From: Paramecium tetraurelia
Lineage: Eukaryota
NCBI GenBank assembly: GCA_000165425.1
Contig: CT868004.1
Span: 1 to 64,000 of the forward strand
Direction: 5' to 3'
Length of the DNA stretch: 64,000 nucleotides
Shown here: piece by piece, positions 1 to 64,000 of the stretch
How positions within the stretch are numbered: the first letter of the stretch is position 1
Layout of the letters: each line of letters begins with the position of its first letter
Position numbers and translations under genes: made by a program
Notes under the pieces: model-generated
Database searches by the model: none
What the model saw: only the letters and a program-made list of their open reading frames with translations
Told to the model about the DNA's origin: nothing

Positions 1-3000
1 TCAGTAAATGTCAAAAAATATAATACTTTTATTTTATTAGCAAATAGTGTTAGCATAGCACAATTTGGGAATAATACTTAAATGTCCATTTCATTGAAGG
101 ATAGAGCAAATATTAGTATACATTTGGCCCTTATTACTGCAGGTTTGGCAAAAATTAAGGCGCTATTATAAATAGAGCATTAAGAACAAAACAGTATTAC
201 AATTCTTACAGTTTAAAAGTAGAAGGCTTGAGGTTTTTAAAACTAAAAAACATAGAACACAATAAAAAAAATATGTAATACATCCAGTGCATGTTGAGGA
301 GATGCAGCGTGTCGTGATGTACATGAGAACCTACGTTAAATTTAAACATTAAATAAATATACACAGCAACTCATCTATTTATGTATAGGTTATAATCAGT
401 TTTAAATACAAAATGCTTATGATCTAAATATAAGGACAATCTAGCAATAACAAAGAAACTTACAGCCTTTGTATTATTGATATTGAAAGTAAGAAGTAAG
501 GAAAATAAGATAATGTGCAAGAAGGAACAAGGGTAAACTCATTTTCTAGATGTAAGAAGAGCAGATATTATCAAGCGAATTCTGAATACATGATGTATGC
601 TAACATTAGCTATATATTCTCATTAGGTAGTTTAATATGCATTACAAGAATCCAGAATTTAAGTAAAATAAAGAACAACTTTGACAAGTTATAGTTGATG
701 ACTGGACGGGTAAGAGATGGTGTGTTTTGAGTAGGATTGGCGTTGAGTTCTTTAACTACACGCAAGAAGAGCAAAAGATGCAGTTAGGAGCAAAATTTTA
801 AGAAGACAGACCATGATTCAGTTCTAGTATGGCTATAAAATTATGGAGTGAACGCAATTACAAGATGCTGGAATTGTTTAAAGTTATATAAATATGACAT
901 ATTGAGTAGCTGTCATAATATAAATATGCTCTGAAGACACAAGTGGAGTTGGAAGTTTAACATTAATATAAAGATTAGTACTATTATTTGAGCAAATAAT
1001 GCAAGCACGCGAGTTGCATATTTACATTATGAAACTATACAAATACCTGGATCATTCTCTTTTCAAGGATATGTAAAATGAATTAGTTTGAGGGGCTGTA
1101 AAATGATATAATTAATGTTTGCATGATCTACTCAGTAAAAAGGTTATAGCAAGGATCGGTACATTTAGTAGAATCTAAATAAACAAAATTTATTTTTGTC
1201 ATCCTCAAAATGCCAAAAGTTAAACATTCATTTCAAGCTTTGCTTCAAGATTTGTTGCAAGCTGGATAGCAAATAGAAGAATGTTATACTACAGCAGAGC
1301 CACCAATTCATAATCAACAACGAGAATATTTATGATGACTTATCAAATGTATCAGGGATGCTAACAGAATAAATCCTCAGGTGTTTTGGAATACTTTTGG
1401 ATATGTATTGCTATTCTTAACAAAGTTTGTATGAATCCATCTGCAGATCAGCTGCTCCAATATCGTGAACGTATTTAGGCTGTGTAAGCTTCTCAATTTG
1501 AATTCTACCGTAACAAAAAGATGCAAAAATAAAGATATTCTGGGTGAAAAATATTGTCATAATAATCAAGAAGCTCATTAAGAATGAATTTTTTAGCAGT
1601 AGTGCATTAGTAAGTCTACTAACAAAATTTTAGTAGTATAGCATGGTATCAATTGTCAACATACTTAACACAAATTGTTGAGACAAGCAGCAATTTAAAC
1701 ATTACTACCTTCAAACATATTGATTACTTTTATCATCATCATAATTTATCATAGAAATTCCTAATTCCATTTTCCAATCTTGTAAGTTTAAATTGAAGAA
1801 CTCCAAATATATCTCGGGGAAGGCGGCCTTCGATGGACAGTATACACTTTTAAATATTGAATATTCTATTAATTTTTAAGGAATAGATGAATATTTTTCA
1901 ATTAAATGATGTAAATTTCTCGAAATATAGGAGAGTTTGGAAGCCATTTTGCCAAAAGTGATTAAATTCAAAAAAAGGTGAATCTTAATTTAAAAGAATA
2001 ATCTAAATTTTCTATTCAATTAGGGAAAGTTTCATAGTTTTTATAATCAACAAATTGGGGCGAAGCCCAGTAATTTTCAGAAAGATACTCACTTATTCTG
2101 AAAGTATTACGATGCAAAATCCAAACCAAAGCAAAGAGGTAAAATAGATATACAGTTTGCAGGAAGACAAGTATATGTTCATTAAACTGGCACACTCTTT
2201 TACCTCTGTTAAATCCTACAAGGAATAAAATAAGGGTTAGCATATTCAGATAACATAGAATTTATGTCTAATAAGCCTGATGAAGAACCAAATTCGCTTA
2301 TTAAGAGAGGCTATTTTTGAAATTGAAGCCTAATTGATAGTTTAGGTAGACCGGAGGGTCAACTTTAATAAAGAGTATTATGGGGATAATAAGTGATAAA
2401 AAATGGACATTCATCAGGATGCTTGAGGATTGGATGCTAAGTTACATGGAATGTATCAAATTTACCATTTATATTTATAAAATTATTTAAATGGAAATAT
2501 AAAATCAATAAAGGAAATTATTCTTTAAAAAAATAATAAAATCATGGCCAAAAGATACTTTACAAGGCATAGGGAAAAATTAGGTCTAGGGAATAACAAA
2601 AGTCAGGAGGAATCAATCTGAGAAGTCCTGAATCCTTATTGAGCACTATATGAGAAGGATCATAGATAAGAGACCTTAAGATGAGATGTTAGAATTTTAT
2701 TTTTAGTGGGATATGAATCGATGATGAGGAAAGAAATGTAGAAGGGATAAATTCAATCCTTTATCCCTTTTCATTAAGAGTCGAAATTACCAAGTCAAAA
2801 AAAATGTATCATAACTATTTTTAAATTCCTGAGAAATCTTAAATTGCAGTATTTTAATCTAGATATGGATTTGAGTAGAAAAATAACTCCATCTATTAAA
2901 AAGTCATAAAAATATATACAAGTAGATTGCCAGTACCATGATCAACAGCTTCCTAACTTTAATTGGTATTCTTACGATTTGGAGAGTATTTATCTAAACA

Positions 3001-3400
3001 ATCTGAACAAATATTGAATAAAGTAAGCGTAAACTCAGATTTACAGAAGTTTGTCTACTAAAGCATCGGCTATGATAAATTAATTAATTCCAAAAATGTG
3101 TAGTATCTTTGAAATGTGGATCCAAAATTAAGCCTTAAAGGCTTTATTGCTGCAAATTCTAAAGTTTTATCAAATTTTGGAGTTGAAAGCAAATTACCCA
3201 TTAGGAACAATTTTCATTATTAGAATAATAATAAGCAAAAGAAAAGCTATTTTGGAAATATCGTTTTATTTAAGTTGAATAAGAAGAGAAATTCAATATC
3301 ATTGAATGGTCAATATGCATTGCGATTATCTAGATGTGATTCTGATAGTCATTCTTTTTGATTATGGATGTTGGAATAAATGTTTTAAGTTTAAATGTAT
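1..3400 (+). pseudogene. Decayed remnant(s) of a large protein-coding gene, family not recognised
   Basis: Protein-like segments (e.g. YVIHPVHVEEMQRVVMYMRTYVKF near 273; QVIVDDWTGKRWCVLSRIGVEFFNYTQEEQK near 685) are broken by TGA stops and frame changes, and no clean ORF can be built even with tiny introns. Boundaries are approximate. Confidence 0.3.
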
Positions 3401-3599
3401 TTTCTAACAATTAGTTAATATAATTATCGTTCATTTCGAAAATTTAGAGCTCAGTAACGGATGCAATTATTTTATGAGTTCAAATTATAATTTTACAAAA
3501 TATTACTGGCTATACATAACTCATCAAAACTCTTTACACAATTAGGAAAATATTATGCTTATTATCTAACACAACATAAAAAGACTATTGTTGGATTTG

Positions 3600-6500
3600 G
3601 AAATTGAGATTAGGGCCTAAAAAATATCAAGATAAATAATAGATAAAACAAATGATATCAAACAGCTGAAAGTGATCATTTAAAAGAAGAAGTTTAAATA
3701 TTAGTAGCCTTAATAAATGGTATTTCAGGAATAACAGCAATAAAAGTAAATTACTAGAAAGCTTGGAGCTAATATATAAAAGGTTGCGCAATAAAGAACA
3801 TTAGGTACAATCTCTATAATAAACCACATTTTAGGGGGCTAGCCATCTAATATGATATACCTTCTCTATGATCAACGCTACCATTAATAGGTCAATAAAT
3901 TTAGTTAAAATTGAGATGAATATCACTGAGTTATTTCTTATAAGAAATGCTTGGATATTCTGTTTATTTGATAATATATTAAAACTACCAGTTTATAGTT
4001 TATGAAAGACAACGTTATTCTTACATCTTTTATTGTTATTATCCTAGGATGTTGTTTAATTAAACAAAATTAACTTTTCGCACTCAATAAACAAGTTTTC
4101 TATTTTTGCAAAATATGACATATTACTTAAAAAAATTGCAAAAATAAGTGATGTAATTTTAAATCTGGAATTGAAATCCAAATTCTACATTTATACTTTC
4201 AAAATAAATTATGATACATTTTTACAAAATAATTTAAATATGATTTCCATAATTTCTTTTGAGCTTTAAGGGATATAAACATTCTTATACATTTTGCCTT
4301 GTACCAGCTACATTCACTTTAATTATAACCATTTTATACTTTCAAGGGATATCGTATTTATAATAGAGATAGTAAACCTTCAAGTTTTGATTATGATGAC
4401 AATTTTAATTGAATTTGCAAATTTCTATCAACATTTTGAATTTGACAACTTGAATTTGTGTCATTACTATATTTGCTTAAGTTTACAAATAATATTTTGC
4501 CGCGTGATGCTTATATTTTCAGAAAGGTTATTTATCAGAGCCATCTTGTTAAGTTAAATTGCTCGATGTCTTGATAATTAACTTCTTGTAACAAAATTTG
4601 TTCTGAATTACAATTATCTTGGGGTTACTTTCAAATATTTGGAGGAAAATTGTTAATTCATAAAACTAGTACTGATGGTAATGCTTGCACAAGATCTTGA
4701 ATAGAATACAGTTAAACTATAGCTTAAACTGCTACACTTGACTTTTTGTTGGAAAAAAATTTCTAATTATGAATTAGTGATATTTGGAATGCAAATTGAT
4801 GAGCTACTTGTAATACTTTCCGTATAAATATATTTATGCAGTTTCATTCTAATAGTTCTGTTGTTGATTTTTATAATCTACTATACCAGTAAATAAAGCC
4901 CCAATGTTTGAAGTGCATTTTATTGCTTGATATATATAAATTTGATGTAACAGTAGATATTACATTAATACCTACTTTTTAGTCGGCACCCTCTGCATTC
5001 ATTTAATGTCTTAATAATTATGAGAACCTTTCATATTGCATATGTATTTAGTAATAACAAATCTAAATGACATCAAAACTTTTTAAATCAAAAATAAATT
5101 ATCTACTTGGATAATAAGAATGCAACCATAATTTTTACCATTTGTAAAGACCATGCTGTTTTAAATCTTAGTAATAATTATTGAGTGTTGGCTTGTGTTT
5201 AACTTTCTTTATTAATTTACAGCAGTATTGGCTTATTAGTTGTATTAGCTTTCTTTGAATTTGAGATGTCATATAGGTTTATTGTTACCTTTGTAATATT
5301 TGACTTAATAGGAGAGAGTGTTGATATTTTTACAGCTACAAAATCTTGACAGTAAGAATTATTTATTGATGCTCTTTTATAACTGTACAATTAGGTATTA
5401 TATGTTCTTTAACGTTAGTGTCCTAAGTTAATTTGATGATATCATCATTTAAAAGATTGCTCAAATGAACTGAAGTTGAAATACTTTTTACTCAAATATT
5501 ACTAATCTACTTTTATTGCCATAACAAAAATTTTCTTGAGCACTTTAATGGTGATTAAGATTATATCCTGTGAAGTGCGTTAGCTAGACACAGCATACAA
5601 TGGTGGCTAAATTTTAAATTGCAAAATCTAGCAACTTATATCTGTATATATATTAATTAAAAGCAAAGGATAATGTGGTAGTTTTTTTTTAACAGATAGA
5701 AAATCGATACGAGTAAATACGAATAAAATATTCATAAAATGTATTAATCTGAGTTTATCTATTCCAGCAAAATTGCTTCTACCTATCCAGATTGATCAAA
5801 AGACTTCTAAAACATAATAAATTTTAGTTGTGTTGAATCTTTTGTCCACAACACTCACTTATTACTTTACTCATCATTTTAGAAATGGTATAAATAACCC
5901 TTCTATTCAGATATTACATATGATAATCAAGTATTCAAGCTCTGGAGCTATACTAAGCACATTCTCTACAAAGCTTTATCATATACTGAAAAATACATTT
6001 GAGCGTATCTTAATTATCTTTATGTTGGGCAAAGCTGTAAAATTTAATTATATCACTTTTGAAGTGCCGCAGAAGTACATATTTAACAATTAAAATTTAA
6101 TTGATTAGTTAATAGCCGGGACTTAGTTTGAAAACTACAATATTGCTAGAGGAAAAAAATTTACTGCTCGATTCTATAGATATCCTAATTCAACCACTCA
6201 AAGTTATCAATAAACACACTCTTTTTTCAAATCATATGCCAGCTCTATTAGCTACTAGTACAAATCACAAAAGCATAAACGCTTCTTTTTACAAAGGCTA
6301 ATTGTTTCCAGAAAATCTCATTAATACTCGTATTTGATACAAGATATTTGTTAGGCAACTACAGAGTCTGGCTTGTATTAATAAATTCTAAATGCAACTT
6401 CTGATACCTTTACTGACTGTTATATGTTTACCCAATAATATGAGTAACATTGTTAAGACATTGCAAAATATGACTCATACACTGTGCAAAATTAAATGTA

Positions 6501-9500
6501 AAAGCTCTTGCATGAAAATGATTAACAATTTAGTATGTACATCATTTGCAAAATTTAGTAGCAGTTCATATTATACACTTTTCAGTACTTCAAGATAAGT
6601 AAAAGGTAATTTCAGCGAAAGGAAGATAATCGCTATTACTGACAAATAGACATTTTGTTAACATCAACGATTTGAACCTTTGGAAACTAAAAGACTATTT
6701 AAAATTATTAATCCACTTTCTAACGCAAATTTTTCATAACACTTTATGTGCATCAAGTGCAAAGTGTAATGTTATCGTATGGAATTTTACTTTCAAAAGA
6801 CTAATTGTGGCAGTTTTGTAATATTAGTAAATTAAGAAGAAGTCTAGACAGCGAGAAATGAAGACCCCAAGAACAAGAAATACTTTATTTAGGATCATAA
6901 ATAGAAATTTGGGAAATGCAAAGGATTTAAGCACCCTATCTTAATACTTTGAAGAGTTATTTGAACATCAACTTCTGCTTGGAGTTGATGTTTAATTTAA
7001 ATAAAATCAATCATAAAGAACAACATTTGTCCCATCCAATATTATTTTAATCAGATTACAGTTTTTACACAACACTATCCAAGTTTTCAGGAAATCATTC
7101 AACTTGATCTTAGTGGCTCGCAATTTTTATTTAACAATTGCTTGCTTCCAATGAAACAAGACTCTCGATTCACCATCGGTTGAGGATTACAATTTTTTAT
7201 TAAAGCCATCAATGTAATTTGTGTGTTAATAAAAGAATCAATAAGTTAGCAATGCTTTTGGGCTTAAGTGTATAAATATCAGTGCCTTGGTTTTTATTTG
7301 ATAATATCAAATAAACTCTTAAATATTGCCTTATGTGTTAAGACAGAGTCGCTCTTATATTAAGAGATTTCTTTTAATTCCGTTCTATAGGGCTAGAATT
7401 AGTTCGTCAAATTCTTGCTTACTTTATTCCTTTTCAGTATGAATTTCTCAGAATTATATTCTCTATGACAAGATGACTCCTAGTTGAGGAAATTTCATCA
7501 ATCCTCAAGGAAAAACTGGAATACTGAATTACTCAACTATTTTATCCTTTTAAGTAAGTAATTTTTAGACTAAATTAAATTGAGTTTATATGTAGAATTT
7601 ACTTTATAGAAAGATTATTATCATAGATTTGAATTAAACAGAAAAAATCTTGATGTACTTTTTTTTAATGCTATCATCTCCTTTATCAAACTTTAAACAG
7701 AAAAAGTAGTATAAGTAATGCAATATAATTTGATTAGCTGTGCAAATTAAAATTTTACATGATAAAAAGGCAAATATTAGTAAAATGAGCATAAAGGACA
7801 GATGCACTTAATTCAGTAGCTGGGGGGAATGTAAAAATTACTCAACGATTTATACATGTTGTGCATGAGGGTGATGATAAAAATTACTTGGAATACAAGA
7901 GAAAAGATTACAACATTTAATGTCTTAAGCTGGCGATGGTATATTAATACAGGAATAGAGGAAGCCTATCTGATATAGTATCACAGCACTACTACAGAAT
8001 TGATGTCATTTTGATGAAAAGATTCTTCAAGTTACACAAAGATTTGCGTTCCACAGCGCCTTACAACAAGTATTTCAGTTGCTAGGGAGAGCAATCTTAA
8101 ATCTTTACTGTTTTAGGATAGCATAACAATTTTTAAACATGTAGCCATCTGTGTATCCAAAACGCGACCATAAAATAGCTATTCCTAACTCTTATACTAG
8201 ATTTAGGTCAATTTACGATTATCAAGTTTTTAGTTGGAATCGTGCCTTAAACGATTGGAATACCTGAATAAAGAGTATTTGTCAGAAGGACTAATGCTAG
8301 AAAGTTTGCACAATTATTTAATCAAGTAGTGCATGCATTTAAATTATTTTGATATTATTCATATAGTACTAACTAGGTTCAGCATTTTATATGTATTACA
8401 AAAGGAGAAACAAGCATTTGTGTCAGTCTAATTTGGTCAATAATTTGAACATCAGTACATCACTTAAAGTATGCCAAAACAGCGTCTAATGTATAATGAT
8501 ATCAGTTCTAATATAATCTTCACAAGACATATTTAATAGGAACAATTTATAATGTTTGGTTTTCACATATTCTTCTCTCAGGGTTAGAGTTTTCGACCAA
8601 ATTAATTCTGCATCTATCTCTAGCCAAGTATTATGCACTTGATAAATAATTGTAGGCTGGCTAAGTAAGATTGCAGATTTTAAATTCCAATATGAATAAT
8701 ACAAATTTACACTATTTCCAAATTGCACTTGAATGAAATTGGTATCATTACTCATAGGAGTCTCTATTGTGAATTAATGGTTGTTTAGTGCACGTGTTAT
8801 GAGCAATACATATTCTCCTTCTTTGTGTATTTTGTCTGAGAAGTAGGTAACCAGCAACATCATGAAACTATTTCCATAACACTAAATAAATACTTTAGAA
8901 TACCAAAATTTTATACATTGAAAAGAGAGACTGACTGTAGAGGTCTTAGAGTTTGTTGAAGAATTATTTGAGCATTGATTCCAGTTCTATATAATTATAA
9001 TCCTGAAGAAAGGAGAACTTTACCCTTTCTAGTATCAGAAAATAAATTAATGTAAAGATCGCCATTTTATATACTTCAAATCTAGTATAATCTACAAATG
9101 GCAGAGCTTTTAGAACTAATTACAAAGAGAATTCAATTATGGCAGTATCGCAGAGTGGATGTAATAAATCCTCTGTATTTCTAAGTCAACATTACATGAA
9201 AATTCGCTGACCATTCCTTGATCGAATAATTTGAAAAGCAAGATTGACTTTTTAAGATGGTATCATAATGTTTGATGTTTAGCATATACGATTACCTAAA
9301 AAAGTACTTAACAAATAGTTGTTTTTAAGAATCTCCAACTTAAAATCTTAATTTACACTATCTTAGTACGCTCACCATGATGTAGGTTCTACTAATAAAT
9401 TGAAAGATCTACTTTGTATCTTTTTGTGATTGAATAACCTTGCATACAACATTTTACATTACACTGCGCATTATAAATTTAGCTAACTCCATCATAATAT

Positions 9501-10870
9501 TATTTCAAAGTTGTATATTTTTTAACCAAAACCAACTTATGTATTTAATAGGTATTAACCATATTAATGGCCTGGAATGTTAGAGATTACTCTCAGATGA
9601 CATAAATTTTGGCTTAACTGTTACCATAAATGAATTGCTAGTAGAACAACCTAATTATCATTTGAGAATACTAGATCTCATTATTGAGCAATAATGTTTC
9701 ACAAGGAGAGTCATCAGAGCATTTTGAATTGTTAAACAACAATTTATAATATTTGGTAATAGGCCATTAGTTTCTTCCATTTTAGCCACTACTTAATTAT
9801 ATATGGTTGACTTTTTACCGTTCCATACAAAAATTTATATCAAACGTTAGAAGTATCAGACAAGAACTCAAGTTTATCCTCATTTGTTTTCACTTGGTAT
9901 TAAAATTTGCATTACATTGCTAGTCATCAATCTGCAAATATGCAGAAATATGCAAAATAAATAAATCTTATATTTAATAAGGTCTATGAAAGAGACAAAG
10001 GTATCAAGACTAATTGATGTTGCAGCTCAAAATACCATAATGCTCATCTAAGTATCAGGTAAAGCTAACATGCATTACTAAATAAAGATAATAGCCACTA
10101 TGTGATGCTGAGCCAGCTGAAAAAAAGGTGGGACTCAACTGATGTCCAGTTTCTTGTTATCACTAAACAAGAGATGCATCCTTTTGTAATTTATATGGGT
10201 GTTAATTGAACAACTTAGTCATGTTTGTGAAACCTACTTTCGGGAACATCACTTAATTTGGGCACTACTTCAAATTTACTCAAGCGACAAGGCAATTTCA
10301 TGTAGTAGTTGATTAAGTTCAAAAGAAATAGTATTTCATATTCTAAGAACAAATCTTATCATACGTGGTTTAATTTATTCATTTATATGGTTCTAGTTCT
10401 ATTGATTGCACTTGGCATACAGCTTAACTTTATTTACACTCCGCTAATACAATTTCTCAGAGAATTTTAATTAAAGAAGCTTATTGATCAGGCTCTAAAT
10501 AGTAATGAGTCTTTTAATTAACTACCCAATTATTTATATCTTAAGGATCAGCTGCCAGTCGATGATATAATGTTGGTATCTTATGGGTAAAGTGAAATTA
10601 AAAAATTGAAAGCCATGTGGGTTTGGCTCGGAGTGAGTTTTTCGAATGGAATTATGAGTGATTTCATCTTATAGCTATTGAGGAGGCATCTCTCCTTTGG
10701 TTTAGGATGAAGCATAAGGAATGCTATACTTATAAAATTATTAACTGGTTGCGACTTAATGTCTATATCATTATTATTAATCCTAAAATACTGCTAAAAT
10801 ATTTTAATACCAAATGCAATATATGAAAATTAAGGATTACATTCAAATAATTTTGAAAATTTTCATTTTA
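3600..10870 (-). pseudogene. Degenerate large membrane/surface protein gene, possibly REJ/GAIN (PKD1-like) ciliate family
   Basis: Base skew favours the minus strand. Fragments read in order as Cys-containing N-terminus (KGCISCL, near 10170), beta-rich segments (IQVQFGNSVNLYYSY, near 8730), a weak W..GC motif (near 5130) and hydrophobic TM-like stretches (3600-3950), all interrupted by TGA stops and frameshifts. The family assignment is a weak inference. Confidence 0.3.
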
Positions 10871-11063
10871 TTCTACCTATTATATATATAAATAGTTTTT
10901 CAAATAGAAGGCAAAGGAATTTCTTTTTTTTTAGGGAGATTTCGAATTCTAATGGCTTTTAACACATAAAATCAAATGTTAAATAAAAAATAATAGAAAA
11001 AATAATAGGAAATAAAAGATGGAAAAAAAAGTTAGGATTTCAGAAATTTCAGAAATATTAAAT

Positions 11064-14000
11064 ATGAATGAAAATAAATATTTAACTTTAAAATACTAGA
11101 AAAGCAATTTTATGGATATTTCTATCTACAAGAGTTAATCTTCAGAACTAAACTTTCATATTCCATATCCTCTATTTTTTGGAAAAGCTAATATTTTCCT
11201 TTTCAAGTGGATTACTTAAATGAAGATTTTAATTACAAATATATTAGCTAAAATCTATTTGAGACTAGGTTAGAATTGGGTCTAAATAATTATAATGCAT
11301 TTTCCTGGTTTAAATTGAAGCATTCATTCTTTTAATCAAGAAATACAAGTTTTTCTCTAGAACAACTCTTGTGATTAATTTTGGAACCCCTCCAATGCTT
11401 TAATAATCACTTAGAATGTTTCTCTTAACAAAAGCGAGATGTGATTAGGGGCCTTTTAATGTGCTATACAAATTATGTTGCCTGTAATTAATGTGATGAA
11501 TCACAACTTAGGTCCTTCATTTAAACTGGCTCTACATCATGGCAACACTGTCATACTAGATTTTTCCTTCATAATAATCATGTTTATGTTGATTTTTGTG
11601 AATCTTACAAAAATTGTTGAGATCCTAGTCACTCATGTAAATATTTGTTAAATGCATTCCACTAGTGTCCCTACAATTCTAAAAGTCTTGTTCCTTGTGT
11701 TATATGCCAAAATAATGGAGATACTTTTTGACACATTCTTTTTCTACAATTTCATTTCATGTTAAAATTGTGAATATTATGCAGACGTATTAGCTGCTGA
11801 ATCAAGTTGTTGTGGAAATGACAATTCCAAAAATCTTCTTGGTTGTATATAATGTTAAACAACATCATGTCGGTTTTTGAACCCTCTGATACCTTATATG
11901 CATCATTTAACAATTAAGTGTATAACTTAACTACATCTATTCCTATCACAATATTTAATGTGGTTTTCCTTATAAAGAATGCTGTTCATACTTACCAAGT
12001 GGAAAAGTAGAGCACTTTAAAACAGGAGAAGTAGAACAATAAAGAATGCATTTATAACTACAGCCTACCACAATTAAATGATTGAACTTCTAGTTAATTT
12101 TCTGAATCTCAAGAAAACTTTCTTATACTGGCATTTGTCCTAAGGTATACAATTTATGTCAGTGTTATATTTCAAAATTAATTCTGTTGTTTATAGTATA
12201 GTGCAGCGCAAATCATATCAAAAATGCACCTGAGAATTGTAAGCAGTTTTTGCTTTATTGAACAAAGATCATTTGTAATTTGCCTAAATTACTTATAACA
12301 TTCATGTTTTCATGCCTATATTCTGCAGCTTGATTATCAATTGCTACTAAAACTTTCTTAATAATTTTATGAAACCTCCCAACATCCTCATGTTTATTCT
12401 TCATGTCCCACTTCATGTGAGTCTTTGAAACAACTCTGTAACTTAGTATTTGATTGAACTCATGAAATATTGATAATCATACATCTGATATTCAAGCTCT
12501 AGCATTCCAATTTTAATGCTTTGTGTAGTTGTTTATTACGTCTTGTTTATGTATCTCTCATTATTGTTTCAAGTTGCATTGAATATATGATATGCTACTT
12601 TTTAAAAAGGTTTCTCGTTTTCTGTAAAGCATACACAATTTTTCAGGCATCAGTTAATATGTGTTACAGTTTCCTCCTTTTGATGTACTTCATGTTCATA
12701 AGATGAATTACTATTTGTTTGTCTTTAAAAATACTTACAGAATAGCGATAATCAATTTTAGTTTATATAAATCTTTTTCAAACATGTTCAATTTTTGTTA
12801 AAGCAATTTACCCTACAATCAGGTAGCTTACTATTCTAAGTTTATTATTAATTTAGATCAACATACATGTAAGAGATGTATAATTATATGGATATATTTT
12901 AGATGATAGATGGCACTGTGTTGTTTGCAACTACTCTGCTACATGTGTTAAGGTACAGTTATTTTTTCAGATGTATTTTAGGTGTTATGTTACTTAGTTA
13001 CAAAGATGACCTCCTAAATTGTAATTATAGTAGAATTCTTGATACCGTTTTGATGCAATCGATAGCGTTGTAATTCCTTAAATATGTTTAAACTGTTTAT
13101 AAAAGCTAGCAATTTGAAATTCTTCCTTATTACGAATATGAAGTCACTTGAAGCAATTCTAGGAAAGTTTTTATAAATTGCCCTAGTAATTTAGTATACT
13201 AGAGATCAGCAAATGATCTAAAATAATAAATTAGATTCTTCAAATAAATTTCAGACTGTTTAGATGCATTTTTATTGTGATCTCATATAGGCAAATTGTT
13301 ATGCTCGGCTGCAAAGGGTCCTTCATCACCATTGTTATTTTTTGTCCTATTATATTAGCTGTTAGAGATGCATTACCTTCCTCTTGGAGTTGATCTCCTT
13401 TTAATTGACTCATCAAGAGTATAATTCACATGCTCTCCTAGCTTGTATTGCTTTCAGTTGCTTAATTTATGTATCAAATGTTTCTTGAAATAATTCAGTG
13501 AAAACTCTTTTGTTTAATACACCAACTAGATGTTCTAGTTGTACCTCTAATGGCTTCTTAGTCTAATTGTTAAAATAAATAATAAAATAATCTAACTAAT
13601 TAGTTAAGTGGTGCAAGTCATGAGAACACTAATTTTTTTTTTTTGCACTTAAATTAAGTCTATTAGAAATCTAACAGTTAATATAGAAATGTGTTTCTTG
13701 TCCCATATGATGATATGGTACGGCTGGCAGTTTAAGCGAATAAACTAATTAGACTTGTGATTAATTTTGGCATGCATTAGACTGTTAGGCTATACCAGTT
13801 GATGTATAGGCCTCCACACTTAAATTATGATTATGGGTGGATGCATCTACCCAGCATGTAAAAAATTTTATGATTCATCCCTTAATTCTCCTAGTTTTTC
13901 TTCAAGTTTTAACTTTATGTGCGTGCACATGAATACATTTTGATGCTAATTCAGTAATGAATAAGTATTTGAGTTGTTTTTATATGCCAACTGATATAAG

Positions 14001-15070
14001 CATACTTTTACTTGAGATCTTTGTTTATCTTTACAAAAAAATAAAACAGATATATGTGGTAGTAGTATATCATATGCTATTGGTTTAGGAGATTCAAGCT
14101 TAAAAGAGGTAGTGGAATTATTGAAAATAAATATGGTAATTGTTCAATAGTTGTGCCATATTTATATAGTCTATCTTACTTCAATATGGATAAACATGCA
14201 TACCTGTATTTAGTAAATAAATTAATGAGGAATTGAGAAATTTAGTTTGCAATGAAAAAATTGTAAGGTACTATTAATAGAAAATGAGCAACATGCGTAC
14301 TTGAGTCTCTCCACTTCTGCTATTGAATTTAATACCTTTACTACCTGTTAAGTTCAATTAATGGACATTTCTTATCTTTCTTCATAGAACGAGGGAAGGT
14401 TGTAGTCCAACTTTGACTCACTAAGCTAAATGTATCATAAATGCTACTTATGAACTCCATAACTCGGAGGAATATAGGCTTGAAAGTAGCGCTGCTTGAT
14501 AATTTTTCATCGCTGTGAAATATATCTGATGATTAAAATATATGCACTTTTTGCCCATTCTACAGTCCTTTGATATTAGGAATGCTTTAGTGTTAATATT
14601 TCTTATATATTGACTTTACTAATGAATTTTGCAGAGAACATTTAGCTCATGAATTCTGAATATTACTTTATACAACACCAGCACCTTCTAAATTACTTTA
14701 TGAACAATACTATTTTATGTTTCAGTTGTGAATGTTATGGAGCTGTATTTATTATCTGAATCATGTAGTTGCAAATATTTGATGAGACTTCAAAATTTTG
14801 TTGCTGCTGTTTAATTTTCTACTCCATTTGCTTCTAGTGATAACTCTAAATATATTGTGTTATAAAGGCACAGATCAACTTCTTTAATTGAAGATAGAAA
14901 ATTTTCATCGAATTTTCTACATAATCAGAAAGTTGAATGAACAGAAATATTAACAAAGAATAGTCTTTCAAAGATCATTTTGAAAGCAGGGTAAATGAAT
15001 AGTCAGTGATACACTTTGAAACACACCATCAAGCATATGGATCACCATTCTATGGTTGCTATAAAGATTT
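11064..15070 (+). pseudogene. Pseudogene of a cysteine-rich (furin-like / DUF4215-like repeat) surface protein
   Basis: Dense Cys codons in furin-like spacing (CYTNYVACNQCDE; CPYNSKSLVPCVICQ; CVSCP near 13690) and GSPFYGCY near 15040, resembling the ...PYDGCY end of ciliate Cys-rich repeats. Many in-frame TGA stops and frameshifts. Confidence 0.6.
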
Positions 15071-17217
15071 TTCCATTCCTGAAACCATACCCGCTATAAA
15101 AAGTAGAATAATTTTGTAATTTTAAAGAGATTCATTTTTTCTCAAGTTTGGGACCAACCGGATTTTGCTCATTGCAACTTTTGATAGTTTAATTTATCCT
15201 AATACCATTGATTCTAGCGCTCATATTTATATTCATATAATATGAAAAAATATAGAATTTTAAAAAGAATACAAATTTAATTCATAAATTTTAAATTTCA
15301 ATTAAATCTTCAAATCCATTCAATGAATTAACCAAAATTAATTATTAAATATATCTATCTAATTAGAATGCCTATAATTGTAGTGATTTTCTTTAAGAGA
15401 TTTAAATTTCTGTTTAATACTCAAATCATTTATTTTAAAAGAATAAAGTTAAAGGATTGGATTGTAATATTAGAGAATCAGTATACATTTTATTTAATTC
15501 TGATGCATTTATGGGAAGGACATAATACAGAGAAATGATTCAATTTTTATTATTTTCTATTGAATCAAGTCTAAATATTTATATATAATAAAAATATAAT
15601 AATTTAAAAAAAATTTGATTTTAATTTTTATTGCTAAATCTAACTAGTATTTAAAATGATGAAATATTTTATAGATAGATTTTCACTCAAATTTTATATG
15701 AGAGAAATTCGTCAAAAGGCTTTTGGATTATTTAAATGAAGAGTAATAGATAAAGGAATTGCTAAGTTAGATATTATCACCAAGAGGAATGCGTGAAGAT
15801 AACAAGGAGCTCTTTGAAGTTTTGGCCATAAATAAATTAGATAGGTTATAACAAATAGGAAAAGGGTGTTGATCTACAATCATAAACATATATTAAAGAT
15901 TATCAACAACTATAAGGATTAAAAACTCTTTTTCTTTTTTTTAACAAATTTTTTTAATATATTCTACTTCAATAGTTTTTTTATTTGATTTTTTTTCAAC
16001 AAATCATACTGTAAATTTGCTCAAATTCACAAAGGGACTGAGTTATTGGAATTATAGAATTTAGTAAGAAGTCAAATATTAAGAAGGTATTCATTTAAAT
16101 TCAATTAACCTGAGAAATCACTCTCGCTACTGTGATATTTAAATTGACATAAATAAAAACTGCGAAAATGACATCAAGATTGAGATCTATTTGCAATCTC
16201 ATCAGAATATCAAACTCTATAAATAAATCGATGTCAATTAACTACATATTCATATAATTTTCCTCCTTCAAATAGGACACTAATACTACCATAGATAGGT
16301 TAAGTGACTTTGGAGCATGTTGTTTGGAATTATTTATTTAGTGGCATTATATTTATATAAACTGGAACATGCAATAACTAAGGTGAACAAAATTTACAAT
16401 ACATTTTTCATCACTATCTATTAAGTATTAAGGTTAAAAATAGAGCACTAAGATAAATATCTCACGTAAAACTTACTTAGTAGGAAACATTAATTTTATA
16501 TTGCACAACACCTAGTATTATCCCCTAATAGCTTTATGCTTATCTGAATTTTGATGTTGTTAATAGCAATCACTGCTTTTTCTTTACAAAGCATAAACAA
16601 AATGATGGCTATTCAAAATAGGGGGAACTTCTAATAATCTTTCTTTTTTTAACTCGAAACTATTCATCGAATAATTTTTTCAATGTTGATTTTGATTGTT
16701 CTTTTAATCACAGTCATTTTTCATTTATTGGCCAGTCACAGAGATAAGAGGCAGATGAGTCTAATTTAGGAAATACATTAGCTAAAAGTTAATAAAATAA
16801 TACAGCATCAGTACTTCTAAAACCATTTTTCCTAAAAGTCATCTAATATATTTCTAAAGTATCATGTTAGAAGAAACATTATTAAAATAACAAACATCAA
16901 ATGATAATTTTTCTGAATTTCATCTTTAAAAATTGAAATGAATTTCTATAATTTATAAAATCAATTTTTATTATGCAGTTTATTTAATTCTAAATAAATG
17001 AATCTACAATTGCTACAATTTTCTGGAATAAATTTGAGCAACAATTAATCTTTAAATTCTCAATTAGATCAGTCATATCTTATTCCTTTATCAATTTATC
17101 TAGTTGTCACACAATAAGAAATAATTAAAAATATTTTCTAGTTTATAAAAATTTGTTCAATAATGTATGAAATTTAGTATTAAAATAAATAATCATAATT
17201 TTGTTTTACTAAATAAA

Positions 17218-19088
17218 ATGGGATGTATAATTAATTATAAGGAGTCATTAAATGTCACTATACCGCGATAACCATTATAAGAAGAACCTTATAAAAATAA
17301 TCATTTCAGAAATGCCAAATTGATTTATAATGAATAAGAATACACAGATGAGGTTTTCTAAAGAATCAATATCAATTTATCAAAAGATCCATGTAGATTT
17401 GAAGCATTAAAAAATTATTAATGGAAGAGAATAGCTAAATCAAATATCAATTAGAATTTATGTCGTGTAATTATTTTTATTAAAAATAGGAATTTTAGTA
17501 CTTGTAAATCATAAAGGGAGAGTTGAAAAATGATTAATTTTTAAATGCCTTAAGAATCCTTTCGTTCTATGATGTAACCATACGAAAAATATTTTTAATA
17601 AAACAGATCTAGAGCAATTGCTAATATAGGATAGTTTTAAATTAATAAGGATTCTGGTAAGAAATTGTGATTGATGATTATCTGCCTTTTAATATGAGTG
17701 GTAAACCACTTTTCTCTTTCTATGATGGTGAAGATTATTGGGTTTAGTTGATTGAGAAAGCCTTTTCAAAGATCTATGGTTGTTATGAAAAGTTAGAATA
17801 GGTTGATATGGCGAATGAAATAATAAGAGATATTACAGGAGCGCCATATTTAGTGCTAGATGAGTAAGAGTTCAACCATTAGGTTAGCAACTATGTTAAC
17901 TTGTAAAACGTCTTTTATTTAATGGATGAAAAAAAGGATATATTTTTGATGTAAAGGCATGAAGAGAGTAATTATTTTTTAGATTTACAACGCAAGGTTA
18001 AACTAATTATAAATGATTTTAGTAATTATAAGCTTTTTTTTATCCCTTTTGATGAATACTACATCTAAATTACATAATAAATAGAAATCCCAATTAAAAA
18101 TTAGTAGGTTAAGTAAGTAATATAAATGACGATACAGCAGTAATGTCACGCCTTCATCACTGTGTCTTAACAGGATTTAAAGGTATGCAATCAAAATTAC
18201 TATGCTCAACTTCACATTACAATAGTTGAAGATAATAAAAATAGGAAAAACTTTAAATTTATTCATAGTAAGTATTAGCAAGTGAGGGATTTAACAATTG
18301 AATGCAATTTAGCTATTGGATCATATTTAATTTATATTGAAGCCTTTTGGTAATCATAAACTAACTATAAATTAAATATATAATCATATGGCAATTGTTA
18401 AGTATATTTTACATAGCTGAGTAAGATGAGAGAAAATGAAAAATTAGACTTGTTAAATGAAATAATATATTCCCATTCAAAAAGTTAAAACAAAAGAATA
18501 TATGGTAATGATCAATTATATAGTGTGTAATCGTAGATTGGTAGGTATAAATATATTCTATTTGAAAATAACACTCTAAATTAAACTTTAAAAGTTTTTT
18601 TTAAATTAATGAAACATCTTGTAATTGTTAATTTTCCATATAATGATCAATCAAATTAACTGATACAAGTCCTACCTAATGAAAGGAAATTAGTATCATT
18701 TTAAATTCTCTTGGAAAACGAAGACAAACATAATTTTAGTGTAGAGGAGGAAAATTTTGAAATTTTAGGACCCTTAACAGATTATTAATTAATAGAAAAA
18801 GCAATAAATGAACCCACATCAATCATTTAAAGAAATGAATATATGAAAATATATAATTTGAGATTAGATGATGAGTACGCTTTGGTTTATGTAAATAATT
18901 CTGAATAGAAGTATGTTGAATTAAATAAAGTTAAATTAATAAATTTAAGTTATAAAGGGAACCGAAACCCAGCACCATTTAATGTAGAGGTATTACCAAA
19001 ACAACAAAAGTTGTTACGATTTTATAAACTTGATTCGGCTCAATCATAATATGAATTTGTATCCAATTAATAATTTAGATTTGAGTGA
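17218..19088 (+). CDS. Calpain-like protein (CysPc N-terminal half plus calpain domain III-like region), predicted catalytically inactive, ~615 aa
   Basis: ATG 17218 (MGC...), one 23-nt intron 17467-17489, TGA 19086-19088. Calpain motifs WKRI, GFWQEIVIDDYLP, WVQLIEKAFSKIYGCYEKL and DITGAP, followed by the domain III-like AFITVSQQD...GSYLIYIEAFW. Confidence 0.85.
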
Positions 19089-19649
19089 TTATTAAGATTT
19101 TTCAATAGAATTTAATTGCTGTTATGACTATTGCATTTGTTGTTTTTGCACCTAGCATCTATACAGGCAGATGGGATAATGATTTTAATTGTTTGATACA
19201 AATCTTAGCTTTTCACTCCAAACTACTTCAGAGATATAAGGAAGCCATTTTCTCCTTTTCAAAAACGATTCGAAATTCTTAATGAAACTTGAATTTATTA
19301 TAAATTATGTAATTTATAATCAAGATAAAATAGTTATGCTACTTCAAAAAAGTCTTTATAGAAAAAAAAACTTTGATGCAATAATAAAATTTGAAAAAAA
19401 TACTGCATTAATCTAAACTTTGGAAGAAACAATATTTTTAAATAGATTTTTATTTTTGATATATCTTTTTTATTATTCATCAATACATGCACTATAAAGA
19501 TATTATCTACAAGTACTTAAGAGGATGCAATTTCAACTAATAAATATAAATATTCGCAAAATTTCCCTTTAAAAAATGACTTTGAAGTTTGGAAGGAAAT
19601 CATTTACATTTTATTTACGTATTTTTGTTTATTTTTAATAATTGATCAT

Positions 19650-20252
19650 GCTCAAATTTATCCAAGGTATAATAATCTACTACATTATGGATTAGCCTCA
19701 ATAAATTTATCTAAATTTTCTTATGCACTAAAAAGTTACAATTTTCTTACTTTTGTTCCTCTAAGTGGACTTTGGCAATTAGTTTTAAGCATTCCGCTTC
19801 ATCTTGTGGAAATGCTCCAGCACTTTTTTCCAGTACTCTAGGAATTGACAATTATACATACTTTAATTTTCTTAAAACTTCAATTCTGTCCAATTAGTAG
19901 ATAATTTAATGTGGATCCACTTGTGTATTATCTATTGAGATTTGATGCAATCATACTTAGCCCATTTCTTTAGAATTTAGAAATCACATTAAATTCCATT
20001 TTTTAGAATTCATCTAATGTAGATCTAGTAATATTTTAGAGATTTTAATCTTTTTTGGCGTAGCTAATCCATTATAATGCTAATACTGTAAGTAGGATTG
20101 ATGTTTGGTGTGATTCTGTACTAGGGCTTCATTTCTCGTCGTACATGTGTATGGTAAGAATTTAGCCTCAACATTAAAAATTCTAAGAATTTCGATTTCA
20201 GTTACCTATGTATGGAATTGAAAGCCGAAAACAATCTGTTTCTTATGGCCAT
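19650..20252 (-). pseudogene. Frameshifted remnant of a small intron-containing gene, possibly mitochondrial
   Basis: ATG 20252 begins MAIRNRLFSAFNSIHR (presequence-like). Two canonical-looking tiny introns remain, but the exons (e.g. VLEKSAGAFPQDEAECLKLIAKVHLEEQK) cannot be joined without frameshifts or TGA. The 3' end is approximate. Confidence 0.4.
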
Positions 20253-21016
20253 TTTTACTTTTAATAATATGATATATATATTATTTTTCAATCTCATTTG
20301 TAATACTTCAATGATACTTAAACAAAAAAAACTTTAAACTAAATGAAAAATATATTTAGCGGTTAACATACAGTAAATTAACAATGCTATAATTTGAGAG
20401 AAAAACCACGAATCTTCTATTTTAAATAATTTATATTTCTCTCAATAATTACTTTATTTTCAATAACGAATGAGATTAAGATTATAAATAAGTTTGTTCT
20501 TATTAAGATTCAACAGAAATGCAAAATACTTAATTAATATTAATCTAATACTAACATTTGCAACTGGTAATTATACCAATTTAAATATTTGAAGCTAATC
20601 TAGTAAAAAATCTTAAATAATGCCTTACAAATAAGAGATTACGGATGGAGCAAATTGAATCTAATAATATATCTGAAGAACATTTTACATTGTTAGACAC
20701 ATTTTATTGAAAATAAATATGCTTTTAATACTAACGAAGGTTACATTTTAATCTAATTGATTATTCATATTAAGTTTAGACTTCAAAATAGTATTCATAT
20801 TATTTACAGATATTATTTGCATCAGATGCAGTCAGCAATAAAATATGTGATATTTAAATAATTAAAATATTCTTATGAATTTACACAGGAGAGAAATTGA
20901 ACATAATATGTCATTTGCAATATCTTAATTTGAGTTTTATATTTTTTATTACAGTGAGAAAGTGAGAAGAATTAAAAAAACCTTATTTTTTATATCTATG
21001 AATGTAATTAATAAAT

Positions 21017-24000
21017 TCACAAATTGGTTCGTTTAACTTTCTTGAGATTTTAAAATAATTTATGGACAAATTTATCTGTAAGGATAATTTCAATAATCTA
21101 ATCTATGGCTTTTAAATTTAACTTGAATCTTTCATAATGATTTGATTGATAATATCCTATGTAAGGTATTTCTCCTATTAAATTTTTATATAAGGGATTA
21201 ACGTTAATAGTGATGTATGGTGATTGCATGATGATAATTTAACTATTATTTAAGTTAAGATACAAAGTTTTACCTAAATGCCTTTTATAACAATGTCTGG
21301 ACAAATTTCCAATTTTTTTCTACATAAAGACGAAATATTTACTTTTTATGGTCTTCCACAATAATGAGCGCACATCTTCTTCAGACAAATTAAACAAAGG
21401 TATTGATTCTGCTCCTGATTCTCCATTCTCCACAATGGCAAAAATTGACATTATTTTTTTTGGCAAGGTGATAGATAATACCTTAATAAAAAATCTTTGA
21501 AGTTCAATTGAAATTGGTTTATATAAAATTATTTTTAGTCCTTACTTATTCTTTCTAGATCATATGGCAGTGATTGTTAATCAATTTATGAAATGACACA
21601 GTTTTCAGTCAAAGCTTGAATTATTGCAGATTGATTAGTGTTTTTATCAAATATTTATCGCAATCCTGATTTAAAATCATTAATATTATTTTACTTTATC
21701 ATATATTACACTATTATATTTAAGATTCTAAAAAGGATCTGTTAATCATTTTGAACTACTTCTTCTAAAACAGTAGTTTAATTGTTTTAAAACAGTATTC
21801 TTAATAGAGCCAAGACATCTTATAATAATAAATGGGTGGTTTTCAATGTAAATTTGTTTAAATCACTCAGCAATTAAAATAATAAGTTGCAAAGAACTTG
21901 TGAAAAAATTTCATCCAGAAGTTTTGGAATTTCTAATCCTCCTCCTTCAACCTCAAATCTTTTATAATATTCCATCATTTTTTTATCTGTAAGGGTACAT
22001 AAAAAGAAGTCCAAATTTTCATTAAGAATCTTATCAGTTGCACTTGTAATATGAATTGGACTTACAAATGGAAAGTTATATGGAGATAAGCAAATTGGAC
22101 ATCTCAAATATTAAAACTCACCTATGGTATATTTTTATTCATTCTAGAATAAGCATTATTTATGAAAAGTGTGTTAACAGCTTGATGCTACAATTTAGAA
22201 AATGTCTATTTATTAGTTTTGTTGCATTTGTTAAGGCATCGTTTTAATGTGTTTATTAACATTGTTATAAGAAATCAATATAGCCCTATATTAAATTTCT
22301 TCTTTTTCAAATTGCAATTAACATAAAGAGCAATTGTCGCTACTCATTTAAGTTGGAGTCTCTAAAATTTGATTACTAAATGCTGATCCCATATTTTCAA
22401 ATTTTTTCTAGAACTTTTTCTTTGATATTTGTGATCTACAGGCTCTTTAAGCATCACTTTCAACTTATAAGGGATATTAACTCAAGGTTTCGTCAAGTTA
22501 TCTGGCAAATATTTCATAGATACTGTTTGATGTTTAAGTTAAATTAACATCTTATAGGATTTAAAAGCAGATCGAAGAAATAGTAATCAAATAATCTTAG
22601 AGATTCTTATTTTAATTTTTAAAATGTTTATTACATAAATAAACTAAGTTAATGTATACAGAATAATCCTCCAATAATTAAGAAATATTTTTAACTAGTC
22701 CCAACTCCTGTTAACCTTATATTTATTCTATAATATTTTGGAGTACTTTTTATTCTTAGTCTAAAACAATAGCTTTAAGTATGGCTAGCCTCTTATATGT
22801 TAAAGTTGATTTATGTTCGTTTAATTGGGCTAATTCATTAGCTAGAGAAGTTCCAAATAACTCAGATTATTTGTCATTTTATGTTTTCAATTTGTCTGTT
22901 ATTTATTCTTTTAGTTCTAATACCAATGAAGCAAAAATGGGTTCATATTAAACAGGTAAAAGCTATCTTTTTAATTACAACTATTCATTATCCTAATTTA
23001 ATTCACAAGAGCTTAAAATAATATTTTATAAATCCAAACTGCTATCATAACTAAACTTTTTAAGAAGTTCTCGAAGATCATTCTCTTGGTAAAATGACTA
23101 AGCGAAAAAGATTGTTTGGAACAATTTGTTTAAGCCTTTTTAAAATTCTTTTGGTAGTTCATTTCCAAACATGTCTCCTACGCATTAAATCAGATCATAA
23201 TCTGTTTAAGCAATCCTACATATAAGAAATTAAGGATCTGATTTGTAATCGAAGAAATTTGCAATTTCTTTATAACTGGAGACAATATCATTAATTCCCA
23301 GAGGGCCAAATAAAAAGGCATATAGTTAAATGTAAGCTACATCTACTTGTTCAAGTGAGACCTCTTTTAGTTTCATTTGTTCCTTATACAACTTCACTTA
23401 ACCCTTATATAATTATGGATTTCCATTCTTTAACAGTATAATGTGATTAAGTAAAGTTCTTTTTAACAGGCTCAACAGAATTTATCTAAATTTCTCTGGG
23501 GTTAGGTTACTAGTCTTTAATAAATCTTCATAGGCCTCTTGTGGGTCATTAAAATCCATCAAAAATAATGAAAGTAAAGTTATAAAGTTCCTATCACAAA
23601 TAACTATATTTTATAAGTAATTTTTTAATGTGGATTCTGCTTTTAATTAAAAAGATGTAACGTAGTTATTTAAAAAATAGTTAATTGACAATCTAAAAAT
23701 GTTTTATAACCCAACCATATTTTATCTATTCGAATCTTTCCAAGTTTCAACTATAACTGACAATAACCTTCGATATCCTTAAAGCAGAAATATTTGAATA
23801 ATCTCTGAGATCTGGAATTTACTTTATTCTTATGGCTTGAGGAAATGAAAGGTACTTGTCTCAGTTTATCGACAAGGATATATTTTGTTTAAAGTGTGTA
23901 TTAACAAGGAGTTATTTTAAAGTTCTTTGAATTTAAGATGATTGGGGTATATTGGAGTGAAATTAAATCTTTCCTCTTCATATGTGAGAATCTCTGAAAT

Positions 24001-25435
24001 TTATTCAAATAGCCTCTTAACGACATCATCATAAAACTATGTTAGAATCATGTCATCAAATTATGAGCAGAAAATCTGCGTTTCTTAGTTGCATAAAGGT
24101 CTAAATTAGCAAATTAATAAATTACAATTATAGCAGTTGATTTGAGAAAATATCAAACAAAGAATAAACCTATGGTGATTTAAATTCCTTATATAAGCCT
24201 AAAAGACTTATAACGACGTGCCCCATAAATTGATAGAAATATCCAAATAAAGAAGCCCTTTCTACTTTATTTTTACAAAAGATTTTCAGTATTTTTTAAT
24301 CTTAAAGCACCTTTGGAAGAATCTCATTTAATTTTGAATGTGCAGAGTAATTTATTGTATTGATTTCAAACTTTATTTTTTAATTATCAGCTGTTATTAA
24401 TCTGTAAACTTAAGTTGGATTATACAAGTGATTATAGTGGATTAAGATTTCTTTGCATAAATTAGGTTTGAAATTTTCATCAACATGCAATTCATAAAAT
24501 AACTCTGAAATGAAATTTGTTTCATCATGAAGAAATCGTGAAAAAAACACATTATGTTTGACAAATAAATTTAAGATAGTACATTAGCAAATTTATTATT
24601 GCTTTTCTAATTTAAAGTTTGCAAATGGATCCTTGGAATGGGCATGATATAGTTTTATGAATTATTAAATCTTTTAATCGATAGGTATTTAAATAAATTT
24701 GCTTGTTGTATAACTCCAAGGGATGTTATTTAAGGTTAAATATTTAAGGACTTTGAAAATAAGTGTATACAATTTTTAGCCTTCTTTGAGGGCTTTTTCA
24801 TGTAATAGGAACTCGGACATATTCTCATTCATAATATTTACAGAATTTTCGATTTTCAAAATTTAAATAGCATCCTAGATCTAATTCATCGTTTTATTGT
24901 TATAATCAGCAATTTTCTAGGTTTGCTCAAACAACAGTGCAAATGACACCATAATAAAATATCTAAATCTCTCTACCAAATTCTCTATTTAGATTAAATA
25001 ATTTAGTACCTCCCAATAATTATTCAGGAATTGGTGTTTCTATTTGTGATTACGAATGTTGATTACAAAAGGACCTCTTCTTCATCACCAATGTATCTCC
25101 ACAATCGCAACATCCCCCATTTGAGTAATGATATGTCACAACATGATCTAATGTAAAATAATAATAATACTCTAATGCCTTTGTGGAGTGTAACATTATT
25201 AGCAATACACATGAGTAGGCTCTTTACTGCAATCAAAACATTTGTAAAATAAAGCATTTTTAGGAAGAGGAGCAGAACAAACACTTTTACATCCTGTCCC
25301 TTTTAATTTGATAATCCTATCTTCAAATTCCTAATTGGTCAGATTTAGGACCTATTGTACTATTTCGAAATCTTATTATTTCTGTTGAGAGTTGGCTGTG
25401 TTCAAAATTAAGTCAATCAACTTTTAAATATCCAT
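21017..25435 (-). CDS. UBR1: UBR1/UBR2/PRT6-type N-recognin E3 ubiquitin ligase
   Basis: N-terminal UBR-box zinc finger (CSAPLPKNALFYKCFDCSKEPTHVYCQQC...H..H...GGCCDCGD...FCNQH), RING-H2 (CSLC...SCQHTFH..C...CPIC, about 22090-22340) and a C-terminal Cys/His domain (CLICLKKMC...GNLSRHC..H.G). Tiny introns; TGA at 21017-21019. Confidence 0.9.
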
Positions 25436-25517
25436 TTAGATATTATTTTTTATTTATATATTTATATTAAATGTTATAATTAATTTTACATACCACTATT
25501 TTTATATTATTTATATA

Positions 25518-26650
25518 ATGATTGTTTATGAAATTAAATTTCTCTCGTATTAAAGCAAGGATCTTAATTTGATATAGAAAAATTATAATTATTTTACAGG
25601 TATATTTAAAGCATTATTGTATTTAGGAATTTAATAATTAGCATGAAAGTCTTTTCTTGAGATGAATCAATTATTAATTCTCTTATATAGCATTTAATTT
25701 ATGAGGTATTCATCTATTTTAATCTAAATAATAATATTCAGCATTTTATATTAGTAAAGAATGATTTTTTTTCATAATTAAAGATAGAAAAACAAGTTTG
25801 AGTCAATTTTTTTTTATAATTTTACTGCTCTTTGATCATATTTCAAAAATATTCTTGAAGAAATTATTGTTTCTGTTAGATCATAATTTTTATATCAATT
25901 AAAAATCCTAGAAAAAGTAAAATGAATCCTAGTAAAATAATTTTAATCATCCACTCTAAATTGATAAATTAAATAAAATAAATTAGTAATTCATAGTTTT
26001 TGTTTGAGTGATTTGTTAGTAATACGAGAACTAGATCAGTAAGATTGATTAGAAAATTGAGTAGGCTTTTCTTAGACTGGATCCAAATTTTTCAAATAGT
26101 GCTATTTCTTTTATAAATTTGTAATAAAAAAAAATGTGAATAGCTTTTAGATTTAAACCAAGATATATTAACTTTCCTAGTTGAATATATTCTAAAGTGT
26201 TAATGTTAAAATGTACTTCATTAAGAATTTGAAAGAATCAAAAATTAATTGATGTTTTGTTTTGATGAAACATCAAATTTGATTGAGATGAATATACCAT
26301 CAAAATTGAATTAAAATGTATTTGCAAAAATAATACTATAATACTTAGAGTAATTTCGATAATTCGGTTTTGAATTAACTAATATAAAATGAATATAAAT
26401 AAGTTAGAATACTTTCATAATGTTAACTCTTATTTCATACAAATTTAATATTAAATAAACTAATTGCCTAATTTAAGTAAGTGCAAGAATTGCAATAATC
26501 AATTATCAAGTAATTTTTCAGAATGGAACACTCTTGGTTTTCAATAGTACAAAATCTAATATTATCATTGGTACTCTTTAAGCTGTGAGTGTGTGAATTC
26601 TAAAAATTATTGAAGCCCATCATACTATTTAGATTTTGAGAGGAGACTTT
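25518..26650 (+). pseudogene. Probable degenerate gene remnant
   Basis: ATG plus a plausible tiny intron, then an early TGA. Later fragments (QCQNVLHQEFERIKNQLMFCFDE; CKNCNNQL) lie in different frames. Confidence 0.25.
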
Positions 26651-26708
26651 GATTATTTTAATATACATAGTGTTATTCATTTTACAATTTATTTAAATTA
26701 GTTAAAAT

Positions 26709-29550
26709 ATGGATTTACGCTCAACAGTTTATCTTCCATCGAAGTAAATAAGTGAAGGAGAAATATAAGTTAAGGGAAAAACCTTAGGGAGATGGAAAAC
26801 AAAGAAGTTTATTATTGATGAAGATCAAAGAATCTTTGCATTAAAAAGCTCGTAAGCAAAAAAGAAGTTAAAGCCTTTCTACTTATAATATTACAAAGTA
26901 AGGAGGTTTACAATTTATTTAGTTAGAGGTACGAGAGAAAAAAAAAGATAAGATTTCATTTGATTTGATTTCTAAGGCAGGAGGCAAAAGTGTGACATTG
27001 GGAATCCAAAATGAATAATAAGCTAATTTGATAATCAATTTGTTGTAAAAATTGATATCGAAGGAAGATTCTATTTAGAAATAAGCATAAGAAGAATAAT
27101 TATTAAAGTCATAAATTGAATAACCCGTGGAAAATACTTAAAGTATGAATGATTTCATATTAAGATTTGGCTTATGAGAAAATAGATTATGAAATACCTT
27201 CTTTTTTCGATACAAGTGAAATTAGAGAAAAGTATAATTTGTATAGTAATTGATAAGTATTTCCTAAATAAGGAGGGGACAATAACGATTAGAGAAGTTT
27301 TAAGTGGTTTAGAAGGAGCAAGCATTCACAATTTACAAAAATGTTGATAACCATCATCAATTTGTAACTTTTATAGAATTCATGGGGGATTGTATAATGA
27401 AAATTTATAATTAGGCTGTGATTTGATAGTTCAGAATTTATCAGATAACAACAAAATAAATTAATGGAATCCATACGTGTCTCAAGCCGAGTCTATGGTA
27501 GTGAAAGAATTAGCTGAAGACAAATCCTTTTAAATATGTGAGATTCGTTAATTGACAAATCTCTTTGTATTTAAGCGAGAATTTCAATATTTAAGACATC
27601 ATCTGAAAATAGACAATATTGATTTTATTGTTTAAAAGCAGATTGATTAAAGACCAAAAACTAAATGTTATCAAGGAAGTTTGAAATACGGTTTATGGAG
27701 TATTCAATACAAGTAATTGAATTATCTCTATTTTCAGAAATAATGTGACTAAAGTGTGTTATGTGACAGAGCAATCAGTATAGGGTTTATCCTATCCAGA
27801 TGAAGATTCTTATCTCATTTAGGTGTTTTTACAATAAATTTAAAATATAAACAAGTAGTACATTTAAAAGACAATTAAATAAGACCCACCTCAAAATTCA
27901 GTTGAGATTCCTCAAATCAATAAAGCCATTATATAGGAGTAGCAATTGTAAGGAGGAGAACCTTAAATATAAAAATAGCAACCTGATCAACAATAATTAC
28001 CTTCCCAAATTAAAGTTGTTTAACAAAGTGAAAAATAGAATTAAGAAGAGGATGATTAATTTTTTGATTGTGAAGAAGAAGATGCAATAGATGAGATGAA
28101 TGACAAGTTATTTATTGTTGAAACCGTGGATAATAAATAATTGATTCAAGATGAAGTTGTAAAAGATGTTTACGAATAAAATGCAAGAAGACAATCTATA
28201 TTGCCAGTCTAAATTGATACTTAAGATAATAATGAATAAGAATGGGTAGATAAGAAAATGAAATTAGTATTATCAGGAGGTTATTGCTCACTCTCAATAA
28301 ATGTGAAACATCAATTGTTGCCTAAAGAAAAAGGGTAGAATAGATAGTTTTTGACTTAATAAGAAGGAGGACACTATATATTTAGGAAAGATTTCATTAG
28401 AGAAGATAAGAACGGGGGTTTGAAAGTCATCAATGAAGAGAAATTAGCTGCTTAAAAGGCAGTAATTAAATTTCTCATTACCAGAATTGGAGCATCATTG
28501 TTGATGGGAAAATCTATTACTGGTATATCAATGCCAGTCTCAATTTTCGAAGCTCGTTCTAATACTGAAAGAGTTTGTAGTAGTTTGGGATTTGCGCCAA
28601 TATATTTAGAGGATGCTGCTCAGTCCTAAGATATTTATTACAGAATCAAATAATGTGCAGCATTTCAATTTGGATTCATATTTATGTATATATCTTGTGA
28701 GAAAGTAACTATTATTTCTTAATCTTAGCCTTTTAATCCAATCTTGGGTGAAACTTTCCAAGGGTTTTATGACAATTGTCCAATCTATTGTGAATAGATC
28801 AGCCATCATCCTCCAATATGCGCTATTCAAATGTATGGCAGATCATATAAGTAAGTTTATGTTTAAGATATCTAGAATTGATGGACAATTGGAATTGGTG
28901 GCTAATTTTCATTCTAATTCTGTTGTTGGTAGAAATGTTGGAACCTTTAAGATTACTTTTGAAAATCCACATTAAGAGATTTTATTGACATTCGCTCCAG
29001 GTAGTCTGAATGGGACAACATATGGTGATAAAGTCCTTAATTATCTTGAAAAATAATTCATAATAGATTTGAAAAATAAAATTATATTGGAAACTACATT
29101 CAATCCTGATAAAAAATATTGCCAATATTTTGAAGTTGAATATGTGAATCAACTGGATTATTTATGTGGAGCTATTTGTGATGTGAATGATTCAGCTATT
29201 TTGAGATATTAAAAGGAAGGTTTTAGAAAATACAAAGGATTGGATTTAAAAAATGATATTAAATAGGTCAAACACAAGATTAAGGGTATTTGGATTAATG
29301 AATTGAAAGTATGGAATTAGTAATCTATCTTTAGGTTGATAATCAAAAATTAATATCTATTCAAAATGATTATCCAGTTAAAATTTAATTGGCTTAATTC
29401 CCAATACCATCAGACGCTACTTTCAGAATGGATCTTTTATGGTGGAAGTTGAGAAACTTCGATTAATCCTAGTAATGGAAGGAGAAATTGGAGATTCTTT
29501 AACGATAAGACAGAAAATTGAGAGAATAGAAGTCAAAAAAGAAAAAATGA
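26709..29550 (+). CDS. Oxysterol-binding protein-related lipid-transfer protein with PH, START-like and ORD domains
   Basis: PH-like N-terminus (GEIQVKGKTLGRWKTKKFII), START-like middle (QWNPYV...KREFQYLR...TKVCYV) and an ORD with ISMPVSIFEARS, KPFNPILGETF and the EQISHHPP signature (28792-28815). Several tiny introns; TGA 29548-29550. Confidence 0.9.
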
Positions 29551-29700
29551 TACCTTATAATGTCTATTTTGATAATTTATTTAGAGATATTAAGTTTATA
29601 TATCGAAATCTAATTGGATTATCTTTATTAACCTTCTTCACATTCAATATTAGAATAAAATAGTTATACATTTACATATTATTTAAGAATAATTATGATA

Positions 29701-32700
29701 TCAAATTAAGCTATTCTTTCTATTTGATAACTTATTAACTAGTGTTAGGATCTTCTAATAGATGGTGTTATCACTAGTTAATAGTAATTTGCATATTTAG
29801 AATGCCTAATAATTTGAATGGATTTTTACTTTAATGAACAAATCTAATCCTGTATAATCAGGGTTGAATTTATGAGTTTACTTTTCAATGAGATGGACAG
29901 CATCTTTATATACATTTTCAACAACATGAACATATGGTTTTGAATTTGCATCTATCGTTTTCTAAAATGCTAGTTTATCTCCTTCTATTTATAAATATCT
30001 AATCAAATCTTATTCATCTTTGCGATATGATTATGTCAATCTATCTCTGATTACGCGTTCTTGTGCCAACTGCTTCAGAATGTTAATTTCCAAAAATAGG
30101 AAAAACCCATGAGAACAATACTAATCAAAGTGGTACAAGAATTTCTCATTTTCTGTTATTATTGCAAGAAGAACCTCAAACTTTTCAGAAGGGTCTATTC
30201 AAATATAAAATATCTATTACTGAGTCTTGCAAGACCAATTAATGCCTCTATATACATTTTTATTATCGAAAAAACATGTAATCTCAAATATCCCAACTGG
30301 TAGAAATATCTGCAATAATCTGGATTTGAAATAGATGTATAACAGTACTCCAAAGTATTTTTGACCTTTTCTAAATATTATTAAGTGGAAACAATCTTAT
30401 TTTATACCTGGAAGTTATTAAAATATTTACAAAGAAAATGTTTGCAAAGGTTGAATATAAGCTACCTAAGTATGGATTTGATTCATATTTGAATTCTATG
30501 CAATATTTCTAATAAATTGCAAGAGATTCATTCGCTGCTTATAAAGACCATCTGCAAACTACATCATATGAAATTCCATCTCTTATTGTTTTTAAAGTCT
30601 TTATCTTACTCTTTAAAAATTGTTTAGTCTCTTGAAATTTCTATCATTAACATTATGAAACTCAATACCTTCTCCATTTATTGTGTGCATTTGTTTTTCA
30701 CTCTAGACTCCAAGTATACTCTGGTTTTTGCTGTAATCTCTTGTTTGAGGAACTTGATCTTCTTATCTGAATCTTATTACAATGCAACCTCTAAATCCTT
30801 CACTCTTTTGTTGATCAGAAACTCTGAATACATTGTTGCTATCAATCTTTATAAATGGCCATTGAAAATATGTTACAAACCATACTATTGCTGAACATAT
30901 TTCTAAGCATAGAATATTGGATCCACAGACTATATTAATATTTTAGGTTGCTAGATCAAAGACTCTATATAGGCGAAATAAGCCTCCGTTGTTAGCTTGG
31001 CTATTTCGAAATAAGGCCTCAATGCTGTTTTCGTTAATGTTTCCTCATAAGAGAACTTGGTTTCTGCAAATTACTGCAATTCATCGGACTCCTCAAATGA
31101 AATAATTTATTCAACTTAAATAGGATGATAAATCTATCAGAATTATAAATATGAATACTCTTTGCTTTTGAACTCTCGTATCATCAAACTCACTGTAAAT
31201 CCAATGAGTTTATAATTAGATATTAGTTTACTTTATTCTTTTTTAAAGCAATTTTAGCAATTTAATTGCTTTACTAGATGCAGAAGTGTAATCTGCTGTT
31301 GTGATCTCAAATAACATTAAAACATCAGTGATTAATGCTGAAATCTCATCTATATTTGATTCACCAAAGGTTTAAACGCTAAAAATAATCAATTTATTTA
31401 CAAATTTAAGTTTTATTTTGATAATTTGAAATCTCCTTTCATTATTATACACAATGCTTGCAATCCTTCTACATAAGAATAAAGCAATCGCATAAATAAA
31501 ACTTATTTCAACACTAAGAAATTTCTAACATTTAAAGCAATTTGTTTTATAGGCTCAATGTTGTGCAATAAATTGTGTTCATAATTTTCAAAATTTAAAT
31601 TATGAATGTTTAACGCTTTGAATAATTGATTAACCGATATTTCCGTAGCATTTGATTTCAAGAAAATCTTTTCGCTTTGCCAATTCAAAGCCATTCTACA
31701 AATTTCATAATAAATCAAATCAAATAACTTTCTTTTAATATTATAGGCCATAGAATCAGCATCTCTAAATTATCCCACATGCAATTGATAAACAATCAAC
31801 TTCACTCCCAATTGACACAAGGCGATTTAATTATCAAATCCTTGATCCTTATCATCAATATGTATGAATCCTGTTTAAATTTTATCCATGTCTTATTGTT
31901 CTAATTATTGGGCCAACAAATATCGATTGATATCAGAATTTGTATTCAATCTTGGTTGCTTGCCTTTCTTTTTCTTTTATTTCTTTTCTTTACTTTCCAC
32001 CAATACATTATACGCCGTCTGTATTTTCTCAAATAAATCTTAAATTTTGATGTTATCTTTTTTATCCTATTTTTCGACTAATTGCCGTAATTCTTCAGAT
32101 AGAACATATGTTCTCAATCTACTAATTTCCATTGCTAATTTTAATGTGTATTTCTCCTTTTTCAACATCTTGGCTTTGTTTTAATACAATGTAAACAAAA
32201 ACTTAATAAGTTCGTTATTTAATTCTAATTGCTAACATTTTAAGTAGAAATCCATCAATTTAATCAACAAAAATCGTATGTAAAATACCTTATGATTCTT
32301 TATAAATTACATTTCATCTAATAGCATCATCTATTTATATGATTATTAATTATTAGAGAAAAAATGATTATTAACATGGACATCAAGTATAGAAAAAAAG
32401 ATTTGTTATAAAGAGGCTGTTTATTGATCTGATATCTCTTCTTCTTTTAATTGAATTTATTACAAAAGTTCAACTATTTTAATATGATCAAAGGCCTCTT
32501 AATAATCATAGGTCAATTATAATACTCTTGTATAGAGAACCTTATTTTCAATAATTACAAAAATGTTTTAGTTTTATAATTTTTCTTGAATAATTAAAAT
32601 GTATTTTTTAATGGCCATTTACAAATCGGTAAAATGATGATGATTTTCAGATTCCACATTCTGTTTACTTAAGATGAAAGTATAACCATACAATAACTCT

Positions 32701-35700
32701 AATTTTAATTAACTAATTTTCTCATCCTAGAACCAAGTTATTTCAATAGTCTCCTACTCTTCATTATCTATTAGATATTTTTCAGTAAATTTGTACAGCT
32801 TAAGTAAACAGGAAATTAGAGATTGACTAAATACAGAGTTTGGAACATCATAATTGTAATCCAACTGATCTTCATTTTATCGGAAGTAATAAGGATATTG
32901 ATGTTATTGATTCTCAATTAGCACATGAACCAACTTGATTTAAATTATGTGACTCAATAGATTGTCATTTCCATACAGATTATGAGACTAGATCAATTGC
33001 ATAAATCCCTAATAGATTCCGTTACTCATTGCTAAAACATTATAATAAAGCAATTAAGAACAATAAAATATAGTCTAAGTTATGGCAACTTTTAGATGGT
33101 TGAAGTAAATTGTAGACTCTTTTTAGAAGCTTTCATAGATCATAAACTGCTCTTCCATCAATTAAATTATAAATCTATACACATTTTACATGTTTTCTTG
33201 CTGATCAGTTTCAGAGTAGTGTTCCCCGATCCAGCCAATCATAGGAATGAAATTTAATTGCTCCAATGCACAATTAGATTACATAATTTGCCTTACCAAT
33301 TAATAAGCGATGATTTCTGTCTGTGAAAACTCCTTATTTCTATTATAAATTAAGAGTAAAATAAACTTAACTTGATTTTCATAATAATTCAAATAAGCCA
33401 AAGATGACTTCATTAGATCTTCATTTAATTATTTATGTTTTGAACACTTCACTATTGATTTGATTACGCTCTGCTTTTCAGTGATTTTTTCATTCGAAAT
33501 AAATTGTTGCATCAATTAGATATCAATCAATAGCTCATTTGCTGTATTAAGAGCATTATTGTCAAAACTATCAAACTGCAATTATAATTAAATAAATTAA
33601 ATGTATAATCTATTCAATAGTTTAATATAGATTGAATTAGTTAACAGAAAGTAATTGCCATCCTTTTCTAAATATTTAAGGTCGTATTTGATTTCATTCC
33701 ATTGATCTGCTACTAATTTTGTGGTTGATTCAATATCAATTTAATACACACTGTGAAGATTGCATATCAAAGAAGATAAAATTTGCATTTGAAAAATATA
33801 GACTCTGATATGATGAGAAAATGATTTCATAAATTTTGATGACTTATAATCTTCCTTTTGTAATTGTAAAAGATTGAGAATATGATTTTAATCATTTTTA
33901 AACTTTTCCTAAATCACAGGGTTTTTTTCAGATTAGCTGAGCTGAACAACTTCATTTATTATTTCTTCAAAATCATTTAAGAGGTTGGTTAATAATGTAC
34001 ACTATTTCATACCAAAATCCAATCGATTCATATAAACAAAAAACATAATTTTGTATTGAAAATAGAAGATAAAATACTTGAATTCATCTAAATTATTCTA
34101 AATTAATTTCACAATGTTGGATTTAAAATAAACTTGAAAATGACTATAAAAGTCAGACATTTCTTCTTAAGATTATTCAATAGAAGTAAGGAAGTACTTT
34201 TGAATGAGAATTTCCTCAAAATCCTATGACATTTCATCAAATTTTTCGAGTTGTCCCAAAATCAGATATTATTCAAATGAAAAAATAGCCTACTTTAAAA
34301 ATGACTTGATGCATATAAAAACTTGAGTTGTAGATTGTCCTCCATTTAATTCATCTAATATATTTTCATAGAAAGTTGGGCAAAATCGTTTTTATTTCAA
34401 TAGTTCTAATTCCTCATCGAAGTTTTAGTTACTTAGGCCATTCTCATGAAATAAACTTCTACCTTAAAATTTAGCTGCCATTACTGAAGGGTACAATCTT
34501 AATTTATAATCTGGATGCAACAGCTACATTATTAATTAACTCGAATTGGGATAATCATGTATCAATTGATTCTTGTTATTCATCATCCATTTTCTGACTG
34601 TAAAGCCAACATCTCCATCATATTCTTATAGTGACTTTTCCGCATCCAACTTCATTTATCCAAGTGTGACCATCTAAAGACTTACCATTCCTAATGAGTA
34701 GATGTCACATTTCTATGGATTTATTGGTAATTAATTATTTGGTTTGAGATAGTTAGTCAACAATTCTGGACTCATATACCATAATTCATCATTTTATTAT
34801 ATAGATCTAATGAAATAGGTTCTTTCAGTATTGAGATCATACCAAAAGAACATTCCAAAATCGAGGACTACATATTATAAGGATTTTGACTTATCAGTTC
34901 TCTCAATTAGAATGAAACTATCCAAATTTAGCTAACCATGAAACATACCCATATTGGTTTCTAAAAAATCCAATAATTTAATTGTTGAAGTGATAAAGTT
35001 CGAAATTTCATTGTCTGTATATTTTGTTTTCCTTTCCTTTATGACATCCTTGAGAGTTTTCCCATTACAAAACTTAAAATTTTTAGGAGGATTATAGGCT
35101 CTGCATAAATAACCTTTAACTAATGGATCCCGTACATTAAAGAATTGGGGTTGTTTTTAAATTTTCATATAGCTAAGTTTGGCAATTCCTATAGGTAAAT
35201 TCAAGCTTGAATAATCAGGTCCCTCTACAATATCATAAAATCGATAGACCCTATTTATGAAATCCTTAAAAATGTTCCTATTATATGCTATATCAGTTGT
35301 GTAATAGAGCATGATATCATCTCTTTAAGGAACGTCGACATAAGACATTAGCCACCTTTTAATCTGAGGTTATAGACCAAATATATTTGTATGAATATTG
35401 GAAGAAAATTAATCCTTCTTTTTATCTATCCTATAGAGTAGATTGATTTTGGGTTGAGTTTACCTTATCTATTCTTCAACAAACAACTCCCAAATCTACA
35501 TCTAATTGAGTTTTAGGAATGGAGCTTGAACCCTAAATGGAATATATGAGAAGTTCATAATCCTATTTTGCTTTCTCAATTCATTTGTGATATAATTATC
35601 TAATTAATATTCAACTTAACTAACTCCTTTGGATGACAACATATAAATGTAATGTTCTTTATGTCTTATTTACATGGAGTCTAGAAGCGAGATTAAGGAT

Positions 35701-38700
35701 GTGGATGAAAATTTCTTAAGTTAGGTTTGTGATAGATTGCAAGTCAAATTAAAAAATTATTCATCTATAGGTTTGAATTTGGTATCCTTTTTGGTTTTAT
35801 TTGAATCTTCTGCATGCTCTTTTTACTAATCCTAGATATTCTCTTCCATAGCCTTATTCTCATTCTCACAAACTTTCTTGTACTTTTCCAAAATTCGATA
35901 ATAACTTTCAGCAACTTTCACACCTGATACCTTGCTCGTACTTTTCCTAAATTGCCCAAACCACACTCCACCTGATCTTAAAAATACTGTACTACGACCA
36001 TCAATCCATACATGTTTTTTCACAAACTCTTTTTTCTTCTTTAAAATTTCCATCTTTTCAACAACATTTTATTAAATATCTTAATGCTTATTAAGAAAAT
36101 CTAATTATTTCTCATACTTCTTATTTTGTTATTATTTCAGGGATTTCTTGAGTCTTTTATCTCCTTCTTAGAATATCAGGTACCTTCTCCAATCCAAATT
36201 CCTAATTAGAACCAAGGATCTAGGTAAAAAGAACTTTCTATATGTATATCTATCAAGTGTCCATTGTTTCTAATGAGGGTTGAGCTAATCTTTCATTTTC
36301 AGATAGCTCAGTGTCTTCTAAAAGAAGATTTTTTACAGCAATTATTATTCTTTATCCTAAGTATCTTTCATCTTAAATTTCATCGCCCAATTTGATATTC
36401 TGGCATTGAAGTAATATTACAATTCCTCTATGGATGACTCCTTATTACTTGCATCTTGCAGTAACTTTAAATTTTAATTTTCTTCTTATTCTTCATTTTC
36501 TTCCACATCTTCATTTTCTTACTAATTTTTTGATTTAGCCTTCTTCTCAACCTTAGGCTTTACCTTTTTCTTTTCATGTTTAACACCCTTTACTTCTTCC
36601 ATTCTTTTCACATAATCTTCAACATCTGAATCTGAACTCAATTCCACTATTTCCTTTATTTTTACATCCTTCACCTTTGTTCCATAAACTTTTAGAATCG
36701 GATACCGTTTTAAGCTTCTCGGATTTATGGCTTTGTTTGACGATCGTTCTGCCGATCCTCTGAATTTCTCAACTGTATTCTTAATTAAGTATGCTTGTCT
36801 TTGCAATAAATCCTAAATTTAAAATGGTAATTCGCTAAATAATGTCATTTCCACGAATCTCAAAAAGAAGTTAGCCAAAAGGCAAATCAAAAAGAACCCT
36901 GACATTTAAATCAAGGCATCAGCAGAAGTAATATCATCTCTCTTAGCAGTTATCTAACCACTATTTACAACTAATGACAAATAAGCTAATCCATCTAAGA
37001 CTCTATTCCAGACTCCAATAGTACTCTCACTAATTGGAATAGGCCTCTGCATTTCATTTAGCAATTTTAACTTATCACATTACAATTCTAACAAACTTCT
37101 GAGGAAGGCTATTAAATAACTAAGCGGGAATGTTGTTCCAAATAAAACAAGCATTGAGTGTTGAATAGCTATTTCCATAAAATCATCTACTGTTCCATAT
37201 CTCTCAGGACTGATCACATAGGATTCTTTGTCGAAAAACTCTAAAAGATTTATTTACACATCAAATTACATTCTTCAATGAAATCATTTATTAAATGAAA
37301 TGGATCTTCCTATTTCTTTGCCTACTCACTATCTTAATCATCCAGAATTTAATCTTAAATCTAAAGATTTATTTAATTATCTTGAAAGAATTAGAGCTTC
37401 TTCTCAGGAGGTTGGGAGATTGATTCAACTTGTGGACTTTTCTCGCTTGATTTAAATTGGTTTGATGGATTTGATGAGTGTGAAAACTGTTTTTTCATTT
37501 AATTTGATTTCAAAGGATCTATACTTGGTTTTAGAGAAATTTTATTTGATCCAGAGGCCTTATTTGTATGGGTGTTTTGTGATTTTGATTGATGCGAATT
37601 TACATTGAGATTTAGATGAGTATATTTTGTATCACTCCTTTTTGGATTTTTTATTTTAAGATACAAATCTTTGAGAAAATTAAATACAAATATCCTGGTT
37701 TTCAAAAAAACATTGATCAAGAACTGGAGTATAAACATAGTTGCAAAATGATAACATGAATGTTTCAAGCAATCACTATGAGCACAATGTAAGCCAAATT
37801 TCTAAAATTAGCAATATAAATAATTTTTACAGTATGAAGGAATTGTATCTCTAGAATGGGAACACATAAAGCAAAAAAGCACAAAAAGAACTTCTTGTAT
37901 ATGAAATTGGCCTCGTACATTTTTATTGTTTTGTGATTCTCATAATCTGTTAAGGCAATTGCTAATCTATCAAATACTGTGTCCAGCAAAAGCACAAGTA
38001 TCAAATTTATCAAAGCTGGCACAGTGACTTCAAATAGAGCAGTCGAATATCCAGGTTCTGTAAAGGTATCTACGTCTTACAATGCATCAGATATTATAAA
38101 AATAGAAACTATTATTCCAACGTATAATATAACCATTAGAAATAAAAAGGCAAAAGACACGATTTTTTTCATAACTCTTTATAAATCTGAAAAGAATAGA
38201 ACATTTAAATTATCAGTTTCAATTGAACGTGAATAGTAACCGTAAAATTATGATCTTTATTAAGTTGTATCTTCTCCAGATTAATTAAATTGACCAAATT
38301 ACATGGCAAACACCTTCTCCTTCGTTTACCACATATCGTGAATTAAATTACTCCACTAGATCTAAATAAACCCAAAAATTATATATAAATAAACATAAAG
38401 TGAACTTTTAGTATCACTAAAAATAAACTATATTATACTGATAGTTAATCCTAGAATACCAATTGGAAATAGCATTGATGCATTGTAACCAACAAAATGG
38501 AAATATATGGCTAACTTTTCACCGTAATATTCTCGAATTTATTTGGTAGGTACAAACCAAGGGTGATTCCATTGAAATCTCCATTGGAATGATAAATTTT
38601 CAAGTTTTCTTTCAGCAAATTAGTATTCTTGATTCTAATATTTGTTTTAACCGATAACACCTAGATAATTCCTTTCAGCCATTTCTTTATAGAAATACAG

Positions 38701-40934
38701 AAATAAGGATTTATTCTTTAAGATTTCAATATTGTAATCTGATTTGAAAATAGGCACAAAGAATTTTCGCTTACTCTTCCCTTATATTTCATAATTATCA
38801 TGTAAACAATACTTTGCCGAAACAAATTTATCTGAAATCAAGATTGTAAAATTAATCTTTTCATCCAGAGCTAAATTATTAATTTTTATTCTCTCCATAT
38901 TTGAAAATAATGAGATCTTACCCGTCTCTGTAACACAATACTATTTCCAAATAGCATTTAATTTACATTATTGACTCTTGGCCAACTTATCCGAAGTAAT
39001 CTTATAAGTAATAAATGGCTCAAAAGGAGCTATTTCAGCTAGATCCCAAATAGTCTTTAGTTGTTTAATACTTCCTAAATTTGTGATGTATAATGCATCT
39101 TAAAACAAATCTAAATATGACTTAGCTAATTGTTCTTTCTTCAAAACCTTTACATCTTTAGAAGAAATAAATTTATTTGAATTGATATTACAAATGCCCT
39201 TAATTTAATCATAATATTTCTATTATTTTCTATGTTCCTGTATGATTTGAAAAATACCATGAAAAACCTCGATGAGTTAGATATTCCTTCCATTTAAATC
39301 TATCTGCTGTTCAATTTCTGATTCCTTTTAAATTTATTCTAGAATTTGAATATCCTGGCTGTTGATCTAGTCTTAAAATTAGAGTTTGTCTGGGTTTTTT
39401 TCCATATATATCTCATAAGGCTTTTTGCTTTTGGTATTTTTATTGAAAAATTAAGCAAATTCATCTTGAATAACAGATTGACTTCTAAGATGAGTAATCT
39501 TCTCCTCTAAGTACATTAAATAAGCATAATAGGCTTTCCAAACTTCATCAGAAGGTGCATAATCGTCAATAACCTCTTCATCTCCTTAAGAAAAAATCTA
39601 TTGATTAATCATAGATTGATTGATCTCCCTTGAGACTTATTTAAAGTTAATTTTTTCCAGCAACTCCACAATTTTTGGTTTTAAATAAATAAACATTTTT
39701 GTTAATTCACCTTTATAATCATTATTGGATTTCCATAGTCTGTTGTTTAGTCTTAAAGGTCTTAGGTTGTCATCTACAGGTTCATAAGAGAAAATATCTT
39801 AGAATTAAAAGTTCAATTGTTTGGTGATCTCATATTTATTAGCCAAATTCTTTAGATTTGAATCTGCTTAGTACAAGACTAGAAAGATGGTTGAACCATC
39901 TTTGGAGATAAACTATCTCATTAAGAATCCCAACTTACTCATTTACAAGATCACAGCTAATCTTATAAGAGTACTTAAATCTTTGGTTTGATTTTCTGTA
40001 CGAACCCAACATTTGTCTTTTTCATTGTATTCTAGAAACTTACCACCACTTAATTTAATTCTAATAAATCTGTCCAACTTATAATTGTCTAAATTAAATG
40101 CTTCTTTGATGGCTGTTTGTCTTGTCTTTCTGTCTAAATTGTAGATCTTTAGTAATTTAAGTTCCAATTTCTCAATTTCATCACTAAACAACTTTTATAC
40201 TCCCCCAAATCTTTTTAAGTTCTGAAACCTTTCTCTCTTTACATTTTTCTTACCTTCATTTTTCTCTTCTGTATCCAAACGGTTAGATTACTCTTGGACA
40301 TTCTTCCTATGGCTTGACTCGTCACTTAGTATTTACTCTTATTCTTCTCTCATTCTATCCTCTTCTTCATATTGTTTTAACAAAAACTCATCATCAGATT
40401 GCAAATGATATAAGTTCTATTCAATAGCCTTAATTAAAATGAGGTTATCCATCACTTCAAACTCTGTAGCATACTTATTAGATGCAAAACAATTCAAACA
40501 TAATTAAATTGCTTCTAATTAAGTCATTGTTCCTAAGTCTTCACTTTTGGGACTATCAGGATTTGGAAAGCTAATATTGATTTAACTATTTACGCAATAA
40601 CTACATCTCCCATATGATAGTCATATTCTGTTAAATATTAGTACTTGTCTGAAAGCTAATTCAATCTTGTCTGAGTTAAATTGCCAAGAAACATTTTCAA
40701 GTCATCTTATTCCTTATCAGATAATTATTAACCACCAAGAAAGTGCAAATAAGAATTATAAGTCGCCATTAATTTCTCTGCATACAGAGTCTTTTTCTTT
40801 TGTGCCCTTACAGTCTTTACCTACCTCTATGATGAGAACAGATTATCTGATTCTGATGAATCGTCACTCGATTTTGATTGATTTCCTTCTTCCTCTATTT
40901 CCTCGAGTTTGTAATACTAGTCTTTGGCTGTCAT
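29701..40934 (-). CDS. Giant anoctamin/TMEM16 protein fused to a pseudokinase domain and a long helical/TPR-like C-terminus (~3,675 aa)
   Basis: ATG 40934; introns 40571-40593, 37802-37830, 37241-37269, 31379-31401, 31134-31158, 30641-30668, 30408-30430, 30195-30220; TGA 29701-29703; spliced length 11,028 nt, divisible by 3. Anoctamin motifs IREYYGEKLAIYF, LTDYENHKT, DDFMEIAIQ, LELQCDKLK and RPIP...IGVW. Kinase-like motifs HGQLNLDS, DFG, YMSPE and DIYSLG. Confidence 0.85.
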
Positions 40935-41345
40935 TATATAAATATTATAATGTATTTCAAAAACATATAAAATAGTCAATGTTTTTTTTTGTTTTTATTC
41001 TCTCGATTTGAAACCCTTCCATCAAACTACTGAATCCAGCATAGTAACAACACTTTAGAATTAGAATTCTAATTGTCTTCATGATAATTTAGATAATTCT
41101 TATTTTCTAAGTTATCTACTCTCAAATTGTTCCAATAATTTCATAATATGACTTAAACAACAAATATTTAATCATAAACTAGGATATCAATTAAGAAAAT
41201 AATCAGTGTTTTAGAAAATAACAGCAAAATTGATAAATTGATTAAAATAACTGAAATTTTAATCGGTTTATTTCTCATTATATATAAATCGAGTTTGTAA
41301 GTTATTTGAGTCATTATTAAAATAACTAATCAACTTGTCTTCACA

Positions 41346-41907
41346 ATGTACAGATACCTATCAAACGAAATTGGATTCAAAACAACAACAACCTTGATGA
41401 GCTCATTAAAGATTGTTGCCAGGGATTTAACAGACATTCCAGCAATTTCTGTTTCCAAACTGAATCAAGATGAAGTCAGTCATGCTATCGATATCCACCA
41501 ATTAACTTGGTCACAGAGTGTCGATACTTCCAAATTAATTAGAGAATATAAATTCAATAGCTTCAAAGAAACATTCGTCTTTATGGGTTCTGTTTCATAA
41601 ATAGCCGATTAGATTAAACGTATATTTAATTGTTAATGTTGTAGATTTTCCAAAATGGACTCAAAAAGGAAGTGTTTTAAGAGTAGAAATGACAACTCCA
41701 GATTGTTAAGGAGTAACAATAAAGGATTTATTCTTGGCTTATACAATGGATAAGATAGCTCATAACATTTCAAACTAACCTGTTGAGAATGTATGTGACA
41801 TTGTTAAAATCCAATCCACTCAATTACTAAACACATGGAATTCCAATTATAGTAGATAAGAGGAAGTGAAAACATAGGAGTTCCAAAAGAACATCCTATA
41901 ACTGTGA
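41346..41907 (+). CDS. Pterin-4-alpha-carbinolamine dehydratase (PCD/DCoH)-like protein with N- and C-terminal extensions
   Basis: LIREYKFNSFKETFVFMGSVSQIADQIKHFPKW...VEMTTPDCQGVTIKDLFLAYTMD matches the PCD fold pattern. One 25-nt intron 41620-41644; TGA 41905-41907. Confidence 0.8.
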
Positions 41908-42080
41908 TTCATTTATATATATATTTACAATTGCTTTAAGTTACAATTTAACCCACATTCCACCTTGTTAGAAGTGATTCTTAGGTAGATATAAAAAAAT
42001 TGAAAGCGTTATTTATTTTCCTTTTAATTATAAAGTTTTTGTTTACTCTAAAATTCTTATTAATTACCATAATTAATTAT

Positions 42081-43199
42081 ATGCTATCATCCATTTTAAC
42101 TTCTGGAAAATAGACTAAGAATTAAATCAATGACCTATTTTCAAAGCAAATAGAGATCGTAGAAAAGTAAGTAGAATCGAAATCCAAAAATAAGGTTGAT
42201 TAAGAAGAGGACAATGAATAAGGAGTCCAATAAACTCAAGAAGATAAAGAATAAATGGATGCGGATAGAATAAAGAGAACTTTATTTGTAGGCAATGTGA
42301 GTATCAATGCTAAAAAAAACGATATGAGAAAACTATTCACCTAATATGGCGAGGTATATATATAAATGTATAATAATTAGATTGAAAAAGTTTGGTTTAG
42401 ATCAATACCTGTGGATAGAAAAACAAAGAAGGAAAATGTCAAACTACCAGTGAGAGCTGCAGTCCTGATGGGCAAGATATAAGAAGGAGCCTAATCTTAG
42501 AATTGCTATATACTATTTAAGGATGTGAAATCTGCAAAATCAGCAACATAATAAGATGGTCAATTATTTATGAATCTACATCTGAGATGCACCTTAGAAG
42601 GACAAAAGAAAGTAATTAACTAAACAATCAATAGAAAGATCACATTAAAACAGCCTTTGTTGGTAATCTCCCATTTGATATTGAAGAAGAAGAAGTCAGA
42701 AAAGCATTCGAGGAAGCCTTTGGAGAAATCAATTATGTTAGAGTTATCAAGGATCCCTAAAGACATGTCGGAAAAGGATTTGGATATGTTTGTTTTAATG
42801 AGTTTCAATCACTAAAGAAAGCTCTTTAAGCATAATCTATAGAAATCAAAGGAAGAGAAGTTAGAATCAAGAAAGCAGCTGAGACAACTAAAAGAGAGGC
42901 TAAGGAATTAAATAATGCCAAAAATGCATTTTAGAGGATCCAAAAAAAATAATAGATCTCATAAAAAGGAAGGAAACCAAGAAGTAACACACAAAACAAA
43001 GAGTAAACCTAAAATAAATAAGAAAAATAATAGTTCAGAGTATAAATACACAAGAAGATTAAGAAGTTGAAAAAGAAGAGAGTATATTATTTATTTATTG
43101 ATTTAGTACAATCCTATGGAAATCAAAGAGTAAATTAGCAATATTAAAACATAGAGGAAAACACAAGTTAAAGATACTAACATTTTCAACTAGTATTGA
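42081..43199 (+). CDS. NOP12: RBM34/Nop12-like nucleolar two-RRM protein
   Basis: RRM1 RTLFVGNV...IEKVWFRSIP, with the family-typical insert before NCYILF. RRM2 TAFVGNLPFDIEEEEVR...YVRVIKDPQRHVGKGFGYVCF. Lys-rich tail, three tiny introns, TGA 43197-43199. Confidence 0.8.
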
Positions 43200-43372
43200 G
43201 TTTTAATTGTATAAAATAAATTATATTAAATTTATTATTTACATGTCGTAAGTTTATTTAATATCACAAACTCTATTTTTGGATCATACTTATAATTATA
43301 GAATTAAAGGTTTAATTTAAGAATATAAATTCATCGCATAATTTTACAAAATTAATTTTTTTAAACAACAAA

Positions 43373-43675
43373 ATGGGATGCTCTATTCAAAAACACCAAT
43401 CAATCCAACTACAAACCAAAAAGTTAAAAGAAAAGTCTTTATTTAACCAAACATTTGACGACGATCTATCCAAATAATAAATTACCAAATCGCCTCCAGC
43501 TTTTTCTAAGCCTCAATCTCCTTTTACTAATTCCAAATAGTTATCTTAAAAGCAGTAAATAAAGATTCAAGAGATCATTTTTAACAAAAAAATAACCTCT
43601 AAACAAACTGCTCTGCTGAATTCTGATGAACAATACTAATATTAGCAAACTTTAATTGGACTAATTAGAAAATGA
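43373..43675 (+). CDS. 100-aa hypothetical protein with N-terminal MGC (myristoylation/palmitoylation) motif
   Basis: Intronless ORF MGCSIQKHQSIQ...LIGLIRK-TGA, flanked by AT-rich spacers. Confidence 0.65.
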
Positions 43676-43882
43676 CAAATCGATTGCAGCATTGAGTTAT
43701 ATTGTATATAAATCATTACTTTAACTTATATTTTTAAATTCTATGTTATTATTATCAGTTTCATTTAATATCAAAGTGAATACATTAACTTCTTTTTAAA
43801 TGAAATTTAGAAGGTTACAAATTTTCAATTTAAAAATGCCATGTAGAATGATAAATTTCATAATTAAATTATCATTTCAACT

Positions 43883-44155
43883 ATGGGAAATTCAGTTGTT
43901 AAGCCTTCAAGAAGTCTTTTGGGAACAATACATATAAATTCAATCGAAAATTAGATTGTGATACTCAATTCTGAAAACATCGATTCAGATAAATTGACCA
44001 TGTCTCCAACTGAATACTTTACAAATCAATCGCAACGTTTTTCTTCAAACAACACAGGTGTATATACTCGAAGAAATTAAAAAAGAAGACATGGTATAAT
44101 TGTGGCCAAAACCTCTTAAATAGATGATGAAATGGAAATTCAAGATGAATATTGA
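43883..44155 (+). CDS. 90-aa hypothetical protein with N-terminal MGN (myristoylation-type) start
   Basis: Intronless ORF MGNSVVKPSRSLLG...KRRHGIIV...EIQDEY-TGA. Confidence 0.6.
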
Positions 44156-44797
44156 AAAAATTGTGTGACTTGTATTATATTGTATAATATATTTATAATT
44201 CCTTATATCTTTAAGATGCTTCTCTCTTCAGTTTTTAATAATTTAAAAATATATATGAACAATATATCCTTAGACCAGATATTATTTTTGTAACTGCTCT
44301 CCGATAATATAAATATTATGCTTAAAATCATTTAAATAATATCTGTTTAATTCAAACTTTGAAACCTCTTTTCAATTATTTTTTCCTCCTAAATTAATAT
44401 ACTTAATAAGAGATATTCAGAAGAGGAGACATTTAACTTATCTCAAATTACCATAATCTATTTGGTTGAATATTTTGATTCAAATTCTATTAATCAAATA
44501 TAAAAGAATACTGCAAACATTTCCTATCAAATTTGGATTTACTATATTGAATCGCAACATTGCCTAAAAAAAACACCTATTATAAACTTATTTAATTTTA
44601 TTTGATAATATATTAGTGATTCATTGATTAATTTATGCTGAAATATACATAAAAGGAAAAAGAAGGCTTTAACTATAAATATTGATATATCTCGATAATA
44701 ATTTAAATTTCATATATATCAAAAATGAAAGAAGTCATAAATGCACAGAATAGGTGTCTATCATATTTGAATTTAAATTAGACATTATTATTTTATT

Positions 44798-47116
<2,319 letters not shown>

Positions 47117-47446
47117 ATATTTATGTCTATCTTATCTTATATTAAACAAAATTAAATAGTTAAATATTCTTAATAGATTAAATTTAATAAATGTAAATAA
47201 TTAAATATATTTTGATTTGTTTCTTAGTCATAGTATTTAAGGATTACAATAAAAGTATGATAAGTTCATTAATATTCTAAAGAAGAAGAAGAGAAATTTT
47301 ATATTGAACTGCTTATTATAATAGTTTCAATTTGAGAGGGTATTAAATACAAATATATTGTTATTTTTAATTTAATTTAAAAATGAGAAGATATTAATGA
47401 GAAATATTGTAAAATGATGCTGTATTATGCTTTATTTTATTGATAT

Positions 47447-48232
47447 TCATTGATGAACTGCTTTTAACAACTTATTTAAGAATGTATTATTTTCAGGTCT
47501 GTCTCTGAATAATGACTGAATCTTGGGTTTTGGTTATAAATCTTAGGCCAATTATTTCTCTAATGGTGTTTGGACTCCTCTGATTGCTGGGGAGGTCCAA
47601 TGGTTAGATTACCTTGCTAGCATCCAAAGAACAGTGTTGTAATCATTAATGAAATAGTAAGTAGGCATTTGAGTATAATTTTATGGTCCAAGTACAGTTT
47701 GAGTCACATGTAATCTATATCTCTATTCTTTTGTCCATGTCCATTTTGATTCTTTGACAACGATGGCTAAAATGATATCATTTCATTGGGATTACTTTCA
47801 GAGAGTCTCAATAAAAGATTTGGAACCAAGACTTTGAAATTGTTGACTCCAAGCTCCTCCCAAGTTGCTGCCCAGACATCGCCATTATTGTATTCACCAG
47901 CAGTAAAAGTTGCATTTTGCTGTAATAGATAACAAGTCTTACGAATTACTATTTGACGTGAGATTCCACCAATTAAGCAATTTGTGGGACATACTATTGG
48001 GAATCGATCATAATAGGGTAATCATTCACATATGGATAATCTCCCAATCTGAAGAGATCATCGTATTCTAGAAAAGTGAGTTGAAAATAATACAATTTTG
48101 GAGTCCCTTATTCATGTAGATGTGTTTTGCTGGATCCAATCCTTCAAAAGGAGCACCAAAGACATTGTATTGATAGACTGATCTGAAGCACATTGAGTTG
48201 ACCTTACCCAAACTAACCAACTTTGTGAGCAT
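47447..48232 (-). CDS. Hypothetical, probably mitochondrial protein (~235 aa)
   Basis: Presequence-like N-terminus MLTKLVSLGKVNSMCFRSVY. Three tiny introns (26, 23 and 29 nt) give a clean frame to TGA 47447-47449. Many C-ending codons, suggestive of high expression. Confidence 0.75.
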
Positions 48233-48466
48233 TTTTGTTATTTTTAATTATTATATTTACAAATCAATGATTTTTAATATAAATATATATCAAATATATA
48301 ATGAAGTTATATTAATTCCAAACAAAATGTCTTATTCAAATTATTAACTCTCTTATACTGAAAAACTAAATTCATTTAAACAACATCCCCGATGTGAAAT
48401 AAGTTCTTATGTAAATGTGAGTATCAATAGAGTTATTTATAATATTTATTCCATTATTAAATAAAG

Positions 48467-51400
48467 ATGCAAATTACTCAAACTTAATTATTGGAATGGG
48501 TAAAGGATGGAAACAAGGTGACTTTGAAGAAACATTTCGAGGATGAGTTGAAGTTTTCTCAGAATAAGTTGCACGACTTTTTTGCAATGGTTGATGATTA
48601 AAGAAGAAATGTTGTGCATTGGGCTGCCTATTTAGGATAGTATAAATTGTTAAAGTGGTGGTGCAAGAAATACAAATTGATGATTGACTTGAACAAAGGG
48701 GATATGCATTCTTACACTCCCTTAGAATTAGCAAGCATCAAAGGGTATGTTTCTATTTCATTTATTCTAAAGGTATTCTGGAGAGTATAATCCAGAATAA
48801 CAGGAAAATACGATCAGATTATTGCTGGATCATGGGGCCCAAATACCATAGTCTAACACCTCCAAACCAAATCCTTTGCATTGGGCTTTTTATTACGGAA
48901 ACAAAGAACTTGTAGATTTTCTAATCTCAAAAAAATTTCAACTCCAATTAGAAACGGATTAATAAGGGAACTATCCCATAGATTACTTATTTTTGGAGAA
49001 CAGACCCGATTAATACAAGTATAATTATATTTATTAACTAAAAGAAAAGATGTTAGTGACATATTTGAAAATGTCATAATTAATTATGCTTAGGTAACAA
49101 CCAAGTAAACCTTGAACCGAAAACTGAAGAAGAAAAAGGTTAGACAACCTAATCGGAAAAAGAATAGATAATTTAAGGAGGAAAAACCACATTAAGGTAC
49201 AATCGTCATGAGTTAACTTCCATTCATTTAAACATAGGGAAAAGATGATGAATCCTCCCCTGAATCTGAACCTTCTAAGAATGGGATACCATATTCCAAT
49301 ATATCGAATTATCATAGAAGCCAAACCTCAAACTCTTTCATTTCGAAAAATACTCTCCCCAAAAGTAGTCAAAAATCAACTCAGAATTAATAAATTCTAA
49401 ATAAGTTTCAACAAAGAAATTGCGGCTAGAAGATATAATCAAAAAACCTAGATGAGATAGCTGATGTTCCTCTCTATGATGACTCTCGAATTGAAATGAA
49501 GGAACCCGAAGAAGAGAAAATACCAGAAATAAAAATATTCAATCAAAATCCAAGAAACCCCAATTCTTAAAAACTCATTCCAGAAAAAAACCAAGAAAGT
49601 CAATTCAAAGCAGACCAATGCAACATAATCATAAGCTAACCTCCTACCATACTATTTAATTAAGAGACCTCGCCTTAAAAAAATTTTGATCACAAAAAAC
49701 GACATAAAAGCAATAAATTTAAGTCTTAAAATGAAGAAGACATGGAAAAAATTCATCTGAAAGACTAGGACAAGTACTTCATTTATCATAGCAATGCCAA
49801 TCTAACTAAAAATGAGACTTATGAATGTCGGTTACAGTATTGGTCTGCCAGACAGGGTAACACAGAGTTTCTTATTTATTTCCTAAAAAGGAGATGCAAT
49901 CCTTTTCTCAATGTCTATTAGGGTTTCAACTGTCTTCACATAGCTGCTTTCAAGGGGAAACTTAAAATATTAAAAATCATACTCCAAGCAGAATATGAAT
50001 ATTATGATTATTCTGGAGAGAGCAATCACAAAAATAAAAAGTAACTAAAGGATCAAATCTTCAATAAGGTATATAAATTATAATTACTTCTTAGAAAGAA
50101 TGCATCAATATCCTGACAGATTAAAACCCATCTAATGCTCTACATTTGGCAATTGAATAGGAGAAGTATAAATGCATGAAAACATTGATCTTGCATGGAG
50201 TATCTGTCGACACTGTGAATAGCAGATGTCTCAAACCTTTCGAATTGACTTTCAACCAAGATATCATGGAATATTACAAGGAAAACATTCAGACCAAATA
50301 GCAAATGAGTAGTTTGACTGAGTTGGGATACCAGTACGTGATTTAAACAAAGGGCACCTTAAGTGTTGAATAGGATATTGTATATCTGCAATTACAAAAT
50401 ATTCGACAAACCTTTAGAGATAGAGGGTGGAGTTTTGAGTTTATGATATTTCATGCTCCTGATCTGGATAAACTTGAAATGTACAATGACAGCGCTTAAG
50501 CCAAAAAGGTTAAGTCTCTTTATCATTATTATGTGTTGAAATTGCCTCCTGATTCAATCTATAAATTAGCAGATTTATATTAGATATCATGTTACAATTT
50601 CTAAACAAAAGTAAATTACATCTATAATTTAAGTATATCTGTCAATTTGATTATGATAATAGGGGGTTTTTTGAATTCCCAAAAGATCTACAAGTGCAAA
50701 TGCTCATTCTAAATACACTCAATGATGAATTCGATGTAGATAAATTTGTCTTAGAGAAATTGATAATTGCTCATTATCCTTTGGAGGATATTTAAAAGTG
50801 CGAGAAGATCACTTAGTTCTGGGATGAATAGTAAAATAATTGCATCCAAGATTCGATTCGATATGAAACACAATAAATTGCATTGAGACCATTGCATGCT
50901 ATTGCCTCTTATTTTGGCCCAGTTGTTGCATGGTACATAGCCTTAAATGTACAAATTATAGGGTGGCTGATGATTCCCTCAGTGTTTGGAGCAGCTTTGG
51001 GGATTTACATCATCATAACCAAGGAAGTGAAGTATGAATATTAAGGGAATATGTTAGTTCTTCAATAGTTCCTTTTTATGCATTACTAATGACACTCTGG
51101 TCTACATTATTCATGGAGAAGTGGAAGAACAGAGAATCTGAATTGAAGTTTTGTTGGGACATGCACAAATTTAGACAAACTCAACCCTAGAGAGTGATGT
51201 ACACAGGGTAGTACATCATAAATGAGGCAACGAATAAGATTTAGATATACGACTACTTTACAACTTTTAAGAGAAGATTGATTGCAGAGGGACCTGTAAT
51301 TTTGATAGGAATAGCAATAATTGTGGTAAGTTTTTACGCGTTTAATCTTTGGTTACGATTATGGAAGGGTACTACTATAATGCCGATAGTGATTAATTCT

Positions 51401-52318
51401 TTAAATGGAGTGTCAATGACAGTGTTTTGTGATTTGTACAAAAGACTGTGCACATCTTTGGTAACATGGGAGAATCACATGTACGAGTCTGAACAGGAAT
51501 ACTCGTACATTTTGAAGGTGTTCCTATTTGAATTTCTAATATCATATGTGTCTGTGGTGTACGTGGCAATATTTGAGAGTGATGCTTCTCAATTGAGTGT
51601 GTCAGTCGCTAGTATTATCATAACGAGGGGAGTGATCTCAAATGTGACGAGTAACTTTTTGCCTTACTTCTTTTTTAAACAAGAGAAGAAGATGTTTTCG
51701 GATAAGTTCTTCGAATTCAAGAGAATATTCTAATTGAAATCAGCAGAAAAGAAACAGGTTCATAATATTTGCAATTCCAAGTTCAGCACTGATAGACTGA
51801 ATTCAGAAGTACAACTGCGCTTTCTGTAGGAGTTAGAAGTAGGTCGGATTAAGCAACCTTAGAAGGTTCTTTATGATGAGTACACAAGTATTGCAATTCA
51901 GTTTGGATACACAACTATGTTTGCACCCACTTTCCCAGCTGCGCCCTTATTTTTTATGATCAATTGTTACATCAATTTGAGATGGTCAATTTATAATTAT
52001 CAACACATTCTGAAGAGGGAACGGGCGTAGGCTGCAGATTCAATTGGGATTTGGCTGTAGATTTTTGAAATAATGAATTATTGCGCCACATTTATGAATT
52101 GCATTGTTATTGGGACTGTTAATAAGGAATAATTTAAGGGGATTATCGGGAATTAGAATGCCCTTGTTAGTGCTTTCTTCCTTGCTGCTATTGAACATGT
52201 CTTGTTGCTTATTAAATACATTCTTGATGTTTCAATTCCTGATTGTCCTTATTGGGTGGAGAAGGAACTTAGAAGGTATGCATACTTAGAAGAAAAATAC
52301 TCGAAAAATAACAATTGA
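48467..52318 (+). CDS. Ankyrin-repeat anoctamin/TMEM16 family protein
   Basis: Ankyrin-like repeats (NVVHWAAYLGQ, TPLELASIKG, NPLHWAFYYGN, NCLHIAAFKGK, NALHLAIEQEK) followed by an anoctamin domain (PLHAIASYFGPVVAWY, EKWKNRESELKFCW, LVTWENHMY, QFGYTTMFAPTFPAAP, ADSIGIW, IPDCPYWV). TGA 52316-52318. Confidence 0.88.
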
Positions 52319-52377
52319 TGTTTAATTTATTTGTTTTATATTTAATATCAATATAATAATAATATTCTAAATTACTC

Positions 52378-53883
52378 ATGGAGGAACAAGAGAAGTGTTA
52401 TGAGGAACTTTGTATTTCAATTGTTGAATCATAGACGATAACCAAAAGCATTATTAAGTAAATTCTGCATGGAAGTCAGACCATCATTGTCAACAAACAC
52501 ATAAACTCTATCTTGCCTTTACTAGGATACAATTGGTTCAGAGAATAGGTTATCGTACTGATGGATGAGTATAATTTGAGAAATGACGATTTTGAAGAAA
52601 ACGTAATCGAGGACTCTGAACCTATAGCTGTCAACACAGAACATTGGAGAAGATGTCAAGGTCAAGTCAAATAAGTTACATCGAGGGAAAACTCCAAATC
52701 TCCTACGATTAAGAGAAGTGATACAAAAAGAATGTCTAAATTGGTAACCATGAAAACCTCCAGACAAAGTGAGTGCTTCAATTCCCAGCTCATCAAAATG
52801 GGCGAATTGGAAGAAGATCAAGAATTTGATCCCAATATTGAAAGCATTAGATAGGCTAAACTAAGATAAATCTCAATTCAATAATAAAAAGAATAGAATG
52901 ACAAAATTAAAATCCTCGAAGTCCAAGAGTAAGTCAAACAATTGAAGCGATTGAATGTGGATTCCAAATCCAAATACACCTTCGATTACGAAGGCAAGGT
53001 TGTTGTCCAGAAACCCCCAGATATTGATAGATATCCAAAATCATTCTAAAATATCAGTGAAAAACGAAGTTTAGTCGAAGTCAGAGATCTCATCCCAAAT
53101 CACAAGATGCAATCGGAACTCATACAATTAACTAGTAAGAACAACCAGAATATTGGCTAAAATAACCAATTTGCCATCAAAACATCAGTCCCACAAATTG
53201 ATTTAATTATCATGAAGGAAGGTGTTACCTTCTATGATGGCAAACAAGAGAAGAAAAAAGATAGAGTGCTTCCCTTGATGGATATCAAAGACCCGCTCTA
53301 ATTACAGTAAACATTGTAAAAATAAAATGTACAAATGACTAAATTAGAATACTAATAAATTACTAGCACTTCATCTAATAATAATACATTCTAAAATAAA
53401 ACTATGAGTCTTTCAAGTTATTAATAGTAACAACAACACTAACTTACAAATAGATCTTAGCAATAAAATGACAATTTATTAAATATGAATGACAGTCTCT
53501 TAAGTTAGAGAGTCCCCAAAAATCTAACTACGATGAATCATTCTATCTCCTCCTCGATCTTGCAAAGGTTGAATGGTTCCATATCCATTTTAAGTGAATA
53601 ATAAATTGAGGAATTGCTTGTTCCCTAAACTGAAGGGAATAAGGATCAAAAGGAACACCCTTTGTTTCTGAAAAGAAAGAAGACAGAATTAGATGTGAAA
53701 CCCTCGAAATCTGTGCCAACTCTTACATTTGATTTGCCGTAGATCCCTCCAAACATACTATCTAATACATTAAGTAAATTGCCTAAATCATTTCAAAGTC
53801 AAGGCACCTTTCCTAAATTAATTCCCAAGTTTCCCAGACAGAGGATTTCTAAATAAGCTATTCAATTAAAAATCGAAACATGA
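52378..53883 (+). CDS. Hypothetical protein (~501 aa, apparently intronless)
   Basis: ORF from MEEQEKCYEEL to KIET-TGA, 1,506 nt. Contains EDSEPIAVNTEHWRR and KYTFDYEGKVVV segments. Confidence 0.75.
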
Positions 53884-53908
53884 TCTATTTCTATATCATA
53901 TTATTAAT

Positions 53909-55380
53909 ATGATTATATAATAAAATGAAGAACAGGAGATGTTTCAACAATAAGAGTCCAATGACACTGAGTAAAAATTAAAGAGTTCCTATGTATCGAA
54001 CGAATATCTTGAAGCTGGAGGTGGTAGTCCACAAAACTCAGTCGATTTGAAATAATTCAAGGCTCCTTAAATCAATCAATTACCCAAAGTCATGGTTAAT
54101 GCAAGCAGCTAACAATCAATTCCTATGAGTTCTCAATTCAGATATCAAGAGGATTAGCAATCCTAAAAAATTAAGACTGGACCCAGTGATCAATCCAAAA
54201 TAACACCTGGCTACACCAAATACATGATTGAAGACTCTAATTAACAATATGATTATGTGAGGGGCATGTTCACTGAGGATGAAATCAAAGAGGCATTCAA
54301 TTTCTTAGACATGAATAAAGATGGAGGTATTACATCTGAGGATCTCTCATTCTTCTTGGATTTCATTGGAGAAAAGGCAACTATTGAGGAAATCGAAGAA
54401 ATGATAAGAATGTGTGACAAAGATGGAAGTGGAGAAGTAAAATTTGAAGATTTTAAAAATCTAGCTGGAGGATGGTCTTTGCCAATCTTAGGTTAAGCTC
54501 ATCCACCAACAAAAGAATTAGTGGAAAAGCGTTCTTAAATCAATCAAACCATGATGGAAAAGGAGGTCCAAGAAGTTGCCAGAAAAGGTAAAATAACACC
54601 TCAGATGGTTGAACATATTAGAAAAAATGAATTAACCAGTCCAAGATTTGGCCAAGATGAATAATCCAAACTTATGTTCTAGTCAATTAACAACATAGCA
54701 TCCTAAAAGAAATAGCGACAAGTTATAGGGTAGAATCTCAAGGTAATTCGATCTGATGAAGGTTAAATAACGTAATAAACCAAATAAAAATCATCTCTAA
54801 GTCAAAGGGAAATCATGCTGTAAAGAAAAAACAACGCAATAAGATTTGTGAAGGAGAAGAAAATCGATCAAGCTTATATATTAGATGTCTTTGAAAAAAT
54901 TAATAAACTTGATATTATGGAATCTTGTACTTACGAGGATTTCATACATTATCTCGACATTCTAGATAGTAATAATAAAACAATATTAAAGATCACCAAT
55001 CAAAATTGCTGTTTAATTCAATGAATGAAAATCCAGTAAGAGAAGAATATGTGAAAAGTTCGGATAATGTCATTGTTGATTAAACTGTCACTTTAAAAAA
55101 CACTCTTCTTACTTTGCTAGGTTAAACTAACTGTAGAAAACACGACAAACTTGAAATAGCTTATTTACTCTAAGATTCTAATCAGCAAGGGTATATATTC
55201 TTAGATGATCTGATTTCTTTACTAATCAATTTGTATTGCATCTCAGAGGTGGCAATAATTGAATAAAAAATATTGAAAATGACTGCCAAAAAAGGTTTGA
55301 AGAATAGAAAGGATACAATAAAAAAAGATATCTATATTAGTATGGTAAATGAATATGGATAAGTGTTTGAGCCAATCTGA
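53909..55380 (+). CDS. EF-hand calcium-binding protein
   Basis: Calmodulin-like EF pair (DMNKDGGITSED, DKDGSGEVKFED) and a further C-terminal EF-like loop (DSNQQGYIFLDD). One ~23-nt intron near 54970; TGA 55378-55380. The start could instead be the second in-frame ATG near 53939. Confidence 0.85.
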
Positions 55381-55877
55381 AAGATCTATTAGGAAGTCAT
55401 AACATATAGTGATTATTATAGTATTAATTAAATATAAGAGATATTCATTTGTTAAGAATCAATAGTTTATTATTTCAAGGTGTAAATTGGCTATTTATTT
55501 TATTATTATAATCATAGTATTTTTATAATATGAATGGGTGTATTCTTATTCTTAATGGTTTCGGGGTCAATATTTCTATCAATTTTTAAAAGGGTTAAAT
55601 TATTTTAAAAAATGTAATAAAATGGAAAACTTAATTTGATGAGAATGCTATTATTAATAGTTATGAAATAAGGAGGAATTTGAAAACCATTTTTCAAAAT
55701 TTAGAAAGATTTTATAATGAATCTATCAAATATTAGATTACTATTAGTTATTTTAATTAAAATATTTTAATAAAGATTTAAAAATAAATACTCATTATTC
55801 TATTTGAACAAAAATTATTATATCGATTTTATGAATAAATTTTGGAGCGAAAACATAGAAAATATATAAATAAAAGA

Positions 55878-56350
55878 TCATTCTGGTAATTTTAGAGTGG
55901 ATAGAGTTTCTGGGAAGTGAGAAGCGATAAAAAATTTTCTGATATATTTTAACAAAGTTGTTATTTCTGGCACCTTCTCTGAATGAAGTATGTCTTCTAT
56001 AATTTCGAAGCTGGCGAAGTATTTCTTAGCAATTGCAGCTGCCTCTTTATTCTCCAAAACCTTTTTGATGTCCTCTCTTGAGTAATTTTTCTTCTTGGCC
56101 TATAACGAAATGAAATGCTTGATAACTTTGTTTTCCTTTACTTGTGGAGAACATCGATTAGCTACAAATATTAAATTAAAATAATACCGAAATGATTTTT
56201 TAACAGTCCTCCTATATTTTTTGGAATATTTTTTGCCTCACTAGGATTCTTTTGCTTTGGTTTTAATTCCTGAAATGAATTAACTTGTGGCAAAGTTTCT
56301 GAGGGGGCATTATATGAATGATCTTCGAAATTGAGAGAAGATTCTTACAT
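55878..56350 (-). CDS. Hypothetical 148-aa protein with a KNIPKN motif, recalled as a ciliate-expanded family
   Basis: ATG 56350, 26-nt intron 56162-56187, TGA 55878-55880, giving a clean 149-codon frame with SEAKNIPKNIGGLLKNHF. Confidence 0.75.
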
Positions 56351-59300
56351 ATTCAATATAATTAATATTGACTCAGAGAGTGGATGCCAAATGTAATATA
56401 AACTCACTTTCATAAATCTATCTGATACTTGATTCCTCGACTAAGATTTAACTTAAATATTATTAATTTATCATAAATTCTATCTGAATTAAGAAAAGAA
56501 TATTGACCTGTTATTAATTCATTGATCTCAGATAACTCATTAAAATAAGGTCGCCATGATATTACATTATCATTTCCCTGTTTTCGAGTCACCTAATAAA
56601 AATTAAACATCATAATTATTATCATGAGTCTAATTCTTAAGATTTATACTGTTGTGTAGATTAAGAAATCTACTATGAATTACATAACAATAACATCAAA
56701 AATTCGACTAAAAATTGAACCTCTTCTCTTTAACAAGATATTTAATTTTTTATAATAATTTCTTACATATTAAATATTTAGAATAATTAATTAGAATAAT
56801 ATTTCATTTATAATTTATTCTAATTAGATAATTTTGTCAGAATTGATTTCCAAACCTTAAAATTATTTAGATAAACTCCGTTCATAATCAATGACATTTT
56901 TCAACTATGTAAGTTGTGCATCAAAGATTTGTATTCTTCAAAATCATACTTTTTCTATAAAGGATGGAATTGATTTAGGTTACTGAAATTAATTAGAGGA
57001 ATTATGATTATTTAATATAATTATAATATTGAAATACATTTTGAATTAATAATAAATGAACTTTTATTTACAACCTAAAAATATGTTAATTTATGAGAAG
57101 ACTTAAAAGACAGAATCGAAAACAATAAATAAAAATATTAAATAAGCCTAATATATGCGGGAGTGTTGATTGCAGATTTCAAAAAATACTCTCAAAAAGT
57201 AAGCAAGAAATAAAAAGAGAATTGTTGTTCAATAAGATATAATCAAAAGTGAAAGCTTAATATATTAATGAATCCTTCTCTTACTTATTACAATACTAAT
57301 TCTCTTCATATACTATCATCATTACTTTTAAAGGAAATGTATATACATAATATAAAGTAATGAAGTGAAAAGTAAATCAATGACTATTAATAAAATGATA
57401 AACAAAAGTAATTGGAACAATTTATAAAGAAGGTGGATATCTATGGGTTTAATAATTCAGGATAGTCTGATATAGTATAAAATTCATAACAAACTAATTT
57501 GAAAAGATGTATTTGGTTTGAATGAGACAAACAAATATGATGGAAATTAAGACAATATAAAGATGCTAATAACTTTTTAAGAAATAATTATCAGATTGAT
57601 TAAAATACAGATAAAGTATTATTTAATAATCAAAATTGTTATTATAGTTTTGAAGATTCTTTTGAAGAAATAGTTAATTATTCATCAGAGAATATGCTTC
57701 CAAAGTGGCTTTTTGTTCTCGTGCTGATAGATTATTAAGTTTCAAAATATTTTGTTTATTGTTATTACAATTTTTAATTTGCTTTGAAATATGGTTGTGA
57801 GGGTATAGTAGTTGTTGTTGAGTTGTAAGAATTCCCTATTCTTGAAGTGAATGGTTAAGGAATATTAGTTGGTGATTTTTAGTTTTATTATGTTTAAGGA
57901 GTCTGCGCATAATTTAGACTCTTAGTTGAATCTGGTATTCTAAGCATTTTATTATCAATTATCCTATTTTAGATTTCTTAAGAAAGATTCTTATTTTCCT
58001 CAAACCAATATGGTTATTTTATAATGTTTTGCGAATCGAAATAATTTCTATTGTTATATAATTATTTTAGTTAAGTTGAAGAGTTTATAGTTACCAAATA
58101 TATTTATTGAATTTAAAGTAACAATTATGGTGGTAAGGTTCTAAATGAATCAATTAATTGGCAAATCTAAAATTATCATTTAAATAGTACTTCTTATGTA
58201 GAAAACTTGTACATCACCATGCAATCATTCCAAAGAACACAACTAGTTTCAATGAAAATATTTTTGGAATCTTTATTTTCTATTTGTTTCAATGAATTTA
58301 TGCATAAATCCAATACCTGTATGCATTAATTTAGCAAATTGTGCAGCTTAAATAAATATAATATTTTTTATTCTATCGTAATGCTTCCCATCTATTTTTG
58401 CTTATTCAATTCTAATTTTCTCTGTTGATAATCCCTATATTGCAATTATGTACCACGAAAATTACTGTTTCTTTTTGGAATCTTAAATTATTAATATTGC
58501 TGATCTCTTGTAGATCCTTAACCATCAGTTGATATTTAGTCTTGATCAAAAATTGGATACTAACCTATTTTACAAGCATAAAACAATTTTAAATTTTAGG
58601 CTAATTTCAATAAATACATCAGATAATTTTAAACAAATAAACTGAATTCTTAATTTTATTAGACATGAAGTGCTGATCCTTCTTTTATCATCTATTCTGC
58701 AATAGAATCTCCTAATTGGAATTCATAGAGAATCAAATGAATGGTTAGTATGATTTTAATTGCAATGAAACCCTCTAAGTGTTTATTAGTAATCACTCTG
58801 AAAAACTATTGCAAGTATTCTTTCCCAGTCAATTAAATTCCTTTGCATTGTGGACCAAATCCTTCAAAGCACTCTATCAAATATAATATATCTGGCATTA
58901 AAATGATAGGGTTATTCTACAATAAGGAGCAATTATTCAATTTTTACGAAAAGAGTGTGGGTTACTTTGAAACAAATGAGGATAATAAATTACTGAATTA
59001 TTTCATCAATAATATATTTATTTAATTATTCAATGATGTTTTAGAAATATTAAAATTAATACCAAGAAATAAAAAAAAGTAAAAAATAATGAAAAAATAT
59101 ATCAAGCATTAAGAAAATAATGAAACTAATCTTCCAATGCCAATAATTTTATATTACCTTAATTTCTAAGAGAAATTATTAGATGTATTCCATCTGCACA
59201 GTCATCCTTTCGACCAGGAATTCAATTCTCAATTCTATTCCTTTCTCTAAGAGAAAAGTTTAACTTATATATTTCTAATTAATTTTTATGATATATGCTT

Positions 59301-60021
59301 AGCTGCTGTAATTTATTTCATAGGTTAATTTTAGATACATTTGTCACCTCTCATCTTTATTGACAATCTCTATTACTTCTGGATTCAAATAATCCGTAGA
59401 ATGTTAAGTTTTGAACAGAAATTAAAAGGAACAACTCAAATAATCTAATAAGGACATTTATGATTTGTCCTTTTTTAAATTTGATAATATCAACTTTCTA
59501 TTAAAGTTTATTTTATTAGCAGAATACTAAAATATGTTTAAGATTTCTTGTTTTAGATATCAATATTTCGTATCATTCTTCTGTGTATCAGATAAATAAT
59601 ATAAAACAATAATAATTTTATGCATATCAAGTATTTAGAATAATAATTGAGATTTTTTTCATTTTTTACAATTTTCATATTGGATTTCTCTTAACTCAGA
59701 AACTCATCATGGTTGTTCTTATTGAAACATTACATAATTATAATTAGTAATTTTGCACAAAAATTAATTATACACCTATTAATTCAAAATTAGCTCATTA
59801 ATATATTGCAATAAGTGTTAATAATTTTTATTAAATTCAGTAATTTTCATAGAGTAGATGCAATTCTAGAAAGCAAAATCCATTTGCAATTAAAAAAATA
59901 ACACAATAATGTTATAAGTACATGTCTAATTGCTAAAATAATGTTATCACTCAGTTAAATATTTATTTATAAATATAATTTAAATGACTCGACATATAAT
60001 CAAACTTATTAGTTGAGAAAT

Positions 60022-61139
60022 TCAATACTCCATTTAGGAGAATTTTGAAAATTCTTCAAATATATCGGCTCTCATTCGCACAGGTACAGAGGAACCGTCA
60101 AATTATAAAAATTGATTGATAAAGTTATCATTCTCTTCTTCCTTCTGAGAAGTGAATGTTAATAAATTATGACTGTTAGCATAGCTATGAATATTGCTAT
60201 CATTTGACAAAAAGTTAACGAGGTGATGATCAACTTTGAGAAAGTCATTATCTGATGATTCAATGAACATTTTATGAAATAATTGTAGTTGTTAAATATC
60301 CTGATGATTGCTTATAATACTAACATTTAGCTTATCAGATTAGAGCGATTACAATATCGAACTAATTCCTGATTAAGCTTATTCTTCTTATTATTATATT
60401 GATTAATTTTATTAAATTTGTTCCATGATTTGTGGCTCAATATCTTCTCTTCCAGTTTCAAGAGTATTTTAGTTATTTAAAATTTCGACTTGGTCATCAT
60501 CCTTAATTAACTATCTCTTTTGATTTGGTACAATATAGTAAGGATTTTCTTGCTTGGCGTAATTTTTTCTAATATATCCATAAAATCTATTCTTAATCAT
60601 GTTCTCCTAAAACGATATTAATACTAAAATTTTACTGGTCTTCCTTTTAGTTTTTTAGCCATCTCAGACCATCTTGAGCCTATCTTTTTGAATAAGTTCC
60701 AAATTTTTAAATCTTCTTATTAACTCCATGCCTTAGTACTTATATTTGGATCTAAATGATTAATATATCGTTCCCTAATTTGCCTTCCAGTTCTATTTGG
60801 GAGAAAACGAGCAATCACCTTCCAGTCGAACTTATATTCTTTAGTTAACCTCTTAACTTATTCATCTTCTTCAGGTGTCCATTTTTAATTTTTTTCTTCC
60901 TAGTAATCATTAAAATCTAATAATACTGTATTAGGCTTGACTCTTTTCCATCTTTACGCACATTAACTGGCATTTCGTCCATTCAAATACTCTGCTATAA
61001 GTTTCCAATCTGACCCATGTACAGAAACTGTTGATTTTAATATGTTATCTTCTTCATCAGTCCAATATTTTCTGATTTTATTTGAATTTTAGTATTTTTT
61101 ACAATTATTTTAATCTTTACTTATCCTTTTCTTGATCAT
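60022..61139 (-). CDS. Three-repeat (R1R2R3) Myb transcription factor
   Basis: Repeats WTDEEDNIL...WKLIAEYLNGRNASQCAQRW, WTPEEDEQV...WKVIARFLPNRTGRQIRERYINHLDP and WSQQEDLKI...GSRWSEMAKKLKGRPENMIKNRFY. Two tiny introns and a Q-rich tail; TGA 60022-60024. Confidence 0.92.
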
Positions 61140-63191
61140 CTAAAAAATAAATTAATTATTTATTTATGTTGTTAAGTTATATTTAAACCCCAAAGAAGGT
61201 ATATAAGTATAAATCAGAATAAAACGGTAAGTTATGTACTAAACAACCCACTAATTTAAAGTTGCTTTCAGTTTTTCAAAATTTAAGTGGAATTTTTAAC
61301 TATCCAAAAATATAATATATTCCAAAAATTATTTTTACCATCCTATACTCAACTTTACTAATATCAGTTATTTCTTACTACAATTATACATGTATTTGTT
61401 ATCCTTACCTTATTTTTTAAAATAAACAACAATCCAAAGACATTATCAAAATTCAATACAAATCAAGAAATAACAACCTAATAGATATTATAATAAAACT
61501 GCCAACCTAAGCTCCCATATAATATTGCTATCATAAACTTCTCGTCCCAACAGGTGTTTATCCAAAATTCACTACCCTCCAGTCTTGAATAATCCTACCC
61601 ATTTAATTTTCAAAAAGTTAGATTTTAGGCTGATATTTGTAATATATTCTTGTATATTTAAATTATATATTTTAATATATTGATATTTATAAATTAATAT
61701 TGTTTAACCATTCATACTAATTTCTCTTGACTCTTTGCATTACACTGCTTTGCTAATAAGACACATTATAACAATGAATATGTGATTTACTTTAGATTTC
61801 AATCTCATGAAAAAAAAACCATAACACTCGAAGAGTTATTGATCCCTAAAAAGGTGCTTTTCTAACCATCATTAGGAATTGTTTCCTGAATAAGCTAGTT
61901 ATAAAATGTGTAGTAGCGATAAAATCAATTTCATATTATATAATTTTCTTTATTTATTACAATAATCTAGTAAAGTAATCAATGTTTTTTGATCTAAATT
62001 CAAATTGGTTAGGCGAAAATTATTGACTTCACATTTCTACTTAAGACTGTTAAATTTCTATAGATATGAAAATCCTTTTTAATTTTTTTCTTTAAAATGA
62101 TGTAGCTTAAAGAATCAAACCATTCTGAGAGCAACGACTTCACTTATTAGTTAAAATCACAAATAAATTTTTCTGATAAGGTTATTGATAACTGCATGGT
62201 AATTGATTTCATTTGGAGAAAAAAATATAAAAATCAAACCTGTTAATTTTACAATATTTACTGTGGATCCTTTTTTAGCTTAATGAGTCATAGAGTGAGC
62301 TAGGTAGCAATATCTGAGAATTTTTGGATGTATTTCCACTTACCAAGAAATGAACATTTTATTGTACATTTCAATATGAATTAATATAGGTCATATCACT
62401 TCTAAAATTTGATTAATGATTCATCTGGAATTCAATTTGAAGTTCACTCACTCTTAAAGTCTCAAACTTATAAAGTTTATGTTGAACTTTAATTTTCTCC
62501 AAAAAATCTATTCTGATTGAAATTTCAATACAGATGATTTAATTGGTTGATTTCATGCTCAATTATAGTGCATATCTTGTATTTGAAGTAGTTTCTAATT
62601 ATGTTTTACATTTAAAAATTAGCTGATATTTTAATACAGCATATATTAACTCAATACATTAATTTATTGATCATAAACAAGATTATAAAGATCATGAATA
62701 AAAGGTTGTGATAAGCTAATAGTATAGGTATTACAATTATTGCTTATTTGTTTTTAAACAATTTATTAATAACTGGAATTTAGTAGAAGTTATATTAATA
62801 AATAGTAAATAATATTTTTAAATTTACAAAATTAGTCTTAGATATTTGATGGGAGTGGAGCTGTGTTCTTAAATACCAACTGAGTGTTTTGCTATTATCA
62901 TAATACAATCAGGCGCAATCATAATTTTGATGCTTCTAATATTATTGATGTATCGATATTAAATAGTCCACAAATTGCATCCAATTATGATAGTTGATGT
63001 TGAGCCAATCAAATTAAATAAATTGCAAAATATAGCAAATTGTGATATGTCATACGATTCAACTATGCATTAATAATGATATACTTTTATTTTTAAATAA
63101 TTAAGCAATTTTGAATACATTTATTTATGAAGAATTGAAACCAAAGGTTATATAAAAATAATCATAATTATCTAATAATTTTACACAAAGA

Positions 63192-64000
63192 TCAAACGAG
63201 ATTTTCTTTAGCAATTAGCTATCTGAGCTGTCTTTCAAATAAATCATCAATAAATAATGCAGCCTATGGTAACAAGATTGTTAATTTCTTAATGTTTTAA
63301 TATTCGATAAAATACTGGTTTCGAACAAATATAAGAACAAACAATATCTTAAGGCAGGTAAACACTAAATAAAAAATGGATACAATCTATGATATATGAT
63401 TCTAGAATTACTTAAATAGTCATATTTAATTAATCTGCTTCTTCTGAAAGTCCTGTTTTAATGGTGTCCAACACACCCATAATGATCACACTCAAATAAA
63501 TTCCAATCTCTATCTCATTAAATGGTGTACTCGCTCTTTAAGTAAATAATTAGGAATTATTCATTTCTGTCAGTAATATGTTTCTCACTTTGTTTATAGT
63601 TATGGATAGACCTCTATCCATAACATTGTCATAGAGTTGTTTGCATAAAAATTGTTATTTCAAATCAAATGTTTTCTAAATACTTTCAACCTCACACAGT
63701 GTTTGATTGTTCAAGTCCAACAAGTTTTAGTCATTGTAATTACTATCAGCAATTGTGTAGGTTTATAGAAAATTGCTCAAACTATCCAAACTACCTTGTA
63801 TGATTTGTAAATATTGGTCAGTTAGATTTTAAGATATATATTCATATCCATTAAAGTTATTACTTTTAAAATACAATATTTCTCTTAAACTATAAGCTTT
63901 AGGAATAGACAATCCAAGTTCTCCAATTTGGTTGTATTGCAAACTCTTCTCTTGATAGTAATCCATAAACTGAATTCCTTAAAAGTTCATTATGAACGAA
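63192..64000 (-). CDS. 3' end (partial) of a large multi-pass membrane protein, TmcB/TmcC-like PAS-domain family
   Basis: Open frame from the window edge with LCKQLYDNVMDRGL, a final TM helix and the terminal LTILLPQAALFIDDLFERQLRQL. One 25-nt intron; TGA 63192-63194. Family recognised from the C-terminal pattern only. Confidence 0.65.

Follow-up and report, generated by a model that had tools for sequence, protein, structure and literature searches.

Does this stretch of Paramecium tetraurelia DNA carry one gene for a TMEM16 (anoctamin) protein of unusual size, or have two neighbouring genes been joined by gene prediction, and what could the additional parts of such a protein do? TMEM16 proteins are known as Ca2+-gated channels and lipid scramblases of 700–1,000 residues. 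In the window, by which the whole stretch of 64,000 nucleotides is meant, a gene of 11 exons occupies positions 29701..40934 of the minus strand, with its ATG at 40934 and a TGA stop at 29701–29703, as given by exact identity, tblastn and an exon walk. Its predicted product is a membrane protein of about 3,670 residues. The uncharacterised public protein P0025 (3657 aa, P. tetraurelia; XP_001427057.1, GSPATT00030295001, A0BM92) is encoded with 100% identity by 40934..29704 of the minus strand (tblastn and a codon-by-codon walk), and the public gene model places 10 introns of 23–31 nt between the exons. The coordinates of the initial annotation are exactly those of this model. The domain layout is already in the databases and is not newly seen here: UniProt labels A0BM92 "Protein kinase domain-containing protein", and the record carries Pfam Anoctamin. 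A literature search found no paper on the A0BM92 protein and no functional description in print, just as the initial annotation knew of none for such a protein.

The best explanation, which we consider probable with some reservation, is that one gene encodes one very large membrane protein, in which a TMEM16 core is joined to a regulatory or docking tail made of a pseudokinase and a helical region. A single reading frame leads without a stop from the TMEM16 part through a charged linker, a basic block and the C-lobe of a kinase fold into about 1,500 helical residues. The architecture originally proposed, in which a single gene combines a TMEM16 core with a kinase-like fold and an extended helical region, is thus upheld by the frame, by conservation and by 13 giant gene models (2962–3671 aa) of common layout. 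These models come from five P. aurelia species and form three paralog groups: group 1 with this gene and its ortholog P0026, group 2 with P0027 and group 3 with P0024. No relative was found outside Paramecium within reach of the searches made. The gene is a real, unstudied and lineage-restricted TMEM16 variant. Its N-terminal cytosolic region of ~790 aa (38539..40934, minus strand) is interrupted by a 23-nt intron at 40593–40571, and the middle of this region shows conservation across the three paralog groups (residues 301–400: 93/100 identities with P0026, 60/100 with P0027 and 50/99 with P0024).

Judged by sequence, a complete TMEM16/anoctamin occupies the first ~1,350 residues. The transmembrane domain, taken as TM1–TM10, lies at 36795..38538 (minus strand) and contains the introns 37830–37802 and 37269–37241 as well as an inserted loop. 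The Anoctamin profile is split over the open reading frames 37768–40620 (profile 1–227, E 4e-41) and 31392–37274 (profile 322–460, E 6e-29). In the spliced P0025, PF04547 is matched over its full length (1–460 of 460) with 272.1 bits against a cut-off of 28, which confirms the initial assignment, and P0026, P0027 and P0024 likewise give full-length matches. The family profile finds TMEM16A, TMEM16F, TMEM16K and fungal scramblase chains at E-values of 1e-39 to 1e-15. All hydrophobic segments are confined to residues 809–1321 and none follows residue 1321; a hydrophobicity scan, which is a poor counter of helices, gives seven distinct strong ones. With mouse TMEM16A, TMEM16F, human TMEM16K and nhTMEM16/afTMEM16, the Paramecium protein shares the full-length PF04547 and the acidic residues of TM7 and TM8. 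Unlike them, it is about four times longer, adding the 790-aa N-terminal region, an insert of ~120 aa after TM6 and a C-terminal tail of ~2,300 aa. Judged by chain name, none of the 20 matched solved TMEM16 chains has a kinase domain.

The Ca2+ site is only partly kept. The TM7/TM8 acidic residues (37074..37184, minus strand), D..E in DDFME and E...D in LELQCD, had been read as retained ligands, and in an alignment with mouse TMEM16A chains they do fall within TM7/TM8: the D, E, E and D of P0026, to which the residues of the window are identical at these positions, fall on E702, E705, E734 and D738 (5nl2_A/5oyb numbering), which we take to be Ca2+ ligands. In TM6, the stretch N-V-F-L-K (37700..37714, minus strand) keeps the equivalent of N651, but at the position aligned to E654 this gene and its orthologs have either a deletion or a non-acidic residue. 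E654 was placed by aligning the family profile "n i l e" to N-L-F-E, residues 651–654 of the TMEM16A chain. The P0027 group retains the TM6 glutamate (N-I-W-E-I), relative to which group 1 has a two-residue gap. The loss of this glutamate is compatible with membership of the TMEM16 family, some members of which lack parts of the Ca2+ site. The earlier description as "Ca2+-responsive" is therefore less secure, and any claim of Ca2+ gating has to be lowered. The long low-complexity loop noted between TM6 and TM7 is present as a K/S/Q/N-rich insertion at 37298..37660 (minus strand; K 14%, S 14%, Q 12%); this insertion of ~120 aa is shorter in P0027 and nearly absent in P0024.

Just before TM7, the public gene model needs correction. 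It excises 37269–37239 and 37217–37190 and thereby loses 10 conserved residues. Removal of a single 29-nt intron with GTA...TAG ends (37241..37269, minus strand) instead encodes the peptide ...SYVISPERYGT... in frame; since P0026, P0027 and P0024 all keep this peptide, the public model appears to be mis-spliced here, and the revised intron restores the 10 residues. One RNA-library contig retains the revised intron. It is spliced at 37831|37801, and translation of this contig, which covers 36920–37801, would stop at 37214–37216. Regulated retention of 37269–37241 could accordingly yield mostly a truncated TM1–TM6 product, the full fusion being rare or absent. This is very improbable: the intron has the usual ends and size, and the 13 homologs show clear purifying selection on TM7–TM10, on the Ca2+ ligands and over the full length of the tail, so that translation beyond the intron must be needed. 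Contigs can, moreover, mix spliced and unspliced reads, and the library may hold pre-mRNA or DNA, because its contigs show no internal joints.

After TM10, the protein continues into a charged K/E-rich linker (36417..36794, minus strand) with the conserved acidic serine motif SSDSDVEDY. The entire stretch up to the kinase fold had been called a charged linker, and a K/E-rich segment is indeed present, but it is followed by more than a mere linker: a conserved basic block (35904..36416, minus strand) of unassigned fold, with a net charge of +23 in 171 aa. For residues 1501–1600, this block has 98/100, 61/100 (46%-identical paralog) and 25/98 identities. Groups 1 and 2 share the motifs SNWAMKFK, IRNLDWRR and WIDGR...GVWF..RKST. 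The block is diverged in group 3 (P0024), where SNWA is followed by a two-residue gap, IKNLDQRK and WLNCR. No Pfam family was found for the block at E<=10, and no Atlas look-alike (best score 0.76).

It is in this region that two neighbouring genes, one for an anoctamin and one for a kinase-like/helical protein, would have been merged by gene prediction. TGA is the sole stop codon here, and open frames are long by default, which would favour such an error. The exon 37240–31402 was described as ~1,945 codons with no in-frame TGA, and the count bears this out: there are 0 in 1945 in-frame codons, compared with 62 and 95 for the two remaining frames, and an upstream gene would need one. Within the linker, none of the 480 in-frame codons is TGA, against 15 and 17 in the other frames. 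The linker is also conserved as protein among paralogs of 27–46% identity; it has 92–98/100 identities with P. pentaurelia and 34/93, 61/100 and 34/78 with the 46% paralog. The 13 giant models share the layout, although those from sibling species probably stem from similar prediction pipelines and are therefore only partly independent. The tail did not turn up as a separate protein in the database searches: a search for shorter proteins gave only six fragments of 51–114 aa, and among the 21 matches to representative sequences, of which 18 were of <=184 aa, none was a stand-alone tail.

The RNA data point in the same direction. Stranded oligo-dT reads from 29682 to 41147 lie only in the sense of the gene, and those of both neighbouring genes lie on the opposite strand. 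Reads cover 24, 26 and 27 of 30 bins across the gene in three runs, and all three linker bins are covered in all three runs (depth 0.26–0.8). A gap-free RNA-library contig, 34865–36947, leads from TM10 into the kinase part. No pile-up of read starts or ends occurs within the gene, at a depth that is very low and mostly below 1x. This depth is too low to demonstrate one continuous molecule: the stranded reads give no splice joint above the reporting threshold, and the RNA data examined contain no single read or long read across the whole fusion. On balance, a merger of two genes is highly unlikely, and one gene remains the preferred reading.

The kinase fold had been placed at about 35350–34480. 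Its C-lobe is borne out at 34461..35075 (minus strand) by Pfam, AF2 and Foldseek and by the likeness to KSR1, but no N-lobe could be matched. The preceding region (35076..35903, minus strand) may hold a diverged one: the Pfam match starts at profile position 78, leaving the glycine-rich loop, the β3 lysine and the αC glutamate outside, and AF2 gives a pLDDT of <50 over residues 1–223 of the modelled piece. Pfam Pkinase is matched at E 8.2e-10 with 39 bits (cut-off 31.7; profile 78–253 of 263) on an isolated 400-aa segment only. It was not reported for the 1961-aa open reading frame or a 651-aa segment (one of three scans of window pieces positive), nor, with a threshold of E<=0.01, for any of the four proteins in full length, and none of the PDB matches of the full-length family profile at E<=0.1 was a kinase. 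The modelled C-lobe reaches a pLDDT of mostly 70–94 over residues 230–432. With this model, Foldseek gives 226 PDB matches at E<=0.001, and all among the matches listed are protein kinases, with KSR1 first. KSR1 is the best solved match by sequence (a weak E 2e-4) and by predicted fold (rank 1–3).

The catalytic loop is degenerate. HGQLNLDS (34917..34940, minus strand), aligned to H-K-D-L-K-S-K-N of KSR1, has Gln (Q781, a TAG codon) for the catalytic Asp, Asn for Lys and Ser for the metal-binding Asn. With all three residues missing, this domain is a pseudokinase, in agreement with the title of the initial annotation, and is predicted to be catalytically dead. The loop reads HGC in P0026 and HGS in P0027, and H-G is found in all seven environmental fragments that cover the column; the Asp position itself varies between Q, C and S, with G or N in fragments, as expected where it is no longer needed. 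An atypical but active kinase, or an ATP-binding switch, would make the protein a true enzyme-linked channel or scramblase that phosphorylates itself or its partners. Some kinases without canonical residues still bind ATP or catalyse, and a nucleotide pocket is possible within the poorly modelled N-lobe. The DFG motif (LDFGMF, 34854..34862, minus strand), an APE-like SPE (YMSPE) and DIYSLG are retained, and groups 1 and 2 agree well over the domain (57/100 identities in residues 2001–2100). Against this, the three loop residues are replaced together, neither a glycine-rich loop nor a β3 lysine can be matched, the loop is deleted altogether in group 3, and the closest solved relative by both sequence and fold is itself a pseudokinase. 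Activity is thus unlikely, and the pseudokinase reading is retained below.

The C-terminal region of ~1,528 aa (29704..34460, minus strand), which crosses six small introns, is predicted to be nearly all α-helical. Its model has about 48 helices at low confidence (mean pLDDT 41.8, pTM 0.27), and 68 columns are invariant over the 13 proteins. The TPR-like segments reported earlier did not hold up: neither TPR nor any other Pfam repeat family was detected at E<=10 in a 1030-aa helical piece and three terminal-exon pieces, and self-BLAST of residues 2130–3657 returned only the self match and no internal repeat. Pfam scans assigned the region to no family. The tail contains no hydrophobic segment and is presumably cytosolic rather than membrane-embedded. 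Predicted secondary structure and conservation suggest that it is most likely a scaffold and not an enzyme.

Several known proteins offer partial parallels. SCYL1, ULK4 and Vps15, which are pseudokinase and helical-repeat scaffolds, combine a kinase or pseudokinase fold with a following long, all-helical region. Their likeness lies in domain order, with no sequence or fold match obtained and no repeats detected in the Paramecium tail. KSR1 and KSR2 share a scaffold-type kinase fold, at about 13–20% identity and with H-K-D in place of H-G-Q in the loop, but they are soluble and have no TMEM16 part, whereas the Paramecium protein is membrane-borne. TRPM6 and TRPM7 likewise unite a membrane transport protein and a kinase-type domain in one chain, by analogy only: their kinase is of the active alpha-kinase class, their membrane part is unrelated, and the Pfam scans of the gene pieces and of the four full-length proteins gave no Alpha_kinase match. 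Yeast Ist2, a TMEM16-like ER scramblase, has a long cytosolic C-terminal tail that is described as intrinsically disordered, tethering the ER to the plasma membrane and recruiting Osh6/7 (PMC12617493, PMC8282664, PMC12618243). The Paramecium protein shares the TMEM16 core and, by analogy, may share the use of a long cytosolic tail to hold partners. Its tail is predicted to be helical with a kinase fold, and no sequence relation to the Ist2 tail was found. Whereas an Ist2-type tether is a disordered linker with a terminal lipid-binding polybasic patch, the Paramecium basic block (+23) adjoins the membrane core and not the end, and tethering as in Ist2 is only an idea here.

TMEM16 proteins are dimeric with both termini in the cytosol; the tail of ~2,300 residues would therefore lie in the cytoplasm below the core, two per dimer. 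The core would transport lipids, ions or both through its membrane. The tail would phosphorylate nothing and, like the pseudokinase KSR, would serve as a docking and regulatory scaffold that holds partner proteins or cortical structures beside the core. The tail may also assume part of the gating in this lineage: TM6, the helix that normally moves upon Ca2+ binding, has lost its glutamate of the Ca2+ site and is directly followed by the long inserted loop. A bolder and quite improbable version has the Ca2+ switch partly dismantled and opening controlled by the protein's own pseudokinase–solenoid tail, giving a scramblase or channel that is gated by protein and attached to the Paramecium cortex; contacts between the alveolar-sac Ca2+ stores and the plasma membrane could be one example of a site.

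The three paralog groups can be read as stages in a single theme. The full Ca2+ site and the pseudokinase occur together in group 2 (P0027), group 1 has lost the TM6 ligand, and group 3 (P0024) has lost not only the ligands of TM6 and TM8 but also most of the kinase core; all three have the basic block and helical tail, much diverged in group 3. If gating by the tail is true, these groups would record how control passed step by step from ions to protein. The P. aurelia complex is the only place where the family was seen, the sequence was public before this work, and all statements on function are inferred. To our knowledge, little is known, apart from Ist2, about extra cytosolic parts that steer TMEM16 proteins. 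This gene provides a natural case of a TMEM16 core fused to both a pseudokinase and a helical tail of very large size, in an organism where feeding RNAi, GFP tagging and electrophysiology are standard methods, and the three sister versions, among which the Ca2+ site is eroded by degrees, offer a comparison for the effect of a pseudokinase scaffold on a scramblase or channel.

The window is AT-rich (GC 0.23-0.34), and long open frames appear in it only under the ciliate code, in which TAA and TAG encode Gln. The giant anoctamin gene lies on the minus strand, from an ATG at 40934 to a TGA at 29701-29703, as placed by tblastn and a codon-by-codon walk of its public protein; the coordinates 40934-29701 of the initial annotation agree exactly. 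This protein (P0025; XP_001427057.1, GSPATT00030295001, UniProt A0BM92) has 3657 aa and was 100% identical to the window gene in a protein search. Its entry reads 'unnamed protein product (macronuclear) [Paramecium tetraurelia]'; in UniProt it goes by 'Protein kinase domain-containing protein', on a record that also lists Pfam Anoctamin. Because an identical record carries both labels, the sequence of the giant gene and its two-domain label are already public. A literature search found no paper on P0025/A0BM92 or on any anoctamin-kinase fusion.

In the public model, the codon walk divides the gene into 11 exons; its 10 introns measure 23-31 nt, the usual intron size in Paramecium. The largest exon has no TGA in frame among its 1945 codons, whereas its two other frames contain 62 and 95; the 480 codons leading from the anoctamin to the kinase-like part have 0, versus 15 and 17. 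If these parts belonged to two separate genes, the upstream one would need a TGA on which to end, and the largest exon offers none. On TGA counts alone, two genes are therefore unlikely. Anoctamin, kinase fold and helical tail very probably form one protein, and the single-gene fusion initially proposed is upheld by this uninterrupted frame.

Three stranded oligo-dT RNA runs, labelled P. tetraurelia, were mapped on 28800-42000. Between 29682 and 41147, every read has the sense expected of a minus-strand transcript, and both flanking genes are read in the opposite sense. Over the giant gene, depth stays low, between 0.04 and 3.4, and peaks at the 3' end, in keeping with oligo-dT priming of an 11-kb mRNA. 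Some depth is seen in 24, 26 and 27 of the 30 bins, and all three linker bins are covered in every run; no splice joints were found in these runs at the reporting threshold. A fourth library, available as contigs only, contains a contig that is gap-free over 34865-36947. In another, the last 9 letters match the end of exon 2 exactly and adjoin 37801, which implies that intron 37830-37802 has been removed by splicing. The same contig retains intron 37269-37241, which may reflect intron retention, pre-mRNA or a mixed assembly. The RNA data fit a single long transcript without proving one.

The public model XP_001427057.1 cuts two atypical introns at 37269-37239 (31 nt) and 37217-37190 (28 nt). 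The peptide ...QFFDKESYVISPERYGTV... directly before TM7 is conserved in all three homologs aligned to P0025, namely P0026 of P. pentaurelia (91% identical), P0027 of P. primaurelia (46%) and P0024 of P. octaurelia (27%). With just one 29-nt GTA...TAG intron spliced out, 37269-37241 (-), the window sequence reads through this peptide in frame, so the exon start 37240, as originally annotated, is borne out. The two atypical introns leave the public protein without 10 conserved residues before TM7. Judged by this conservation, the model needs correcting to one 29-nt intron and 10 additional residues.

Cluster look-ups place the gene in one of three paralog groups across the P. aurelia complex. 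Group 1, to which the giant gene and P0026 belong, comprises proteins of 3657-3671 aa in 4 species, and group 2, with P0027, proteins of 3553-3568 aa in 5 species; UniProt calls both kinase domain-containing. Group 3, with P0024, has proteins of 2962-2963 aa and one 1333-aa model in 5 species, labelled anoctamin only.

The anoctamin core matches Pfam Anoctamin over its entire length (272 bits, profile 1-460, spliced protein), as had been claimed. Against solved chains, the family profile matched TMEM16A, F and K and fungal scramblases (best E 1e-39). Mouse TMEM16A positions 702, 705, 734 and 738, which we take to be Ca2+ ligands, align to D, E, E and D of the giant anoctamin; the TM7/TM8 acidic residues noted initially are thus kept. 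TM6 was aligned by the family profile only; phmmer with single proteins against the PDB left it unaligned. In that alignment, the profile consensus n-i-l-e stands opposite N651-L-F-E654 of the TMEM16A chain, and group 2 has N-I-W-E. Group 1 has N-V-F/Y, a two-residue gap and then L-K, with no D or E found in the TM6 helix end. On this alignment, the Ca2+ site is incomplete in the group 1 lineage. The earlier label 'Ca2+-responsive' is therefore less safe: the TM7/TM8 acidics agree with it, but the TM6 glutamate position, deleted or non-acidic in group 1, does not. In group 3 the TM8 acidic pair is also lost, with Q and K in its place. TM6 is followed by an insert rich in K, S, Q and N, some 120 residues long (37298..37660, -), which is shorter in group 2 and nearly missing in group 3. 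Together with the loss of the TM6 glutamate, this insert suggests altered gating in the group 1 lineage.

A hydrophobicity scan found no hydrophobic segments beyond residue 1321. Established TMEM16 topology puts the region downstream of the core on the cytosolic side, which makes the whole downstream region cytosolic. This tail opens with a K/E-rich linker containing a conserved SSDSDVEDY motif, followed by a basic block of about 170 residues (35904..36416, -) with a net charge of +23. Over window 1501-1600 of P0025, identity is 98/100 to P0026, 61/100 to P0027 and 25/98 to P0024. The block matched no Pfam family at E<=10, and a search of the ESM Atlas gave no look-alike (best score 0.76). By its conservation, it is a putative unrecognised domain rather than a spacer.

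The kinase-like part follows. Pfam Pkinase matches it (E 8.2e-10, 39 bits against a cut-off of 31.7, profile 78-253) only in an isolated 400-aa piece, and is absent in scans of the 1961-aa ORF, a 651-aa piece and four full-length proteins. AF2, with 16 aligned sequences, gives pLDDT mostly 70-94 at residues 230-432 of the piece and below 50 before them. The kinase fold initially described is supported for the C-lobe only (about 34461..35075, -), and the stretch before it may hold a diverged N-lobe. Foldseek against the PDB returned 226 matches at E<=0.001; all those listed are protein kinases, with KSR1 at the top, and phmmer also finds KSR1 (E 2e-4). DFG, SPE and DIYSLG are retained in alignments with KSR1 and the homologs. 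The catalytic loop reads H-G-Q-L-N-L-D-S against H-K-D-L-K-S-K-N in KSR1, which keeps H-K-D where the giant anoctamin has H-G-Q; catalytic Asp, Lys and Asn are all substituted. The Asp column holds Q in P0025, C in P0026 and S in P0027, and group 3 has the loop deleted. We read these substitutions as those of an old, conserved putative pseudokinase, and the fold is likely to be inactive.

The H-G of the loop occurs in 7/7 environmental fragments spanning that column. Four short ones (P0004, P0007, P0015, P0017) are 26-48% identical to the C-lobe and share the H-G loop and VKGY / SPEL motifs. Such fragments hint at a wider pseudokinase family in uncultured, probably ciliate, DNA, on contigs too short to show any fusion partner. 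The third-best solved sequence match, PDB 6ka4_A (F22L4.1 protein; E 0.006), has a similar catalytic loop, H-G-E-L-N, where the giant anoctamin has H-G-Q-L-N.

The last approximately 1,528 residues are predicted to be almost wholly helical, with about 48 helices (AF2 of a 1011-aa piece: mean pLDDT 41.8, pTM 0.27), and 68 columns are invariant across 13 proteins. The 'TPR-like segments' first reported here have been dropped, since four pieces gave no Pfam match, TPR included, at E<=10 and self-BLAST found no repeat. Apart from this TPR-likeness, the initial observations stand, and their interpretation is supported in part. Residues 2223-2414 weakly match window 58916-59563 (+) by tblastn (22% identity, E 6e-4), which may be compositional.

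All three groups thus conserve one layout, in which a complete TMEM16 core carries a cytosolic tail of basic block, probably dead kinase fold and long helical region. The core, as a dimer, would scramble lipids, conduct ions or both. Whether the tail serves as its scaffold or regulator, in the fashion of a KSR-type pseudokinase or the Ist2 tail, is about an even chance. In yeast, Ist2 uses its tail to hold partners at contact sites (PMC12617493, PMC8282664, PMC12618243), and by analogy the giant anoctamin could hold partners in a similar way.

Two further genes flank the locus. An oxysterol-binding-protein relative at 27721-29550 (+) (Pfam Oxysterol_BP, E 1e-20) is convergent on its 3' end; yeast Ist2 recruits the ORPs Osh6/7 (PMC12617493, PMC8282664, PMC12618243), and the proximity here is probably chance. 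Within this neighbour, A>G at 29053 and G>A at 29071 occur in a minority of reads in 3/3 raw-read runs; on RNA reads alone, they may be strain variants. Expression of the divergent neighbour at 41334-43067 (+) is very high, with a contig word depth of 4251-10538 in one RNA library and read ends piling at 41334; its match to RRM is weak (E 1.6e-5).

No stand-alone tail copy or relative outside Paramecium was found in the representative library, word-indexed searches or metagenome contigs. The word-indexed searches returned 1 protein (near), 3 (longer) and 6 fragments (shorter), all from Paramecium or short contigs; they depend on 5-residue words in common and could miss distant relatives among ciliates. 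The large libraries are mostly code-11 fragments, and such searches are weak for ciliates. A 1200-aa tail piece gave 21 hits at E<=0.001 in the representative library, of which 18, at most 184 aa long, come from environmental DNA in which the ciliate code breaks up the open frames. The other three (861, 259 and 431 aa) are ordinary or tandem kinases, which makes this search uninformative on architecture outside Paramecium. A metagenome contig scan with the C-lobe gave 37 pattern matches and 0 confirmed. A Stentor preprint mentions an anoctamin with a PKG orthology label assigned through eggNOG; beyond the anoctamin domain and nine TM helices it describes no further part, which lends no support to the same fusion (10.64898/2026.07.23.740246).

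The window holds a second anoctamin gene at 48398-55021 (+). Its ORF 51038-52315 (+) matches Pfam Anoctamin (279 bits, profile 44-459), the upstream ORF 48398-50113 (+) has ankyrin repeats (E 3e-10), and the downstream ORF 53699-55021 (+) an EF-hand pair (E 5e-10). If these ORFs form one Ank-anoctamin-EF-hand gene, extra domains recur on Paramecium anoctamins. The giant anoctamin itself is already deposited, unstudied and seen only in Paramecium, and it is approachable by experiment.
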